64,000 nt of DNA from Nibricoccus sp. (GTDB lineage Bacteria; Verrucomicrobiota; Verrucomicrobiia; Opitutales; Opitutaceae), in assembly GCA_047602425.1 (NCBI GenBank), contig JASGHG010000001.1, forward strand, positions 256,001-320,000, given 5' to 3'. This document shows positions 1 to 64,000 of the stretch, piece by piece. Numbering within the stretch: the first letter of the stretch is position 1; the number at the start of each line of letters is the position of its first letter. A program made the translations under genes and the position numbers. The notes under the pieces were generated by a model, which worked only from the letters and a program-made list of their open reading frames with translations, had not been told where the DNA came from and made no database searches.

Positions 1-2
1 TC

Positions 3-281
3 GTCATCGCCGCGAAGGGTTACCCCGACAGTTTTCCGAAAGGCGACCCAATCACCTTTCCAACCACACTCCCATCGCAAACCGCCGTTCTCCACGCAGG
101 AACCAAGCTCGACGCCCAAAACCGCATCGTCACCAACGGCGGCCGCGTCCTCGGCGTGACTGCCCTCGCACCCACGCTGGCCGAAGCCGCCCAGCGCGCC
201 TATGCCGCTTGCGAATCCATCCAGTGCGCGAGCAAATACTATCGCCGCGACATCGGCGCCAAACAACTCAACCGCAAATGA
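3..281 (+). CDS. purD: phosphoribosylamine-glycine ligase, 3' end (partial)
   Basis: Frame from nt 3 reads VIAAKGYP...LHAGTK...TNGGRVLGVTA...YRRDIG, the GARS C-terminal motifs; TGA at 279-281. Confidence 0.92.
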   Translation, partial: VIAAKGYPDSFPKGDPITFPTTLPSQTAVLHAGTKLDAQNRIVTNGGRVLGVTALAPTLAEAAQRAYAACESIQCASKYYRRDIGAKQLNRK

Positions 282-982
282 AGCGTTCCGCCTCTTTCGT
301 CTTCCTCGTTCTCGCGCTGGCTTTTCCCTTCTGTTCCGGCCTCCGCGCCGCGATCGAAAAGGACCTCGGTCAGGCCTTGCTTTTTCTTCGCGTCACTGAC
401 GCCAGTGCGGACCAATCGCTCCTGATCGACACTATCGAGCGCCGCGCGGCGTTGGTGCTCGATCTCCGCGGTCTCAATGGCGACGCCGCTTTCGTCAGAG
501 CCTTGCACTCGGCGCTCGCAAAGCCGCCGCTTCCGCACGCGGTTCGCATGGTTTTGATCAACGCTGCCACCGCTCCCGCGATTGTCGCCACACTTGAAGA
601 TGACGCCTTGTTGTCCGTCATCACTCTCGGGCCTCGTTCTGCCAAGGTCATCGCAGACATTCAAATCACCATCACCGCGGAAGAAGAACGCCGCGCGCTG
701 GAGGCGCTTTCCAATGACACCCCTCTTGAAAAACTGATCAACTATAGCCGCGAAAAACGCCGCTACGACGAAGCCAAGCTCGTGCACGACCACGTCAATG
801 GTATCGCACCCTCCGATGATGAACTTCCCCTCGACGCCGAAGACGACACCGTAGCGCCCGACTCGCCGACCAAGAAAAAATCGGGCGATACCGCCAAGAA
901 AGCGGACCAGCCACCGCATGATCTTGTGCTCGAACGTGCCGTGCAGCTTCACCGTTCCCTGCTTGCGCTGAAAAAATTGTGA
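278..982 (+). CDS. exported hypothetical protein, weak resemblance to S41/Ctp protease fold
   Basis: ATG overlaps purD stop (ATGA); signal-peptide-like N-terminus; LVLDLRG and C-terminal DLVLERA motifs. Confidence 0.6.
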   Translation: MKRSASFVFLVLALAFPFCSGLRAAIEKDLGQALLFLRVTDASADQSLLIDTIERRAALVLDLRGLNGDAAFVRALHSALAKPPLPHAVRMVLINAATAPAIVATLEDDALLSVITLGPRSAKVIADIQITITAEEERRALEALSNDTPLEKLINYSREKRRYDEAKLVHDHVNGIAPSDDELPLDAEDDTVAPDSPTKKKSGDTAKKADQPPHDLVLERAVQLHRSLLALKKL

Positions 983-1032
983 GCGATATCGCGGTCTGCG
1001 GGAGCCCAGCTTCCGCCTTCGTGCACGACGAA

Positions 1033-2331
1033 TCAGGCCGCGTCTTCGTCAGAACTGACGGCCTTGGTATTTTTCCGAAGCGTCGGCCGGCGTTTGCCCG
1101 CCACGACTGATGCGTCGATTACGACTTCGTTGACATCCTCACGCTGCGGAAGCTCGTACATCACTTCGAGCATGAGCGTTTCCATGATCGAACGCAGCGC
1201 ACGGGCGCCCGTCTTGAGCTCGATTGCCTTCTGGGCGATAGCCTTGACGGCGTCGGGCGTGAAGCGGAGGCGTACACCGTCCATTGCGAACAGTTTCGAG
1301 TACTGTTTCACCATGGCGTTTTTCGTTTTCAGCAAAATCTTTTCGAGGTCGGCGATCTTGAGTTCGTCCAAAACCGAAACCACCGGCAAGCGGCCAATGA
1401 ATTCCGGGATCATGCCAAAACGAATCAGGTCCTCCGGCGCGAGTGCCTTCATCATTTCCTCGGGATGCAGCGTCGTCTCCTTCTGCGATTTGATCGCGGA
1501 GAAGCCGACACTGCGATGACCCATGCGACGTTGCACGATCTGGTCGAGACCGACAAAAGCGCCGCCGCAGATAAAAAGGATATTGCCCGTGTTGATCTGC
1601 ACGTACTCCTGATTCGGGTGCTTGCGGCCGCCTTGCGGGGGAACGTTGCAAACGGTGCCTTCGAGAATTTTCAGCAACGCTTGCTGCACGCCTTCGCCAG
1701 AAACATCGCGCGTGATCGAAACGTTTTCGGTTTTGCGCCCGATTTTATCGATTTCGTCGATGTAGATGATGCCGCACTCGGCTTTTTTCACGTCGTAGTT
1801 CGCTGCCTGCAAGAGGCGGAGCACAACGTTTTCCACGTCTTCGCCGACATAGCCGGCCTCAGTCAGCGTGGTGGCGTCGGAAATTGCGAAAGGTACGTCC
1901 AGGATGCGTGCGAGAGTCCGGGCGAGCAGCGTTTTTCCGGAACCAGTCGTGCCAACTAAAAGAATATTGCTCTTTTCGACCTCAACGTCGCTGAACTCAG
2001 GCGCCAGCGGTGTGGAATCCTTCGTCGTCTGCGCCGTGTCGAACATCAGGCGCTTGTAATGGTTATAGACCGCGACCGAGAGGACTTTTTTGGCGTGATC
2101 CTGACCGATGACAAAATCGTCGAGTGTTTTTTTGACCTCGGAAGGCTTGACCAAACGAACGCTCGGGCGCGCTTCGGCGGCCGGTTGCTTGATTTCACGG
2201 TCGATGATCGTCTTGCAGACGTTCACGCAGGAGTCGCAAATATAGACGCCTGGCCCGGCGATGATTTTTTTCACCTCGGCCTGCGATTTCCCGCAGAAGG
2301 AGCAGAGCGTCATGCGCGACGATTTGGCCAT
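1033..2331 (-). CDS. clpX: ATP-dependent Clp protease ATP-binding subunit ClpX
   Basis: CSFCGK zinc finger, GTTGSGKT Walker [30 protein letters not shown]. Confidence 0.98.
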
Positions 2332-2402
2332 GGAAACAAGTGAGTTGGGAAACTGAGCGGAGTCGAGGAAGAGTTTGCGTTATTCCCCAGCTTATCGGCA
2401 CA

Positions 2403-2431
2403 AAAGCGTCCGACTTTGAATCGGACGCTTT
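2403..2431 (-). terminator. intrinsic terminator-like hairpin between clpP and clpX
   Basis: aaagcgtccga-N7-tcggacgcttt perfect 11 bp inverted repeat with a short T run on the minus strand. Confidence 0.55.
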
Positions 2432-2479
2432 GAGAAAGATCGTTGCAAACGCCCGCGAGTAAGCAGGCGATGCGCCAGA

Positions 2480-3100
2480 TCAGGCTGCCGGTTTGGTCGC
2501 AAGCGACTGCGCTGCGCGGGTTGACTCGACGACATGATCCACGATGCCGTAGTCTTTGGCTTCCTGCGCGGTCATGTAGTAGTCGCGGTCGGAATCTTTT
2601 TCGACCTGCTCGGCGGTTTTGCCGGTGTGCTTGGCAATGGTTTCGTTGAGCACCTTCCGCCAGCGGAGAATTTCGCGCGCGGCGATGGCAATGTCGGCGG
2701 CCTGGCCGCCAGCACCGCCCGAGGGTTGGTGAATCATCACACGGCTGTTGGGTAGCGCGAAACGTTTGCCCTTGGTGCCGGCGGAAAGAATCACCGTGGC
2801 CATGCTTGCGGCCATGCCGATGCAATACGTCACAACGTCGCATTGAAGGAAGTTGATCGTGTCGTAGATCGCCATGCCACCGGTAACAACGCCACCGGGC
2901 GAGTTGATGTAAAGGTGGATGTCCTTTTTGGGATCCTCCATCTGCAGGAACAGCAGCTGTGCGATGACGTTGTTGGTGACCACATCGTCGATCGGCGAGC
3001 CGATGAAGATAATGCGATCCTTGAGGAGACGGCTGTAGACGTCCCACTGACGTGATTCGCGGCCGGTGTTTTCCCAGACTGTCGGAAGATAATAGCTCAC
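2480..3100 (-). CDS. clpP: ATP-dependent Clp protease proteolytic subunit
   Basis: [38 protein letters not shown] motifs. Confidence 0.98.
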
Positions 3101-3122
3101 AAAACCCTTTTGTTACTCGTGT

Positions 3123-4445
3123 TTAGGACTTCGGTTCGACTGTTTTAACCGTAGCCTTGGAGACGAGTAAATCAAGGGTCTTGTCGAAAATGATCGACTG
3201 TTGGATGGAGCGGAGACGTTCGCGGTCTTTCGAAAGATCCTTCACCAGCTTGTCGGGGCGGGCGTTGTTCATCATCGCCTCGCGGTAAATGTAAGCGTCG
3301 ATGTCCTGTTCGGTGACGCTGACTTTTTCCTGTTCGGCAATCTTGGCGAGGATGAGCTGCGTTTTGACGCGACCGACGGCAGCGGCTTTGGCGCTTTCAA
3401 AGAGTTGTTTCTTGTCCTTCTCGAACTGCTCCTGCGGAACGCCGCGGCGCATGTTTTCCTCGATGAAACTGCGGAGGACGTTCTGTGTTTCGCCTTCGAC
3501 CATGCTGTCCGGAACGGCGAAGTTGACCTTGGCCGAAAGCGTTTCGGCGATCTGGCGGCGCTGCGCCTGACGATTGCCGTGTTCCTTGCGGGCTTTGAGA
3601 TTCGTGGCCACCTTGGCCTTCAGCGCGTCGATATTTTCGACCTGCTGGGCTTTGAAAAATTCAGCGTCCATCGGCGGAAGAACGCGCTCGCGGATTTCCT
3701 GAACTTCGACGGCATAAACCGCGTTCTTGCCCGCAAGAGCGGGAACGGCGGCGAAATCGGCCGGGAAGGAAACCGTGACGTCTTTCTTGTCGCCCTTCGC
3801 GAGCCCGGCGAGTTGTTTGCCGAGACCGGGGATGAGGCCTTCCTGCTCACCTTCGACTTCTTCCCAAGTTTGCGGGACTTTGCTGTAGATCTGTTTGTCG
3901 GGGGCGATTTCGAGAATCGATTTGCCGTCGACGGTGCCTTCGTAGGCGAGCTTGACGTAGTCGCCCTTGGCGGCGGGGCGCTCGGCGACCTTGAAATCGG
4001 CGCGCTCGGCTCGCATTCCCTCTACCACTTGGTTGATCTCCGCTTCGCTCGCGTCGACCGGAAGAATTTCCGTGGCCAGACCGGTGTACTCGGGCAGTGT
4101 GAAAGTCGGTCGGACATCGAGTGTGAACGAAATCGATGCGGCCTTGGAGGCGTCGATTTCGCCCGGCTCCACGTTGGTGAGGGAAAGGACATCGAGCTTC
4201 GTCTGCTCAAGACCGCTGCGATAGGCTTTGCTGACGACCTTCTGCTTGAACTCTTCGGCGATCTCCTTGCCGTAATGCTTCTGAATCAGGGCGGCGGGCG
4301 CTTTGCCGGGGCGGAAGCCAGGCAGGCGGGCCATCTTGGCGAATTCGGCCACAGTGGCCTGATGCTCGGCGGCGACCTCGGTTTGATCGAGGGAGACCAC
4401 AAGGTTCTTGCGCGTTTCGGAGACGTCTTTGATTTCGGTGTTCAC
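3123..4445 (-). CDS. tig: trigger factor
   Basis: LPGFRPGKAP ribosome-binding signature, FKBP-like middle domain, tig-clpP-clpX synteny. Confidence 0.96.
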   Translation of the reverse strand: MNTEIKDVSETRKNLVVSLDQTEVAAEHQATVAEFAKMARLPGFRPGKAPAALIQKHYGKEIAEEFKQKVVSKAYRSGLEQTKLDVLSLTNVEPGEIDASKAASISFTLDVRPTFTLPEYTGLATEILPVDASEAEINQVVEGMRAERADFKVAERPAAKGDYVKLAYEGTVDGKSILEIAPDKQIYSKVPQTWEEVEGEQEGLIPGLGKQLAGLAKGDKKDVTVSFPADFAAVPALAGKNAVYAVEVQEIRERVLPPMDAEFFKAQQVENIDALKAKVATNLKARKEHGNRQAQRRQIAETLSAKVNFAVPDSMVEGETQNVLRSFIEENMRRGVPQEQFEKDKKQLFESAKAAAVGRVKTQLILAKIAEQEKVSVTEQDIDAYIYREAMMNNARPDKLVKDLSKDRERLRSIQQSIIFDKTLDLLVSKATVKTVEPKS

Positions 4446-4612
4446 GTTGAAAAAATGGCGGGCGGGTTTTGCTTGTATGAACCGATCAACTTACGGAACG
4501 CCTCTGCTCGCGGTCAATGCCGGATTCACGACTAAAAAACATGCCAACCGTTCCGTTTGATTGATCGGATGTGTTTTTTTGCCAAACTTCGCTGCAACCC
4601 CAACTTACCATT

Positions 4613-6868
4613 ATGCGTTTTCGTCGTCTGCTCTCCTCCTGTGTCGCCTTGTTTTTCGCCTCCGCCATTTTCGCCGCCCAACCTATGACCGACGCCGAAA
4701 TCGAGACTGCCGTCGAAAAGCTGCTCTCGCAAATGACACTCGCCGAGAAAATCGGCCAGATGAGCCAGCGCCATTACAACACCAAGTCGGCCAACAATCC
4801 CGTCGACTCCGCGGCCGCCGTGCGCACCGGGCAGGTTGGCTCGTTCCTGAACCCCGATTCGGTTGAAACCGTTAACAAGCTCCAAAAAATCGCGGTCGAA
4901 GAAAGCCGGCTGAAAATTCCGCTCATCTTCGGCATCGATGTCATCCATGGCTACCGGACGCTCTTCCCCATTCCAGTGGCTCAATCGTGCAGCTGGAATC
5001 CTGAATTGATCGAAGCCGCCGGTCGCGTCGCCGCCGTCGAGGCCTCCTCCGCCGGCATTCGGTGGACCTTCGCACCAATGGTGGACGTCACCCGCGACGC
5101 TCGCTGGGGACGCATCGCCGAAACTCTCGGCGAAGATCCCTATCTTTCCGGCCGCCTCGGCGCCGCGATGGTCCGCGGCTTCCAGGGCAAAAAACTTTCC
5201 GCACCCGACAGCATCGCCGCCTGCGCCAAGCATTATGTCGGCTATGGCGCCGCCGAAGGTGGACGCGACTACAACACCACGCTCATTCCCGAAGCCGAAC
5301 TACGCAATATCTACCTTCCCTCGTTCCGCGCCGCCAAGGAGGCCGGCGTGCAAACGTTCATGAGCGCCTTCAACGATATCAACGGCGTTCCCGCCTCCGG
5401 CAACGTCTTCACGCTTCGTCAAGTCCTCCAAAAGGAATGGGGCTTCGACGGTTTCGTCGTCAGCGATTGGGAATCCGTGAAGGAAATGATCGCCCACGGA
5501 GCCGCCGCCGACCTGCGCGACGCCGCTCGCCTCGGCATCAATGCCGGCGTCGACATGGAAATGGTTTCCACGTCCTACCGCGACCACGGTGAATCGCTCC
5601 TGCGCGAAGGCTCCATCTCGCCCGCCATGCTCGACGATTCCGTGCGTCGCATCCTCCGCGTGAAATTCCGTCTCGGGCTTTTCGACAACCCTTACACAGA
5701 TACAACCCGGCCCACCCCGCTCCTTTCCGACGAAAATCTCCGCGTGGCCCGCGCTCTCGCGACCGAGAGCATGGTCCTTCTCAAGAACGAAAAACAGCTC
5801 CTGCCCCTTTCGCCCGACAAAACCGACACCGTCGCCGTCATCGGCCCGCTGGCCGACAGCGGGGTCGACATGCGCGGGTGCTGGTCCTGCCGGGGCGAGG
5901 CCAGCGAATGCCGCACCGTGTATTCAGTTTTCAAGGACTACGTCGGCCCGAAGGGCAAGGTCCTCTACGCCCCCGGACTCGAACACGCCTCCAGCACCAA
6001 AACTTCCGGTATTTCCCATGCGGTCAAGACCGCGAAGAAAGCCGATGTCGTCGTCCTCTGCGTGGGCGAACCGCACGAACTTTCGGGCGAGGCCCGCTGC
6101 CGCGCTTTCCTCGATTTGCCCGGTGCGCAAAATGAATTGATCTCGGCCATTGCCGACACCGGCAAGCCCATTGTCCTCGTCGTCTTCGGCGGACGTCCCC
6201 TCACCTTTCCGAAGGCCGCCGCGCAAGCGCAGGCCATTCTTTTTGCGTGGCACCCGGGCACAATGGCCGGCCCCGCCATCTGCGACTTGCTCTACGGCCG
6301 CTCGAATCCTTCCGGCAAACTCACCACCACCTTCCCGCGATACGTTGGCCAGATCCCGCTGTATTATAATCACCGCAACACCGGCCGCCCCGTGCCCCAA
6401 GATCCGAAAGCCGCGCAAACTCCGCTCGGCACCGCCGAAGATCCGAAGGGATACTATTCCCAGTATCTAGATCTGCCCCAAGCCCCCGCCTATCCCTTCG
6501 GCTATGGACTTTCCTATACCACCTTCGCGTATTCCGACCTGAAGGTCGAAGGTCCGGACGCCAGCGGCATCATTGCCGCAACCGTCACTATCGCTAATAC
6601 CGGCAACCGCGATGGAATTGAAATCGTTCAGCTTTACACGCGTCAACTCGTTGGCTCGCTCACCCGCCCTGTGAAGGAATTGAAAAATTTCCAACGCGTC
6701 GAACTGAAGGCGGGCGAAAAACGCACTGTCCGTTTCGAATTGCCGAAACAATCCCTAGGTTACTATAACAACGCCGGCCGATTCCTTCTCGAACCCGGCA
6801 AATTCCTGCTCTGGATCGCCCCCAATTCCGCCGAAGGAAAACCGGTGGAGTTCGTGCTGGGACAGTAA
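4613..6868 (+). CDS. secreted GH3 beta-glucosidase (BglX-like)
   Basis: Signal peptide; MTLAEKIGQM, DVIHG, RDARWGR, KHYVGYG, GFVVSDW nucleophile, YPFGYGLSYT, Fn3-like C-terminus. Confidence 0.93.
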   Translation: MRFRRLLSSCVALFFASAIFAAQPMTDAEIETAVEKLLSQMTLAEKIGQMSQRHYNTKSANNPVDSAAAVRTGQVGSFLNPDSVETVNKLQKIAVEESRLKIPLIFGIDVIHGYRTLFPIPVAQSCSWNPELIEAAGRVAAVEASSAGIRWTFAPMVDVTRDARWGRIAETLGEDPYLSGRLGAAMVRGFQGKKLSAPDSIAACAKHYVGYGAAEGGRDYNTTLIPEAELRNIYLPSFRAAKEAGVQTFMSAFNDINGVPASGNVFTLRQVLQKEWGFDGFVVSDWESVKEMIAHGAAADLRDAARLGINAGVDMEMVSTSYRDHGESLLREGSISPAMLDDSVRRILRVKFRLGLFDNPYTDTTRPTPLLSDENLRVARALATESMVLLKNEKQLLPLSPDKTDTVAVIGPLADSGVDMRGCWSCRGEASECRTVYSVFKDYVGPKGKVLYAPGLEHASSTKTSGISHAVKTAKKADVVVLCVGEPHELSGEARCRAFLDLPGAQNELISAIADTGKPIVLVVFGGRPLTFPKAAAQAQAILFAWHPGTMAGPAICDLLYGRSNPSGKLTTTFPRYVGQIPLYYNHRNTGRPVPQDPKAAQTPLGTAEDPKGYYSQYLDLPQAPAYPFGYGLSYTTFAYSDLKVEGPDASGIIAATVTIANTGNRDGIEIVQLYTRQLVGSLTRPVKELKNFQRVELKAGEKRTVRFELPKQSLGYYNNAGRFLLEPGKFLLWIAPNSAEGKPVEFVLGQ

Positions 6869-6932
6869 AACCTTCGTCCGCGCAACAGATTTCAACCGTC
6901 TCTGCAGCAATATCGGGCTGCACGTGGGCATT

Positions 6933-9560
6933 TCAGTTTGGCCCTACGAGTTCGTAATGCAGCGTTTCGTCCTCCGCTGAAGCAGTAAAACGAATGGCGC
7001 CGTCCACCTGCGCGGTCCCTATCTCCTTTTTTCGCGTTCCATCGGGCGCAAGGGCGTAAACTTTGCGTGGCGCAATGCCGGCGAGCAAGATGGTTGCGGG
7101 GACGTACTCGGCTATTGTCGGCCCGTGACCCCATTGGTTGGAGACCGACGTTCGGCTGGCATTCCAGATCATACCTTGATTTTCCGCACGAGCGACCAGC
7201 GTCACCAAAACGCGGCTGGAGATGGCAAGTGGTTTGCCGTCAAGGGCAATGGCGGAAACAGTCGCGAAGTCCCGACCGAACCGAGGACAGATGATCTGCA
7301 AATCCCCTGCCTCAACCGTCGCACCGCCCAAGTAACCCGTCGCGACTGCCACATGCTCGGCCGACGCGAGCAACACGGAACCTTGCGGCGCTTTGACGAC
7401 ATGCGCCGGTTTTGTATCGGTCGTCCCACTTCGGATAATTTTGGCGTTTCCCGTCACCGGCTTGTCGCTGATTTGCAGGCGGCAGTCGAGAAAGTCGAAT
7501 GGGCGGTCGGGATTGAGCTTTGCCCAGAGCATGTCGAAATGCATGGCTTCGCCCCACACGGGCGTGCCAGGCACGAGTTCAGCGACGGCCTCCGCCCGCG
7601 GAATCAAACCCTGGCGGAAAAGCCGCGTCGCAAAAGGAGCGAGTGCCCATTTCGCAGGGTGATTGATCTGGTCGAAAAAGTCCGAGATGCGGCCGTCGGG
7701 ATTCTCCGGGCCATAGGCGCCCAGATCGAAGACGTAAATCGCATCCCAATTTTGACGACAGGCGAAGATGGCGAGCCCCGGGTACATTTCGCAGGCATAT
7801 TCGTTCGGCGCGGCATGATCGTATTCGCTGACAGAATACGGTTTACCGGCGACACGGTGCTGGGCCAGTTCGCCGAGCACGCCAAAACGCCTGGGGCCAA
7901 AGGCGGACACCTGCGGCGTGTTGCGAATGGTCCAGTTCTGCCGGTCCCAATCGCCACCAGGAAAATCGGGATGCTGCCAGTAAGTGTGCGTGTCCGCAAA
8001 ATCCATCGACTGTTCGCGATCGAGCGCGGTGAGGCCGGAAAAGTTGATTTGCGAGCAGATGATCGGTGCCTTCACCTTCAACTCGTCCCGCAGAAAGGCG
8101 CGCATTTCCTCAGCAAAGGCGCGGTCCGTGTCGGCAAGGAAATGTATCCAATCAGCCCATTGCCGCGTGGATGGTTCGCCGGGCAAGGAAATCGTGCGGT
8201 CTTCGAGAGACTCACCCGACTTCAATCCGCCGCTGACGGCGCCGGCAACAAACGTCAGGCCGCGAATCTCGATGGTGTTGGGTTGAGCGGCGACGTTGAA
8301 GCTGAGCGCGGCACGACCACCGGCAACCGAATGCGCCGGAAAGCTCAGCCGGACGGGCGTCCAGGATTTGGCGATATCGACTTTCTCAAGAAGCCCGAGA
8401 CTGCGCCATACCTCGTCGGGCCGGAACAGCAGGTCGTTGGAAACGCCGATGCCGAGTTTCCCCGGCGTGCTGGCGCGCGCCTCAAACGCAACGGTGTAAA
8501 CCACGTTGTCCTCCAATTTGAGTCCACGGGTGGAAATTTGAACGTGCCAGTCGGTCCCGCTCGTTTTTTCGACAACAACTGCAAAACTGGACGCGTCCTT
8601 GCCGGGCTTCAACGTGGCCGCACTTCCGGGCTGCGTTTTCTCCATCCATTGGGCCGAGGCGAAGTCGATAATCGAAGCGGTTTTGGCGGTTTCTTTTGGA
8701 TTTTTCCAGGCGGCGCCCAAAGCGTCTGTGTCACGATAACGACGGGCAAGCCAGTCATTCCACTTCAGCCGCAGGTCGATGCGAAAAGGTTCGGGAAATG
8801 TCTCGGTGCCACGGCCTAGATCGCGCGTGAAAAATCCGAGCAGCGAATTCTCGTTGTTGATTTCGATGACAGCGACCGCGGGATCGTCGGCTAGAGCAAG
8901 GCCGGTGTACGGGTTTTTCTTCGTGAGCAAATGCCGGGCAAATTCCTTCTGGAGCTCAATCATGCGGCGATCGAAAAAGTCGACCCGCTTCTGAAAGTGC
9001 GGTATCTGGCTGACAGAAGCGGGAAAACCGTCGTCCACACCCAGCGTCTTGGAAACCTTGAGATTGAGGTTCGTGTAGATGCCGTGGCGGGCGAGCGTGG
9101 CAATAAGCCGATGGATTTTGTCGATCTGCGCTGGATCGGGCTCGCGCCGCGATGAACGTTCCTTTGACCAGAGACTGCCGCCGCTTTCCACCGCCCAAGG
9201 ATTGTCGAGATGATGGAGGCGGGCGATATTGATCCCGCCCTTGGCCAATCGACGAGCCAGCCTTTCCGCCTCCTCAGCAGATGGGAAGGCTTGGTTCGCC
9301 CCGATATTGACGCCAAAGAATCGGATGAGGCGGCCGTCGCCTCTAACGAACATCCCGTTGCTCGCCGTAATGCGTCCGGTCGCGCCCGCCGGCTCGGCAT
9401 TGAGCCCAGCCGCGTCGAGCGCGGTGCCATCGACCGGCTCGATCATTGGCCACACAAACCAGCCTTGGGGCGTGTTTGCAGGTTCGGCTGCGTTCGTTAA
9501 AAATGTAGATCCACAAAAAAGGCCCAGTACAACAAGGAACGCGGCGGGGAAACGGGTCAT
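6933..9560 (-). CDS. secreted clan GH-A (GH5-like) glycoside hydrolase with inserted CBM4/9-like module
   Basis: RFFGVN, GINIARLHH, NPYTG..DDPAVAVIEINNEN, GKPYSVSEY; central beta-rich insert (WHVQI...YTVAFEARA). Confidence 0.75.
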   Translation of the reverse strand: MTRFPAAFLVVLGLFCGSTFLTNAAEPANTPQGWFVWPMIEPVDGTALDAAGLNAEPAGATGRITASNGMFVRGDGRLIRFFGVNIGANQAFPSAEEAERLARRLAKGGINIARLHHLDNPWAVESGGSLWSKERSSRREPDPAQIDKIHRLIATLARHGIYTNLNLKVSKTLGVDDGFPASVSQIPHFQKRVDFFDRRMIELQKEFARHLLTKKNPYTGLALADDPAVAVIEINNENSLLGFFTRDLGRGTETFPEPFRIDLRLKWNDWLARRYRDTDALGAAWKNPKETAKTASIIDFASAQWMEKTQPGSAATLKPGKDASSFAVVVEKTSGTDWHVQISTRGLKLEDNVVYTVAFEARASTPGKLGIGVSNDLLFRPDEVWRSLGLLEKVDIAKSWTPVRLSFPAHSVAGGRAALSFNVAAQPNTIEIRGLTFVAGAVSGGLKSGESLEDRTISLPGEPSTRQWADWIHFLADTDRAFAEEMRAFLRDELKVKAPIICSQINFSGLTALDREQSMDFADTHTYWQHPDFPGGDWDRQNWTIRNTPQVSAFGPRRFGVLGELAQHRVAGKPYSVSEYDHAAPNEYACEMYPGLAIFACRQNWDAIYVFDLGAYGPENPDGRISDFFDQINHPAKWALAPFATRLFRQGLIPRAEAVAELVPGTPVWGEAMHFDMLWAKLNPDRPFDFLDCRLQISDKPVTGNAKIIRSGTTDTKPAHVVKAPQGSVLLASAEHVAVATGYLGGATVEAGDLQIICPRFGRDFATVSAIALDGKPLAISSRVLVTLVARAENQGMIWNASRTSVSNQWGHGPTIAEYVPATILLAGIAPRKVYALAPDGTRKKEIGTAQVDGAIRFTASAEDETLHYELVGPN

Positions 9561-10049
9561 TGTTAAAATGGCTGTGCGTGAGCGAGCGAAATATGAGCGG
9601 TGAAACTAACTCGTTGAACCAGGAAAGTGGAAAAAAATTAGGACATGACGGTGGCTGGCGAAAACAATTGCCGAACAGGTTATAAGACCCAACCATGCGC
9701 AATGCGGACGAGGCAACCCGAGACCGAGCTAAATAGGAATCGGACTGCGAGTGACGGAATGGGAAACGGGAAGCGGATTCAAATGCAGAAAATTGAGACT
9801 GGTGTTCGCACCATTAAAAGTCCTTGCCGCCGTATTGTATCGTTCGACGGCTCGCATAAACCGCCGGCAAAGCGACCCCGCCGATCCGCGTTATACTCTG
9901 TTTGTCATTGTCTTATAAAACACCATTCCACGTGCCATGACTACTTTTCATCCGTTCACAAAAACGGCCGCTCTTTTGAATAATCGTGGGCAGAACACTA
10001 TTGGAGTTGAAGGAGTACAATTCTGGGGGTATTCAATCTTGCACTACTA

Positions 10050-10259
10050 ATGTCTAGCGCTCTCCAGATTGCTTCAGTTGCCCTGTGTGCCTGCGTGGTC
10101 TTCGTCTTGTTTCTTATCAGGCGTTCGCCGGCTGGAACTGAAGACAAACGGGGATTTCACGCCGATGAACAGGCTGAAGAAGCCGATGAACGCCGGGTTT
10201 CCAAACCGATCGATCAGACCGCTGCGGTCCCCTGCAAATCGACGGTTTTGAAAAAATAA
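10050..10259 (+). CDS. small single-pass membrane protein
   Basis: 69 aa ORF, hydrophobic N-terminus followed by PAGTEDKRGFH. Confidence 0.45.
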   Translation: MSSALQIASVALCACVVFVLFLIRRSPAGTEDKRGFHADEQAEEADERRVSKPIDQTAAVPCKSTVLKK

Positions 10260-10719
10260 AAAGACCGGTCGTTTACCATTTTGGTTGGCGCGGAAAAAAA
10301 CTTCCGCGGATTCGGCGTAAGGTAAGCACGGTTTCTGCTACAGCGTAGTGCACTAAAAACTGCACACCTATTTGTCCGCTGGGGAGAATTCATTTCCACC
10401 TGCGAAAAGATTCGAGGGACCACACTATTTTTCAACGAAGCATCACTGCGAACTGCACGAATCGAACAAGAAAACTGCACGCTTTTGCGCATCACCACGA
10501 GGCCATGAATTATATATCTTCACCACAGCGCCCCGAGGTATTTCCGATAAGCGCATAGGGATTTTTCTGAGCGGAACAAATTTTTTGCGAAGTGTTCTAT
10601 TGCACGACTTGAACCAGGGAGCGTCCACGTATCGGACGAAAAAACATTCAGCGTATTAACAACTGCACCAACCAAAGCGGCTGCCTAAAAGCCAAAATGT
10701 CGACGATCACCACCAACGC

Positions 10720-12921
10720 ATGAAATCGAAAGATCCTGGAACTCTCGACCTGTGGGAGCTGATCCATCTCTTCCGAAATTATATCGGAACGATCTTCCTC
10801 TGCCTTCTGCTTTCCTTGGGGGCGGCTTATTTCTATCTGCGGGAAACGCCGCCCGTCTATACTTCGTCCGTCTTGCTGGAAATCGCACCGGACACACGCG
10901 AACAGGAACCAAACTCCAGTATCCCAAATCTCGATACATCCAATGTTCTCAGGACAATAAACCTGAAAATCGCCAGCCAGTCGGTGCTTCTCCGCGTGAT
11001 CAAGGCCAATAATCTTGCGGAGGACCCTGATTTCATCTCTCGGCAGAAAGGAGGTTTTTTTGCGCAGACTTTGCCGGCCTTCCTTCGACGCGTAAAAGTG
11101 GATCGCTACGTCGATCTCGGCACCTGGGGTTTGCCGGAGCCTGAAACCAATCACACCTTTTCGGATCTCGAATTGGTCCACACTTTCACGAAAAAGGTTT
11201 CAGTCGATCTTGTGCGAGGCACGCGTCTGATATCTGTTGCGGTCAAAGATCGGAATCCGGAGCGGGCGCAGCGTCTTGCTCAGTCGCTGATCGACGAATT
11301 TTTCAAGGAGTCGTGGGAGGAACGCAGCGGCAATGTGGAATCCGCCCGCAAGCTTTTGCTCGCCGAAGTCACGCGCGACAGCGAAGCACTGAGGACTTCA
11401 GAGGAAAAGCTCGAAGCCTATCGAAAAAAATACAACGCCGTGTCGCTGGAGGCGCAGCAAAATATTGTCGTCGATCGCCTCCGCGACCTGAACCGCCAGG
11501 TTTCCGAAGCGCAGAATGTAAGTCTGGCCCTCGCGCCAGATGCAGAACGCGCGCGAATGATGTCCAATTCCGATCCTGACCAGTTTCTGAGCATTCGCAG
11601 CATCGCCGAACTTCCGGAAATCGTCGAATTACGCAGGCAGACCGTCCTGCAGGAAGCACAGGTTGCCATGCTTTCAAAGCGGTATGGTCCCAGCCACCCA
11701 ACCATGGTTCAGGCCCAAGGGCAGTTGCAGGAGCTTCGCACCTCCTTGCATGCCAGTCTCCGCAAGGCCAGCGATCGCATGGTACAAAGCTACGAGTCGG
11801 CCAAGGCTACCGAAAAGTCCCTGCGCGACGCGCTTGCCGAACAGGAACAAATCTCCATGGAACTTGGCCGTATCGCCATCCCCTATCATGCGCTGGAGCG
11901 GGAGGTTCAGGCCAATGCATCGATGTATGAAAAAGTCCTGGCCAGTCTGAAACAACTGGATGCCCGGCACAGCCTTCTCACGATCAACGACGTGGATGGA
12001 GTGGATGTCCGTATCGTCGAAAAACCGCTCACGCCGACCAAGCCATCACACCCAAGACCGAAATTGGCGTTCGCGCTGGCCGGAGCGGTCGGCCTGTTTT
12101 TCGGTTGCGGCCTGGCTTTGATGTTTCGCGCGCTGGACAATACCATGTCCTCGATCGACGCCGCGGAATCGTTCCTCGGCCTCAGTGTCCTCACGACCAT
12201 TCCCCGCTCACGGCACCGGCGGCTCACGGCCAAACCAGTCGTTATCGAGCGCCCGGCTTCGGCTGAGGCAGAATCGTTCCGTTCTTTGCGCACCTCGCTC
12301 TCGCTGCTGCCGGGACAGGACGATAAAAAATGTATTCTTTTTACCAGCGCGGTCCCCAATGAAGGGAAAAGTTACTGCTCATTTAATACCGCGGCGGCTT
12401 TTGCCCAGCAGGGCTTCCGGACGCTCCTCATCGATGGAGATTTCAGGCGACCCAGCTTGCAGCAGATGCTTGTCGGCTGGAATGACTACCCCGGCCTGAC
12501 CGACTGTCTGCAGCAGCCCGATCTTTTTCAGTCCGCCGTGGTACAAACCCCCATCGAGAATCTTTTCTGCCTTGGCGACCGGTCCCGTCATCCCCATGGC
12601 GCCGAATGGCTCGGCCGAGTCGGGCTCGATGAGATCCTAAAGCGGGCTGAACCTTATTTTGAGAGAATCGTGATTGATTCCGCTCCTTTGATGGCGGTGA
12701 GCGATACACTCTCTATCGCCAAGAATGCCTCTATCATCTGCCTCGTCGTCCATGCGGGCCACACTCCCCGCCGCCTCGTGCGCCGAGCCGTCAAGATGCT
12801 GGAGGAGGTCGCAAAACGCACCGCGACCGGCGTGATTTTGAATAAAGCGAGCCGTCAGAATTCCGCTGAGCATTATTATTACTATTCCAGTCCGGCAAAG
12901 CATAGCCCCGCCCCAAAATAA
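10720..12921 (+). CDS. wzc: Wzc/GumC-type polysaccharide co-polymerase with tyrosine autokinase domain
   Basis: Two TM helices, coiled periplasmic region with YGPSHP, Walker A SAVPNEGKS, LLIDGD, IVIDSAP, C-terminal YYYY. Confidence 0.9.
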   Translation: MKSKDPGTLDLWELIHLFRNYIGTIFLCLLLSLGAAYFYLRETPPVYTSSVLLEIAPDTREQEPNSSIPNLDTSNVLRTINLKIASQSVLLRVIKANNLAEDPDFISRQKGGFFAQTLPAFLRRVKVDRYVDLGTWGLPEPETNHTFSDLELVHTFTKKVSVDLVRGTRLISVAVKDRNPERAQRLAQSLIDEFFKESWEERSGNVESARKLLLAEVTRDSEALRTSEEKLEAYRKKYNAVSLEAQQNIVVDRLRDLNRQVSEAQNVSLALAPDAERARMMSNSDPDQFLSIRSIAELPEIVELRRQTVLQEAQVAMLSKRYGPSHPTMVQAQGQLQELRTSLHASLRKASDRMVQSYESAKATEKSLRDALAEQEQISMELGRIAIPYHALEREVQANASMYEKVLASLKQLDARHSLLTINDVDGVDVRIVEKPLTPTKPSHPRPKLAFALAGAVGLFFGCGLALMFRALDNTMSSIDAAESFLGLSVLTTIPRSRHRRLTAKPVVIERPASAEAESFRSLRTSLSLLPGQDDKKCILFTSAVPNEGKSYCSFNTAAAFAQQGFRTLLIDGDFRRPSLQQMLVGWNDYPGLTDCLQQPDLFQSAVVQTPIENLFCLGDRSRHPHGAEWLGRVGLDEILKRAEPYFERIVIDSAPLMAVSDTLSIAKNASIICLVVHAGHTPRRLVRRAVKMLEEVAKRTATGVILNKASRQNSAEHYYYYSSPAKHSPAPK

Positions 12922-12944
12922 CATGAAAGGAGAGTATCCATATT

Positions 12945-14411
12945 ATGAACCATGTAACGGCGGCCAAACCGGCCATGTTTTCGACGGAACAGAAGACGCG
13001 GACTCACCACGCCGCGACTGCTGTTTTGCTCGCGGGATTGATGGGAGACACCATTGTCATATTTCTGGCATTGGTCTTTAGCAGTTGGTTGCGCTTCGAG
13101 ACACCACTCGTGCATATTGGGACCGGAACATACGGTCTTCACTGGACAGACTACTTCGATAAATCCGTTTTCGGTGCGCTGCTATTCAGCCTGTTGCTGC
13201 CGCACCGGCAAATGTACGACGTGCATTTGATTTTGAACCTTCGGCGAACGACACCGGTCATCGTCAAAGCCGCTGTGAGTTGGTTTCTGGCCTACATGAC
13301 GTTGTCGTGGCTGCTTCGGTATGACCGCGAAATCAGCCGCGTTTACGTGATCATCGCTTTCGTTGTCACCACGTCGTCGCTGATTCTCTGGCGAAGATTG
13401 TTGTACTCGATCATCAGCAGTGAGGCGATTGCGCAGAGGTTGCGCCAGCGAATTCTGTTCGTCGGCTGGTCGGAACCTGCCTCGGCCATCGTCGGAGCCA
13501 TCAATAGCGACCGTCGACATTTGTATTCTGTCGCCGGATACGTTCCATCCGATCAGAGTCCGTCCACCGGTTATCCCGATCCCACAATCCGGCGGCTCGG
13601 CAGCCTCGCCCACATCGAGCACGTTTTGGAAAATCACGATATCGATATCGTCCTCCTCGCCGATCTCAACCCGACCGCCGACGACACCGTGGCGTTGGCT
13701 AACCTGTGCGAAAAGGAAATGATCGAGTTCAAGGTCATACCGAGTAATTGCTTTGAAATCTTTCTGTCCTGCCTGCGCCTGCAGACCGTCAGCAGCGTGC
13801 CCGTTCTCGGTGTGGCGAGTTTCCCGCTGGACCTGCCTCTGAACGTTCTCAGCAAGCAGGTGATCGATTTCGTCGGCGGCCTGGTGGGCTTTCTCCTCAG
13901 CGCACCCATCATTACGCTTTTCGGCGTGCTCGTTTATCTCGAAAGCCCGGGACCCATCATCTACCGGCAATGCCGGCTGGGGCGTTACGGTCAGCCTTTT
14001 TGGATCTACAAAATCCGCAGCATGAAAATGGATGCGGAGGCCAATGGCGCCGTGGGCTGGACCGTGCAGGACGATCCCCGCCGGTTGCGTGTCGGCGCGT
14101 TCATGCGCCGCTGGAACATCGATGAACTGCCCCAGTTCTGGAATGTCCTCAAGGGCGATATGAGCCTCGTGGGGCCGCGTCCTGAACGTCCCGAACTAAT
14201 AAAAATCTTCAAAGAAGAGATCCCGCACTACAACGCGCGCCACAACATCAAGCCCGGCATCACCGGCTGGGCCCAGGTGAACGGCTTTCGCGGCAACACC
14301 GATCTTGGTGAACGCATCCGTTGCGATCTCTACTATATCGAGAATTGGAGCATGCTGCTCGATTTCCAGATCATGTTCATGACCCTTTGGTCCAGGAAAA
14401 ATGCCTGCTGA
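12945..14411 (+). CDS. undecaprenyl-phosphate sugar phosphotransferase (WcaJ/GumD-like priming glycosyltransferase)
   Basis: N-terminal TMs; YKIRSM, DELPQFWNVLKGDMSLVGPRPE, KPGITGWAQVNG, DLYYIENWS. Confidence 0.93.
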   Translation: MNHVTAAKPAMFSTEQKTRTHHAATAVLLAGLMGDTIVIFLALVFSSWLRFETPLVHIGTGTYGLHWTDYFDKSVFGALLFSLLLPHRQMYDVHLILNLRRTTPVIVKAAVSWFLAYMTLSWLLRYDREISRVYVIIAFVVTTSSLILWRRLLYSIISSEAIAQRLRQRILFVGWSEPASAIVGAINSDRRHLYSVAGYVPSDQSPSTGYPDPTIRRLGSLAHIEHVLENHDIDIVLLADLNPTADDTVALANLCEKEMIEFKVIPSNCFEIFLSCLRLQTVSSVPVLGVASFPLDLPLNVLSKQVIDFVGGLVGFLLSAPIITLFGVLVYLESPGPIIYRQCRLGRYGQPFWIYKIRSMKMDAEANGAVGWTVQDDPRRLRVGAFMRRWNIDELPQFWNVLKGDMSLVGPRPERPELIKIFKEEIPHYNARHNIKPGITGWAQVNGFRGNTDLGERIRCDLYYIENWSMLLDFQIMFMTLWSRKNAC

Positions 14412-14423
14412 CTCGGCTCAAAA

Positions 14424-15602
14424 ATGAAAATCGCCTACGTTTTTCATCGGGATGCAGCCAATCCTTCCGTCCAATCAGGCCGCCCTGCGGCCATACTGGA
14501 CGAGTTTTACCGTGCGGGCGTGGAAATTGAGCCGGTGTTTCCGCTCAACACCCGCCCTGCACCACGGTGGGTGGCCAAAAAAATATTTTGCCGGATGTTT
14601 GGCCGCTACTACCGCTGGGACCGCGAACCGGAGTATCTGGCGTCGTTCGCGCGGGAATTTCATACCCGCACGATTGGAAAAAGCGTGGACCTTATTTTCA
14701 GCCCGGGTTCGGAAGTGGTCTCGCATCTGCAAACGAGGAAGCCGATCACCTTTTGCGCCGACGCGACCTTCGCCAACCTCGTCGATTATTACCGGGACTT
14801 CTCCGATGTAACGACCGAATATTGCCAGCAAGGCCATCGCCAGGAGGAGGCTTCGCTCGCGCGAGCGCACCTCGCCATTTATCCATCCGAATGGGCCGCC
14901 CGTTCGGCGATTGAATATTACGGCGCGGAACCCGGCAAAGTGGCCATCATTCCGTTCGGAGCGAACCTCGGCCGGCAAAACGAACGGTCGCAAGTTTGGC
15001 GGTGGATAGAGGATCGGTCGCAGAAATGCCTTCGCCTGCTCTTTGTCGGCCGCCACTGGCGTCGCAAAGGCGGCGAAATTGTCGTCGCGACCGCAAAGCG
15101 GTTGGTCCAGGCCGGCCATCAAGTGGAACTGGACGTCGTGGGCTGCAAAATCCCGCGCGCATATCGCGGGCTTCCCTGGATCAGGCAACATGGCGTGCTC
15201 TTTTCCAACATCCCCGCCCACGTTCAAAAGCTCGCCCACCTCTTCGCACAGGCGCATTTCGTTTTCGTGCCATCCCGTGCCGAAGCCTACGGCATGACTT
15301 TTGCCGAGGGCAACGCATTCGGCCTCCCCGTGGTCACAACCGCAACCGGCGGCATCCCCACCATCGTGCGCGATGGTTGGAACGGCCTGCTGCTTCCTCC
15401 GTCCGCGACCGCAACCGACTACGCCGACGCGATCGCCGCCACTTTTTCCAAACCCGAATACTACCGCCAAATCTGCCGGCAAGCCTTCGACGAATTTGAA
15501 CAGCGCTTAAACTGGAGAATGTTCTGCCGGAGATACCTCGAACTAGCGGAAGACTGCTGTCGCCGGTTGGAACGGAGCAATATGGCCGAACACCGCTCAT
15601 AA
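14424..15602 (+). CDS. GT4 glycosyltransferase
   Basis: LLFVG..RKG and EAYGMTFAE..GLPVV motifs. Confidence 0.88.
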   Translation: MKIAYVFHRDAANPSVQSGRPAAILDEFYRAGVEIEPVFPLNTRPAPRWVAKKIFCRMFGRYYRWDREPEYLASFAREFHTRTIGKSVDLIFSPGSEVVSHLQTRKPITFCADATFANLVDYYRDFSDVTTEYCQQGHRQEEASLARAHLAIYPSEWAARSAIEYYGAEPGKVAIIPFGANLGRQNERSQVWRWIEDRSQKCLRLLFVGRHWRRKGGEIVVATAKRLVQAGHQVELDVVGCKIPRAYRGLPWIRQHGVLFSNIPAHVQKLAHLFAQAHFVFVPSRAEAYGMTFAEGNAFGLPVVTTATGGIPTIVRDGWNGLLLPPSATATDYADAIAATFSKPEYYRQICRQAFDEFEQRLNWRMFCRRYLELAEDCCRRLERSNMAEHRS

Positions 15603-15611
15603 TTTTTCGCC

Positions 15612-16808
15612 ATGCGAGTCGCCTTTCTCACAAACCAATTTCTAGATCCACGCAAGCCCACCTCGTGGTCAGGACTTCCCTATTTCACGCGGCGTGCGCT
15701 GGAGGATGCAGGGGTCGAAACGCTGTTGATCGACTGCGAGGAAAGCCACCAGCTGGAATATTGGTCGCGCTTTTTTTATTGGAAACTCCTGCGCCGAAAA
15801 CGTTATCTCCGCAATTGCAACAAGGCCCTGTTGCGAGGCTACGGGGAGCAAATTGCACGCAAATTGACTGATGGCCCGCCCGTGGAGGCAGTCTTCAGTT
15901 TAAGCACGTGGCTGCTGGCATATCTCGAAACCGATTTGCCCGTTTTGCTTCACACGGATGGTTGTTTTGGCGCATTGCTGGGCTTCTACGAATCGTTTAG
16001 CAACCTCGCGCCTCCCAGCATAAGGGACGGACATGAGGTCGAGCGGCTCGCGTTGAATCGCTGCACTCGCATTGCGTACTCCAGTCATTGGGCGGCGCGC
16101 GCCGCGCAGGAGTTCTACAAGGTGGATGCTGCAAAGATCGACGTGGTGTTCTATGGCGCCGGCCTGCATGAACCGCCCGATGCCGAAGCCGTCGCTCGTT
16201 CGATTCGTGAACGCGACCTTACGGTTTGTGAACTCCTCCTTGTCGGTGTCGACTGGGTGCGCAAGGGAGCTGAAATCGCGGTTCAGACCGCGGTGGCCCT
16301 TCAGGATCTCGGCTGCGATGTCCGGCTCACCATCGTCGGTTGTGCACCGCCAAAAACCACAACCCTTCCACCCTGTGTCGAGGTAATTCCTTTTATCGAC
16401 AAGGGTACCGCCGAGGGACGCCGCCGCCTCAACGACCTATATATGCGGAGTCATTTCTTTATCCTGCCTTCGCGCGCCGAGGCGTCCGCCGTCGTTTTCT
16501 CGGAGGCAAGCGCCTATGGCCTGCCCAGTCTGGCCGCCGACGTCGGAGGACTCTCTTCCATCATCCTCAATGATGTGAACGGCCGCCTGTTCAGCCTGGC
16601 TGAAGACGGTCGCGCCTACGCAAACTACTTGTTAGAACTAATAGGCAACCCGGCGCGCTATCGGGCCCTCGCGGCCCGCTCGCTGGGTGAATTTCGCACC
16701 CGCCTGTCGTGGAAAGTGTCAGGACAAAAACTGGCTACAATTCTCGGCGAAATGACGGCCCCGCGAACCCGCCCAATGCTGCCGGACAAACTCACCGCGC
16801 GAGCCTAA
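15612..16808 (+). CDS. GT4 glycosyltransferase (paralogue of upstream gene)
   Basis: LLLVGVDWVRKG, PSRAE...SEASAYGLP. Confidence 0.88.
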   Translation: MRVAFLTNQFLDPRKPTSWSGLPYFTRRALEDAGVETLLIDCEESHQLEYWSRFFYWKLLRRKRYLRNCNKALLRGYGEQIARKLTDGPPVEAVFSLSTWLLAYLETDLPVLLHTDGCFGALLGFYESFSNLAPPSIRDGHEVERLALNRCTRIAYSSHWAARAAQEFYKVDAAKIDVVFYGAGLHEPPDAEAVARSIRERDLTVCELLLVGVDWVRKGAEIAVQTAVALQDLGCDVRLTIVGCAPPKTTTLPPCVEVIPFIDKGTAEGRRRLNDLYMRSHFFILPSRAEASAVVFSEASAYGLPSLAADVGGLSSIILNDVNGRLFSLAEDGRAYANYLLELIGNPARYRALAARSLGEFRTRLSWKVSGQKLATILGEMTAPRTRPMLPDKLTARA

Positions 16809-16822
16809 CCAATCCGTTGCCT

Positions 16823-18115
16823 ATGATCACCGCGACGCATAGAGAAAACCCCGCGCCGTCTTCGGACGACACGGAAGCAGATGCGCCATTGGCATCGGGA
16901 AGCGTTTGGAATTCACCAGCGGCGTGGACCTCTTTCGCTGCGGGTTTTCTTACGCTATTCACGGTTTCGGTGGGCGGCGAAATGCCGGTCGGCGAGGTCC
17001 TGCTGGTGGTGACAGCAGGTTGGGTTGTTCTTTGCGCGCTGCTCAATCGCGCCTGGCCCTGCGCACTTTTAAAAAACAAATATCTCTGGGTGATGCTGGC
17101 CGCGCAATTGATCGCGCTTTGCGGCTACATTTTTTCAGATCTGTATCGCCAAAGTTTTCCCCGTGACATGGCGCGCGGTTGGAGCCGCATGATTTTCCTC
17201 GCGATCGACATTGTGGCGATCGCCTATCTTTTCGGCCGGTCCGCGCGGAATTTCACGGTTTTTCTCGTAGGACAATGTGTTGGTTGTGTCTGCAGCGCCA
17301 TCGTCCTCGGTCCCCTCTTTGGCGACATGTGGAAATTTGGCGTCGGCACGCCCGCCACCTTTCTCCTGTTCATGCTCGCGCCGCGCGCCGGTCCTTTGGT
17401 CACGGGGCTGGCGGCGCTTGGACTCGGGGTGGCTCATTTCGTCCTCGGTTTTCGGAGCATGGGCGGACTTTGCCTGCTCACGGGCGTGCTCACGGTTTTG
17501 CAGGGTTCCATTCCGGTAAAATCGCGCATTTGGCTGGCGCCCTTCGCGGCCACCGCCGCGGTGGCAGTCGTGCTGTGGGCCTCAACCCACACTTCCGGAC
17601 GCGAAGAACACGTCACCACTCGTTCAAACGTCGAACGCTCGGCCATGGTGACCGCGGCCATCGAGGCCATAAAGGAATCGCCTCTGATTGGCCATGGCTC
17701 CTGGTTCAGCAACACGGACGTGTACGACAATTTCATGTTGATCCGGCGGGAGTCGGCGCGCGAGGCGAACATCGGCGGGTTTCCTCAGGAGTATGAAGAT
17801 CCGGGCACGACAGCGATCCATTCACAACTCCTCGTCGCCGTCGCCGAAGGCGGGTTGTTTGGCGGCGCCTTCTTTTTCGTTTTCGGCGCGGGATTATTTC
17901 TGAGCGCCTTTAAGCTGGTCTTTTGGACGCGTTGGAACCGGTTCGCTCCGCTTTGCACACTGTTTCTGGCCTCGGCCATTTGGAGTTTGTTTTTCAACCC
18001 GTTTTCCGGAGCGCAACGGGTCTATATTGCGCTGGCGAGCGGATTGCTCCTTTTGCTCCAAACCGATAGTTTTGCTCCACACCTGAATGCGGGAGGCGAA
18101 CATGAAGCTGCTTAG
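16823..18115 (+). CDS. Wzy polymerase / O-antigen ligase family membrane protein
   Basis: Multiple TMs, SPLIGHG loop and HSQLL...EGGLFG motif; start moved to ATG after upstream stop. Confidence 0.78.
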   Translation: MITATHRENPAPSSDDTEADAPLASGSVWNSPAAWTSFAAGFLTLFTVSVGGEMPVGEVLLVVTAGWVVLCALLNRAWPCALLKNKYLWVMLAAQLIALCGYIFSDLYRQSFPRDMARGWSRMIFLAIDIVAIAYLFGRSARNFTVFLVGQCVGCVCSAIVLGPLFGDMWKFGVGTPATFLLFMLAPRAGPLVTGLAALGLGVAHFVLGFRSMGGLCLLTGVLTVLQGSIPVKSRIWLAPFAATAAVAVVLWASTHTSGREEHVTTRSNVERSAMVTAAIEAIKESPLIGHGSWFSNTDVYDNFMLIRRESAREANIGGFPQEYEDPGTTAIHSQLLVAVAEGGLFGGAFFFVFGAGLFLSAFKLVFWTRWNRFAPLCTLFLASAIWSLFFNPFSGAQRVYIALASGLLLLLQTDSFAPHLNAGGEHEAA

Positions 18116-19496
18116 TTCCATCAGGAATCGCTTCGGCCGCCTGTCGAATCGTTCAAAAGCGATCGGCAAGTTTTTCGCCACCTCTTTGGCCGCCCGGGGC
18201 ATTGGCATCTCCTGCCAACTCATGCAAGTGCCCATCGCCATTGGCGCGCTCGGCTCGGAGTCCTTCGGACTTTGGATGACGCTCACGAGTATCGGCACGA
18301 TGATCACTTTCGCCGACTTCGGCTTGGGACAAGGTGCCCAGAACAAGCTTTCCGAAGCCTTCGCGGCCGGCGATGACCGCTTGGCACGCGAATTATTCGG
18401 CGGCGTCATGGTTCTGCTTGCGGGGATAGGTCTGCTTTTAGCGGTTTTAACCTGGTCGTTGGTTCCCAGACTGAACGTCGCGGCCTTGTTCAATCTCGCC
18501 AATCCGATCACGCGCGACCAGGCGCCCTTGGCGGTCGTGCTCACGCTGCTTCTGTTCTGCGCCAATTTCCCCTTCAGCCTTGCACAGCGACTGGCATACG
18601 GACGACAGCTCGGCTGGATGCACAATACCGCGCAAGCGCTCGGCAGCGTCGGCGCCCTCGGAGGCGTATTGCTGGCCACCCATTTTCACCTCGGCCTCGC
18701 GGCGTTCATCCTGGTCGCGCAACTGCCCCTCGTTCTGGCGAATGTCGGATTGCTCGTCCTCCAACTGGCGCAGCTACGCTGGCTTGACTTCCGCATCCTG
18801 CGGTGCCGTTGGACGACCTTGCAGAATTTTTTTGGCCTTGGGGTCTGTTTCGGCATTCAACAGGTGCAGCTCGTCCTGCTGACCGCGCTGCCGCAGGTGA
18901 TTATCTCCGGTGCCCTTGGCGCCGCCGCAGTCACGCCTTACAATCTCGCGCAGCGTCTCTTCAACCTGTTCGCCATCGTTCAGAACGCGCTCATGCTGCC
19001 CCTCTGGCCGGCCTACACGGACGCCAAGGCGCATGGCGATTTCAAATGGATCCGCCGGACACTGACTTTCTCCCTCGGCGCGACTCTCCTGTTGGCAATC
19101 GCTCCCATGGGTGTCGGCGCGTTTTTCGCACGGCCTGTGTTGGAGCTATGGGTGGGCCATGGCGCAACACTTCCTTCCGACGCGCTGCTCTGGCTTCTGT
19201 TTCTTTGGAATGCCCTGGTTTTCCTCCAACAAGCCATCGGCTATATGCTTGCCGGCATGTCGGAGGTTCGTCGGTTGACGATCTACGCTGTGGTGAGCAC
19301 AGCGGCCTGCGCCAGCCTGATGGTTCTGCTGGTACAGCGTTACGGACAGGAAGGCGTCGTCGTTGGAATGATCCTGGGTTTTATGCCTTACCTTCTGTTC
19401 GGCAATATCGCGGAAGCTTTGCGTTTTTTCCGCCAGCATCACGCTGAGCCCGCGGTGGGCTCCATCATCGGGGAAACACCGCCAGCCACCTCGTGA
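18102..19496 (+). CDS. Wzx-type oligosaccharide flippase
   Basis: About 12 TMs, LGSESFGLW, ADFGLG motifs, EPS cluster context. Confidence 0.85.
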   Translation: MKLLSSIRNRFGRLSNRSKAIGKFFATSLAARGIGISCQLMQVPIAIGALGSESFGLWMTLTSIGTMITFADFGLGQGAQNKLSEAFAAGDDRLARELFGGVMVLLAGIGLLLAVLTWSLVPRLNVAALFNLANPITRDQAPLAVVLTLLLFCANFPFSLAQRLAYGRQLGWMHNTAQALGSVGALGGVLLATHFHLGLAAFILVAQLPLVLANVGLLVLQLAQLRWLDFRILRCRWTTLQNFFGLGVCFGIQQVQLVLLTALPQVIISGALGAAAVTPYNLAQRLFNLFAIVQNALMLPLWPAYTDAKAHGDFKWIRRTLTFSLGATLLLAIAPMGVGAFFARPVLELWVGHGATLPSDALLWLLFLWNALVFLQQAIGYMLAGMSEVRRLTIYAVVSTAACASLMVLLVQRYGQEGVVVGMILGFMPYLLFGNIAEALRFFRQHHAEPAVGSIIGETPPATS

Positions 19497-20860
19497 ACAC
19501 CACGCATATGTCACACACGATCGTCAACGACTCCATGAGCGTCTCCCATCAGGAAGCTGCAACCGCGAGTTCGAGTTCGAACTTGAAGGTGATGCAGGTC
19601 TGCACCAGCGCGTTTCGTGGCGGAGCCGGGAAAGCCGCGTATCGTCTCCATCGCGCGTTGCCGGCCGAAGGCGTTTCTTCCCGCATGATGGTGGCGCAGC
19701 GTTTCAGCCGTGATGAAGAGACGCTCGAATACAATCCCATTGCGCCAGCTCCCGCCGCGCTGGGTCGGTTTTTCTTCCGCGCCGTGAGACGGTGGCACCG
19801 CCCTTCCTTTCGCAAAGCCGGCGCCTATTTCACGCTCGATCGGACTCCCATCGGTCTGCGACTTCCCTCGCAATTACCGCCTTGCGACGTGGCGAATCTT
19901 CACTGGGTCGCGGATCTGTTTGACTATGGCACGCTGCCAAAACTAACGCAGCGCGTTCCGTTGGTTTGGACGTTCCACGACATGAACGTCTTCACCGGCG
20001 GCTGCCACTATACGGGGTCTTGCGAACGCTACACAGCGCAATGCGGCAAATGTCCCCAGCTAAAAACGTCCAAAGGCGAAAACGACATGACCCGCCAGGT
20101 CATGAATCGAAAACTGGCGATCATGGAAAAAATCCATCCCGCCCGCGTCACGATTGTATGCCCCAGCCAATGGCTGGCGAACGAGGTGGAGCGCAGCCTC
20201 CTTTGCAAGCGCTTCAACGTGCATGTAATTCCCAACGGGATCGAACTCGAAGATTTCTATCCGGTGGAAAAAACCGAAGCACGCCGCCGTCTCGATCTAC
20301 CCGCAACCGCTAAAATTGTGCTCTTCGTCGCCGAAAATCTTTCCGATCCACGCAAGGGTTTCGCTTCGTTTATCGATACGATTGGAATCGCTCGCGATAT
20401 CCCCGATCTCCTGATCCTCACACTGGGCCGCGGCGTCAATTCGCAGCTCACCGGCCCCGCATTCCGCCACCTCGGCGAGTTGCACGATCTTGAAACCTTG
20501 CGCACCGCGTATAGCGCGGCCGATGTGTTCGCCAATACTTCCCTGCAGGACAATCTTCCCAATACCATTCTCGAATCGATGGCCTGCGGCACGCCTGTGG
20601 CCGGCTTTCAGACCGGCGGAATCGGCGAAGCCGTCAGGGATGGACATACCGGATTGCTCGCGCCCATCGGCAACACCGCCGCCCTTGCGCGCGCGATGCT
20701 GCAAATTCTCACCAATGCCGAGTTGAGACAAATATTCTCCAATGCGTCGCGTCACCGCGTTGAACACGAATATACAACAAAGTTGCAGGCCGCGCGGTAT
20801 GCCAAGCTGTACCAAAAAACCGTCTGGCTAAACCAGTCGCTTAATCCAACTCCGATGTGA
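19493..20860 (+). CDS. GT4 glycosyltransferase (WcaC-like)
   Basis: GGAGKAAYRLH, NLHWV, WTFHDM..FTGGCHY, DNLPNTILESMACGTPV. Confidence 0.9.
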   Translation: MNTTHMSHTIVNDSMSVSHQEAATASSSSNLKVMQVCTSAFRGGAGKAAYRLHRALPAEGVSSRMMVAQRFSRDEETLEYNPIAPAPAALGRFFFRAVRRWHRPSFRKAGAYFTLDRTPIGLRLPSQLPPCDVANLHWVADLFDYGTLPKLTQRVPLVWTFHDMNVFTGGCHYTGSCERYTAQCGKCPQLKTSKGENDMTRQVMNRKLAIMEKIHPARVTIVCPSQWLANEVERSLLCKRFNVHVIPNGIELEDFYPVEKTEARRRLDLPATAKIVLFVAENLSDPRKGFASFIDTIGIARDIPDLLILTLGRGVNSQLTGPAFRHLGELHDLETLRTAYSAADVFANTSLQDNLPNTILESMACGTPVAGFQTGGIGEAVRDGHTGLLAPIGNTAALARAMLQILTNAELRQIFSNASRHRVEHEYTTKLQAARYAKLYQKTVWLNQSLNPTPM

Positions 20861-22614
20861 AAACGAATATACAGATATTTCGATTTTTGCCGCTGTTGGC
20901 GCTGGTCGCGTCCGTGAATTTAATTCCTGCCGCGCACGGAGAAGTTTTGCCAGACGACCGACGGTTCGGCGCGATGACCCATTTTGCGCATGGATGGGAT
21001 CCGCGGCGGGTCTCGGCCGCCGAACAAGCGGCGATTCCTTCCGTGCGCGACGAATTGTACTGGCAGGACGTCGAGTCCGAAAAAGGCCGTTTTGCCTTTC
21101 CGGCAAGTTACGATCGCTACATGGCCGCACTCGCCGAAAAGCATATAGAGCCGCTTATTATTTTAAGCTATGAGAACAAAAACTACGATGACGGCTCCAC
21201 CCCCTACACCGACGCAGGTATCGCGGCTTTCGCCCGGTACGCCGTCGAGGTCTTGAAGCGCTACGGCAGCCAGATCAAAGCCGTCGAGGTATGGAATGAA
21301 TATAATGGCACTTTCTGCAAGGGCCCGGCAGTCCAGGACCGACCTGGAAATTATCTGCGCATGCTGCGCGCTGTATATATTGCGGTTAAAAAAGAACGTC
21401 CTGACGTGCTCGTGATTGGAGGTGGAACCAGTGGCATTCCCCTGCCTTATTGGAAATCGCTTCTCGCCGGCGGAGCGCTGGACTTCGTCGATGCGCTCTC
21501 GGTCCATCCTTACCGCTATTCCCTCGCGCCAGAGGGATTGGAACAAGAAATCGTCGGGTTGAGGCAATTGGTGGCAAAGTACAACGAAGGTCGCACAAAA
21601 CCGATCTGGGTGACCGAAATTGGCTGGTACACCAAATCGAGCACCGCGCCCGGCGATCTCGAGATCGACGATTTAACCCAGGCAAAATTTTTGGTCCGAA
21701 GCTATGCGCTGCTTCTCTCAGCGGGTGTGGAGCGCGTCTATTGGTATTTGCTACACGATTACAAGACGCTGAATATGGGTCTATACAAGGATGACGCCAA
21801 GCTGACTATAAAGCCCGCGGGCACTGCCCTGAAGACGATGGTGGAACAATTGCGCGGCGCAAAATTCGTCAAAATGGAAATCACCGCCTCGGGGGTGTAT
21901 TCACTGGTGTTCGCTCGGCAACCGGGCGACGAAGTCCGCGTCATGTGGTCGCTTACGCCGACAGCCGTCCCGGTCAAGAATGGTTTGTCCGTCGCAGTCG
22001 ATATCGCGGGAAGTTCCGTTGACGTTCGCGATGCCCTGCATCTCACCGATTCACCGCTCTTCGTCACGGGCGCAGCGCCGGCCGTCCCCCGGCCCGCGAT
22101 TTCCATGAGCAGAACTTTGACCGATTCCATCCGCGATTTCGCCGCACAACAGGGAAATCAAGGATGGTCCTATGGCGTTTTTGTTGGCGATTCCACCCGG
22201 TTCGTCTCGTTATCCAGTTTTAACACCACCAATTGGACCGAGGGCTGGGGCGGTCAATATCCGTATCTTACCGTAACTGCTCACGATCAGCACCCATCGC
22301 TCGACGGAAAAACGCCGGTGGCGGCCGTGCGCCGCTGGGAAAGCAACATGAGTGGCACCGCCCGGATCAAGGGTGAGTTTCGTTGTGGCACTCAAGGTGA
22401 CGGTGTCGGCGTGAGCATCCTCGTCGACGGAACCCGCCGTTTTAGAAAACTGCTCGGAGGCAATACCGGGCAGCCAATTTTGGAGTCCTTCGATTTGCAG
22501 GTGGGGGTGCAGCCGGGAACTGCAATTGATTTCGCCGTGGATCCCGGTCCGACCGCCGACATCAGCTACGATTCAACCACAGTGTCCGTAACCATTAAAG
22601 AGGAGACGCAATAA
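20857..22614 (+). CDS. secreted clan GH-A glycoside hydrolase (GH39/GH5-like) within EPS cluster
   Basis: Signal peptide; EVWNE, DALSVHPY, PIWVTEIGW; extra C-terminal beta domain. Confidence 0.78.
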   Translation: MKTNIQIFRFLPLLALVASVNLIPAAHGEVLPDDRRFGAMTHFAHGWDPRRVSAAEQAAIPSVRDELYWQDVESEKGRFAFPASYDRYMAALAEKHIEPLIILSYENKNYDDGSTPYTDAGIAAFARYAVEVLKRYGSQIKAVEVWNEYNGTFCKGPAVQDRPGNYLRMLRAVYIAVKKERPDVLVIGGGTSGIPLPYWKSLLAGGALDFVDALSVHPYRYSLAPEGLEQEIVGLRQLVAKYNEGRTKPIWVTEIGWYTKSSTAPGDLEIDDLTQAKFLVRSYALLLSAGVERVYWYLLHDYKTLNMGLYKDDAKLTIKPAGTALKTMVEQLRGAKFVKMEITASGVYSLVFARQPGDEVRVMWSLTPTAVPVKNGLSVAVDIAGSSVDVRDALHLTDSPLFVTGAAPAVPRPAISMSRTLTDSIRDFAAQQGNQGWSYGVFVGDSTRFVSLSSFNTTNWTEGWGGQYPYLTVTAHDQHPSLDGKTPVAAVRRWESNMSGTARIKGEFRCGTQGDGVGVSILVDGTRRFRKLLGGNTGQPILESFDLQVGVQPGTAIDFAVDPGPTADISYDSTTVSVTIKEETQ

Positions 22615-23444
22615 TGTCGGCCTACCGTCGAATTTTAGTCATCACACCGACCTTGGCAGAGTCTCCGTTCCTGGATGCAACCGTAAAGTCGGTTTCCACC
22701 CAACTGGTGGACGTTCTCCATGTGCTTTCCGCACCGGCCGGCAAAGTGCAGGCATTGCGTGCGAGATATCCCAACCTCCAGGTGGTGCCCGATGCCGGCA
22801 AAGCCGGAGGAATCTATGGAGCCCTCAATGCCGCACTTGGTTCCGTTTCTGGCGATTGGGACTGGTTCACCTACATCAATGACGACGATCTTCTGCTGCC
22901 CGGTTTCAGCGAGGCGGTCTATCGTCATCTCGTTTCGGGCGCTCCGGGATCGGTAATCTACGGCGACGTCGCCATGATCGATGAAGAGGGCCGGCCTATT
23001 TCCATGATCACTGTGGAACGCAACCCCGCGTGGATTCCCGCCTTGCTGAAACAGGGCATCAGCCCGCTCATGCAGCAAGGCATGCTCTTCCGACGCGAAA
23101 CGGTGATGGAACTGGAAGGTTTTGACCTGCGCTACCGACTTTGCGCCGACCTTGATTTTTGGCTCCGAGCTTTGGTTTCAGGCGCAATTTTCCGCTACTA
23201 TCCGCTCAAAGTGGCGCAATTCCGTCTTCGCAGCGGGCAACTCTCGGGCAACACCGAGCTTACCATACGCGAGCAGGATGAGATCGTGAAACAGCATCTG
23301 CCTGGCACATATTCCTACCTGCAAAAACTGGCTGCGCGCTGGCAATACCGGGCCAGCAATCTGCCGCGCTACCTGGCCAGGCTGCGCACGCACGGCTTTC
23401 GGACGAGTTATCAACTGCTCGAGAGCAAGCCGAAAACATCATGA
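22614..23444 (+). CDS. GT2 glycosyltransferase
   Basis: GIYGALN, YINDDD, ADLDFWLR. Confidence 0.85.
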   Translation: MSAYRRILVITPTLAESPFLDATVKSVSTQLVDVLHVLSAPAGKVQALRARYPNLQVVPDAGKAGGIYGALNAALGSVSGDWDWFTYINDDDLLLPGFSEAVYRHLVSGAPGSVIYGDVAMIDEEGRPISMITVERNPAWIPALLKQGISPLMQQGMLFRRETVMELEGFDLRYRLCADLDFWLRALVSGAIFRYYPLKVAQFRLRSGQLSGNTELTIREQDEIVKQHLPGTYSYLQKLAARWQYRASNLPRYLARLRTHGFRTSYQLLESKPKTS

Positions 23445-24739
23445 CTGACGAACCACCAGAAATCGTTATTCTCAACGACTATGCCTCGCCCACCGGCGGT
23501 TCGTCGGCGGTTGCGATCGCGTCTGCGATCGGGTTGGCCGAGCAGGGGTTTCCTGTGACCTACTTCAGCTGCGTCAGCCCCATCGCGCCACAACTCCAGG
23601 GCAAAACCAATCTGAGAGTCGTCTGCCTTAAACAATCTGATATCGGCAAATCCTCCAGCCGCGCAAAGGCCGGTTTCTCCGGCATACGTAACGCCAGGGC
23701 TGTCGCCGCCCTGCGCGCGATCCTTGCGCCCAAATCCCGCGAGAAGACCATTGTTCACGCGCACACCTGGAGCCAGGCTCTTTCGCCGTTCGCCCTGACG
23801 GCGGCCACCGATTTGGGTTTTCGGCTGGTGATTACGCTGCACGATTTTTTCACCGCCTGCCCGAACGGACAGTTTTTCGTATATCCGCGAAAGGAAATTT
23901 GTCAGCGGAAACCCCTCTCGTTCGCTTGCTGGCGTTGCAATTGTGACCGGCGACACTTCGGCCACAAACTTTGGCGCAACGCCCGGATGGCGCTTCAAAC
24001 CAATATCCTCCGGGTGCCGGCGAAAACGTCCTATTTTATTGGCGTGTCCGATTTCAGCCTGAACATTTTGCGGCCTCACCTCCCCGCGTCGATTCCTGCC
24101 CGAGTCATTCACAATCCTGTGGACTGCGAACAGCTCACGCCCGCACCCGTCGCGGAGAACCAGGATTTTTTCTTCGTCGGTCGTTTTGAGCAGGAAAAAG
24201 GGGCTCTCCTTTTCGCGCAAGCGGTCGAGGCCGCAGGCGCAAATGCGACCTTTGTCGGTGACGGCAGCCTATTGCCCGCTTTGCGAGCCGCCTGCCCTCG
24301 CGGCCGGTTCAGCGGCTGGCTGCCTCCGGAAAAACTCCGCGCTCATCTGCAAACCGCAAGGGCATTGGTCTTTCCTTCGTTGTGGTATGAGACATTGGGC
24401 TTGGTGGCAATTGAAGCGCTCGCCCTGGGTGTGCCTGTCATCGTCTCAGATCGCGGCGCCGCCACTGACTTCGTTTCTCATGGCGTCAATGGTTTGCACT
24501 TTTCCCATGGTTCGGCACAAGCGCTTGCCGCACAAATATTGGCTTTGAAAAACGACAGCCAATTCGCCGCTCGCCTCGGTCGGGCCGGCTATGACGGCTA
24601 CTGGCAGGACCCGTGGACCGTGACACGCCACGTCAACAAACTTATCGATATCTACAATACGGTCAGTGAGCCCATCCCTTCCGAAATTCCAAAAGGAGAT
24701 TATTATGAAAGTACTGGTGGTATCCGAACCCGGGGTTGA
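23441..24739 (+). CDS. GT4 glycosyltransferase
   Basis: TLHDFF..CP, FVGR..EKG, PSLWYETLGLVAIEA. Confidence 0.88.
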   Translation: MTDEPPEIVILNDYASPTGGSSAVAIASAIGLAEQGFPVTYFSCVSPIAPQLQGKTNLRVVCLKQSDIGKSSSRAKAGFSGIRNARAVAALRAILAPKSREKTIVHAHTWSQALSPFALTAATDLGFRLVITLHDFFTACPNGQFFVYPRKEICQRKPLSFACWRCNCDRRHFGHKLWRNARMALQTNILRVPAKTSYFIGVSDFSLNILRPHLPASIPARVIHNPVDCEQLTPAPVAENQDFFFVGRFEQEKGALLFAQAVEAAGANATFVGDGSLLPALRAACPRGRFSGWLPPEKLRAHLQTARALVFPSLWYETLGLVAIEALALGVPVIVSDRGAATDFVSHGVNGLHFSHGSAQALAAQILALKNDSQFAARLGRAGYDGYWQDPWTVTRHVNKLIDIYNTVSEPIPSEIPKGDYYESTGGIRTRG

Positions 24740-25913
24740 TGGCGTTTTTCGCTATGTGGAATCGCTCTGTCATTTTTTGATCGAGCATGACGTTGAAGTG
24801 AATCTGGCCTATTCGGACCGTCGCGCTTGCGACCGTCTATACATGCTGGTTAGATGGATCGAGGAACGTGGCGGCGAGACCGTCAATCTTCACACGGGAA
24901 ATCGCCCCGCCCTCTCCGATTTAAACGCCCTCCAGTCGTTATACAAACTAGCTCGAAAACTCCAGCCCGACGTTATCCATAGTCATAGCTCCAAGGCTGG
25001 AGCTCTCGCTCGCATTTTGCCGTGTTTTGGAATCAAGGCGGTCCAGTTCTACAATCCCCACGCCTACGTCGGCATGCGCCCGCAGGCGGGAAAATTCGAC
25101 TGGCTCTACAACTTCATCGAGGGCCAGCTCGGCCGGAGAAACCGAACCATTGTTTCATCTACAGACGAAAAGAAATTCGCGCGGCAGCGCCTCGGTATTC
25201 CCGCGGCGCGCATCCATCACTTACCCAACGGTGTGGATACGGACGTGTTTTCCCCCGTCTCTCACGAGGAGAAATGCCGCTTGCGCGAAAAACTCGGCTT
25301 GCCGGTTTCGCGTCCCATTCTGGGATTTATCGGTCGCTCCTCCGCGCAAAAGGATCCGCTGACGCTTTATCGGGCCTTCATGAAAGTGGCGAAAAAAAAT
25401 CCTGTTGTGCTTTTCCATGTCGGTCGCGGTGAGTTGGACGCCGAATTGGACGCCTTGGTGGAAAGTTCAGACATGAGCGCGCGCGTTCACCGCGTTCCCT
25501 ACATGTCGACCCCCGCTGATTTTTACCGCGTGGTGGACGGGTTCATCCTCACTTCGCGGTACGAGGGCTTCTCCATCGCCGCCCTCGAAGCGATTTCGGC
25601 CAACCTGCCAGTGATTCTAAGCCAATCGCCCGGCAATATGGATTTGCTGGCGCAACCGTTGTCACATGCATGGAGCGCGCGGATTGGCGATGTCGATGGG
25701 TTTGCATTCGGCATAGAGGAATGGTTTTCTGCAATTCAATCTCCCAAACCAATCAACCACCGCCAAATCGCTTCCGCGGAATACGATCAACAGGAGAAGT
25801 TCGGGATATTGCTGGGGCTTTATCATGACCTCGCGGGAACAGGCTCCAGCCGGGTGCCTGCGACGTCCGACGCCTTGCCATCCTTCCTTCCGCAAGAAAA
25901 ACTGTCGCGCTAA
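24705..25913 (+). CDS. GT4 glycosyltransferase
   Basis: DVIHSHSSKAG, PNGVD, SRYEGFSIAALEA. Confidence 0.88.
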   Translation: MKVLVVSEPGVDGVFRYVESLCHFLIEHDVEVNLAYSDRRACDRLYMLVRWIEERGGETVNLHTGNRPALSDLNALQSLYKLARKLQPDVIHSHSSKAGALARILPCFGIKAVQFYNPHAYVGMRPQAGKFDWLYNFIEGQLGRRNRTIVSSTDEKKFARQRLGIPAARIHHLPNGVDTDVFSPVSHEEKCRLREKLGLPVSRPILGFIGRSSAQKDPLTLYRAFMKVAKKNPVVLFHVGRGELDAELDALVESSDMSARVHRVPYMSTPADFYRVVDGFILTSRYEGFSIAALEAISANLPVILSQSPGNMDLLAQPLSHAWSARIGDVDGFAFGIEEWFSAIQSPKPINHRQIASAEYDQQEKFGILLGLYHDLAGTGSSRVPATSDALPSFLPQEKLSR

Positions 25914-25931
25914 CAAAGGCGCGCGGCTAAA

Positions 25932-26576
25932 TCAAAAAACGCTTTGCGCCACGGTGATGACATCGCCGGGCAATACCTGGAATGCGGAATCCTTGTGGCC
26001 ACTCGCCATCCGTCGCGCGTTCAAGCGAATGGTTTGGTCGTCTCCATTGGTTTTCCGCATCACCACGACATTTGTAGGATTCGCAATGCGGGTATAACCA
26101 CCCGCCATGCCAATCGCCTCCAACAATGTGACTTCCCGCTGATCGGGCATGTCATAGGAGCCAGGTTTCTGGACTTCGCCCAAAACCGTGAACCTCCGTT
26201 TGGAAAATTCGGTGATCGTCACGCTGACTTGGGGATCGACCAAATAACCGCGGCCAAGGCGATCCCTGATGGTTTGGGCTGCCTGCTGCGTCGTCATGCC
26301 TCCCACCCGCACTACCCCAATCAGAGGGAAAATGATCGTACCTTCGTTCGATACCCGCACGGTCGTTTTAAGATCCGTTTCCTGAAACACAATAATTTCA
26401 AGCACGTCGGTCGACAGGATTTTATAGTCGTTCACCGCGATCGTGGGTTCCGGCTGCGCCAGGGGCTTTTCCTGGCTCGTCTCCTTCGCAGCGGGCTTAT
26501 GGCGGGAAAACAGGCAACCTGGCAATGACGTCGCCACGACCATGCAAAATACGACCGCACAAGCGGGTCTAACCAT
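25932..26576 (-). CDS. polysaccharide export lipoprotein (Wza/Poly_export + SLBB)
   Basis: Lipobox-like LPGC; DYKI..TDVLEI, GTIIFPLIG, GEVQKPG, LLEAIGMAGG, PGDVITV; start uncertain. Confidence 0.87.
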   Translation of the reverse strand: MVRPACAVVFCMVVATSLPGCLFSRHKPAAKETSQEKPLAQPEPTIAVNDYKILSTDVLEIIVFQETDLKTTVRVSNEGTIIFPLIGVVRVGGMTTQQAAQTIRDRLGRGYLVDPQVSVTITEFSKRRFTVLGEVQKPGSYDMPDQREVTLLEAIGMAGGYTRIANPTNVVVMRKTNGDDQTIRLNARRMASGHKDSAFQVLPGDVITVAQSVF

Positions 26577-26586
26577 TCCTGATCGT

Positions 26587-27897
26587 CTAAAAAAGAAACG
26601 CTGCAGAAATGCCAGCCAGGTTGCTGGTAAAGTTAAACGTCGATAAGGAAGAATCGTTTTCCCGATGTTCATAAAAAATTTCGATGGTTCCATGCCGGGT
26701 CACCTCCCGTGCGAGGGAGGCTCGATAATAATAGTAATCGTCTTGTCGCTCCACCGCCACTGCCGGTTGGTTATTTTCGTACTCGTTTTGGACATAACCG
26801 CCCGAGAGTTTCAGATAGTATCTTTGCAACAACCGCTGCCGGATGCTCGCCGTGTAAATGGTCCCCACGATGTTTTCTCCGGCATATTCAGCGGACGCCG
26901 TGGTCGTGCGGTTTACGTCGATCGTGACCAGCAACCCATCCGTGGCTTGATAGCTGCTGTTCACGTCGAAAATAAAGTGGGTCCGGTCTTCGAGATCCCC
27001 GCTGTATTGCCGCAACTCACCGCCTACCTGACCGGCGAACGACAATTTTCCGCCAGGCAAATATTTTATTTGCAGCACCGCTTGCTCATAGGTTTGTCCC
27101 GATCCATTGGTTGTGTCGAGATAGCCGCCAGAAGCTTGTATTCCGATGAGCGTCTTCGAAGCGATTTGATAATCCAAATAGCCGCTCAAACGTCCGTCAG
27201 TCGAATCGTGTCCGCCGGAATACTCCGCGCGTTTTCCTAGGATGCGAACTCCGCCGCTCACCTTCCCGGTCATCTGGTAGGCTGCTGAACCATCCGCTGT
27301 ATAGAAAGTCTGCTTGATGCGCCGCCCCACATCTATGTTCGGCACGGATTCATTTTGGAAATGAAGTTCGCCCCGACAATTCCACAATCCTCCCTCCCTC
27401 CGGCCCGCCAGTCTGAAATCATGATTTATGGCATCCTCGTCGTGATATTTGGAGAACACCACGAACTCCGGCATGTAACCGGCGTAAATGAAATTCTTCC
27501 ATGGCAGCCCTTCGTCGCCGGTCTCCCTCAGGAAATGGGGGGCGGCGGCAAATGCGTCCAATTCACCCCGAAAATTTCCGCGGCCGAAAAACAACATCGG
27601 AGCAATTTGTGCGTACCAATCGGTCTTTTCATCCTCCGCGGTGATAAAAATATTATCGTCATGAATGACGGTCGTGGAAATCCCCGCCAAAAATTTCCAT
27701 GGCGATTGCTGATCGGACACCGGGTCCGGATTTGTCGCTTGAGCCTGGTTTTCGTCCGCCGCGGTGGCTGGATCAAGCGAGCCAACCAACAAGAGTATGC
27801 AGGTCAGAAATGAACAGGCCCTTGTTCCAATCGCGGTCGCAAAATGCAAAAAGTCCGCCGCAGCTCCCCAATTCCCGTAATTCCTCGCCGATTTCAT
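26587..27897 (-). CDS. outer-membrane beta-barrel protein associated with EPS export
   Basis: HDDNIF motif, alternating beta-strand pattern, terminal Phe; adjacent to Wza-like gene. Confidence 0.75.
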   Translation of the reverse strand: MKSARNYGNWGAAADFLHFATAIGTRACSFLTCILLLVGSLDPATAADENQAQATNPDPVSDQQSPWKFLAGISTTVIHDDNIFITAEDEKTDWYAQIAPMLFFGRGNFRGELDAFAAAPHFLRETGDEGLPWKNFIYAGYMPEFVVFSKYHDEDAINHDFRLAGRREGGLWNCRGELHFQNESVPNIDVGRRIKQTFYTADGSAAYQMTGKVSGGVRILGKRAEYSGGHDSTDGRLSGYLDYQIASKTLIGIQASGGYLDTTNGSGQTYEQAVLQIKYLPGGKLSFAGQVGGELRQYSGDLEDRTHFIFDVNSSYQATDGLLVTIDVNRTTTASAEYAGENIVGTIYTASIRQRLLQRYYLKLSGGYVQNEYENNQPAVAVERQDDYYYYRASLAREVTRHGTIEIFYEHRENDSSLSTFNFTSNLAGISAAFLF

Positions 27898-28161
27898 AGG
27901 CTTTGCTTTTGAAGATTATTACTGCACCGCCCGGCTCGGATCCCCGCGTGATCCTTCGCCGAAAAATGCACCACTTTATAGTTCGCTCCTTGGATACCGC
28001 CGTTGCTCCATGGTTCCGCGAAAAGTCCAGTTTTCGCATTCCAAGGAGGAGAGGATCCGGGGGTGGCGACGGTGTGCATTGGCAGGATTCATGCTCCGGA
28101 ATCGCGAAGAACTTTTTGCCTTAAACGGAGTCAGTAGCACGGGACCGAAAGAGCATATTTT

Positions 28162-28911
28162 ATGACAACCACCAATGTTCGGCGGATTTTACGGCACATT
28201 TCTCGTTTCGGATTACGCACCGGCTTGCAAGCGGCACGCCTGCACCGGCAGCCTTCGACACCGGTACAGATACAATTGGATGGAGTCGATCATCCTCTCT
28301 GGGCGCGCCCCGGCACTTCCGACGCGGCGACGTTCGACGAAGTTTTTTTATCCCGGGAATATAATGTGCCGTTCGCGAATTTTTCGCCCAGTCACATTCT
28401 CGATCTCGGCGCCAATGTGGGCTACGCGTCCGTATATTTTGCCGCGCGCTGGCCTCAGGCGCGGATTCTCGCCGTTGAGCCGTCCTCCCAAAATCTTTCT
28501 CTCTTGGAGAAAAACACGCACCCGTGGGGCCGCATCGTCACCTTGCAAGCCGCCGTGTGGTCCCACGCCACCACCATGCAAATTGCGAATCCCGACGGCG
28601 ACGCCAATGCCTTTCGCATGACTGAGGCCAGCGGTCCGGTTCAGGAAAAAATTCCGGCCTATACCATTCCGCAACTCATCGAACGCCTGGGCTGCACACG
28701 CCTTCCCTTGTTGAAAATGGATGTGGAGGGCGCGGAGGTCGAGATCTTCCGCGCGGACACCAGCTGGCTGGACCTAATCGATGTCATGGTAATTGAACTC
28801 CATGATCGCCTGGTTCCGAAGTGCGCCATGGCCTTAAACCAAGCGCTCAATGGCCGCAGTTATCAGCAGGAAATTCTGGGCAGCAATCTAGTGTTCGATT
28901 TCAGGCAATAA
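28162..28911 (+). CDS. FkbM family methyltransferase
   Basis: ILDLGANVG, AVEP, LLKMDVEGAE, IELH. Confidence 0.9.
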   Translation: MTTTNVRRILRHISRFGLRTGLQAARLHRQPSTPVQIQLDGVDHPLWARPGTSDAATFDEVFLSREYNVPFANFSPSHILDLGANVGYASVYFAARWPQARILAVEPSSQNLSLLEKNTHPWGRIVTLQAAVWSHATTMQIANPDGDANAFRMTEASGPVQEKIPAYTIPQLIERLGCTRLPLLKMDVEGAEVEIFRADTSWLDLIDVMVIELHDRLVPKCAMALNQALNGRSYQQEILGSNLVFDFRQ

Positions 28912-29006
28912 ACTTTGCCTGAGTAGCGGAGCAACGCCCAGCGAGAGTCTTTCCCGCATGACGGTAAATCGACCGCAACCATCTATTATCGCCCCGCGCA
29001 TACAAA

Positions 29007-30254
29007 ATGAAGAAATCCGGTACCATAAATCTGGACCTTGAGCTGCTTCGAGGCGTGGCCATCGTTTTCACCCTTTGCAGTCATCTGGTCTGGGGCCTTC
29101 TTCCCAAAATGGGTGACGTCGGAAGGCAACTTCAGACCATGCTCCAATTTTGGACCGGGGTGGATCTATTCTTCTGCATATCCGGTTTCATTATCACGAC
29201 GTCCTTGCTCAAGATCTTGGAAGACAAACGGGCGGATCGCGGACCGCCTGCAACCAACCGGTGGAGCCAATTTATCCAACTTTCTATTCCATTCTGGATC
29301 CGGCGCGCCTTCCGCCTGCTCCCCTCGGCCTGGCTCTGGATCTTACTCACGCTGATTCTCGCGACCACCTTTAACGCTCACGCGACTTTCGGCACCCTGC
29401 GCGATAACCTCTATGAAGCCGGCGCGGCCGTCCTCAATGTAGCAAATTTCTACTACTATGATACGTTCGCCAACAGCAATGGCGTTTATGGTTCGTTTGG
29501 CATTTTTTGGAGCCTCTCTCTTGAGGAACAATTTTATCTTCTGCTTCCGTTCCTCCTCTTTTTTCTAAAACGCCGCACCTTTATTTTCGTACTCTGCGCG
29601 GCCTGGCTCGCGCAGTTCTTGGTCGCCCGCCCCAATGGTTTCACCCCTCACCACACGTCGCTTTTGTGGTTTATTCGAACCGACGCTCTCATTCTGGGTG
29701 TATTCATTGCTCTCTGGAAAAAAAGCCGCACTTACCGCCTTTGCGAACCACAGTTTCTCCGACAAAATATATTTTCGCTGCCGCTCGTGGGGCTGTGTCT
29801 TCTGCTGTTGGTTTCGCTGCCCGCGATGTCTGCCTATATATCGATCACCACGGGACTCACCGCGATCGTCTGTGGGCTGCTCGTGTTCATCGCCAGCTAC
29901 GATCGCGATTATATATTGCGTCCCTCCATGCTGAAAACCGCCATCGTGTGGCTCGGATCGAGATCCTATAGCATCTATCTGATCCACGTGACCGGGCACA
30001 CCTTCGTCATCGAGCTCAAACGATCGGCGGAAATCGCCGAAGGCAGCCCACTGTCCGTGGCCCTCACTTTTTTGAGCGTGCCGTTCATCCTGATCTTGTC
30101 AGAACTGAACTACCGCTTCGTCGAAACGCCCTTCAGGCGCATAGGCAAACGTATCGCCGAAAAATTCGGCCGACACCTCTCGCCTTCTGAGATCCCTGGG
30201 GATCTTACCTTGATTGGCCGCGCCGAGCCCGCTCCCAAATCTTCCAAGGGATAA
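29007..30254 (+). CDS. acyltransferase family 3 (OafA-like)
   Basis: LRGVAI, GVDLFFCISGFII, RRAFRLLP, WSLSLEEQFY, SYSIYLIH, YRFVETP. Confidence 0.92.
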   Translation: MKKSGTINLDLELLRGVAIVFTLCSHLVWGLLPKMGDVGRQLQTMLQFWTGVDLFFCISGFIITTSLLKILEDKRADRGPPATNRWSQFIQLSIPFWIRRAFRLLPSAWLWILLTLILATTFNAHATFGTLRDNLYEAGAAVLNVANFYYYDTFANSNGVYGSFGIFWSLSLEEQFYLLLPFLLFFLKRRTFIFVLCAAWLAQFLVARPNGFTPHHTSLLWFIRTDALILGVFIALWKKSRTYRLCEPQFLRQNIFSLPLVGLCLLLLVSLPAMSAYISITTGLTAIVCGLLVFIASYDRDYILRPSMLKTAIVWLGSRSYSIYLIHVTGHTFVIELKRSAEIAEGSPLSVALTFLSVPFILILSELNYRFVETPFRRIGKRIAEKFGRHLSPSEIPGDLTLIGRAEPAPKSSKG

Positions 30255-30296
30255 TCGAACCGGAGCGTCAGCCCTTGCGCGGGGCCGGCCTCGTTT

Positions 30297-30656
30297 TCAT
30301 TTTAAGCCGCGCCACGAGTACAGACACAACAGGCCGATCTCGGCGATGCTCAATACCGTTCCAATGGGAAGATACCAAAGCGTGAGAATAGAGCAGCCGA
30401 TCAATGCGCTACGCCCAAAAGAGACCCCCAGGAAGAAGCATGCCATTGCGCCCAGCCACAGCGCCCCAAGCGCCACGTGTGCCCATTTCATGCCTGCGCC
30501 CCGTGGATTTATCCCGGCGCCCGCCACGATCCGCGACCAAGGTCCCAACTTCCCGTCACGTGCCGTGACGTAGTCCCCCTTCAAAAGCGCACGGCCCCCG
30601 TCGAACCCCAGCCAGCTTCCGATAATCAGTGCAATCACTACGATTGTGGTTTTCAT
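30297..30656 (-). CDS. probable distal cassette, membrane hypothetical protein
   Basis: 119 aa hydrophobic ORF co-oriented with array; attC not recognisable. Confidence 0.6.
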   Translation of the reverse strand: MKTTIVVIALIIGSWLGFDGGRALLKGDYVTARDGKLGPWSRIVAGAGINPRGAGMKWAHVALGALWLGAMACFFLGVSFGRSALIGCSILTLWYLPIGTVLSIAEIGLLCLYSWRGLK

Positions 30657-30708
30657 TTTTCGTGACTATTTTGCCAGGGCCGTTGGGCCCATACGTTGGT
30701 TTTGCACT

Positions 30709-31068
30709 TTAAATTTCGCAAGCCTGGAAGCCAAGTTCGACCACTGGAGACTGAACTTCCAGCAACGTAAAAATCTCAACGTGGAAGTCGGTCACCACAT
30801 TGATCACTTCGCCGTGCAATCCGGCATGTATACCTCTCGACGCCTGTTTTTTCATCGCGTTCGCAAGTTGAATATCATCCGTAAATTGAACCAACGCATG
30901 ATAGCGTGCTAACTTGGATCGTGGTGATCCTCCTTTATTCCGGAGCAATTGAAACGTCGCGGCTTCATCGATCTCGCATAGCCGCTTTAGAAAGCGTGCA
31001 ACCGTCGGGAGCCCTTCCGACTCGGGCACCTCCGGCTTCAAATTAAACCAAACGTGATAATGAACCAT
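30709..31068 (-). CDS. cassette hypothetical protein (Dabb/DUF6614-like by eye)
   Basis: MVHYHVWFNLKP start a few nt after a degenerate R' core. Confidence 0.65.
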   Translation of the reverse strand: MVHYHVWFNLKPEVPESEGLPTVARFLKRLCEIDEAATFQLLRNKGGSPRSKLARYHALVQFTDDIQLANAMKKQASRGIHAGLHGEVINVVTDFHVEIFTLLEVQSPVVELGFQACEI

Positions 31069-31073
31069 TTTTT

Positions 31074-31173
31074 GCCTAGACGTTATAAATCTGCCGCGCC
31101 TGTGACGGACTCGACGGCTGCGCTTGCAGGCGGCGTGACCGGCATAGACGTTGGCAATGGTGCCTGGTTGGGG
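31074..31173 (-). repeat. attC site (degenerate)
   Basis: gcctagac-gttataaatctgccgcgcc...gacgttggcaa-tggtgcctg-gttgggg, same family as other attC but with mutated cores. Confidence 0.75.
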
Positions 31174-31583
31174 CTACTTTTCTTCATCTCCACATTCACA
31201 ATAATTCGTACGCGGCTTCCTGGCCCACACATCTGCCATCTTTTTTCCTCCACCGGGTCATAGCCGGAAGATTCGAACCGTACTTCGCCACCTTGAATAC
31301 CATCTCCCGGCCCAAGCCAAACAAGAACCCATAGCGATGGCTTGGTCGCGACGACCGCAAATCGACCATCCTTATCACTGCGCGTACTGATCACCGGTAC
31401 ACGCCCTCCAGAGCGAAGATAACCACCGAGCAAAATATTTACATTCTGCAAGGGCATCTTCGTATCCGTATCGACAACGGTTCCTTCAAAACGCGGAGAA
31501 ACCCATTTAGTGTGCGGCACAGGCAGCACGATACAGCCACTGAGAAAAAGACACCCAAGAAGCATCGGAACTAGTTTCTTCAT
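31083..31583 (-). CDS. cassette lipoprotein; C-terminus is read through attC
   Basis: LSGC lipobox, GTVVDTDTKMPL carboxypeptidase-regulatory-like motif. Confidence 0.75.
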   Translation of the reverse strand: MKKLVPMLLGCLFLSGCIVLPVPHTKWVSPRFEGTVVDTDTKMPLQNVNILLGGYLRSGGRVPVISTRSDKDGRFAVVATKPSLWVLVWLGPGDGIQGGEVRFESSGYDPVEEKRWQMCGPGSRVRIIVNVEMKKSSPNQAPLPTSMPVTPPASAAVESVTGAADL

Positions 31584-31585
31584 TT

Positions 31586-31680
31586 CTCCTACGTTATAGA
31601 TCTGCCGCGACTACGGCTGGCGCGGCTCCTGCGGAGCAGGAGCCGTGACGGACGTGGTCGCTGGGAGCGTCAGGTTCGCC
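31586..31680 (-). repeat. attC site (degenerate)
   Basis: ctcctac-gttatagatctgccgcgac...gtcgctggg-agcgtcag-gttcgcc. Confidence 0.7.
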
Positions 31681-31996
31681 ATTTTTTCCCGAACGTCGAT
31701 ACGCAAGAATCGACGAGATACCGCGTCAGATAGAAAACGCCAACAATGGTGATCAACTGGACTCCGTAGCCAATGACCTCTAAAATGTACTCATTCGTAA
31801 TGCCCACGCGATTCATCGTAACAACAGCCAAAATCAGAGGGAGCGACAAAACATAGCCGATAGGAACCATCCAATAGATCTGCCACCACGCAGGATGCCA
31901 ATCACGCGGCGCTTTCACCGGCCAAGTACCAGCCTCGACTATGCAAACGAGGCAAAATAGCCCAACTGCGATACCAATCCAGGTCGAGAGTTTCAT
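31670..31996 (-). CDS. cassette membrane protein
   Basis: 108 aa, three hydrophobic segments, ATG 5 nt after GTTCGGC. Confidence 0.72.
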   Translation of the reverse strand: MKLSTWIGIAVGLFCLVCIVEAGTWPVKAPRDWHPAWWQIYWMVPIGYVLSLPLILAVVTMNRVGITNEYILEVIGYGVQLITIVGVFYLTRYLVDSCVSTFGKKWRT

Positions 31997-32001
31997 CTTT
32001 T

Positions 32002-32070
32002 GCCGAACGCTACATAGGGGTTAGTGCCATTCGCGTGACGGACATAGGCGTTGGCAGCGACTGGTTCGGC
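32002..32070 (-). repeat. attC site (shortened, one arm altered)
   Basis: gccgaac...gtgacggacataggcgttggcag..ctg-gttcggc, 69 bp. Confidence 0.7.
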
Positions 32071-32080
32071 TCCATTGTTT

Positions 32081-32606
32081 TCATTTCTGTGTTCGGAACG
32101 GCAAAGCGTCTTCGCTTTTACCAAGACGCTCCAGCTTTTCGACGTAGGAAGGGTAAAGCTTGGCCTTTAGCCATGCGAAGTCCTCTGTCTGAATCAGAGG
32201 CAACGTCTGCCGAAGATACGGCAAGCCGCGCTCTGGCTGATCAAGTTCAAGATAGACCATAGCCAATCCGATATTCCTCTTCTGCGTGAGTAATGCCTGC
32301 TCTCCACTTACCTTCTTTTCGATCTCCAGCGACTCCAAGAGCAGCGGCTCGGACCTCGGCATACTTCTTCAGTCGAATTTTAGCGTTCGCGAGGTTGAAC
32401 AGGCTGCCCGACTTGGCCGCTGGGCCAAGTCGCCCCCAATCGACGTTCTGTGCAGCTCGGGCATATGCGATTTCCGCTTGAACATAGTCGCCACGCTCAA
32501 GGGCGAGATCGCCTGCATCAGTGTAGCGTCCGTATGTCGCGTCGTTCAGCTGATTCGCACAGCCGACCAGAAGGATGAGGAACGTGAGTGAGAATAGCTT
32601 TTTCAT
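32081..32606 (-). pseudogene. cassette TPR lipoprotein, frameshifted
   Basis: ORF 32247-32606 (LVGC lipobox, LFNLANAKIRLKKYAE) continues as SEPLLLESLEIEKK in ORF 32081-32362; one extra base near 32354. Confidence 0.75.
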
Positions 32607-32615
32607 TCTGATTTT

Positions 32616-32702
32616 GCCCAACGTTAAAGATGTGACAACGGCGCGGTGGACATCGCCGAAGGAGTTTGCGTCATAGCCGTTGTCACTAGCGCCTGGTTCG
32701 CC
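32616..32702 (-). repeat. attC site
   Basis: gcccaac...gtgacaacggc / gccgttgtcac...gttcgcc. Confidence 0.88.
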
Positions 32703-32709
32703 TCATTTT

Positions 32710-33147
32710 TCATAGATTGTCTGACGACCAAGTTTCGGGTGCAGTCTTCTTGGTATTTGTTCGGTGGTGATACTTTCCGTCGTAAAAACAAAACTTAACT
32801 TCAGGAAATTCTCCAAACGCCTTCTTATCTTCACTACCGTAGTAAAAGCTAACGCACTTGTATGTCACACCAGCCAGATCACCTGAAGTGAACGTGCTCC
32901 ATGTCATCTTGATCGAGTCCAGCTGTGGGTAATTTATGCCGGCCAAATCTTCTTTCTTCACTTCAACCAGGCCGGCCTCAGTTCGTAAGGCCAGCGACAA
33001 CAACGCCACACGCTCTTTTGTGAGCACTACAGTGCCGCCATCTTCAAACGTGAGCTCCGCGCGCGATACTTTACCGAGTCGATCCCGATGCGCAAATGCG
33101 CTAGCTGCAAAACAGAGTGTGAAAACGATGAGAAATAATTTCTTCAT
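32710..33147 (-). CDS. cassette secreted hypothetical protein
   Basis: MKKLFLIVFTLCFAASAFA signal peptide; ATG directly after GTTCGCC. Confidence 0.78.
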   Translation of the reverse strand: MKKLFLIVFTLCFAASAFAHRDRLGKVSRAELTFEDGGTVVLTKERVALLSLALRTEAGLVEVKKEDLAGINYPQLDSIKMTWSTFTSGDLAGVTYKCVSFYYGSEDKKAFGEFPEVKFCFYDGKYHHRTNTKKTAPETWSSDNL

Positions 33148-33227
33148 GGCGAACGTTCTCTGGTCAGCCACGCCGTACCAGCGGGCAGAGATTAAAAGGA
33201 CGGACGTCATCATAGGCGTTGCGCTGT
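33148..33227 (-). repeat. attC site interrupted by IS110 copy 1 (remainder at 36292-36306)
   Basis: ggcgaac...cagccacgcc...ggcgttgcgctgt | IS | agcgcctg-gttcggc. Confidence 0.88.
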
Positions 33228-33333
33228 ATGCTACTAATAGGCGGATGAGATAACATAAGGAAGCGGCCCCGGCATGGACTGGACGGAGACAAGCACGTAA
33301 CCGGCACTCCTTAGCCGGAGCCGCAATCTAACA

Positions 33334-34599
33334 ATGATAACGAACAAAGCACTTAATGGCAGAACGCACTCCGGGCAACCGGAAACTCGCTGGGATATCG
33401 CCGTCGACGTTGGGCAAAAAGCACTGGACTGGTACGGTGAACTCGGGGCACAGGCGCACCAAGGCCATATCGCCAATCGCAATGAGGCCATCCTCTCATG
33501 GCTGGAACAACTCAACACCCACGCCCGCCAGCACGGCCTTGGCGGCGTGCGCATCCTCTGCGAACCCACCGGCGGATACGAACGGCGCCTGCTGCGCGCG
33601 GCCCGCCAACTCGGCGGCGCCACCGCTCTGGTCAATGGCGAAGCCGTCCACCAGATGCAAGTGGTCGAGAACAACGATACCGGCAAAAGCGACATCAAAG
33701 ATCCCCGCACGATTTTACTATTGGCCAAGTGGAACAAAACCCTGACCGATCGTCCCCTCCAAGGCGAGTGGCTGCTCCTGCGCGAACTCAACGCCCGCTA
33801 CGACCGGCTCGAACGCGACTCCACCCGCTGTAAAAACAGGATTCATAAACTGCTCCTCTCGCTCTTCCCCGAATTGAGCTTTAAAAACGACTGGCTCTTC
33901 GAAGGCCGCGCCGCCCAAGCCACGATCGCACTCTACGGCCTGAACGCCGCCGCGATCCTCGCCGACGGCCTGGAACGCTGCACCGCCAAACTGCGCAACC
34001 ACCACGTTGGCCCAAAGACCATCCAGCGACTCTTTGCCGATGCCCAGCGCTGCGCCCTGATCGACTCCGACCCCGACTGGCTGGCCCTGCTCGCCGAGGA
34101 CCTGCGCGCCCTCTTTGCCGAACTCACCGTGCTGCGCACCCGCCGAACCAACACCCGCCAGCAAATGATCGCCCTGGTCGAACGCCTGCGCGCCCGCGGC
34201 GCCACCCGCCTGCAAGCCCATCCCGACCTGATCAGCCCCTTCATGCTCGCCCGTGTCCTCGCCGAGACCGGACCGCTCCGGGACTTTGCCCACGTGCGCC
34301 AACTCTGGCGCTACGGCGGACTGAACCTGCGGCCCCGCCAAAGCGGCACGATGCAAGGCCAGCTCCGCCAAGCCAAACGCGGCCGCGCCCGCCTGCGCCA
34401 CGTCCTCGCCCAAGCCGTCCTCAAACGCGTCGTGCACGGACAACTCTACGGGCAATACTACCACGCCAAACGCGACACCGGCATGTGCGGCGGCAAAGCC
34501 ATGACCGCGGTCGCCCGCAAGTTCCTCAAACTGCTCCACGGCCTTGAACGCTCGCCCCAACCCTTCGACCCGAAGCGCGTTTTCCGCTCCGCCGCCTAA
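33334..34599 (+). CDS. IS110 family DEDD recombinase/transposase (421 aa)
   Basis: IAVDVGQK, CEPTGGY, KSDIKDP (DEDD); C-terminal GLNLRPRQSG, KRGRARLR, AVARK. Confidence 0.95.
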   Translation: MITNKALNGRTHSGQPETRWDIAVDVGQKALDWYGELGAQAHQGHIANRNEAILSWLEQLNTHARQHGLGGVRILCEPTGGYERRLLRAARQLGGATALVNGEAVHQMQVVENNDTGKSDIKDPRTILLLAKWNKTLTDRPLQGEWLLLRELNARYDRLERDSTRCKNRIHKLLLSLFPELSFKNDWLFEGRAAQATIALYGLNAAAILADGLERCTAKLRNHHVGPKTIQRLFADAQRCALIDSDPDWLALLAEDLRALFAELTVLRTRRTNTRQQMIALVERLRARGATRLQAHPDLISPFMLARVLAETGPLRDFAHVRQLWRYGGLNLRPRQSGTMQGQLRQAKRGRARLRHVLAQAVLKRVVHGQLYGQYYHAKRDTGMCGGKAMTAVARKFLKLLHGLERSPQPFDPKRVFRSAA

Positions 34600-34808
34600 A
34601 CCACTTCCTTGATCTATTTTAGCCGACATTAACTTTTGCTTTTCCGGGAAACCCGCCGCTCGAGGGCCACCAGCCGTTCCGCACAGCCTCGCTGATGCTC
34701 AACTGTATGTTTTAAAGCCCCGACGGCGGGCCTCCCGGTCCTACCGCCCTTTAAGTATCTGGGCTTGCCCCGGAAGGACGGACAAAGATTTGAGGTGGGT
34801 TGTTATGG

Positions 34809-35712
34809 TTAGTGGTGGAGGGATTCGTAGTCGAGCGGGGAGAGGTAACCGAGGGAGCTGTGGAGGCGCTCGCGGTTGTAGAAGCAAATATAGTCGTGCA
34901 GATGGGCGCGCGCTTCTGCGCGGGTGGCGAAGGTGCGTGGATAAACGCATTCGAGTTTGAGGGTGCTCCAGGCCGATTCCATGGCGGCATTATCGTAGCA
35001 GTTGCCGCGGCGGCTCATGCTGGGGATCGCGCCCATCGCGTGAAGCTTCTGGCGGTACGCCTCGCTGGCATACTGGCAGCCGCGGTCGGTGTGGATGATC
35101 AACCCGGCTTTGGGCTGGCGCGAACGGCGCGCCATTTCCAAGGCCGACAGGACCAGTGGCGTGTCGATTTTTTCACTCATGGCCCAGCCGACCAGCCGGC
35201 GGCTGCATGCATCTTTGAAGGCGCATAAATACAGCCAGCCTTCGCCGGTTCCGATGTAGGTCAGATCGCTCCGCCAAACGTGATCGAGCGCGGTGACCGC
35301 AGGCTTTCCCAAGAGGAGATTCGGGGCGATCGGACCGGGATGGTTGCTGTCGGTGGTTTTGACTTTGTACCGCCGGCGGGGCCGGGCGCTTTGGCGTTGT
35401 TGTTTCATCAGCCGGGCGATGCGTTTGCGGCTGGGTGTGGGCTGGCCCGGGCATCGCAAGACTTGCTGGATACGCGGCGCTCCGTAGGTGCCCCGGCTCC
35501 GCAGGTACGCGGCGGTGATTTTCGGGGATAGTTCCGCATCCGCCAATGTTCGCGGACCCGGATGAGTCTGCCGGTGGCAATACGCGTGGTACCCGCTGGT
35601 GCTCACGCCAAAGGCCGCGCACAGATCGGCGATCGTGTGGTGGGTCTTCATCGCAGTTATCCTTTCGTACCGCTCGGCGGGGGTTCGGAGAGGATGCCCA
35701 AGGTTTTTTTTA
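34809..35712 (-). CDS. IS3 transposase OrfB (DDE integrase core)
   Basis: YGAPRI, WRSDLTYI, HTDRGCQY, GNCYDNAAMES, YNRERLHSSLGYLSP; joined to OrfA through an A8 run at 35704-35711. Confidence 0.92.
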
Positions 35713-36007
35713 ATATGTCGCGCTGGGTGCGCAGGCGCTCGTTCTCCTGACGGAGCGCTCGCAACTCCGCTTGCAACGAACCGATGTCGGCCGGCGTTTG
35801 CGCGCCGCCCCCATGGGGGCGTTCCTCCGTGCGGATCCACGCATACAGGGTCGTCTCGTGGACCCCGATCTTCGGCGCATACTTCGGCACGCTTTCCCCG
35901 CTCAGCCGCCACGCCGCCACGCTGTCGCGGCGAAACGCCTCGTCATACTCAGGCACGTATTTGCGGGGCGGCGGGGCCGCCTCGTTCTTGGTCTCGGGTT
36001 TGTTCAT
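35657..36007 (-). CDS. IS3 transposase OrfA (HTH)
   Basis: YDEAFRRDSV, IGVHETTLYAW, LRQENERLRTQRDILKK. Confidence 0.9.
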   Translation of the reverse strand: MNKPETKNEAAPPPRKYVPEYDEAFRRDSVAAWRLSGESVPKYAPKIGVHETTLYAWIRTEERPHGGGAQTPADIGSLQAELRALRQENERLRTQRDILKKTLGILSEPPPSGTKG

Positions 36008-36310
36008 GGACTTATTCTTTCTTCGTAGGCCCTCTTCTTTGTCCACGTTTTCGGGGTAAGCTTAATCGTCCGGGCCAGCCCGCAAAAGCTGGACCAACTC
36101 ATGGGGATCGTCGCGGAGGACCGGGCTCCTGGCCAAAGCGCCAAAACCATATCCATCTCATGTAACCAAAATACCTGCTACATCCTACCCCCGGGGCTCG
36201 TCCTCCGACGAGCTGGAGGCCCATTCTCGGACTCGCCCCTCTCCCCCCTGACTGCAAAATCAAACTTACCCCTTGATTTTACCTAAAGGGGAGCGCCTGG
36301 TTCGGCTCTT

Positions 36311-36685
36311 TCATGCTTTGATTTCTTCAGGCATAGATTTCTTACCAATACGGTGAGCCGCTATCCAAAAAGGAATCATAACAGGCAAAGACCAGATCCC
36401 GATAACGAAGAAGAGAATGCCGCTTTGAGCATCGGGATGCCAATAGAACCCGTCGAGATAGATGAAAAGAAACCAAACAGCGTAAAGGGATGTGCTCAGT
36501 GCGATCACTCTTTGTACCTTCCGGGCTTCTTTCCATCGCAAAGCAATCTGTAGAGAATAAACAAGGGGGCCTAACGCAAAGGGCACTGCCAACAGACCGG
36601 CATAAAAGGGCTCTGCCACGACGCAGAGTACTAGCGCGCCCAAGGCCAGAAAGAGTGCCGTCGTGCTAACGCCGATATTCTTCAT
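36311..36685 (-). CDS. cassette membrane protein
   Basis: 124 aa, four hydrophobic segments, bounded by GTTCGGC / GCCGAAC. Confidence 0.78.
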   Translation of the reverse strand: MKNIGVSTTALFLALGALVLCVVAEPFYAGLLAVPFALGPLVYSLQIALRWKEARKVQRVIALSTSLYAVWFLFIYLDGFYWHPDAQSGILFFVIGIWSLPVMIPFWIAAHRIGKKSMPEEIKA

Positions 36686-36691
36686 ATCTTT

Positions 36692-36790
36692 GCCGAACGT
36701 TAAAGGTGAGCCACGCCTGTGCTCGGCGCGACAGCTGCCACGCAGCTGGCGTGACGAGCATAGGCGTTGTGCTCTAGCGCCTGGTTCGGC
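36692..36790 (-). repeat. attC site
   Basis: gccgaac...gagccacgcc / ggcgttgtgctc...gttcggc. Confidence 0.92.
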
Positions 36791-36793
36791 TCT

Positions 36794-37099
36794 TTAGATT
36801 CTACGAGGATCAACATATTTAGCTCCCTGCTGCTTCAAGAGCCGCCAAAGCTTCCGGACAAGTCTGCCATCCGAGATCCAGAACACGAAAAAGCTAAAGA
36901 AACCTCGGTGCGGAAAAAGAACGATGAAATGAACTTCTGCATCACCGTCCTCCGTATAGTCGCAAACCTGAGCTCGTGCGGCACCAGACTGAACCAGTAA
37001 CGACCGACCAGACTGCTCGACGCTATAACCAGCGGTGCGAAGGCACACTTCAATCGCCTCGAACTTCTGACTGGGAAACGTGTAAATCGGGAAGGCCAT
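36794..37099 (-). CDS. cassette hypothetical protein
   Basis: MAFPIYTF..., ATG 6 nt after GTTAGGC. Confidence 0.65.
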   Translation of the reverse strand: MAFPIYTFPSQKFEAIEVCLRTAGYSVEQSGRSLLVQSGAARAQVCDYTEDGDAEVHFIVLFPHRGFFSFFVFWISDGRLVRKLWRLLKQQGAKYVDPRRI

Positions 37100-37105
37100 A
37101 CTTTT

Positions 37106-37182
37106 GCCTAACGATCTCTGGTCAGCCATGCCGAGCTGGCGACTCCAAACTCAAAGCGAACCCCGTCGAGGCATTGCGCTGT
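37106..37182 (-). repeat. attC site interrupted by IS110 copy 2 (remainder at 38939-38953)
   Basis: gcctaac...cagccatgcc...ggcattgcgctgt | IS | agcgcctg-gttaggc. Confidence 0.86.
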
Positions 37183-37287
37183 ATGCTACTAATAGGCGGA
37201 TGAGGTAACATAAGGGGCGGCCCCGGCACGGACTAGACGGTGACAAGCACGTAACCGGCACTCCTTAGCCGGAGCCGCAATCTAACA

Positions 37288-38553
37288 ATGATAACGAACA
37301 AAGCACTTAATGGCAGAACGCACTCCGGGCAACCGGAAACTCGCTGGGATATCGCCGTCGACGTCGGGCAAAAAGCACTGGACTGGTACGGTGAACTCGG
37401 GGCCCAGGCGCACCAAGGCCATATCGCCAATCGCAATGAGGCCATCCTCTCATGGCTGGAACAACTCAACACCCACGCCCGCCAGCACGGCCTTGGCGGC
37501 GTGCGCATCCTCTGCGAACCCACCGGCGGATACGAACGGCGCCTGCTGCGCGCGGCCCGCCAACTCGGCTGCGCCACCGCTCTGGTCAACGGCGAAGCCG
37601 TCCACCAGATGCAAGTGGTCGAGAACAACGATACCGGCAAAAGCGACATCAAAGATCCCCGCACGATTTTACTATTGGCCAAGTGGAACAAAACCCTGAC
37701 CGATCGTCCCCTCCAAGGCGAGTGGCTGCTCCTGCGCGAACTCAACGCCCGCTACGACCGGCTCGAACGCGACTCCACCCGCTGTAAAAACAGGATTCAT
37801 AAACTGCTCCTCTCGCTCTTCCCCGAATTGAGCTTTAAAAACGACTGGCTCTTCGAAGGCCGCGCCGCCCAAGCCACGATCGCACTCTACGGCCTGAACG
37901 CCGCCGCGATCCTCGCCGACGGCCTGGAACGCTGCACCGCCAAACTGCGCAACCACCACGTTGGCCCAAAGACCATCCAGCGACTCTTTGCCGATGCCCA
38001 GCGCTGCGCCCTGATCGACTCCGACCCCGACTGGCTGGCCCTGCTCGCCGAGGACCTGCGCGCCCTCTTTGCCGAACTCACCGTGCTGCGCACCCGCCGA
38101 ACCAACACCCGCCAGCAAATGATCGCCCTGGTCGAACGCCTGCGCGCCCGCGGCGCCACCCGCCTGCAAGCCCATCCCGACCTGATCAGCCCCTTCATGC
38201 TCGCCCGTGTCCTCGCCGAGACCGGACCGCTCCGGGACTTTGCCCACGTGCGCCAACTCTGGCGCTACGGCGGGCTCAACCTGCGGCCCCGCCAAAGCGG
38301 CACCATGCAAGGCCAGCTCCGCCAAGCCAAACGCGGCCGCGCCCGCCTGCGCCACGTCCTCGCCCAAGCCGTCCTCAAACGCGTCGTGCACGGACAACTC
38401 TACGGGCAATACTACCACGCCAAACGCGACACCGGCATGTGCGGCGGCAAAGCCATGACCGCGGTCGCCCGCAAGTTCCTCAAACTGCTCCACGGCCTTG
38501 AACGCTCGCCCCAACCCTTCGACCCGAAGCGCGTTTTCCGCTCCGCCGCCTAA
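37288..38553 (+). CDS. IS110 family recombinase/transposase
   Basis: Near-identical to 33334-34599 (G to C change in RQLG[G/C]AT). Confidence 0.95.
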   Translation: MITNKALNGRTHSGQPETRWDIAVDVGQKALDWYGELGAQAHQGHIANRNEAILSWLEQLNTHARQHGLGGVRILCEPTGGYERRLLRAARQLGCATALVNGEAVHQMQVVENNDTGKSDIKDPRTILLLAKWNKTLTDRPLQGEWLLLRELNARYDRLERDSTRCKNRIHKLLLSLFPELSFKNDWLFEGRAAQATIALYGLNAAAILADGLERCTAKLRNHHVGPKTIQRLFADAQRCALIDSDPDWLALLAEDLRALFAELTVLRTRRTNTRQQMIALVERLRARGATRLQAHPDLISPFMLARVLAETGPLRDFAHVRQLWRYGGLNLRPRQSGTMQGQLRQAKRGRARLRHVLAQAVLKRVVHGQLYGQYYHAKRDTGMCGGKAMTAVARKFLKLLHGLERSPQPFDPKRVFRSAA

Positions 38554-38938
38554 ACCACTTCCTTGATCTATTTTAGCCGACATTAACTTTTGCTTTTCCG
38601 GGAAACCCGCCGCTCGAGGGCCACCAGCCGTTCCGCACAGCCTCGCTGATGCTCAACTGTATGTTTTAAAGCCCCGACGGCGGGCCTCCCGGTCTTACCG
38701 CCCTTTAAGTATCGTCCGGGCCAGCCCGCAAAAGCTGGACCAACTCATGGGGATCGTCGCGGAGGACCGGGCTCCTGGTTAAAGCGCCAAAACCATATCC
38801 ATCTCATGTAACCAAAACCACCTGCTACATCCTGCCCCCGGGGCTCGTCCTCCGACGAGCTGGAGGCCCATTCTCGGACTCGCCCCTCTCCCCCCTGACT
38901 GCAAAATCAAACTTACCCCTTGATTTTACCTAAAGGGG
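38554..38938 (+). ncRNA. candidate bridge/seek RNA region of IS110 copy 2
   Basis: 385 bp conserved non-coding segment after the recombinase with hairpins and short matches to attC target and to the circle junction; RNA ends unknown. Confidence 0.62.
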
Positions 38939-38947
38939 AGCGCCTGG

Positions 38948-39235
38948 TTAGGCTTCTTCTTTATTCTTATTCGCCTCCTGCTCGGTTTTAGAATCGCTAC
39001 AATGATTCAAGCCGCGCCCATCGATCATCATTTTCACACCTGCTACGCAAAAGATAGCAGCAACTATTAACGGGTGCCAACCTATGGTGTTATATGTCAA
39101 CCATGCTAAATCACGGCTAGGTCCAGAATACCATTTTGTGAACGTAGACATGCCTTCAACCATCGCAAAGAAATGAACCGCATAGAGAAATACTCCCAGC
39201 GATATGAATCCAAAACCGAGCTTCGTTTTATTCAT
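38948..39235 (-). CDS. cassette membrane protein (duplicate of 39825-40112)
   Basis: 95 aa, two TMs, identical protein. Confidence 0.8.
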   Translation of the reverse strand: MNKTKLGFGFISLGVFLYAVHFFAMVEGMSTFTKWYSGPSRDLAWLTYNTIGWHPLIVAAIFCVAGVKMMIDGRGLNHCSDSKTEQEANKNKEEA

Positions 39236-39246
39236 AGATAATTTTA

Positions 39247-39345
39247 GCCTAACGTTATAGATCTGCCGCGCCTGTGGCCGGCGCGACCGGTGCGTCAGCA
39301 GCGGGCGTGACGGACATAGGCGTTGGCAGTAGCGCCTGGTTGGGC
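39247..39345 (-). repeat. attC site
   Basis: gcctaac...ctgccgcgcc / ggcgttggcag...gttgggc. Confidence 0.92.
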
Positions 39346-39352
39346 TCTTTCT

Positions 39353-39718
39353 TTAGTCCCACCATAGATAGAGAAACCTGCCTTCAATGATGGGCAGCGG
39401 CTCTTTGCTCAAGTCGTAGCCTTCCAGAGTGGCTTCTTCGCGATAGATTGCCGCCAGCTCTTCCGATACACCTGCATCCGACAGCTCGATCACTAGCGAG
39501 TCGGAATAAGGTCCACCTAACTCAACGACCTCTTCTTCGTCTGCGATAATAGCGTCCTGAGGTACAAATACACGCTTCGCGCCAATGGCATACAGATGCT
39601 CAACGAAAGCTGCTGCTTCAGACGTGGACGGGAAACGATTCGATGCGAGCGCAGCTTCGTGGCCGTTCAGGCGCAACCACTCCAGAGCCTCGGGTCCGTC
39701 TTCAAATTGTATCTTCAT
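39353..39718 (-). CDS. cassette acidic hypothetical protein ending LWWD
   Basis: 121 aa ORF filling the cassette. Confidence 0.78.
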   Translation of the reverse strand: MKIQFEDGPEALEWLRLNGHEAALASNRFPSTSEAAAFVEHLYAIGAKRVFVPQDAIIADEEEVVELGGPYSDSLVIELSDAGVSEELAAIYREEATLEGYDLSKEPLPIIEGRFLYLWWD

Positions 39719-39731
39719 GGGGACGCCTTTT

Positions 39732-39830
39732 GCCCAACGTTAAAGGTGAGCCACGCCTGTGCTCGGCGCGACGGGTGCGCAGCAGCCGGCGTGACGAGCA
39801 TAGGCGTTGTGCTCTAGCGCCTGGTTAGGC
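39732..39830 (-). repeat. attC site
   Basis: gcccaac...gagccacgcc / ggcgttgtgctc...gttaggc. Confidence 0.92.
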
Positions 39831-40112
39831 TTCTTCTTTATTCTTATTCGCCTCCTGCTCGGTTTTAGAATCGCTACAATGATTCAAGCCGCGCCCATCG
39901 ATCATCATTTTCACACCTGCTACGCAAAAGATAGCAGCAACTATTAACGGGTGCCAACCTATGGTGTTATATGTCAACCATGCTAAATCACGGCTAGGTC
40001 CAGAATACCATTTTGTGAACGTAGACATGCCTTCAACCATCGCAAAGAAATGAACCGCATAGAGAAATACTCCCAGCGATATGAATCCAAAACCGAGCTT
40101 CGTTTTATTCAT
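39825..40112 (-). CDS. cassette membrane protein (duplicate of 38948-39235)
   Basis: 95 aa; stop codon lies in the R'' core. Confidence 0.8.
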   Translation of the reverse strand: MNKTKLGFGFISLGVFLYAVHFFAMVEGMSTFTKWYSGPSRDLAWLTYNTIGWHPLIVAAIFCVAGVKMMIDGRGLNHCSDSKTEQEANKNKEEA

Positions 40113-40123
40113 AGATAATTTTA

Positions 40124-40210
40124 GCCTAACGTCAGAGGCCAGACAACGGCGCCGGCGGGACTGCCGAAGCGGGACGCGTCATAGCCGTTGTCTGTGGCGG
40201 CTGGATATGC
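40124..40210 (-). repeat. attC site with atypical R'' (GCATATC)
   Basis: gcctaac...cagacaacggc / gccgttgtctg...gatatgc. Confidence 0.82.
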
Positions 40211-40451
40211 CGCGTTCTCGCAAAATCACCTCCGCATACAAGCTCGGCCGCAACGCGTGCGCACACTCCGAAGTCGTCCGGCGTCGCCTCACTGGCAAAC
40301 CTCCGCACTCTAACCTTTCTTTCTTCGCTCCGCACGCCGGCAGCTCTATCGGCAAGTTCTACCTCCGACAACCTCTCGCCTACTCTAAATTCTTTCGCAC
40401 GCACGCTCATCGTTTGATTTACCAGCATCATCGCAGCTCGATTTGCATATC
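40204..40451. other. probable non-coding cassette with GAT/ATC cores
   Basis: Bounded by gatatgc and gcatatc; C/T-rich plus strand; no ORF that both starts and ends inside it. Confidence 0.6.
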
Positions 40452-40543
40452 GTTACAGGTGAGCCACGGCTATGGCCGGCGCGACGCGTGCCACGCACGC
40501 GGCGTGACGGACATAGACGTTGCGCTCTAGCGGCTGGTTGGGC
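40445..40543 (-). repeat. attC site with atypical R' (GATATGC)
   Basis: gcatatc-gttacaggtgagccacgg...acgttgcgctctagcggctg-gttgggc. Confidence 0.82.
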
Positions 40544-40553
40544 TCCGTCGTTT

Positions 40554-40763
40554 TCATTTTTTCTTTTTCCCTCGGCGACTCACTGGCTTCAGCTTGTTCT
40601 TCTTTTTTGAAACGCTCGCCGCCAGTTTCGATGCGAGATACCCAACCACGTATTCTTTCTTCGTTTGGAGGATAAAGTCTCGATTGCTTTCAAGATCACC
40701 GATCGCTCGCGACAAAATCCGCCATGTTTTCGTGGCTCGGTATTCGGAATACGGGGACGTCAT
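40554..40763 (-). CDS. cassette small basic protein
   Basis: MTSPYSEY...KKKK, 69 aa, ATG 5 nt after GTTGGGC. Confidence 0.68.
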   Translation of the reverse strand: MTSPYSEYRATKTWRILSRAIGDLESNRDFILQTKKEYVVGYLASKLAASVSKKKNKLKPVSRRGKKKK

Positions 40764-40768
40764 CTTTT

Positions 40769-40867
40769 GCCCAACGTTATAGGTCAGCCACGCCTGTGCT
40801 CGGCGCGACGGCTGCTCCGCAGCCGGCGTGACGAGCATAGGCGTTGTGCTGTAGCGCCTGGTTAGGC
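40769..40867 (-). repeat. attC site
   Basis: gcccaac...cagccacgcc / ggcgttgtgctg...gttaggc. Confidence 0.92.
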
Positions 40868-41227
40868 ATCTTTGTATTTTGTTACAAGTCGGTAATCAGA
40901 TAAAACTACCGCAATTGCCTTCTCGCTAACGTAGCCGTCTTCGCCGACCTCGTCATGATAAATACGATAAAGCGGACCTCCTTCACCGTCGGCCACACGG
41001 ATAAAATAAGGGTCTCCAGTACCAATACTGCAACCACCGACAGGAATATAACCGTCCTTATTTACAGCAATACCCGGATACAATTCTTCTGACTCTACGC
41101 GTGAGCCTTCTTCATCAAGCCATTCGATTACCGCACCAACACCAGATAAATCTTCGGCCACGGGTATTTCGATTTCCGTACCGATCAAATTATTATCTTG
41201 GGCAAATTTCTTCCAATACGGTGTCAT
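40862..41227 (-). CDS. cassette protein, SMI1/KNR4 (SUKH)-like by eye
   Basis: YIPVGGCSIGTGDPYFI...GPLYRIYHD pattern. Confidence 0.6.
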   Translation of the reverse strand: MTPYWKKFAQDNNLIGTEIEIPVAEDLSGVGAVIEWLDEEGSRVESEELYPGIAVNKDGYIPVGGCSIGTGDPYFIRVADGEGGPLYRIYHDEVGEDGYVSEKAIAVVLSDYRLVTKYKDA

Positions 41228-41237
41228 ACTTTTTTCT

Positions 41238-41336
41238 GCCTAACGTTATAGATCTGCCGCGAGCGTGTCCGGCACGGAATGTGCGCAAGCATAGTCCGTG
41301 ACGGATATGCTCGTTGGCAGTAGCGCCTAGTTCGGC
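41238..41336 (-). repeat. attC site
   Basis: gcctaac...ctgccgcgagc / gctcgttggcag...gttcggc. Confidence 0.9.
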
Positions 41337-41337
41337 T

Positions 41338-41835
41338 TCATTTTCTTGCTTTGAACTCTTCTTTGAGCACAGAAATGAACAGCATCTCCGGCGAGACTCG
41401 GTTTTGAGGGTAGCGTACACGATAATAGATCTCTACTCGTCGCGCATCCATCGGCACTGCGTACTCTTCTATCGCCATATGCCCCGTCAGCTTATCGAGC
41501 GACTTTAATGTCCATATTTGCGATACAGGCACTTGATAGATCATCGTCTCCGTCAACACTGGTTCGTAATACTCCAGCCCCGGCTCAATATCCGAACCGC
41601 GAACCGGCATCGACGTGACAGATACACCATCCACGTAAACGGCGCTGATCTGGAGTCCAACGACAGGACTAAGGTAATAACTAGCGGACCGACCTGCCGG
41701 TAGAGCAAAAACCTCATTCCGTAGATCGGAGAAATGCGTCGTGACAAAGCGGATCTGCTCCGTCGCCTTAGGCTCACCCTGCGCCACAACTGCAGCGTAG
41801 AGAAATACAATAACGATTGTCGCTAGGTGTTTCAT
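41338..41835 (-). CDS. cassette secreted hypothetical protein
   Basis: MKHLATIVIVFLYAAVVA signal peptide; ATG 5 nt after core. Confidence 0.75.
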   Translation of the reverse strand: MKHLATIVIVFLYAAVVAQGEPKATEQIRFVTTHFSDLRNEVFALPAGRSASYYLSPVVGLQISAVYVDGVSVTSMPVRGSDIEPGLEYYEPVLTETMIYQVPVSQIWTLKSLDKLTGHMAIEEYAVPMDARRVEIYYRVRYPQNRVSPEMLFISVLKEEFKARK

Positions 41836-41840
41836 ATTTT

Positions 41841-41940
41841 GCCGAACGTTCAAGATCAGCCACGACCGCAGATGGCGCGGGTCGTGCGCCAGCACGAACC
41901 GTGACAGCTGTGGTCGTTGTGCTGTGGCGCCTTGTTCGAT
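41841..41940 (-). repeat. attC site
   Basis: gccgaac...cagccacgacc / ggtcgttgtgctg...gttcgat. Confidence 0.88.
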
Positions 41941-41955
41941 CGGTTTGCTCTCTGA

Positions 41956-42285
41956 CTAGAGCAGGTCATGCGTAGTAAAGGGATCACGACCGATCGACGC
42001 TGAGTGAACTCTGAAATGGGCGCGTAAAATCGCTTCGACCTGCGAATTTTCGAGCGCCTGGTGCTGAACGGCATCGAGCAGAATACCTGAATCGTCGTTT
42101 CCGATCTTCTCTTGGGAGTCGTCACACTGACAGCAGCCGTAGCCGTCGAAAGAGATTCTGACCAAGCCAACCCGCCCTCCTTGATCAACGTCGAAATCAG
42201 CAAACACGCTGTCGTCCTGTAGGGCCAAGCAGAACTTGCATGGCCTTGTCGGCATCGTAGGCGCTACTCGTATGGAAAGGGCCAT
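41956..42285 (-). CDS. cassette hypothetical protein (CxxC, ISFDGYGCC)
   Basis: 109 aa ORF filling the cassette. Confidence 0.7.
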   Translation of the reverse strand: MALSIRVAPTMPTRPCKFCLALQDDSVFADFDVDQGGRVGLVRISFDGYGCCQCDDSQEKIGNDDSGILLDAVQHQALENSQVEAILRAHFRVHSASIGRDPFTTHDLL

Positions 42286-42293
42286 GGGTCTGT

Positions 42294-42392
42294 GCCGAAC
42301 GTCAACGGTGAGCCACGCCTGTGCTCGGCGCGACGGCTGCCCCGCAGCTGGCGTGACGAGCATAGGCGTTGTGCTCTAGCGCCTTGTTCGGC
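42294..42392 (-). repeat. attC site
   Basis: gccgaac...gagccacgcc / ggcgttgtgctc...gttcggc. Confidence 0.92.
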
Positions 42393-42396
42393 TGTT

Positions 42397-42837
42397 TTAT
42401 GGAGCGAATGTATAAGGCGGAGGACACAACTGAATCGTAGAATCGATATATGTCTTAACTATCTTAAAAGTCTTTTTGTCTTCCCTTTCGCATGAAAAAA
42501 CAGCCCACCCTTTTGAACTATCCAAAGTCCGTAATTCAAATATACCAGAATCCGGATCCTTCGTGACAAACAGCCATCGCCCCGCCCCTAAAGAAAAGCT
42601 ATCGCACTTAGAAAACTTGGTGCCAACATCGATTGCACTTATTTCAAGATCCTCGATCTTTTGGGTTTTCGTTATGCTTTCTTTCAGGAAAACGTGGAGA
42701 GCCCGAAAATCGTATCGTGAAGCAACGCTTCGCTGCCACTTTTTGCTAGCTCTTTTTAATTCGCTGCGGGATTCAGGGGTAAGTACTACAAAACCGCAGC
42801 TCAAGAACGCCAAGAGTAAAAGTAAAACTGGTTTCAT
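42397..42837 (-). CDS. cassette exported/lipoprotein hypothetical
   Basis: MKPVLLLLLAFLSC N-terminus. Confidence 0.75.
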   Translation of the reverse strand: MKPVLLLLLAFLSCGFVVLTPESRSELKRASKKWQRSVASRYDFRALHVFLKESITKTQKIEDLEISAIDVGTKFSKCDSFSLGAGRWLFVTKDPDSGIFELRTLDSSKGWAVFSCEREDKKTFKIVKTYIDSTIQLCPPPYTFAP

Positions 42838-42841
42838 ATTT

Positions 42842-42939
42842 GCCGAACGTTAAAGATGTGCCGCGCCTATGGCTGGCGCGCCTCCTGCCCCGCAGGAGGC
42901 GTGACGGACATAGGCGTTGGCACTAGCGCCTGGTTCGCC
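42842..42939 (-). repeat. attC site
   Basis: gccgaac...gtgccgcgcc / ggcgttggcac...gttcgcc. Confidence 0.92.
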
Positions 42940-43370
42940 CTAATAAACCAGCGTGCTAAAGAGATTATAGCTACAAGCAAAGGCCCCCCGAACGTCCACA
43001 AGCTAATAAAGTCTATCTGTTTTACCGACGACAAAAAGGAAATCGAAACAGCACATCCTGAAATCAAGAGAATGGTCAAAATCAGTCTAAGCAATCTATG
43101 CTTCTTCGCTCGTGCACTAGTGATAAAGATCGAAGTAAAAACAGCGATTATGCTAAAGGGCGATAAAACCAAAACCGGGAAAAGTAGCACGCCAGAGACT
43201 GACCAACCGTGCAATCCGTCGTATGTGGAAGGAGCAAATACACTGACCGGGAAAAGCCACGAAAACGGAAAATATATCAGGATGGGGAAGCAAAGCGTCA
43301 GCTGGGCCATCGGCGATACAACCTCCATCGCAACACGGAAACCTCGGCCAAAGTTAATGCGTGTTTCCAT
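42867..43370 (-). CDS. cassette membrane protein; C-terminus read through attC
   Basis: METRINFG start 3 nt after core; four TMs; ends NQALVPTPMSVTPPAGQEARQP. Confidence 0.7.
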   Translation of the reverse strand: METRINFGRGFRVAMEVVSPMAQLTLCFPILIYFPFSWLFPVSVFAPSTYDGLHGWSVSGVLLFPVLVLSPFSIIAVFTSIFITSARAKKHRLLRLILTILLISGCAVSISFLSSVKQIDFISLWTFGGPLLVAIISLARWFIRANQALVPTPMSVTPPAGQEARQP

Positions 43371-43373
43371 TCT

Positions 43374-43472
43374 GGCGAACGTTATAGGTGAGCCACGCCT
43401 GTGACCGGCGCGACGTGTGCCCCGCACACGGCGTGACGGACACAGGCGTTGTGCTCTAGCGCCTGGTTAGGC
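43374..43472 (-). repeat. attC site
   Basis: ggcgaac...gagccacgcc / ggcgttgtgctc...gttaggc. Confidence 0.92.
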
Positions 43473-43742
43473 CGTCTTCTTTTTGTCCCTGATTCCATCG
43501 AGATGTACTTTCCTGGCCTCGGCCTTTCGGGTTCGTTCAGCCACTCGACACTTGCGGCACCTTACCGCCTTCGTCTCGAACAGCCCTCCAGCAACTTCAT
43601 ACCACCATTTCTGCTGGCTAGCTTTCCAGACCTCAGCCTTCCCGCAATCCTTACAAACAAACGATTGGTCTTCGTAATAATCGGGAATCCACGGGCCTGC
43701 CATCGACTCCATCGATCGAATTTTTTCTGGATCGACTGGCAC
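43467..43742 (-). CDS. cassette zinc-ribbon domain protein (possible 5' frameshift)
   Basis: YYEDQSFVCKDCG..W....QKWWYE...RCRKCR; the cassette-proximal ATG at 43795 is out of frame. Confidence 0.75.
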   Translation of the reverse strand: MPVDPEKIRSMESMAGPWIPDYYEDQSFVCKDCGKAEVWKASQQKWWYEVAGGLFETKAVRCRKCRVAERTRKAEARKVHLDGIRDKKKTA

Positions 43743-43806
43743 GCGCTCTTCGGCGTCGGTTTAGCCGATTTGGTGTGCTTGCGGCCAAGGCTCATTTTCT
43801 GATTTT

Positions 43807-43885
43807 GCCTAACGTTTGAGGTCAGCCACGCCGTACTGGCGGGCAAAGATTAAAAGGACGGACGCGATCATAGGCGTTGCGCTGT
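43807..43885 (-). repeat. attC site interrupted by IS110 copy 3 (remainder at 45643-45657)
   Basis: gcctaac...cagccacgcc...ggcgttgcgctgt | IS | agcggctg-gttcggc. Confidence 0.88.
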
Positions 43886-43990
43886 ATGCTACTAATAGGC
43901 GGATGAGGTAACATAAGGGGCGGCCCCGGCACGGACTAGACGGTGACAAGCACGTAACCGGCACTCCTTAGCCGGAGCCGCAATCTAACC

Positions 43991-45256
43991 ATGATAACGA
44001 ACAAAGCACTTAATGGCAGAACGCACTCCGGGCAACCGGAAACTCGCTGGGATATCGCCGTCGACGTTGGGCAAAAAGCACTGGACTGGTACGGTGAACT
44101 CGGGGCCCAGGCGCACCAAGGCCATATCGCCAATCGCAATGAGGCCATCCTCTCATGGCTGGAACAACTCAACACCCACGCCCGCCAGCACGGCCTTGGC
44201 GGCGTGCGCATCCTCTGCGAACCCACCGGCGGATACGAACGGCGCCTGCTGCGCGCGGCCCGCCAACTCGGCTGCGCCACCGCCTTGGTCAACGGCGAAG
44301 CCGTCCACCAGATGCAAGTGGTCGAGAACAACGATACCGGCAAAAGCGACATCAAAGATCCCCGCACGATTTTACTATTGGCCAAATGGAACAAAACCCT
44401 GACCGATCGTCCCCTCCAAGGCGAGTGGCTGCTCCTGCGCGAACTCAACGCCCGCTACGACCGGCTCGAACGCGACTCCACCCGCTGTAAAAACAGGATT
44501 CATAAACTGCTCCTCTCGCTCTTCCCCGAATTGAGCTTTAAAAACGACTGGCTCTTCGAAGGCCGCGCCGCCCAAGCCACGATCGCACTCTACGGCCTGA
44601 ACGCCGCCGCGATCCTCGCCGACGGCCTGGAACGCTGCACCGCCAAACTGCGCAACCACCACGTTGGCCCAAAGACCATCCAGCGACTCTTCGCCGACGC
44701 CCAGCGCTGCGCCCTGATCGACTCCGACCCCGACTGGCTGGCCCTGCTCGCCGAGGACCTGCGCGCCCTCTTTGCCGAACTCACCGTGCTGCGCACCCGC
44801 CGAACCAACACCCGCCAGCAAATGATCGCCCTGGTCGAACGCCTGCGCGCCCGCGGCGCCACCCGCCTGCAAGCCCATCCCGACCTGATCAGCCCCTTCA
44901 TGCTCGCCCGTGTCCTCGCCGAGACCGGACCGCTCCGGGACTTTGCCCACGTGCGCCAACTCTGGCGCTACGGCGGGCTCAACCTGCGGCCCCGCCAAAG
45001 CGGCACCATGCAAGGCCAACTCCGCCAAGCCAAACGCGGCCGCGCCCGCCTGCGCCACGTCCTCGCCCAAGCCGTCCTCAAACGCGTCGTGCACGGACAA
45101 CTCTACGGGCAATACTACCACGCCAAACGCGACACCGGCATGTGCGGCGGCAAAGCCATGACCGCGGTCGCCCGCAAGTTCCTCAAACTGCTCCACGGCC
45201 TTGAACGCTCGCCCCAACCCTTCGACCCGAAGCGCGTTTTCCGCTCCGCCGCCTAA
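43991..45256 (+). CDS. IS110 family recombinase/transposase
   Basis: Protein identical to copy 2. Confidence 0.95.
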   Translation: MITNKALNGRTHSGQPETRWDIAVDVGQKALDWYGELGAQAHQGHIANRNEAILSWLEQLNTHARQHGLGGVRILCEPTGGYERRLLRAARQLGCATALVNGEAVHQMQVVENNDTGKSDIKDPRTILLLAKWNKTLTDRPLQGEWLLLRELNARYDRLERDSTRCKNRIHKLLLSLFPELSFKNDWLFEGRAAQATIALYGLNAAAILADGLERCTAKLRNHHVGPKTIQRLFADAQRCALIDSDPDWLALLAEDLRALFAELTVLRTRRTNTRQQMIALVERLRARGATRLQAHPDLISPFMLARVLAETGPLRDFAHVRQLWRYGGLNLRPRQSGTMQGQLRQAKRGRARLRHVLAQAVLKRVVHGQLYGQYYHAKRDTGMCGGKAMTAVARKFLKLLHGLERSPQPFDPKRVFRSAA

Positions 45257-45642
45257 ACCACTTCCTTGATCTATTTTAGCCGACATTAACTTTTGCTTTT
45301 CCGGGAAACCCGCCGCTTGAGGGCCACCAGCCGTTCCGCACAGCCTCGCTGATGCTCAACTGTATGTTTTAAAGCCCCGACGGCGGGCCTCCCGGTCTTA
45401 CCGCCCTTTAAGTATCGTCCGGGCCAGCCCTCAAAAGCTGGACCAACTCATGGGGATCGTCGCGGAGGACCGGGCTCCTGGTTAAAGCGCCAAAACCATA
45501 TCCATCTCATGTAACCAAAACCACCTGCTACATCCTGCCCCCCGGGGCTCGTCCTCCGACGAGCTGGAGGCCCATTCTCGGACTCGCCCCTCTCCCCCCT
45601 GACGGCAAAATCAAACTTACCCCTTGATTTTACCTAAAGGGG
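45257..45642 (+). ncRNA. candidate bridge/seek RNA region of IS110 copy 3
   Basis: Near-identical to 38554-38938. Confidence 0.6.
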
Positions 45643-45951
45643 AGCGGCTGGTTCGGCTCCGTCTTGCTTCTCAAAAGGCTCAATGTGGCAATAGGGATAA
45701 GCTTCAGTCGCCGCGAAATACTTCTTGGTGAGCGATTCTTTAACGTCTGATAAGTGACGGATTTCTTCATGCTCACCGAGCACTACTATCTTCACTTTAA
45801 AATGGGTGGCGTATTCTTTCAGGGTGGCTTTCGCACCTTCTACTGACTCGTCACAGGTGTATCCAAGCGCATACGACATGATCCGCTCTTTTGTACGCTG
45901 TGGATGCCCGGGCAGCAGCTCTACGGACAATTGAAAGATCCTAAATTTCAT
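45634..45951 (-). CDS. cassette hypothetical protein; stop codon supplied by IS110 end
   Basis: ATG 4 nt after GTTCGGC; reads through R'' into the IS. Confidence 0.68.
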   Translation of the reverse strand: MKFRIFQLSVELLPGHPQRTKERIMSYALGYTCDESVEGAKATLKEYATHFKVKIVVLGEHEEIRHLSDVKESLTKKYFAATEAYPYCHIEPFEKQDGAEPAAPL

Positions 45952-45955
45952 TTTT

Positions 45956-46054
45956 GCCGAACGTTATAGGTGAGCCACGGCTATGTCCGGCGTGACTCGT
46001 GCCACGCACGAGGCATGACGGACATGGACGTTGTGCTCTAGCGCCTGGTTGGGC
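45956..46054 (-). repeat. attC site
   Basis: gccgaac...gagccacgg / acgttgtgctc...gttgggc. Confidence 0.9.
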
Positions 46055-46067
46055 GGTTTTCCAATCA

Positions 46068-46418
46068 TTAGAAAATCCTCGTTTCTCCCTTTCCTGTCCC
46101 TGCGTCGTGGTGCACCACAAAGTCGACTTTCTTCGACATCGAAAACTCAAGCATCTGCTGAAATAGTCCCTGTGCTTCCGCTGGCGGTACGTACAGGCAG
46201 CGCAAATCGATCTTAACTCTATCAGACGGCTTGAGCCCGTTCTGCGCTGCGATTCCGCCCTTAAGAATAAAAGTCATATATGCTGAAAACTTCTTCTCTA
46301 AATCGGCCATGATCGCGTCGATTTCGCTCCACTCACGCGACTCGAGCATGATCAATACTACCGTACCGTCGTGGTCCTGACCGAGAATATCAACCGAGGT
46401 ATGATCTTGTGTGGTCAT
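46068..46418 (-). CDS. cassette hypothetical protein (DUF6572-like by eye)
   Basis: VDI...VVLIMLESREW...LEKKFSAYMTFILKG. Confidence 0.7.
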   Translation of the reverse strand: MTTQDHTSVDILGQDHDGTVVLIMLESREWSEIDAIMADLEKKFSAYMTFILKGGIAAQNGLKPSDRVKIDLRCLYVPPAEAQGLFQQMLEFSMSKKVDFVVHHDAGTGKGETRIF

Positions 46419-46422
46419 CTTT

Positions 46423-46512
46423 GCCCAACGTCAACGGTGAGCCACGCCATGAGCGACGTAGCTAAACAGAAAGGGACCAGCAATGGCGTTGTGCTCTAGC
46501 ATCTGGTTAGGC
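46423..46512 (-). repeat. attC site of first cassette
   Basis: gcccaac...gagccacgccat / atggcgttgtgctc...gttaggc. Confidence 0.9.
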
Positions 46513-46917
46513 TCCTTCAATCCCTTCTTTGAACTTCAAATGACGATTGCCGATGCGGTCTTCAGCGATGAGACCCACCACTCTTTCCGTGTCTATATAA
46601 TCTCCTAGCCTATCTAAAGGAATCGGCATAATAACCCTAAACAACGCCCGCGATAGTTCGGGCTTAATAATACTATTCTGTGAGCCAACAACAAGATACT
46701 CAGCCACCCGAGGATCATCTTTCCGGTGCCAAAGAAACGAAACTGCAACGGTCAGACGAAGGCCAAGTGGACTATCTGGCGATACGGGCTGCTCTCGTTT
46801 CTGGAGCACGAGATCAATCTCGGACATTAATTTTTCCAGTGATACCGTGGAAAGGGACCAGCGACGCAAAAGCTGCTCTAGATCATATTCCCACTGGGAC
46901 ATGTAGTAATCAATCAT
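46507..46917 (-). CDS. first cassette hypothetical protein
   Basis: 136 aa, bounded by GTTAGGC / GCCTAAC. Confidence 0.72.
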   Translation of the reverse strand: MIDYYMSQWEYDLEQLLRRWSLSTVSLEKLMSEIDLVLQKREQPVSPDSPLGLRLTVAVSFLWHRKDDPRVAEYLVVGSQNSIIKPELSRALFRVIMPIPLDRLGDYIDTERVVGLIAEDRIGNRHLKFKEGIEGA

Positions 46918-46930
46918 GTGGTTCGTCTTC

Positions 46931-46955
46931 GCCTAACAGTGTATTATCCGGCACG
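46931..46955 (-). other. probable attI site
   Basis: Minus strand GTGCCGGATAATACACT-GTTAGGC: last R'-type core, with no attC palindrome upstream, lying between first cassette and intI. Confidence 0.7.
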
Positions 46956-47521
46956 AGAGTGCAGGATATCAAAGGTTATGGTTTTGAGATTTTGCATGGA
47001 GCTTTCCGTCTTCTGGATGAAATGCTTTTCGTTCGAAAAAAGGAGTTTAAAAAATTAAACCGCTGCCGCTACGTTTAAAGTTCCGGCACTTTTCTGCCAA
47101 AATTCTTCCACAAATAACAGCAATAAAAACCGGCGAGGGCATTTTCTTAACCAAGAGGCTGGGCTAAGATTTTTCTATTTTTGGATGTCATATCAATCTC
47201 GACCGGGAGATCTTCGACGGTTCCGCCCTTTGCTGGCGATCCGGAGAGGCGTCGATTACGACTTTCCTATTCCACTGTTAAATATCATCTTGCGTGGTCA
47301 ATAGATGGCTTCGCCCGGTCGCTTCGTCGAGAGAAACAACGCGGCATAACCTTTTCTTTGATCTAGCATTTTCCTAACTAATAAACCGTTCCAGCTTCAA
47401 CCCGTTCGGAACGAGTTGGCATGAAAAGGGACGATGGTGCGTGATATTACGGAAACGTTTTTGGCGGTTTTTGCCCACCTGAATTCTCTGATTCGCATCA
47501 ACAACGGTCCTGCCCCTTAAC

Positions 47522-48088
47522 ATGTTACCCAACGCCAAACCGAACAAAGAGGCCCAAAATCTGCCAAAAAATTCTTCCATGAAAACCGGCGTGCAAAATC
47601 CGGACTGGTCCAAGCCGGTGATCTTCCGCGAATGGCGTGACCACTTGATGCTGGAGCCGTTCGACGATGCTACGAAATCGCGGTATATCCGCGCGCTCAG
47701 AGAGTTCTTCGCCCATTGCAAGAAGTCTGGAAAGCTGGCCTCCATCGGGTTCGCCAAGGCTTACTTGGATGCAGGGACGGTTCAAGGCAAATGCGGTCCG
47801 GTCGATCGCGAGGCGTTGCGGTGGTTTTTCCACACTTACAAAAAAGAAGCCGTCCACCTGCGCCCCCGTTTCCAGCAGGCCACTTTCAAGCCTCAACCGA
47901 TGCCCATCTCCAAGGATGCTCCAGCGTGGGAGGCAAAGCTCATCCGCGCCGTCAGGGTGCGGGGGTTGCTGTGGAACACGGAACAGGCGTATCGCAATTG
48001 GTTGCGCCGGTTCGCCAAGGCCATCGGCCCAATGACTAAACCGGCGTTTCGCGGCTATGACATATTTGAAATGCCGCAGGGCGGATAA
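47522..48088 (+). pseudogene. intI: integron integrase, N-terminal fragment only
   Basis: KLIRAVRVRGLLWNTEQAYRNWLRRF resembles the IntI N-terminal SAM-like motif (R.RHYS..TE..Y..W..RF); divergent from array; stops about 25 aa later with no RHRHY catalytic domain. Confidence 0.75.
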
Positions 48089-48254
48089 AGGGAAAGGTCC
48101 TCGTTGATTTAGGGAAGGGGCGCGACCGCCGTGCGCAGGCAAAGGCGGAGGAGGAGCATGAAGAAAGATAAAGAGAAGGAGGAAAGATATGGGGAAGACC
48201 GAAGCTTTAGATAAGGTGCTTGGGCAGAATCCCGGGAATTTTCCCGCCCTGGAG

Positions 48255-48329
48255 TGGTGCAAGCGCCGGGAGTCGAACCCGGATCAACGGCTTCGGAGAC
48301 CGCTACACTATCCATTGTGCTACGCCTGC
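48255..48329 (-). tRNA. tRNA-Arg(CCG)
   Basis: rc GCAGGCG...GCGGT-CT-CCG-AA-GCCGT...GGTTCGACTCC...CGCTTGC-ACCA; cloverleaf with encoded CCA. Confidence 0.95.
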
Positions 48330-48476
48330 AATCGTGCGCAGACGTTCTTGCCTCTCTCCTCCCGATTCAAGGTTTTTCTCCAACGCTTCCCCTCCCGCCC
48401 GGCTTTCGGTTGAGTTTTCGTGTTGCGGCACGCGCCGTTTGGCTTTGGCCTCACGGTTTAACTCGCACGCCTTATC

Positions 48477-49745
48477 ATGTCGCTCAACGCCACACCGCTC
48501 AAAGCCCTCGATCCTGAAATTTACTCCGCGATTTCCTCGGAGTATGCCCGTCAGCAGAGCCACATCGAGCTCATTGCCTCGGAAAACTTCACCTACCCGG
48601 CCGTGATGGAGGCCCAGGGCAGTGTGCTGACCAACAAATACGCCGAAGGTTATCCGGCCAAGCGCTGGTATGGCGGTTGCGAATTTGTCGACCAGGTCGA
48701 AAATCTCGCGATCGAGCGTGCGAAAAAACTTTTTGGCGCCGAACACGCCAACGTGCAGCCGCATTCGGGCTCGCAGGCCAATTTCGCCGTTTACACGTCC
48801 GTGCTTCAGCCCGGTGACAAGGTCCTGGGCATGAACCTCAGCCATGGCGGCCATCTCACTCATGGAAATCCGGCAAATTTTTCGGGCAAGTTGTATCAAT
48901 TCGTCCAATACGGCGTCCGTGAGGACACCGGTTTAATCGACTACGACGAACTTGCCGCCACCGCCAACCGCGAGAAGCCCAAGATGATCACGGTCGGCGC
49001 CAGCGCCTACTCGCGCACGATCGACTTCGCCCGCATGGGCGAGATCGCCCGGTCCGTCGGCGCGTTACTCTTCGCCGACATCGCCCACATCGCCGGCCTC
49101 GTCGCCGCCGGCCTTCACCCGTCGCCCGTGCCGCATGCCGATTTCGTCACGACCACGACGCACAAAACGCTGCGCGGTCCCCGAGGCGGGTTGATCTTGT
49201 GCAAGGCTGCGCACGCGAAAGCCATTGACTCCGCCATGTTCCCGGGCGGCCAGGGCGGTCCGCTCATGCACGTCATCGCTGCGAAAGCGGTTTGCTTCGG
49301 CGAATGTCTCAAGCCCGAGTTCAAGAGTTACTCGGCCCAGATCATCAAGAATTCCAAGGCCCTCGCCGCCGCGATGATTTCGCGCGGTTACAAGATCGTT
49401 TCCGGCGGCACCGACAACCATCTTTTCCTCGTCGATCTGCGCGCCAATCTCCCCGAGCTCACCGCGAAGAAGGCCCAGGAGACACTCGATCTCGCCAATA
49501 TCACGTGCAACAAAAACACCGTGCCGTTCGAGACGCGTTCGCCGTTCCAAGCTTCGGGCATCCGCCTCGGCACGCCGGCTGTGACGACGCGCGGCCTGGT
49601 CGAAAAAGACATGGACGAAATCGCCGCCGTCATCGACGCTGTGCTCAAGGCCATCGGCACGCCCAATGAAGCCGCGATCATCGCCGAGACAAAGAAGCGC
49701 GTCGTCGCACTGACCAGCCGTTTCCCCTTGCCGTACAAGCTCTAA
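48477..49745 (+). CDS. glyA: serine hydroxymethyltransferase
   Basis: [44 protein letters not shown]. Confidence 0.98.
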
Positions 49746-49776
49746 TCGCAATCTGCAAAACGCAGGGCCAGAGTTC

Positions 49777-49804
49777 AAAGGCGCACGAACGGTGCGCCTT
49801 TTTT
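49777..49804 (+). terminator. intrinsic terminator after glyA
   Basis: aaaggcgcac-gaacg-gtgcgccttt followed by T run. Confidence 0.8.
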
Positions 49805-49885
49805 GCTTTCCATAGGGTACTTAAAACATTGTAGCCGTTGGGCTGGTAGCCCATACAATTTGGGCAGTCCTTGCTGGCTGACCCC

Positions 49886-52630
49886 ATGACAGCAACCCCC
49901 AACAAATCCCGGCGAAGGCGTCTCTTGGTGCTGTGGCTTGTCGCTCTAACGGGCGTAGCCTTGTCGTCCGCGGGAGCGTGGTGGTTGTACGTTGAGGAAC
50001 AAGGGCGGACCTTGCACGAATTCAGACGTCGCACTCGCAGCCTCGTCAATGTCGTCCAGCAGGTTGTCGCAAGCCGCGAGGAGGCGCTGACCACGCTCCG
50101 CGAACTTTATCACAATTCCGAGAGCGTCACGCGGCACGAGTTCAGCATGGCGGCGGAGGCCTTGATCGGGCGCAAACCCGGCTTGATCGCCTTGCTCTGG
50201 GCTCCGCGCGTTCCCGCGTCGCAACGCCGGTCGTTCGAAGCCGCCGCGTTCGCCAGTGGGTACAACGACTTCAAAATCCATCGCCTCGATTCCGGGCGGC
50301 GCGCACCGCCGACAAACAGTGCCGAAACATTTCCCATCACCTATATCGCCCCCGGCGGCATCTTCCCGGTGGAAGGCCTCGATTTGTCCACGCTTTCGAT
50401 CTGGCCTGAGTTGCAGTCCGCCGCCAAATCGGGCGCCATTCGTTTCGCCCAACCTCCCGGCGCCCTGACGCGCGATGCCCGCGAGCCAAGCTGTCTGCTG
50501 GCGATCCCCGTTTACCGGGACGCCGTGCCGCAGAGCGAAAACGAACGCTCGTCCGCGCTGCAAGGCTTCGTCGTCGGCCTGTTGGACCCGGCGGTGCTGC
50601 TCAATCGAGCAGTCAGCCGCTTGCCGAACCAAGGGCTGGAGGTTCTTCTCGTCGAACGTCAGAAAAATGGCGAGGTCCGTCCGCTCCACTATACACCCGC
50701 CGCAGGAGCCGCTCCTATTCCGGACATCCCTTCCATCGAAGCGATCGCCTACGATCAGCATCATCAGATCGCTTTCGAGCTTGGCGATGGCAATTGGGAG
50801 CTCTGGACGCGGCCAGCGCCCGCATGGCTCACTTCACAGCGAACGTACCGCGAATATATTGCAGGGACCTCAGGTCTGCTTTTCACCGGATTGCTGGTTT
50901 TCTATCTCCGCAGCCTTTTTCGCAACACCGAGGCGGTGGAAATCATGGTTGCCAAGCGCACCGTCGAGCTCACCGAGACGCAAGACCGGCTGCGCGAAGA
51001 CATCCAGCGGCGCATAAAAGCCGAACTATCCCTTAAGGCCAGCGAAGAGCGCTATCGCATCCTCATCAGCCAGAGCACAGAGGCGGTCTGGCTGCTCGAA
51101 ATTCAACCGCCGGTCCCGGTCGACCTCGCGGCCAATGTCCTAATCGACCGCATCCTGCGCGTGGCCCGCCTCGCCGAATGCAATCCCGCCGCCGCCCAGC
51201 TTTACGGCCATTCGCAGCCTTTCGCGGTGATCGGGCGCGATCTCGATTACTTTGCGCCTCAAGCCCGTTCGCGCCACACCGCCGTCCTTCGCGCTTTCGT
51301 GCAAAGCGGATATCATCTTGCCGAACATGAGGCTTGCGACAATCAGCCGGGCGAGCCGCGGGTTTTTCACCACAATCTCATTGGCGTGATCGAGGACGAT
51401 CGCCTTGTCCGCATCTGGGTGACCGAGCGCGAACTCACGCAACAACGCCAGATCGAGCGGGAGCGGCAGGCGCTCGACCGCCAGCTTTCCGAAACCCAGC
51501 GCCTCGAAAGTCTCGGCGTGCTCGCGGGGGGCATCGCCCACGATTTCAACAACCTTCTCACGAGCATCCTGGGACATGCCAGTCTCGGCCGGGCCGAAAT
51601 ACCTTCGGATTCGCCGCTAGACGAACATTTCGTGGAAATCGAAACCGCATCGCGCAGCGCGGCCAATCTCTGCCAGCAGATGCTCGCCTACGCCGGGAAA
51701 GGCCGGTTCGTGGTGAAACTTCAGGATCTTTCGCAGCTCATCGCCCAATCCGCTCATTTGATCCAAACTTCGATCAGCCACCACTGCTCGGTCAATTTCC
51801 AGCTGGCGGAAAATCTCCCGCCGGTCATGGCCGACGCGTTGCAGATCCAGCAGATCGTGATGAACCTCGTCTTGAACGCCTCGGAAGCCATCGGCGCGCG
51901 CGGGGGACAAATCACGCTTTTCACCGAACTCGTTCATCCCGACTCAACCACCTTCAATGGCTGCCCTTGTGTCCCCTCACCCATTGCGGATGAATATGTC
52001 TCCCTCACCGTCCAGGACAGCGGCGCCGGCATGGACGCGACGACTCTCTCACGGATTTTCGAACCATTCTTCACCACCAAATTCACCGGCCGCGGCCTCG
52101 GATTGCCCGCGACCCTCGGTATCGTGCGCAGTCATCAAGGGGCGCTGCGGGTCGACAGCCATCCCGGCGTGGGCACGTCGATTACTCTATTTCTTCCCAC
52201 CGCCACCCCGCAGGTCGACGAGGCGCGAAAAGCCGATACAAAAACCCCGTGGGAGCCCGAAGGCACTTTGCTTTTTATCGATGACGAAGCCTCGGTGCGC
52301 GGCGTGGGTGAGCGCATGGCGCGCGCGCTGGGATTCAGCGCCTTGAGCGCTGCCGATGGAACCCAAGGCATTGAACTTTTTCGGCACTATCAGCCGAGCA
52401 TCACCGCCGTCCTCGTCGACCTTTCGATGCCGGTCCTCACCGGCGAGGAAACCATGCAACGACTGCGCGCCATTTCCCCCGCGCTGCCTTTGATCTGCAT
52501 GAGCGGCTACAACCAGCCCAACACGCTCAGCGTGCATGGCCTCGCGCCGTTTTTCCTCTCAAAACCTTTTAACATCACCCAATTTCAATCCGTCGTGCGC
52601 CAGGCCACCAAGAAACGCGCCGCTGTCTAG
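49886..52630 (+). CDS. hybrid sensor histidine kinase (CHASE-PAS-HisKA-HATPase-REC)
   Basis: Two TMs around a CHASE-like region; LAGGIAHDFNNLL, FEPFFTTK.GRGLGL, C-terminal receiver. Confidence 0.9.
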   Translation: MTATPNKSRRRRLLVLWLVALTGVALSSAGAWWLYVEEQGRTLHEFRRRTRSLVNVVQQVVASREEALTTLRELYHNSESVTRHEFSMAAEALIGRKPGLIALLWAPRVPASQRRSFEAAAFASGYNDFKIHRLDSGRRAPPTNSAETFPITYIAPGGIFPVEGLDLSTLSIWPELQSAAKSGAIRFAQPPGALTRDAREPSCLLAIPVYRDAVPQSENERSSALQGFVVGLLDPAVLLNRAVSRLPNQGLEVLLVERQKNGEVRPLHYTPAAGAAPIPDIPSIEAIAYDQHHQIAFELGDGNWELWTRPAPAWLTSQRTYREYIAGTSGLLFTGLLVFYLRSLFRNTEAVEIMVAKRTVELTETQDRLREDIQRRIKAELSLKASEERYRILISQSTEAVWLLEIQPPVPVDLAANVLIDRILRVARLAECNPAAAQLYGHSQPFAVIGRDLDYFAPQARSRHTAVLRAFVQSGYHLAEHEACDNQPGEPRVFHHNLIGVIEDDRLVRIWVTERELTQQRQIERERQALDRQLSETQRLESLGVLAGGIAHDFNNLLTSILGHASLGRAEIPSDSPLDEHFVEIETASRSAANLCQQMLAYAGKGRFVVKLQDLSQLIAQSAHLIQTSISHHCSVNFQLAENLPPVMADALQIQQIVMNLVLNASEAIGARGGQITLFTELVHPDSTTFNGCPCVPSPIADEYVSLTVQDSGAGMDATTLSRIFEPFFTTKFTGRGLGLPATLGIVRSHQGALRVDSHPGVGTSITLFLPTATPQVDEARKADTKTPWEPEGTLLFIDDEASVRGVGERMARALGFSALSAADGTQGIELFRHYQPSITAVLVDLSMPVLTGEETMQRLRAISPALPLICMSGYNQPNTLSVHGLAPFFLSKPFNITQFQSVVRQATKKRAAV

Positions 52631-52807
52631 ACGGGAAGGCTAGTCGCCGTTTAGTGGCGAAAACCACGATTGACGCGCGTAGCCCATTGCCGATGTTTGC
52701 CCACAGCCTTTTAACTGGCCGGAGTCGGCCCGTTGCCGGCTGATCCAACAAACACATCCGACATTTTCAATTTCGACAGTCCAAATCGCGTCTGCTGAGC
52801 TTCACCC

Positions 52808-55783
<2,976 letters not shown>

Positions 55784-56062
55784 GCGCGGCAGATATTATT
55801 AAACCAGCTGCTTTGGCCCAGCTATTCATCCATCGAGCTTCGTCGTTCGACCGCCACGCTGCGCAATAACCATTGGCATTTCCCAAAAATCGTCGCGCTA
55901 ACTTCGTTGTGCGTCTGTGCCAGCTTTAGGACACGATAATACAATTGGTCTGCGTAACCCTTTCATCGCTCGACGTGTACTAACGTTCAAAACCCCGCCT
56001 AACGCCCCTTTTTTTGCTCCTTGGCGTTGCAAACTCAGCCGTTATTCCTCCGGTCTACCACT

Positions 56063-57394
56063 GTGACCAACACTTCCACTCAAGCCGCCCCACCCAAACG
56101 CCCGCTTTCTCTCGGGGTCATTTTTCTCACGCTCTACATCGACCTGATCGGCTTCTCGATCATCTTCCCGCTTGGGCCGGATCTTCTTCACTACTACCTA
56201 AACCTCGAGGGCTCCAACGGCGCCTTGGGCTGGCTCGTGCGACACATCGAACCCATCGCGCACTTTTTCGGCAATACGACTCACCTGCCGGAAGTGCTTT
56301 TCGGCGGCATCGTCAGTTCGCTTTTTTCCATCATGCAGTTTGTGTGCGCTCCGCTCTGGGGCGGCTTGTCCGACAAACGCGGACGTCGCGGCGTCTTGCT
56401 TTTCACCGTGGCCGGTACGGCCGCGAGCTACTTATTGTGGGTATTCAGCGGTTCGTTCTGGATCTTTCTTGCTGCCCGACTGCTCGCCGGCGTTTTCGGC
56501 GGCAACCTCTCTGTCGCCACCGCCGCCGTAGCCGATGTCACCACCCGCGAGGAACGTTCCAAGGCCATGGGGCTCGTCGGCGCGGCCTTTGGCCTCGGTC
56601 TTGTCACCGGCCCTCTAATTGGCGCCTTTGCCTCGCACGTCAATTTGCTCACGAACCACCCGCGGCTCGCAACATGGGGCATCAATCCCTTTTCCGTTCC
56701 GGCGTTGATCGCGTTCGGCCTCGGCCTGCTCAACCTCGTCTGGATTACCCGGCGCTTCAAGGAGACGCTTCCGCCGGAAACTCGCGGCAAAAGCACCGAG
56801 ACCCGCACGCGCAACCCCCTGCGCGCCATCCTTTCGCTCGACAACGCTTCCGTGCGCAGCGTCAACCTCGTGTCTTTCGTTTACCAACTCGCCTTCGTCG
56901 CCATGGAAGCGTCGCTGGTCTTTGTCGGTTTCGAGCGGTTTCACTGGACTGCCAAGGAAAACGGCATGCTCATGGGCTTCCTCGGTTTTTGCTCCATCAT
57001 CACGCAAGGTATGATTGTCCGCCGTTTGCTCAAACGCATGAAGGAAACGACGATTTTGAGCAGCGGCCTTATATTCTCGGCCACTGGACTTTTTTGTATC
57101 GGTTATGCCAGCACCTCCGGCCTGCTCTACCTCGGTGTCGCGCTGCTCGCGCTGGGCGGCGGCCTGGTCAATCCCTCAACTACCGGGCTCATCTCGCTCT
57201 ACGCGAGTGCCGCGGAGCAGGGTCGCGTGCTGGGCATTTTCCGTTCGCTCGGCTCCCTGGCCCGGGCAGTGACGCCGATTATCGCGGGAATTGTATTTTT
57301 TACTGTCGGTGCACATTGGTTGTATTGCGTTGCGGCCGCCCTCGCGCTTGGCTCATGCTTCCTGAGTCTCAAGCTGCCTCAACCGGTTAAATGA
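56063..57394 (+). CDS. MFS transporter (TetA/DHA1-like)
   Basis: GGLSDKRGRR motif A, about 12 TMs; GTG start inferred. Confidence 0.9.
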   Translation: MTNTSTQAAPPKRPLSLGVIFLTLYIDLIGFSIIFPLGPDLLHYYLNLEGSNGALGWLVRHIEPIAHFFGNTTHLPEVLFGGIVSSLFSIMQFVCAPLWGGLSDKRGRRGVLLFTVAGTAASYLLWVFSGSFWIFLAARLLAGVFGGNLSVATAAVADVTTREERSKAMGLVGAAFGLGLVTGPLIGAFASHVNLLTNHPRLATWGINPFSVPALIAFGLGLLNLVWITRRFKETLPPETRGKSTETRTRNPLRAILSLDNASVRSVNLVSFVYQLAFVAMEASLVFVGFERFHWTAKENGMLMGFLGFCSIITQGMIVRRLLKRMKETTILSSGLIFSATGLFCIGYASTSGLLYLGVALLALGGGLVNPSTTGLISLYASAAEQGRVLGIFRSLGSLARAVTPIIAGIVFFTVGAHWLYCVAAALALGSCFLSLKLPQPVK

Positions 57395-58584
57395 TCCGCC
57401 CGCGCTTCCAGCTCCATCTCCTCGCCACACTCGCCACGCTGCTGGTGCTTGTCGGCTGTGTGAACTCGCGCGATCTCAAGCCCGGCCGCACCACCCTGCC
57501 GAAGAAACCGCTCGTCGTTCCGGCCCAGATTGTCGGCAACCTGTTCATCGTGGAAGCAAAATGGGACAAACATGGCCCGTGGCGCTTCCTGGTCGATACT
57601 GGTTCGGCTGTTACGCTCGTCTCCGGCGAATTCGCCAAACGCTACGCCACCGACAAAGCCGCGCTCGGCGCCCCGGCGGTGCGCGTCAAGGGCACCGACA
57701 GCAATGCCACACTGCTGCCCGCCGTCACCTTGCGTTCGATCGAATTGGACAATGCCCGCTTCGAAAACGTGCAGGCGCTGATTTACAATTTCGACGAACT
57801 TTCCGCCCATCTCGGCCTGAAGATCGACGGCGTACTTGGCTTCCCGCTCTTCCGCGAAACCGTTTTCACCCTCGACTACCCCCAATCGCGTCTCGTGTTG
57901 AAACCCGCCTGGCCCGCGCCCATGCCCACGCCAGATCTCGGCACCACGATCAAGTTCAACAACACCCAGCGCACGCCCTTCATCCCGGTCCGCCTCGGCG
58001 CCGAAAACGTCATCGCCCTGATCGACTCCGGCAACGATGGACCGCTCATGCTCAATCCGCTGGGTCTGCATACGCGCTTCGTCCAGGGGCCGCGCGCAGG
58101 GGTCGACGTCGGCACCGTCGCCGGCAGTCGCACACAGCAACTCGGACGGATTGAACAACCACTCGACATCGGCCCTTTCCGCTTTGAGCAACCCATCATC
58201 GAAATTTCCGACCGCCTGACCGCGATCAGCGGCTCGATTTTGAAGAATTTCTCCGTGACCTTTGATCAGTCGCGCAACCAAGTCAGTTTTTACCGGGCCT
58301 CCACCAACCCGATCCCGCCAACTCCGCGTCGCACGATCGGCATCAGTTTTTCCAAAACCCCCGCCTACTGGCGCGTCGCCGGCATAGTCGCCGCTTCGCC
58401 CGCCGAAACCGCTGGAGTAAAAACCGGCGACCTCGTCACGCGCATCAACGGCGAAAGCATCGCCGATTGGAATTACACGCGCTATGACGCCCTTGTCCGC
58501 CGCGCCGAAGAAATCACTTTCACCTTCCTGCAAGGCACCAAGGAAGTCCCCGTCGTCATCCCGACCTTCGTCCTCGTGCCGTAA
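57391..58584 (+). CDS. lipoprotein with two retropepsin-like aspartyl protease domains and PDZ
   Basis: LVGC lipobox, FLVDTGS, ALIDSG, SPAETAGVKTGDLVTRING. Confidence 0.85.
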   Translation: MIRPRFQLHLLATLATLLVLVGCVNSRDLKPGRTTLPKKPLVVPAQIVGNLFIVEAKWDKHGPWRFLVDTGSAVTLVSGEFAKRYATDKAALGAPAVRVKGTDSNATLLPAVTLRSIELDNARFENVQALIYNFDELSAHLGLKIDGVLGFPLFRETVFTLDYPQSRLVLKPAWPAPMPTPDLGTTIKFNNTQRTPFIPVRLGAENVIALIDSGNDGPLMLNPLGLHTRFVQGPRAGVDVGTVAGSRTQQLGRIEQPLDIGPFRFEQPIIEISDRLTAISGSILKNFSVTFDQSRNQVSFYRASTNPIPPTPRRTIGISFSKTPAYWRVAGIVAASPAETAGVKTGDLVTRINGESIADWNYTRYDALVRRAEEITFTFLQGTKEVPVVIPTFVLVP

Positions 58585-58599
58585 GGAGCCGCTTGCGGC

Positions 58600-58745
58600 G
58601 TAGCGCCTCAGTTCACTGAGGCGTCGAGCAAGCTCAAGCGCTACGTTTCTGACCCATTGAGCGTTCAACGTTAAACGTTCAGCGTTGAGCGTTTCTTCTC
58701 CCGCTCCATCCCACGCTCTCTCCGTTCCCTCCGTTACCTCCTGTG
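58600..58745. repeat. intergenic cluster of REP-like palindrome and short tandem repeats
   Basis: gtagcgc...gcgctac with inner cgcctcagt/actgaggcg; five 7-mers ttgagcg/ttcaacg/ttaaacg/ttcagcg/ttgagcg at 58657-58691; ctccgtt doublet. Confidence 0.6.
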
Positions 58746-58845
58746 AAAAAAAACGGATCGATCACAACAGATGCTCCAACCGCCTTGTACTTTCTCAGAT
58801 TTGCCTTTCGCCCGCTTCGAAATTTGCTGACCTTCTTCCTCCCTC

Positions 58846-59655
58846 ATGTCCGCCCTCGCAAAATACCGGCACGCCTTCCTCGTCGGCCTTCAAAGCAGTC
58901 TCGTTTACCGCTGGAACTTTGCCATCCGCGCGTCCTTTTCCCTCTTCCACTTGGTTGTCGTATTCATTCTCTGGGGCGCCGCCTTCGAGGGGCGGACACA
59001 TATCGGCAATTTCAGCATCGAGCAGACGATGACCTATTTCATCCTCATGCTCGTGCTACAGTTTTTCATCGGCGCCTTCAACGAGGACTACCAGATCAGC
59101 GAGGAAATCCGCAATGGCCTCATCAATCAGTTCCTGTTGAAGCCAGTGAACTATTTTCTCTACCGCATCAGCATTTTCCTTTCCGCGCGCCTTGTCTCTG
59201 GCTTGCTCGCGTTGCTGCCCGTGGCGCTCGCTCTCCCACTGCTTCACCACTATCTCACGTTTCCAACCGATCCCTGGCGACTCGCGCTCGGCCTGCCCGC
59301 GATGGTTATGTCGGGGCTCATCCAGTTCACCATCGCCTATTGCTTCGGCCTGCTGACGTTTTGGTTTTTGGAAATCCAGTCGTTCATCATCCTTTCATTC
59401 GCGATCGAAACGCTGCTCGGCGGACAAGTTTTCCCCCTCGATTTGATGCCCAACTGGCTCTTCGAGCTCTCGCGCTATCTGCCGTATTACTACCAAATGT
59501 ATTTCCCGGTTTCGATTTTCACCGGCCGGCTCAACGACCCCATGCAGGCCGCCATCGGCCTCGGGATTCAAGCTTTCTGGGTCGTCGCCCTGCTGGGCCT
59601 TGCTCAACTCCTCTGGACCCGCGGCCTGCGTCGCCACACCGCCGTCGGAGGCTGA
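58846..59655 (+). CDS. ABC-2 family permease (DUF990-like)
   Basis: Six TMs; EEIRNG..NQFLLKPVNY, GGQVFPLDLMP. Confidence 0.85.
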   Translation: MSALAKYRHAFLVGLQSSLVYRWNFAIRASFSLFHLVVVFILWGAAFEGRTHIGNFSIEQTMTYFILMLVLQFFIGAFNEDYQISEEIRNGLINQFLLKPVNYFLYRISIFLSARLVSGLLALLPVALALPLLHHYLTFPTDPWRLALGLPAMVMSGLIQFTIAYCFGLLTFWFLEIQSFIILSFAIETLLGGQVFPLDLMPNWLFELSRYLPYYYQMYFPVSIFTGRLNDPMQAAIGLGIQAFWVVALLGLAQLLWTRGLRRHTAVGG

Positions 59656-59670
59656 AAAACAAACCATTTG

Positions 59671-59766
59671 ACCACGGATTTTACGAATGACCACGGATGA
59701 ATGCGAAAAATTTCCAAGTTTTTGGCTCTTTGGATTGTTTGCGTGCTTATCCGTGCAATCCGTGGT
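59671..59766. repeat. palindromic intergenic repeat
   Basis: accacggat (twice) ... atccgtgcaatccgtggt inverted arms. Confidence 0.65.
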
Positions 59767-59781
59767 TAAAAAAATAAATCC

Positions 59782-60576
59782 ATGAAGCTCATCGGCTATT
59801 TTCGTATTTGGCTCGCCTGCATCCGCTACTCGGTCGTGCGCACGATGATGTTTCGCTTCGATACGCTTATGTGGGCACTGGTCGAACTTTTCTGGATGGC
59901 CGTCAACATCCTCACCATCGAGGTCATCTATAGCCACACCGATGCCATTGCCGGGTGGAAGGAAAATGAAATGCTGCTCCTCGTCGGGTCCGCGATGATC
60001 ATGCAGCGCCTCTTCATGGGGCTTTTTTGGAGCAACCTTTTCGAGGTCGGCCGCAACGTCCGCAGCGGACATTTCGACTTCTTTCTCGCGCAGCCTGGCA
60101 ATCCGCTCTTCATGGTTTCCACGCGCAAGATCGACCTCGACGGCCTCGGCAACGTCTTTATCGCCGCTGCGGTTGTGATTTATGCCGCAACCAAGCTCCA
60201 CCTCCAGCCCGGCCCCGGCGATATCGCATTCTACCTGCTGCTGCTCGCGATCGGCCTCGTCGTTCACTATAGCACGATGGTGCTCGTCGTCTCGCTCACG
60301 TTCTGGATCGTGAAAACCGAGGGCCTGGAGGGAAGTTATTTCACCTTGTACGAATTTTCCCGCATGCCACGCGAAGCGTTCAAGGGCATCGCCAATGTCG
60401 TATTCGTTTACGCACTACCGGTGGTGGTCGTGAGCTATGCACCCGCCCGCATGTTGCTCGATGGATTTAATCTCAATCTCATGCTCTGGCTCGTCGGCGC
60501 CGCCGCGGCTTGGTTCTCGTTCGCGGTTTTCGTTTTCCACCGCGGTCTCCGCCGCTATTCCAGCGCCAGCTCGTGA
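59782..60576 (+). CDS. ABC-2 family permease (DUF990-like)
   Basis: VRSGHFDFFLAQP, GLRRYSSASS terminus. Confidence 0.85.
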   Translation: MKLIGYFRIWLACIRYSVVRTMMFRFDTLMWALVELFWMAVNILTIEVIYSHTDAIAGWKENEMLLLVGSAMIMQRLFMGLFWSNLFEVGRNVRSGHFDFFLAQPGNPLFMVSTRKIDLDGLGNVFIAAAVVIYAATKLHLQPGPGDIAFYLLLLAIGLVVHYSTMVLVVSLTFWIVKTEGLEGSYFTLYEFSRMPREAFKGIANVVFVYALPVVVVSYAPARMLLDGFNLNLMLWLVGAAAAWFSFAVFVFHRGLRRYSSASS

Positions 60577-60796
60577 GGACAGCCGGAATTCCTTGACCAC
60601 TTATGAACACTTATTGGCATTGATTGGGTTCGGTACTGACAACTGTCTCAAAAATTAGCGCTCATTAGCGAAAATGAGCGGTTCAACAAATGACCGAAGC
60701 TCGATCAAACTGTCCCACACGGAAAGGGTTTCACCATCAGTGTCGATCAATGAAAGTAAGTGGCTCAAAAATCTCTCCCTTCTCAGTCCATTCCAG

Positions 60797-61603
60797 ATGA
60801 ATCTCGCCACCATCCTCCGCCCTGCCGCCCTTTTCGCCCTTCTGAGCGCCGCCTTCGTGCAATCGCTTGCCGCCGCTGCCATCGAAGATGCTCCGCTCGC
60901 GCCCGTCGGTCCCAAAGCCAAAATTCACCCTGCCCTTCACCTTGTGGGCGACTCGACCATGGCTGACAAACCAATCGACAAGCCCAACCCCGAACGCGGC
61001 TGGGGCCAGCTTTTCCCCACGCTCCTCAAGGAACCCGCCCGCGTCGTCAATCACGCCCAAAACGGCCGCAGTTCGAAAAGCTTTCGCGAAGAAGGCCGCT
61101 GGCAAAACGTCCTCGAACAAATTGAAAAGGGCGATTTCGTGCTGATCGAGTTCGGCCATAACGATCAAAAATCCCAAGACCCCAAGCGCTACGCCGCTGC
61201 CGAAACCGATTTCAAGGACAACCTCCGCCGGTTCATCCACGAGGCGACGGCCAAAGGCGCGTCCGTGCTCCTTGCCTCGCCCGTAAACCGCCGCAAATTC
61301 GACGATAAAGGTCAGCTCACGGAAACCCTCGGCGCCTACCCCGATGCCATGCGCGCCGTTGCCTCTGAGGAAAAGGTTCCCCTCATCGATCTACATAAAC
61401 TCACCCGTCCGGTCCTCGAAAAGCTCGGCCCCGAAAATTCGAAATCGCTTTTCGTTTGGGTGAAGCCCGGGGAATACGCCATTCTCCCTAAAGGTCGCGA
61501 AGACGACACCCATTTCAACGAAAAGGGCGCCCTTGCCGTGTCCGAACTCGTCGCCACCGATCTCCGCGCCCAAAAACATCCGCTCGCTGACTGGCTGAAG
61601 TAA
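60797..61603 (+). CDS. SGNH/GDSL esterase (rhamnogalacturonan acetylesterase-like, CE12)
   Basis: GDST, GWGQ, NHAQNGRSSKSF, IEFGHNDQK, DDTHF. Confidence 0.9.
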   Translation: MNLATILRPAALFALLSAAFVQSLAAAAIEDAPLAPVGPKAKIHPALHLVGDSTMADKPIDKPNPERGWGQLFPTLLKEPARVVNHAQNGRSSKSFREEGRWQNVLEQIEKGDFVLIEFGHNDQKSQDPKRYAAAETDFKDNLRRFIHEATAKGASVLLASPVNRRKFDDKGQLTETLGAYPDAMRAVASEEKVPLIDLHKLTRPVLEKLGPENSKSLFVWVKPGEYAILPKGREDDTHFNEKGALAVSELVATDLRAQKHPLADWLK

Positions 61604-61727
61604 ACGCTCCAGCCTTCGAGCAAACCGCCGTCGCCGCCCGCTCGTTCAACGCCGGCAGATCGCAACGCCTATCGTTGCTCAAATCATTTTTCTATTTTTC
61701 GGCCTTACGACAAATTCAAGAATAACC

Positions 61728-61856
61728 TAGAGCACATACGATAAAACTGTAGCCGTAAATCGGTACTACAAACCGAGCTGTCTTCGTAGGGGGCGCAGCA
61801 AGACTGCGCCCCTACAGCCGGAGTTGTGCGGTTATGACATTTTTAAAAATGCTCTA
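61728..61856. repeat. MITE/REP-like element
   Basis: tagagca...tgctcta terminal inverted repeats enclosing gtagggggcgcagcaagactgcgcccctac hairpin (61786-61815). Confidence 0.55.
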
Positions 61857-62159
61857 ATAGGTTACTCGTACCGTCCGGCTACCAAGTTTTGCCTAGAGCC
61901 AATTACGTCTGCTTGATGACATCGCCTACTTTTCTCCCTGCGCACGCTGCTAAACACGCCTCGCGTCGCCAGCCAGCATGGAGATTTCTCAGTTCTTATG
62001 GCTTCGATGGCCGGACCGGTGCCCACGATATCTCTGACTTCACGCAACCCATTCTTATAGCCGACCTAAAGCTTGCGACTCCGCTGCAACCTCACATGCT
62101 TTCACGCAAGCCGACCGGACTACCATTGTTCCAGCCAGCTCTGAGAAAAGGAGTCACTC

Positions 62160-63956
62160 ATGCCGGCCCTGCGCGTACTTGTCGTTGACGATAATGACTT
62201 GGTTCTACGGACCCTCGCCGGCCTTTTCCGCCATCGCAACGATCAATGTGTCGCCGCTCCCAGCGCCCCGGAGGCGATCAAAGCGATCGAGACGCAACCG
62301 TTCGACGTTCTGCTCACCGACATGGCCATGCCCGAAATGGATGGCATCGAACTTATCCGCAGAGCTAAAATTATCCAACCCACCCTCGTCTGCATCCTCA
62401 TGTCCGGCGTGGGCACCCGGCGCGACATCATCGCGGCGCTGCAAACCGGCGTGTTCGACTTCATGGACAAGCCCATTCCGGATATCGCTTCGTTCAACAT
62501 GGTGATCGACCGTGCCGCCGAACGCAGCCGCCTGATCCGCGAACGCAATTCCCTCCTCGAAAATCTCAAGCAGCAGAATTCCCGGCTCGAATTCAGCCTG
62601 CAGCGGTTGCACGAGGCCTTCGGACAGTTGCGCCAACAGGAAGAGGAGCTCGAATCCGACCTTTCCCGCGCCCAACAGGTCCAGCGTCGTTTTCTGCCCG
62701 CCGCTTTTCCTTCCGTACCCGGCTGGGACTGCTTCGCCTATTTTGGACCTTGCGATCAGGTCGGTGGGGATTTCTTTGGAACCTTCACGTTGCCCGATGG
62801 ACAACTCGTCACGTACCTGCTCGACGTCGCCGGACATGGCGTTTCCGCCGCCATCGTCACCGTGACGCTGCGAGAACTCCTGCGCGCCCGCATGCGTCAG
62901 GGCGAAAATTCCAATCTTTTCAGCAATCCGGGTGCCGTTCTCGCCTTCATGAACAACGCCGTGATCGAGGAGGAATTCGAACCGCCTGTCCTCGTCACGA
63001 TGATCTACGCCGTATTCGATCCCGCCTCCGGACGCGTTTGCTACGCCGGAGCCGGCCATCCCGCGCCGATCTTGGCGGTGGCTGGTGGTAATGCACGTCT
63101 CGCCCCCGCGCCCGGTCCGGTTCTCGGGGCCAACCCCGGCGCAGCCTACGCCACCACGGAATTCACGCTGGAAAAAGACGACGCCCTGGTTTTGTACTCC
63201 GACGGCCTCACCGAAACCCGCGACGCCTCAGGCCAGGAATTTTCTCAAGGCCGGTTGCTCGAGCTTGTGCAAAATCAGTCTGCTGGCTCAGCCGCCAGCC
63301 TCGGGCAGGTCATTGAAACAGCCCGCGCCAAATTCCTCGAGAGCACCTCGCCGACCGATGACATGACTTTCATCGTCCTGCGCCGCATCGATCCCGCTAC
63401 CACCCAGCCACCCGTGGCCGCCAGCACTTCGATCAAATTTGTAATGCCCGCAAAACTACGCGCCGTCAGCACCGACTCCCGCGGGCGCATCAAGGCAGGT
63501 TGGAGCAACCAACATTGCATCGTTGTTTTCTCCGGCATTGCCACCTGGCAATTGGCCCCGACGTTGCGCGAAGTTATCCGCCAGGCCCGCGAAGGGCGCG
63601 CCGCCTCCGTCAAGATCGACCTCGCGGCGTGTGACAGCATGGACTCCACCATGCTCGGCCTCCTCCTTCAACTTTCGGCCGACATCCAACTCCACCAACC
63701 CGGCACACGCGTTTCCCAACAATTGCAAGAACTCGGCGTCGCTGCGCGTTTCACGATCAGCCACGAAATTTGCCCGCGCCCTGAACACCCCATGGAACTC
63801 GCCCGCGTCCAATCGCGCGAAGCCGCCTCGGAAATCATCCTCTCCGCCCACGAAGCCCTGATGGAAGCCTCCGTCGACAACCGCATGCGCTTCCAAGACG
63901 TCGTCGGCTCGATGCGGAAGGAACAAATTTCCACACCTAAACCGCCGATCAGTTGA
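62160..63956 (+). CDS. response regulator-SpoIIE/PP2C phosphatase-STAS fusion (RsbU-like)
   Basis: VLVVDD/LLTDMAMP receiver; VGGDFF, DVAGHG, LYSDGLTE, DDMT phosphatase; IDLAACDSMDSTMLG STAS. Confidence 0.88.
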   Translation: MPALRVLVVDDNDLVLRTLAGLFRHRNDQCVAAPSAPEAIKAIETQPFDVLLTDMAMPEMDGIELIRRAKIIQPTLVCILMSGVGTRRDIIAALQTGVFDFMDKPIPDIASFNMVIDRAAERSRLIRERNSLLENLKQQNSRLEFSLQRLHEAFGQLRQQEEELESDLSRAQQVQRRFLPAAFPSVPGWDCFAYFGPCDQVGGDFFGTFTLPDGQLVTYLLDVAGHGVSAAIVTVTLRELLRARMRQGENSNLFSNPGAVLAFMNNAVIEEEFEPPVLVTMIYAVFDPASGRVCYAGAGHPAPILAVAGGNARLAPAPGPVLGANPGAAYATTEFTLEKDDALVLYSDGLTETRDASGQEFSQGRLLELVQNQSAGSAASLGQVIETARAKFLESTSPTDDMTFIVLRRIDPATTQPPVAASTSIKFVMPAKLRAVSTDSRGRIKAGWSNQHCIVVFSGIATWQLAPTLREVIRQAREGRAASVKIDLAACDSMDSTMLGLLLQLSADIQLHQPGTRVSQQLQELGVAARFTISHEICPRPEHPMELARVQSREAASEIILSAHEALMEASVDNRMRFQDVVGSMRKEQISTPKPPIS

Positions 63957-64000
63957 AGACTCAACGGATATGCTGAACCAGACTTTACTTTTATTTGCTG

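Follow-up and report, generated by a model that had tools for sequence, protein, structure and literature searches.

How does an insertion sequence come to occupy one and the same base of several attC sites, and do all elements with this habit share one origin? These questions are raised by a cassette array of Nibricoccus sp. In the window, by which we mean the whole 64,000-nt stretch that was analysed (GCA_047602425.1, JASGHG010000001.1:256001-320000), three copies of an IS110-superfamily element, ~1.76 kb each, are inserted at the same base of an attC. Elements that hunt attC sites, the IS1111-attC group (ISPst6, ISPa21 and ISKpn4), were reportedly described by Tetu and Holmes in 2008 and by Post and Hall in 2009. 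An earlier note on this DNA proposed that the present element may be a separate attC-targeting lineage. The reading that we consider very likely is that of a 1756-bp IS110-superfamily insertion sequence with an IS1111-type layout, predicted to be inserted at attC under RNA guidance, on a deep branch apart from the Pseudomonas IS1111-attC group.

The element copies and their attC sites

The features of the array and of the element are as follows.

31064..46518, minus strand: cassette array of the window, with 20 attC-like sites after removal of the IS copies
33229..36292, plus strand: IS copy A, in two pieces (33229-34759 and 36065-36292), broken at IS nt 1530
34760..36064, minus strand: IS3-family element nested in copy A, 1305 bp, with a 3-bp duplication
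37093..37183, plus strand: larger portion of the attC that copy B interrupts; its other 16-17 nt, with the R box, lie at 38939-38955
37184..38939, plus strand: IS copy B, intact, 1756 bp counting the shared A
37203..37217, plus strand: left sub-terminal inverted repeat; partner at 38916-38931 (14/16 match, one indel)
37288..38553, plus strand: transposase gene of copy B, an ORF of 421 aa (P0001)
38920..38925, plus strand: -35-like hexamer in the right end, from sequence reading
43887..45643, plus strand: IS copy C, intact, 99.3% identical to copy B

The coordinates of the three copies hold to within one base, since a single A is common to both junctions. As the earlier note had described, copies A, B and C lie at the same attC position, with the left and right junction sequences that it had read, and they are oriented opposite to the cassettes (the copies are on the plus strand and the cassette ORFs on the minus strand); its statement that the target is not duplicated was borne out apart from the single shared A. 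The whole genome carries nine copies that are 99.1-99.5% alike, and the list of all copies and their flanks that the note had called for added six to those of the window, every one in an attC-like site at the identical base. A survey of the genome for copies outside attC-like sites, or remnants of them, found none. In all nine junction pairs the element has only one A in common with the target and there is no duplication beyond that A. Taken together, these junctions show that insertion is site-specific and leaves the target unduplicated, and that terminal inverted repeats are lacking.

The element consists of a left end of 104 nt, the transposase gene and, downstream of the gene, a non-coding right end of 386 nt. 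The imperfect sub-terminal repeats that had been noticed before are present (15/16 nt, 19 nt and 8 nt from the element ends), and the left one carries changes in copy A. The -35-like hexamer has a -10-like counterpart at 37187-37192, which would lie 17 nt from it in a circle junction, and by analogy with the account of ISEc11 in part of PMC11187229 the two form a putative junction promoter. Contigs from four runs contained neither a circle junction nor an IS-skipping joint over the copy B region. The transposase ORF is also found in copy A (33334-34599, 1 aa different) and copy C (43991-45256). The 421-aa protein matched the Pfam families DEDD_Tnp_IS110 (residues 38-179, 58.6 bits) and Transposase_20 (residues 300-376, 52 bits), both above their cut-offs, and the NCBIfam model transpos_IS110 at 110.5 bits, under its cut-off of 140. 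In a family alignment of 15 sequences D25, E77, D120, D123 and S337 are invariant, and from the IS621 literature we take these to be the catalytic residues. Judged by its domains, the conserved D/E/D/D and Ser residues and insertion without duplication, the element is a member of the IS110 superfamily. The nested IS3-family element of copy A has an rve/HTH_21 transposase ORF at 34809-35912.

The genome contains 56 attC-like sites, which are imperfect palindromes with inverse-core and core boxes and in which 15 of 31 predicted pairs show compensatory changes. No integron integrase above cut-off was found inside or adjoining the window, that is, for the window's own array; elsewhere in the genome two integrases exceed the TIGR02249 cut-off, one beside copies D-F and one beside copy I. 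On the basis of these two nearby integrases and the compensatory pairs, the targets of the element are integron attC sites. Because such sites make up ~0.1% of the genome and hold 9/9 copies, chance placement is excluded. The earlier note had further stated that only one attC subtype is used. Genome-wide, 7/10 sites of the 'ctgt' class are occupied compared to 2/46 other sites (Fisher p 1.7e-5), and the same comparison in the window gave 3/3 versus 0/17 (p 9e-4). The three occupied window sites all have 'ctgt'+A. The 17 empty ones comprise 7 'ctct', 2 'cagt', 2 'cact', 1 'ctgt'+A, 2 'ctgt'+G and 3 others. Since two of the nine genomic copies occupy 'cagt' and 'ctct' sites, the claim of a single subtype is better stated as a strong preference than as a rule. 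A site elsewhere in the genome that matches the guide (see below) perfectly is empty, as is the one window 'ctgt'+A site.

A predicted RNA and its guides

The right end of the element contains a candidate for a bridge (seek) RNA, with the following parts.

34639-34782, plus strand: predicted RNA of copy A, truncated version, covariance-model match
38596..38785, plus strand: predicted bridge/seek RNA of copy B, ~190 nt, two stem / internal-loop / hairpin modules
38624..38632, plus strand: target guide, 5′ side of loop 1; copy C equivalent at 45327-45335
38657..38663, plus strand: second target guide, 3′ side of loop 1, from alignment reading
38705..38714, plus strand: candidate donor guide, 5′ side of loop 2; copy A is broken here by the IS3-family element
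38749..38754, plus strand: candidate donor guide, 3′ side of loop 2, from alignment reading
45299-45488, plus strand: predicted RNA of copy C, covariance-model match

A two-loop consensus fold was obtained from nine Desulfobacterota-type sequences and, separately, from four sequences of the window's own type. A covariance model built from sequences of other phyla only found the three RNAs of the window with E values of 4.8e-6, 7.7e-6 and 1.2e-4. Among relatives it gave 51 matches in 49 of 76 loci, all of these matches being located 3′ of the gene, on the same strand as the transposase. The Geopsychrobacteraceae loci (L057-L066, L085) have the conserved RNA, and the eight loci of an Opitutales MAG gave no match at E <= 1. 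A search of the window with Rfam gathering thresholds returned one tRNA only and no RNA family within the element.

In loop 1, the guide of the 5′ side can pair with the right flank's top strand, from the shared A through the 7-nt spacer to the first G of the R box. Across 22 elements with 14 distinct guides, the mean fit between guide and right flank was 7.68/9 compared to 6.08 (sd 0.26) after shuffling, and none of 20000 shuffles reached the observed fit. Pairing is complete (9/9) in six of the 22 elements; in two (L031 and L038) the own guide fits the flank no better than foreign guides do. At the nine occupied sites of the present genome, the element's own guide pairs 9/9 (with one G-U) at four and 8/9 at the other five, where the mismatch is at the fifth position. 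These results show that the loop sequence can pair with the target and that the two vary together across relatives.

The other guides were followed by reading alignments, without shuffle statistics for covariation. The second target guide corresponds in sense to the last 4 nt of the left flank, the A and the 2 nt with which the element begins, so that the part matching the left flank spans only ~5 nt; in one relative (L087) its last two letters change along with that element's own left end. In loop 2, the 5′ donor guide shows rough complementarity to the start of the left end, and the 3′ donor guide reads in sense like the final 4 nt of the right end followed by the A and the first left-end nt. 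By eye, the donor loop tracks the right-end terminus in eight subfamilies. The IS3-family insertion in copy A falls within this presumed donor-binding loop. The RNA is thus a predicted bridge/seek RNA that apparently steers the element to attC by a mechanism of known kind.

In the model that we propose, the 386-nt right end would encode the RNA of ~190 nt with its two internal loops. The 9-nt guide of loop 1 would pair with the top strand of attC on the R-box side of the junction, next to the cassette ORF, and the second stretch of the loop would correspond to the left flank, the A and the start of the element; loop 2 would match the element's own two ends in like manner. The recombinase would then swap strands between the circularised element and the attC site at the single shared A, and strand exchange at this point would account for insertion without duplication and always antisense to the cassettes. 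The subtype preference would arise because the guide fits attC sites of the 'ctgt' class best. This model builds on demonstrated copy number, sites, RNA conservation, guide-flank fit and phylogenetic separation, and it presumes a circular intermediate, a promoter at its junction, an expressed RNA and catalysis.

Lineage and alternative readings

The element could be a plain member of the described IS1111-attC subgroup (ISPst6, ISPa21, ISKpn4 and relatives), and its habits do resemble theirs. Passages of PMC3001079 describe IS1111-attC elements as inserting near the 5′ end of attC, the end next to the cassette ORF, antisense to the cassettes, and as occurring in many copies in chromosomal integrons, as seen here; the IS1111-type layout is likewise shared, as is an RNA on the 3′ side whose top-strand guide lies 5′ of the bottom-strand guide (parts of PMC11187229). 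In plasmid pME-1a, ISPa21 lies ~6 nt from the R-box GTT; here the distance is 7 nt plus the shared A, which puts the insertion point 1-2 nt farther away. However, a BLASTP comparison with this ISPa21, an IS1111-attC member, detected no similarity (E 3.7), and a profile comparison gave a probability of 7%; to IS4321 there is only a remote link (BLASTP E 0.026; hhalign probability 23%). In a 35-row tree with a midpoint root and long branches, in which ISPa21 and IS4321 were the only IS1111-group references, the family formed its own clade (100/100) on a long stem, apart from ISPa21 plus IS4321 (100/98). By BLASTP, profile and tree, the family is not monophyletic with ISPa21, the only member of the ISPst6/ISPa21 group compared. 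The end sequences are unrelated, the distance of the repeats from the ends is 19 and 8 nt, compared to typically 7 and 3 nt in the IS1111 group, where they measure 7-17 bp (parts of PMC11208160 and PMC11187229), and the best plasmid-borne relatives are only 24-30% identical (166 records). Membership of the described subgroup is thus highly improbable. The suggestion of the earlier note that the lineage is separate is supported by these comparisons; set apart from the IS1111-attC group via ISPa21, we read it as a separate and probably convergent attC-targeting lineage. The recombinase, which had been called unusually long, is so beside ISPa21 (347 aa) and IS4321 (334 aa), but at 421 aa it is ordinary within its own clade (420-444 aa).

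Two further readings concern how the copies reached their sites. Like the integron integrase, the protein might recognise attC as a folded hairpin, with the RNA serving as a scaffold or in another role; attC sites are structured, the pairing with the left flank is short and a guide mismatch is tolerated at 5/9 sites. Against this, the guide co-varies with the flank across the 14 distinct guides, and the seekRNA has been shown to select attC targets for ISKpn4 and ISPst6 (PMC11187229, in part, whose supplement also gives ISfinder transposases and the right ends of these two elements). The folding energy of 14 rebuilt empty sites was unremarkable and did not discriminate (median z -1.7), and the genome's own attC sites reached z values of only -0.5 and -1.2. 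We consider hairpin recognition unlikely. Alternatively, some of the identical junctions could go back to the copying or reshuffling of sites that were already occupied, by duplication of cassettes or by homologous recombination among the IS copies, rather than each of the nine to an insertion of its own. Copies B and I have 383 nt of left flank in common while their right flanks differ, and the uninterrupted cassette at 39816-40115 matches copy B's right flank with 100% identity, starting exactly at the junction. The other copy pairs, however, share attC-level similarity only on the left (<=63 nt) and none on the right, and relatives in further genomes sit at the same position of unrelated attC sites. 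We consider it less likely than not that such copying contributed. RNA-guided insertion at attC remains the reading that we prefer.

Other known systems share single traits with the element. With the IS1111 group (IS4321/IS5075, ISEc11, ISPa11) it has in common a right end that exceeds the left in length, sub-terminal inverted repeats, an RNA encoded behind the transposase gene and an insertion that leaves the target unduplicated (PMC11208160 and PMC11187229, in part), whereas the repeats here are imperfect and further from the ends. IS621 and ISCro4 of the IS110 group are the only solved structures that matched the transposase, in the C-terminal domain only (E ~1e-5); like the element, they combine a DEDD plus Ser recombinase with an RNA that has one loop for the target and one for the donor, but their RNA lies in the left end, and at 328-341 aa their proteins are shorter. 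Group IIC-attC introns likewise insert at the 5′ end of attC and antisense to the cassettes, according to a portion of PMC3001079, but they are retroelements, unrelated in sequence and mechanism.

The family and its integron hosts

At 50% identity the family falls into ~290 clusters, with members in Verrucomicrobiota, Desulfobacterota, Nitrospirota, Marinisomatota and other phyla. Relatives 34-57% identical occur in several phyla, and at least those of Opitutales lie within integrons. A genome-contig search with the single transposase found no related loci, whereas an alignment query recovered them; a metagenome scan yielded three close loci only. An inverse-core box matching the R box (>=6/7) gave a weak signal, being present upstream of 31% of 16 related elements compared to 12% of shuffles, with several left ends mislocated in this set. 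The hosts are Verrucomicrobiota and other environmental phyla, in contrast to the Pseudomonas and clinical integrons of the IS1111-attC group, and the family appears to have reached the attC target independently of that group. For a wider reading we see about as much for as against: attC targeting would have arisen independently in a deep-branching, multi-phylum bridge-RNA family, a parasite of sedentary chromosomal integrons that retunes its 9-nt guide to the attC spacers of the host and reshuffles arrays via its many identical copies.

Pseudomonas and clinical class 1 integrons were already known to harbour insertion sequences that hunt attC, and the guidance of these by RNA was shown in 2024. 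The mechanism as such is not new. The present case shows this habit in a branch of the superfamily that is unrelated, in the large chromosomal integrons of environmental bacteria, which suggests convergent evolution onto one spot of attC. The family offers a natural series of diverged recombinase/guide pairs for one kind of target, and it may be a force that freezes or rearranges cassette arrays outside the clinic.

Insertion sequence copies and their attC targets

The window carries three copies (A, B and C) of one IS110-superfamily insertion sequence (IS) of 1756 bp, all on the + strand and with junctions that read as the earlier note had worded them; each of the IS end strings occurs exactly three times in the window, compared with 0 expected by chance. 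The 421-aa ORF that encodes the transposase, P0001, is present in all three copies and differs by 1 residue in copy A, which is split at IS position 1530 by an IS3-family element. The assembly is a single contig of 5.16 Mb with nine IS copies (A to I), and the genomic copies are 99.1-99.5% identical to copy B; no partial IS remnants were found in the genome at E <= 1e-5.

Features of the array and of other IS loci (window positions unless marked genome)
29007-30254, + strand, Acyl_transf_3 ORF flanking the cassette array
33229-36292, + strand, IS copy A
34760-36064, IS3-family element nested in copy A (1305 bp; rve and HTH_21 domains; 3-bp duplication)
37184-38939, + strand, IS copy B
43887-45643, + strand, IS copy C
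48258-48329, - strand, tRNA gene flanking the cassette array
genome 919184-920107, - strand, integron integrase above the TIGR02249 cut-off
genome 922559-924316, IS copy I
genome 1490205-1491960, IS copy H
genome 4130327-4132083, IS copy G
genome 5147048-5147989, + strand, integron integrase above the TIGR02249 cut-off

The target sites of the IS are attC sites. Each of the nine genomic copies interrupts an attC-like site, always at one and the same base, which, in cassette orientation, is 7 nt plus the shared A past the inverse-core box that follows the ORF. Of the uninterrupted sites in the window, 14 fold into one hairpin, with compensatory changes in 15 of 31 pairs. As the earlier note had stated, the IS is opposite in orientation to the cassettes (cassette ORFs on the - strand, the three IS copies on the +) and no target is duplicated, the flank and the IS having only a single A in common at both ends. 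The two integrases that pass the cut-off adjoin copies D, E and F and copy I; the IS of both arrays runs antisense to the direction expected for the cassettes. No such integrase adjoins the window's own array. Just right of the window, beside the array, the integron-integrase model gives a weak match to a tyrosine recombinase (genome 320511-320951, - strand; 71 and 27 bits, under the cut-off), which may represent an integrase that is degraded or divergent, or else an unrelated, Xer-like gene. Far from all arrays, copies G and H occupy attC-like sites that are isolated, with one and two sites in the vicinity, which shows that solitary attC-like sites are used too.

Insertion had been claimed to be confined to one attC subtype, and this held as a preference but not as a rule. 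An nhmmer census of the genome with the IS copies removed gave 56 attC-like sites, 20 of them in the window array (~31064-46518). The heptamer class seen in the window was occupied at 7 of 10 sites compared with 2 of the 46 others (Fisher p 1.7e-5). The letters left of the A are of the 'ctgt' class at seven occupied sites, 'cagt' at one and 'ctct' at one, and the commonest site class, 'ctct' preceded by gtg, was occupied at 0 of 13 sites. The preference is not absolute: at 40762-40872 the window has a 'ctgt'+A site without an insertion, and another empty site, elsewhere in the genome, has a flank that the IS guide fits perfectly.

One cassette is present twice at 100% identity (38939-39238 and 39816-40115); the two are identical from precisely the right junction of copy B onward and have different attC parts on their left. 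In addition, copies B and I have 383 nt of left flank in common but different right flanks; the two facts together suggest that halves of different attC sites have been joined through recombination between copies of the IS. In record 8 of the sequencing run X1, the end of an uninterrupted 'ctgt' attC is followed, on one contig and with nothing in between, by the right flank of copy B (38939; 2 differences in 202 nt), which resembles the copy B site without its IS, in a related strain or population.

A predicted guide RNA and its fit to target and donor

The non-coding ends of the IS measure 386 nt (right) and 104 nt (left), which is an IS1111-type layout by the definitions in the available text of PMC11208160 and PMC11187229, where the right end is the longer. 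The right ends of relatives have a common scaffold, and the consensus of nine Desulfobacterota/Nitrospirota-type sequences consists of two stem/internal-loop/hairpin modules within an outer stem. A covariance model built from these nine matched 51 times in related loci (49 of 76), in every case downstream of the transposase gene and on its strand; L087 (E 1.8e-5) and L102-L104 (E 0.008-0.035), the closest relatives of the IS in the window, are among the loci matched. With filters off, the model matched all three window copies at E 4.8e-6 to 1.2e-4, the next best match in those 13 kb having E 0.09. No match at E <= 1 was found in any of the eight loci of the Opitutales MAG.

Predicted RNAs in the window
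34639-34782, copy A, truncated
38596-38785, copy B
45299-45488, copy C

A 4-sequence alignment gave the same fold for the window's own RNA type. In copy A the predicted RNA is interrupted by the IS3-family element within its donor loop, on the 5' side, so that this copy would no longer be able to make its own RNA and may depend on RNA from other copies. Two related loci each have two model matches, L024 (2301-2523 and 2710-2932) and L028 (1408-1606 and 2164-2360); those of L024 score equally and are separated by 409 nt, which points to the RNA region having been duplicated in tandem.

The first target guide (spanning positions 3-11 of the first loop's 5' side) is complementary to the top strand directly right of the insertion point. 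Of the elements that had an RNA match, 22 also had a right end that could be identified, and these carried 14 distinct guides; pairing with the element's own guide averaged 7.68 of 9, compared with 6.08 (sd 0.26) for guides shuffled among elements, and none of 20000 shuffles reached the observed value. Pairing was 9/9 in six elements with four different flank sequences, and in L031 and L038 the own guide fits no better than foreign ones. The window guide (38624-38632) pairs 9/9, with one G-U, with the flank variant of four of the nine sites and 8/9 with that of the other five. Against the commoner flank variant the guide is mismatched at its fifth position (38628), where relatives at 57-80% identity carry T; one X1 contig has a C>G change at this position, which may be an error as it comes from a single contig of depth ~4. 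The second target guide (38657-38663, on the 3' side of the first loop) runs in the same sense as its match, which comprises the 4 nt to the left of the insertion point, the A and IS nt 1 and 2; in L087 the last two letters of the guide differ, as does the left end of that element. The second, donor loop appears to match the IS's own ends, its 3' side repeating the last right-end bases plus the A, and this stretch, read by eye, tracks the right-end terminus in eight subfamilies.

Relationship to described attC-targeting elements

P0001 has the DEDD_Tnp_IS110 and Transposase_20 domains of Pfam, spaced ~120 residues apart, and scores 110.5 bits with the NCBIfam IS110 model, under its cut-off of 140. 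D25, E77, D120, D123 and S337 are invariant across the family alignment. Among solved structures only IS621 and ISCro4 match P0001, in the C-terminal domain only (E ~1e-5).

The available part of PMC3001079 describes ISPa21 and ISPst6 as a monophyletic IS1111-attC subgroup whose insertions are antisense to the cassettes and close to the 5' end of attC. In plasmid pME-1a (accession and naming from PMC7232449), ISPa21 lies between the smr cassette and qacEdelta1, antisense and ~6 nt from the GTT box. According to the portion of PMC11187229 at hand, ISKpn4 and ISPst6 rely on a seekRNA that derives from the non-coding region downstream and has its match to the top strand 5' of its match to the bottom strand, an order that the window IS shares. 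Clustering with ISPa21, the described IS1111-attC element compared, was not seen. The ISPa21 transposase (347 aa) had no significant BLASTP match to P0001 (E 3.7) and a probability of 7% in the profile comparison; for IS4321 of the same plasmid, the values were E 0.026 and 23%. In a maximum-likelihood tree of 35 rows, the 19 family rows form a 100/100 clade with a stem of 2.06, and ISPa21 and IS4321 form a 100/98 pair across the midpoint root, in a tree whose long branches and few references do not fix the clade's place among the IS1111 and IS110 groups as wholes. Closest to the clade in the tree are metagenome proteins without a name and Firmicutes plasmid genes of the IS110 family. These results support the proposal of a separate attC-targeting lineage.

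No description of this lineage turned up among the titles listed, or in the accessible text, of the literature on IS1111-attC, IS110/bridge RNA or integron cassette arrays, and a named ISfinder member of the clade may exist. IS110 (IS1111 group) transposases are reported among cassette-associated proteins in plant microbiomes in the part of PMC11089894 available, so invasion of environmental integrons by such elements is known in general.

Distribution of the family

Proteins ~80% identical to P0001 are found on short metagenome contigs, and named matches come from Opitutales and other Verrucomicrobiota. In three metagenome loci with 80% identity, the element occupies the same base of similar attC sites. 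Among 301 same-order genomes, two besides G000 have a match, at 45-46% identity; in the same-order genome G070, copies lie 2-30 kb from three above-cut-off integrases, again antisense, in sites with inverse-core and core boxes. Querying with the alignment gave 79 loci (27-57% identity) with titles from Verrucomicrobiota, Neomarinimicrobiota, Desulfobacterota, Nitrospirota, Latescibacterota, Bacteroidota and others, and the family profile retrieved 292 representatives at E <= 1e-30. Wherever the right end is recognisable among relatives, a core-like GTT box lies within 6-8 nt past it. Members from Verrucomicrobiota are shown to target attC; for those of the Desulfobacterota/Nitrospirota type, such targeting is no more than likely. 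Two family members with an RNA, L041 (Halobacteriota archaeon) and L056 (archaeon), are on short contigs binned as archaeal, a placement that could be a binning error or a real transfer.

Taken together, the observation of the earlier note was correct as a whole. Judged from sequence, the mechanism appears to be the known bridge/seek-RNA mechanism, and what is new would be an independent, widely distributed clade that uses it on the same attC spot.

Follow-up and report, generated by a model that had tools for sequence, protein, structure and literature searches.

A candidate two-loop guide RNA at the right end of an IS110-family element inserted in integron attC sites of Nibricoccus sp.

The insertion sequence and its attC sites

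The window analysed here, a stretch of 64,000 nucleotides from the genome of Nibricoccus sp. (Verrucomicrobiota; contig JASGHG010000001.1, positions 256,001 to 320,000 of the forward strand), contains three copies of an insertion sequence that is present nine times in the whole genome. Copy 2, on which our description is based, carries a transposase gene with 105 nt of non-coding DNA upstream and 385 nt downstream (38554-38938), and it interrupts an attC site. The main features are the following:

33228..36291, + strand: copy 1, with module 2 of its RNA region split by a 1,305-bp IS3-like element
37109..37182, + strand: left part of the interrupted attC, from GCCTAAC (37109-15) to ...GCGCTGT
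37183..38938, + strand: insertion sequence copy 2, 1,756 bp, delimited from the three-copy alignment and from the nine genome copies with their flanks
37203..37217, + strand: left sub-terminal inverted repeat AGGTAACATAAGGGG, from a local alignment of the left end and the reverse-complemented right end
37288..38553, + strand: gene for an IS110-family DEDD transposase of 421 aa (PF01548, PF02371)
38916..38931, + strand: right sub-terminal inverted repeat CCCCTTGATTTTACCT, containing a -35-like hexamer, TTGATT
38939..38953, + strand: right half of the attC target, AGCGCCTG-GTTAGGC, which on the cassette (-) strand is the R'' box GCCTAAC plus 8 nt
43886..45642, + strand: copy 3, with an intact RNA region (45292-45478)

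The transposase scores above the cut-offs of two Pfam domains, with 58.6 bits (E 8e-16) for PF01548 (DEDD_Tnp_IS110, N-terminal) and 52 bits (E 9.7e-14) for PF02371 (Transposase_20, C-terminal). Against the NCBIfam equivalog NF033542 ("IS110 family RNA-guided transposase") it reaches 110.5 bits, below the cut-off of 140, and by this score it is at best a divergent member of the IS110 family. Residues D25, E77, D120, D123, S337 and G338 are invariant among 26 homologues, and the SG motif aligns with the SG of ISCro4; the six residues are putatively catalytic. Homologous transposases are 402-507 aa long. The similarity to IS621 and ISCro4 extends over the C-terminal domain only, at an E of about 1e-5, and among 72,556 plasmids the best long transposase matches listed are about 24-27.5% identical.

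Comparison of the nine copies with empty attC sites gives the element the sequence ATGCTACTAATAGG...CCTAAAGGGG, with one ambiguous A and without target duplication. The first A of copy 2 (37183) is interchangeable with the A at 38939, and it is the single base common to target and donor. We also considered a 4-base GCGC duplication as the core and rejected it, since copy 3 and the empty attC sites are inconsistent with GCGC. The sub-terminal inverted repeats match at 14 of 16 positions with one gap in a local alignment whose score was equalled by 12 of 1,000 shuffles, and a comparable repeat is present in relatives. Inspection by eye further picked out a candidate circle-junction promoter, in which TTGATT (38920-38925) would lie about 17-19 nt from a -10-like TACTAA (37187-37192). 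The -35-like hexamer is TTGACT in many relatives, and a junction promoter is likewise possible at five loci (L030, L038, L022, L026 and L029), with TTGACT or TTGATT at the right end and TACTAT or TACTAA at the left end.

According to the original prediction, which was made by eye from the sequence of the window, the downstream region is conserved in all three copies. The region is indeed kept in each of them, but in copy 1 its second module is interrupted. The intruding IS3-like element (34760-36064, 1,305 bp) carries its ORFs (rve, HTH_Tnp_1) on the - strand, ends in imperfect inverted repeats and is flanked by a 3-bp ATC duplication. Because this insertion splits the 5' donor-guide strand described below, an intact guide RNA is probably not made from copy 1.

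All nine genome copies lie at the same attC position, ...CTGT^AGCGSCTGGTT. Their left flanks read ...GCGCTGT in seven cases, GGCAGT in one and GCGCTCT in one, and their right flanks read AGCGCCTGGTT in five and AGCGGCTGGTT in four, while the unoccupied attC sites of the window read ...GYGCTSTAGCGSCTGGTTNGGC. The small ORFs between the attC sites are all on the - strand, and GTTAGGC occupies positions 38947-53; in cassette orientation, the R'' box GCCTAAC is followed after 8 nt by the element, which runs antisense to the cassettes in all nine copies. The right half AGCGSCTGGTTNRGY (AGCGSCTGGTT) occurs at 25 sites of the genome. Occupancy of these sites differs with the left flank (7 of 10 sites with CTGT, against 2 of 15 with other left flanks; Fisher p 0.009, a test weakened by the non-independence of the nine copies, two of which have an identical left flank), and the base at +4, C or G, has no effect on occupancy across the 25 sites. 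The two copies in question, at genome positions 293,187 (copy 2 of the window) and 922,557, share the same 110-nt left flank and differ in their right flanks, which suggests either recombination between copies or a cassette that moved together with the element.

Across the family, GTT begins at +8 (A-N7-GTT), as in the attC core, in 24 of the 26 right flanks that could be placed, and an R''-like box with at most two mismatches accompanies the elements of 8 of 13 relatives, as judged by a looser attC test that was used in place of a strict RYYYAAC test by which most sites were overlooked.

A search of the genome with the TIGR02249 profile found integron integrases over the cut-off at G000:C1 5,147,048-5,147,989 and 919,184-920,107, both beside element-carrying arrays, and none next to the array of the window (31,000-46,500). 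The latter array ends near a tRNA gene (48258-48329, - strand) and looks like an integrase-less attC cluster. Two 300-nt stretches of it (38939-39238 and 39816-40115) are 100% identical: the cassette with a 95-aa ORF that directly follows copy 2 recurs 877 nt on, a cassette duplication within the array.

Structure of the downstream non-coding region

Two modules, each made of a stem, an internal loop and a hairpin, are seen both in the fold of the window sequence and in the fold of four close sequences. Their parts, all on the + strand, are as follows:

38606..38684: module 1, putatively target-binding, from the folds and family covariation
38606-12/38678-84: module 1, helix
38618-21/38671-74: module 1, helix
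38622-34: module 1, 5' loop strand
38635-41/38645-52: module 1, hairpin GCACAGC/GCTGATGC
38653-70: module 1, 3' loop strand
38691..38768: module 2, putatively donor-binding, from the folds and family covariation
38691-701/38759-68: module 2, helix
38702-20: module 2, 5' loop strand
38721-25/38734-38: module 2, hairpin ccagc/gctgg
38739-58: module 2, 3' loop strand

The original prediction had singled out the motifs accagccgtt (38623-32), ctgta (38657-61), taagtatcgtc (38706-16) and ggggat (38749-54) as guides, together with the hairpin ccagc/gctgg (38721-38) and a hairpin in module 1 at 38635-52. All of these are found where it placed them, and its four guides turn out to be the four loop strands.

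Taken singly, the window sequence folds little better than its shuffles (z -1.84, with 2 of 100 shuffles as good), and the case for the structure comes from comparison. Transposase relatives were gathered as 185 protein clusters at E <= 1e-20 among 8,000 scored, as 77 loci from species-representative genomes and as three useful metagenome loci (80% identity; single-protein scan); within the same order, a search of 401 genomes found the transposase in only two genomes besides Nibricoccus sp. A covariance model built on four close sequences (R1) gave 14 matches and was superseded by a model built on those matches (R2), which gave 60 matches in 80 sources, all on the transposase strand and nearly all directly downstream of the gene. 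In the R2 alignment of 51 distinct rows, 95.8% of cells pair, as against 65.3% in shuffles and 27-44% after a shift of the partners by 1-3 columns, and both sides have changed in 32 of 33 pairs; these counts lean towards the structure, because the alignment (A4) was fitted to the covariance model. RNAalifold, applied to the same alignment, retained four helices out of five and showed compensatory changes in 29 of 31 pairs. The helix it lost is the module-2 hairpin, for which the model-fitted count is the sole support, whereas the helix-4 stem of module 2 has covariation support equal to that of module 1. All four guide strands are unpaired in this consensus, rather than buried in stems. Furthermore, G.U cells (82 of 1,558) make pairing drop on the opposite strand, to 90.5% from 95.8%, which favours an RNA of the transposase sense.

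At gathering score, Rfam recognised only a tRNA in the window, and its two matches within 38500-39000 are at chance level. A scan of the + strand found neither a sigma-70-like promoter ahead of the RNA nor a terminator-like site near it, although such a scan is not informative for this phylum.

Some of the related loci depart from the common arrangement. L019 (2297-2920) and L025 (1407-2337) each have two RNA-model matches downstream of a single transposase gene; the two matches in L019 are identical and 409 nt apart, and in both loci the doubling may represent a tandem duplication of the guide RNA region. In addition, a full RNA is present in L038, on a contig of a MAG labelled as a Halobacteriota archaeon. 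As all other hosts are bacterial, mis-binning is possible in this case.

Correspondence between the loop strands and DNA

Each of the four loop strands contains a stretch that corresponds to the DNA at the boundaries of the element:

38624..38632, + strand: right-target guide CCAGCCGUU, complementary to the + strand target A-GCGGCTGG (38939-47)
38657..38663, + strand: left-target guide CUGUAUG, of the same sense as the left flank CTGT (37179-82), the shared A and the TG of the left end
38708..38715, + strand: donor 5' guide AGUAUCGU, complementary to left-end bases 1-8, ATGCTACT (37183-90)
38749..38754, + strand: donor 3' guide GGGGAU, of the same sense as the last four right-end bases (38935-38), the shared A and one further base

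These assignments retain the substance of the original prediction while changing the limits of three of its guides. The first guide of module 1 does match the right target and is now confined to the nine-mer at 38624-32; ctgta matches the left flank as claimed and is extended to 38657-63, taking in two bases of the element; and the 5' guide of module 2 is donor-matching, although it is better read at 38708-15 against element bases 1-8. The covariance modelling that the prediction had proposed as a check found the structure in relatives, with guides that covary with their flanks, targets and termini across homologues.

For the right-target guide, the reverse complement of loop positions 3-11 was sought in the 400 nt downstream of the RNA of each element. 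Identity at nine of nine positions was found in the element's own downstream DNA in 9 of 44 cases, compared with 10 of 1,892 cross-pairings; for at least eight of nine the counts are 14 of 44 and 145 of 1,892, and for at least seven of nine they are 37 of 44 and 815 of 1,892. The remaining 7 of the 44 elements reach only six of nine, no better than cross-pairings. The match also keeps a fixed register: the best one starts at the first base past the element, 7-11 nt after the conserved YTAARR end motif, in 26 of 45 elements, as against 105 of 1,800 shuffled guides (5.8%). The matched nine-mers are diverse across lineages (AGCGAATTG, AACGACGGG, ATGTGATTG, ATTAGTTTG, AGCGCCGGG and ACCGCCTTG), and a compensatory change is seen between the window, where the guide has CCAG and the target CTGG, and L012/L094, where the guide has CAAG and the target CTTG.

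The duplex is not uniform along its length. Counted over 26 elements, positions 0 to +8 are matched in 24, 20, 25, 23, 15, 22, 24, 25 and 26 cases, respectively, which makes +4 the loosest guide position, and the window's own sites also vary there (C or G). In the window, position +1 of the right-target duplex is a U.G wobble. Five of the nine own sites have C at +4, and in these a C.C mismatch falls in the middle of the 9-bp duplex.

The left-target guide covers the shared A together with about four bases of flank and two or three of the element. For the window's own guide, the higher occupancy of genomic sites with a CTGT left flank is further support. An eight-mer taken from the 3' strand matches its own element at eight of eight positions in 10 of 41 cases (24 of 1,640 in cross-pairings) and at seven or more in 31 of 41 (350 of 1,640), and the match adjoins the left-end motif. 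The guides differ between elements in the following way:

Window: CTGT-ATG
L020: CTGT-AGG
L033: CTGC-ATC
L012: CTCG-ATAA
Many Desulfobacterota: CTGC-ACA

One relative, in an Opitutaceae MAG (L083, 2501-3100), is reduced to the last 57 transposase codons, the RNA and the right end, and it has target guides (CCAACAGUU and CUGGAUG) that differ from those of the window and match neither its own right flank nor the attC consensus; this locus is either a remnant in decay or a copy that has been retargeted.

Module 2 follows the termini of the element, which vary among relatives between GGGG, GATG, AAAG and AGAC at the right end and between TACT, AAGCT and TGCT at the left. Compared with its own element, the donor 5' strand contains left-end bases 2-7 as a reverse complement in 13 of 19 cases; in cross-pairings it does so in 0 of 204. 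The duplex of the window is itself imperfect, with six Watson-Crick pairs, one G.U and one mismatch among eight positions, and close relatives are likewise inexact. The donor 3' strand contains the element's own last four right-end bases plus A in 16 of 26 elements, against 35 of 546 comparisons with differently ended elements, and the exact five-mer is missing in the other 10 of 26. The one to four bases that follow the A in this strand fit the left end in Verrucomicrobiota and the right flank in other lineages. In IS621, handshake dinucleotides are reported to pair either before or after strand exchange (PMC13626964), and by analogy such pairing may cover both patterns.

An unbiased search for ungapped duplexes between the non-coding tail (about 385-387 nt) and the target or donor returned several other matches of 6-11 nt. 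Three of these, CCTGGTTA (38774-81), AGCGCC (38783-88) and CTGCTACA (38822-29), were tried as guides and rejected, as they lie outside the conserved structure and are lost in 80%-identical relatives. The motifs of the original prediction are weak when taken alone as well; they rise above chance because they stand in four unpaired strands of a covarying structure and track flanks and termini across homologues.

A proposed guide RNA, its alternatives and its known relatives

The original prediction of an IS110-type RNA-guided recombinase programmed against attC is supported by the covarying structure and by the co-variation of guides with DNA, and a two-loop guide RNA that directs the recombinase into integron attC is very probably produced from the non-coding tail. 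More precisely, we consider it highly likely that the right end of this IS110-family element, whose layout is of the IS1111 type, encodes a bridge RNA or seekRNA of about 165 nt that guides the recombinase to attC. In the mechanism we propose, module 1 would read attC, with its 5' strand pairing with the top strand of the right half over the stretch that starts at the shared A and stops at the G of the GTTRRRY core, and its 3' strand pairing with the bottom strand of the left target half. Module 2 would read the donor, namely the junction at which the two ends meet in an excised circle: its 5' strand would pair with the first eight left-end bases, and its 3' strand would have the sense of the last four right-end bases and the A. 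The one shared A, equivalent to a core, would be covered by all four strands. The RNA-bound recombinase would then synapse the circle junction with attC and exchange strands at T^A, a recombination that would leave 8 nt between the element and the R'' box, with the element antisense to the cassettes. By analogy with published work on relatives, we expect transcription of the region, binding of the resulting RNA to the transposase, a circle intermediate and strand-exchange chemistry like that of those systems. Specifically, a seekRNA encoded downstream of tnp is described as co-purifying with IS1111 transposases and as being essential and reprogrammable (PMC11187229), and for 93% of IS1111 elements a bridge RNA has been predicted at the right end (PMC11208160). 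Counting against this reading are the imperfect pairings described above, at +4 and in the donor 5' guide of the window, the elements whose right-target guide does no better than cross-pairings, and the weak fold of the single sequence.

It is conceivable that module 1 alone is the guide, as a short seekRNA, and that module 2 is a structural or protein-binding scaffold, the transposase reading the ends through the sub-terminal inverted repeats. Such repeats are present, an 82-nt seekRNA is reported to have sufficed for the movement of ISEc11 (PMC11187229), the module-2 5' strand of the window matches the left end imperfectly, and the 3' strand lacks the exact right-end five-mer in the 10 elements mentioned above. 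We nevertheless regard this explanation as unlikely, since each strand of module 2 tracks a terminus of its own element, the 3' strand in 16 of 26 cases (cross-comparisons: 35 of 546) and the 5' strand in 13 of 19 (0 of 204), and since the helix-4 stem of module 2, if not its hairpin, which appears in the model-fitted count only, covaries as well as module 1.

Two further explanations dispense with a guide RNA altogether, and we consider both very improbable. attC sites recombine as folded single strands, and the region could itself work as folded single-stranded DNA, like the sub-terminal guide hairpins of IS200/IS605; that the targets are attC sites and that no sigma-70-like promoter was found ahead of the RNA in the + strand scan would be in keeping with this. 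However, the 82 G.U cells fall in helices on the sense strand only, the two loop strands match opposite strands of a duplex target, and the transposase is a DEDD/Ser enzyme of the IS110 family, for which RNA guides are reported to have been shown experimentally (PMC11187229, PMC11208160). The region might instead be a structured 3' UTR, a terminator or a regulatory element of the transposase gene, its complementarity arising by coincidence or as a by-product of end and target sequences. Short matches of similar length do arise by chance elsewhere in the non-coding region, and the z-score of the single-sequence fold is weak; yet the guide strands change along with the flanks across elements while the stems are retained, the matches stand in a fixed register at the element boundary, and the + strand scan found no terminator-like site. 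A guide RNA with two reading loops remains the explanation we prefer.

The principle of the guide and its class of target are already published, for ISKpn4, ISPst6 and ISPa25, and the element described here is a new, distant and phylum-spanning member rather than a new mechanism. The seekRNAs of these three attC-targeting IS1111 elements have been reported, two of them from experiments (PMC11187229; Siddiquee et al. 2024). As in those elements, a non-coding RNA lies downstream of tnp and the target is attC; as in IS1111 seekRNAs generally, according to the published description, the strand matching the top strand of the target is 5' of the bottom-strand match (PMC11187229). With the IS1111 group our element shares a longer non-coding region downstream of tnp and inverted repeats within the 7-17 bp class. 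An IS1111-attC group was reportedly the subject of work by Tetu and Holmes in 2008; like its members, our element is without target duplication and has sub-terminal inverted repeats. Insertion close to the attC 5' end, in antisense orientation relative to the cassettes, is described for that group (PMC3001079) and holds for our element too. Differences concern the enzyme, which has 421 aa, in contrast to the 330-350 aa given for IS1111 enzymes (PMC11187229), and the hosts, which belong to Verrucomicrobiota and further environmental phyla and whose arrays are sedentary. Group IIC-attC introns are also mobile and are described as inserting near the 5' end of attC, antisense to cassettes (PMC3001079). 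Unlike these ribozyme/reverse-transcriptase retroelements, the element encodes a DEDD recombinase and has no intron or RT signature.

The core of IS621 is a CT dinucleotide, whereas the core shared by target and donor in our element is apparently a single A. The RNA of IS621 is located in the left end, ours in the right end, and the order of strands within the loop is reversed. The likenesses to the bridge RNA of IS621 and the IS110 group are nonetheless extensive: a target loop is combined with a donor loop, as described for those systems (Durrant et al. 2024, PMC11208160; Nature 2026, PMC13626964), every loop engages both strands of its DNA to the left and right of a common core, the programmable donor bases have sub-terminal repeats to either side, and the bases beyond the core resemble the reported handshake guides (PMC13626964).

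Related elements have hosts in Verrucomicrobiota, Desulfobacterota, Nitrospirota, Latescibacterota, Bacteroidota and other phyla. It is an evenly balanced question, in our judgement, whether they form a separate, phylum-spanning clade of RNA-guided insertion sequences with transposases of about 420 aa, distinct from the gammaproteobacterial IS1111-attC group and specialised on the attC sites of sedentary integrons, whose 9-nt guide was repeatedly retuned for each host lineage and always ends on the G of GTTRRRY. No separate clade of this sort appears among the papers listed in literature searches on seekRNA and IS1111, on IS1111-attC, or on bridge RNA at attC. If true, these elements would form a series of naturally reprogrammed guides sharing a one-base core, and they would be a recurrent parasite or modulator of chromosomal cassette arrays. 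An attC site whose R'' box is separated from the remainder by 1.75 kb of inserted DNA should be disabled for cassette excision.

While the known mechanism is unchanged by our findings, they contribute a natural and well-supported case of RNA-guided recombination in environmental phyla that have received little study. More than two dozen elements in which guide and target can be read side by side give access to the pairing needs at each position, with positions 0-3 and 5-8 matched in 20-26 of 26 elements and +4 in only 15. Chromosomal integron arrays outside Proteobacteria have attC-seeking insertion sequences of their own, in complete integrons as well as in integrase-less arrays.
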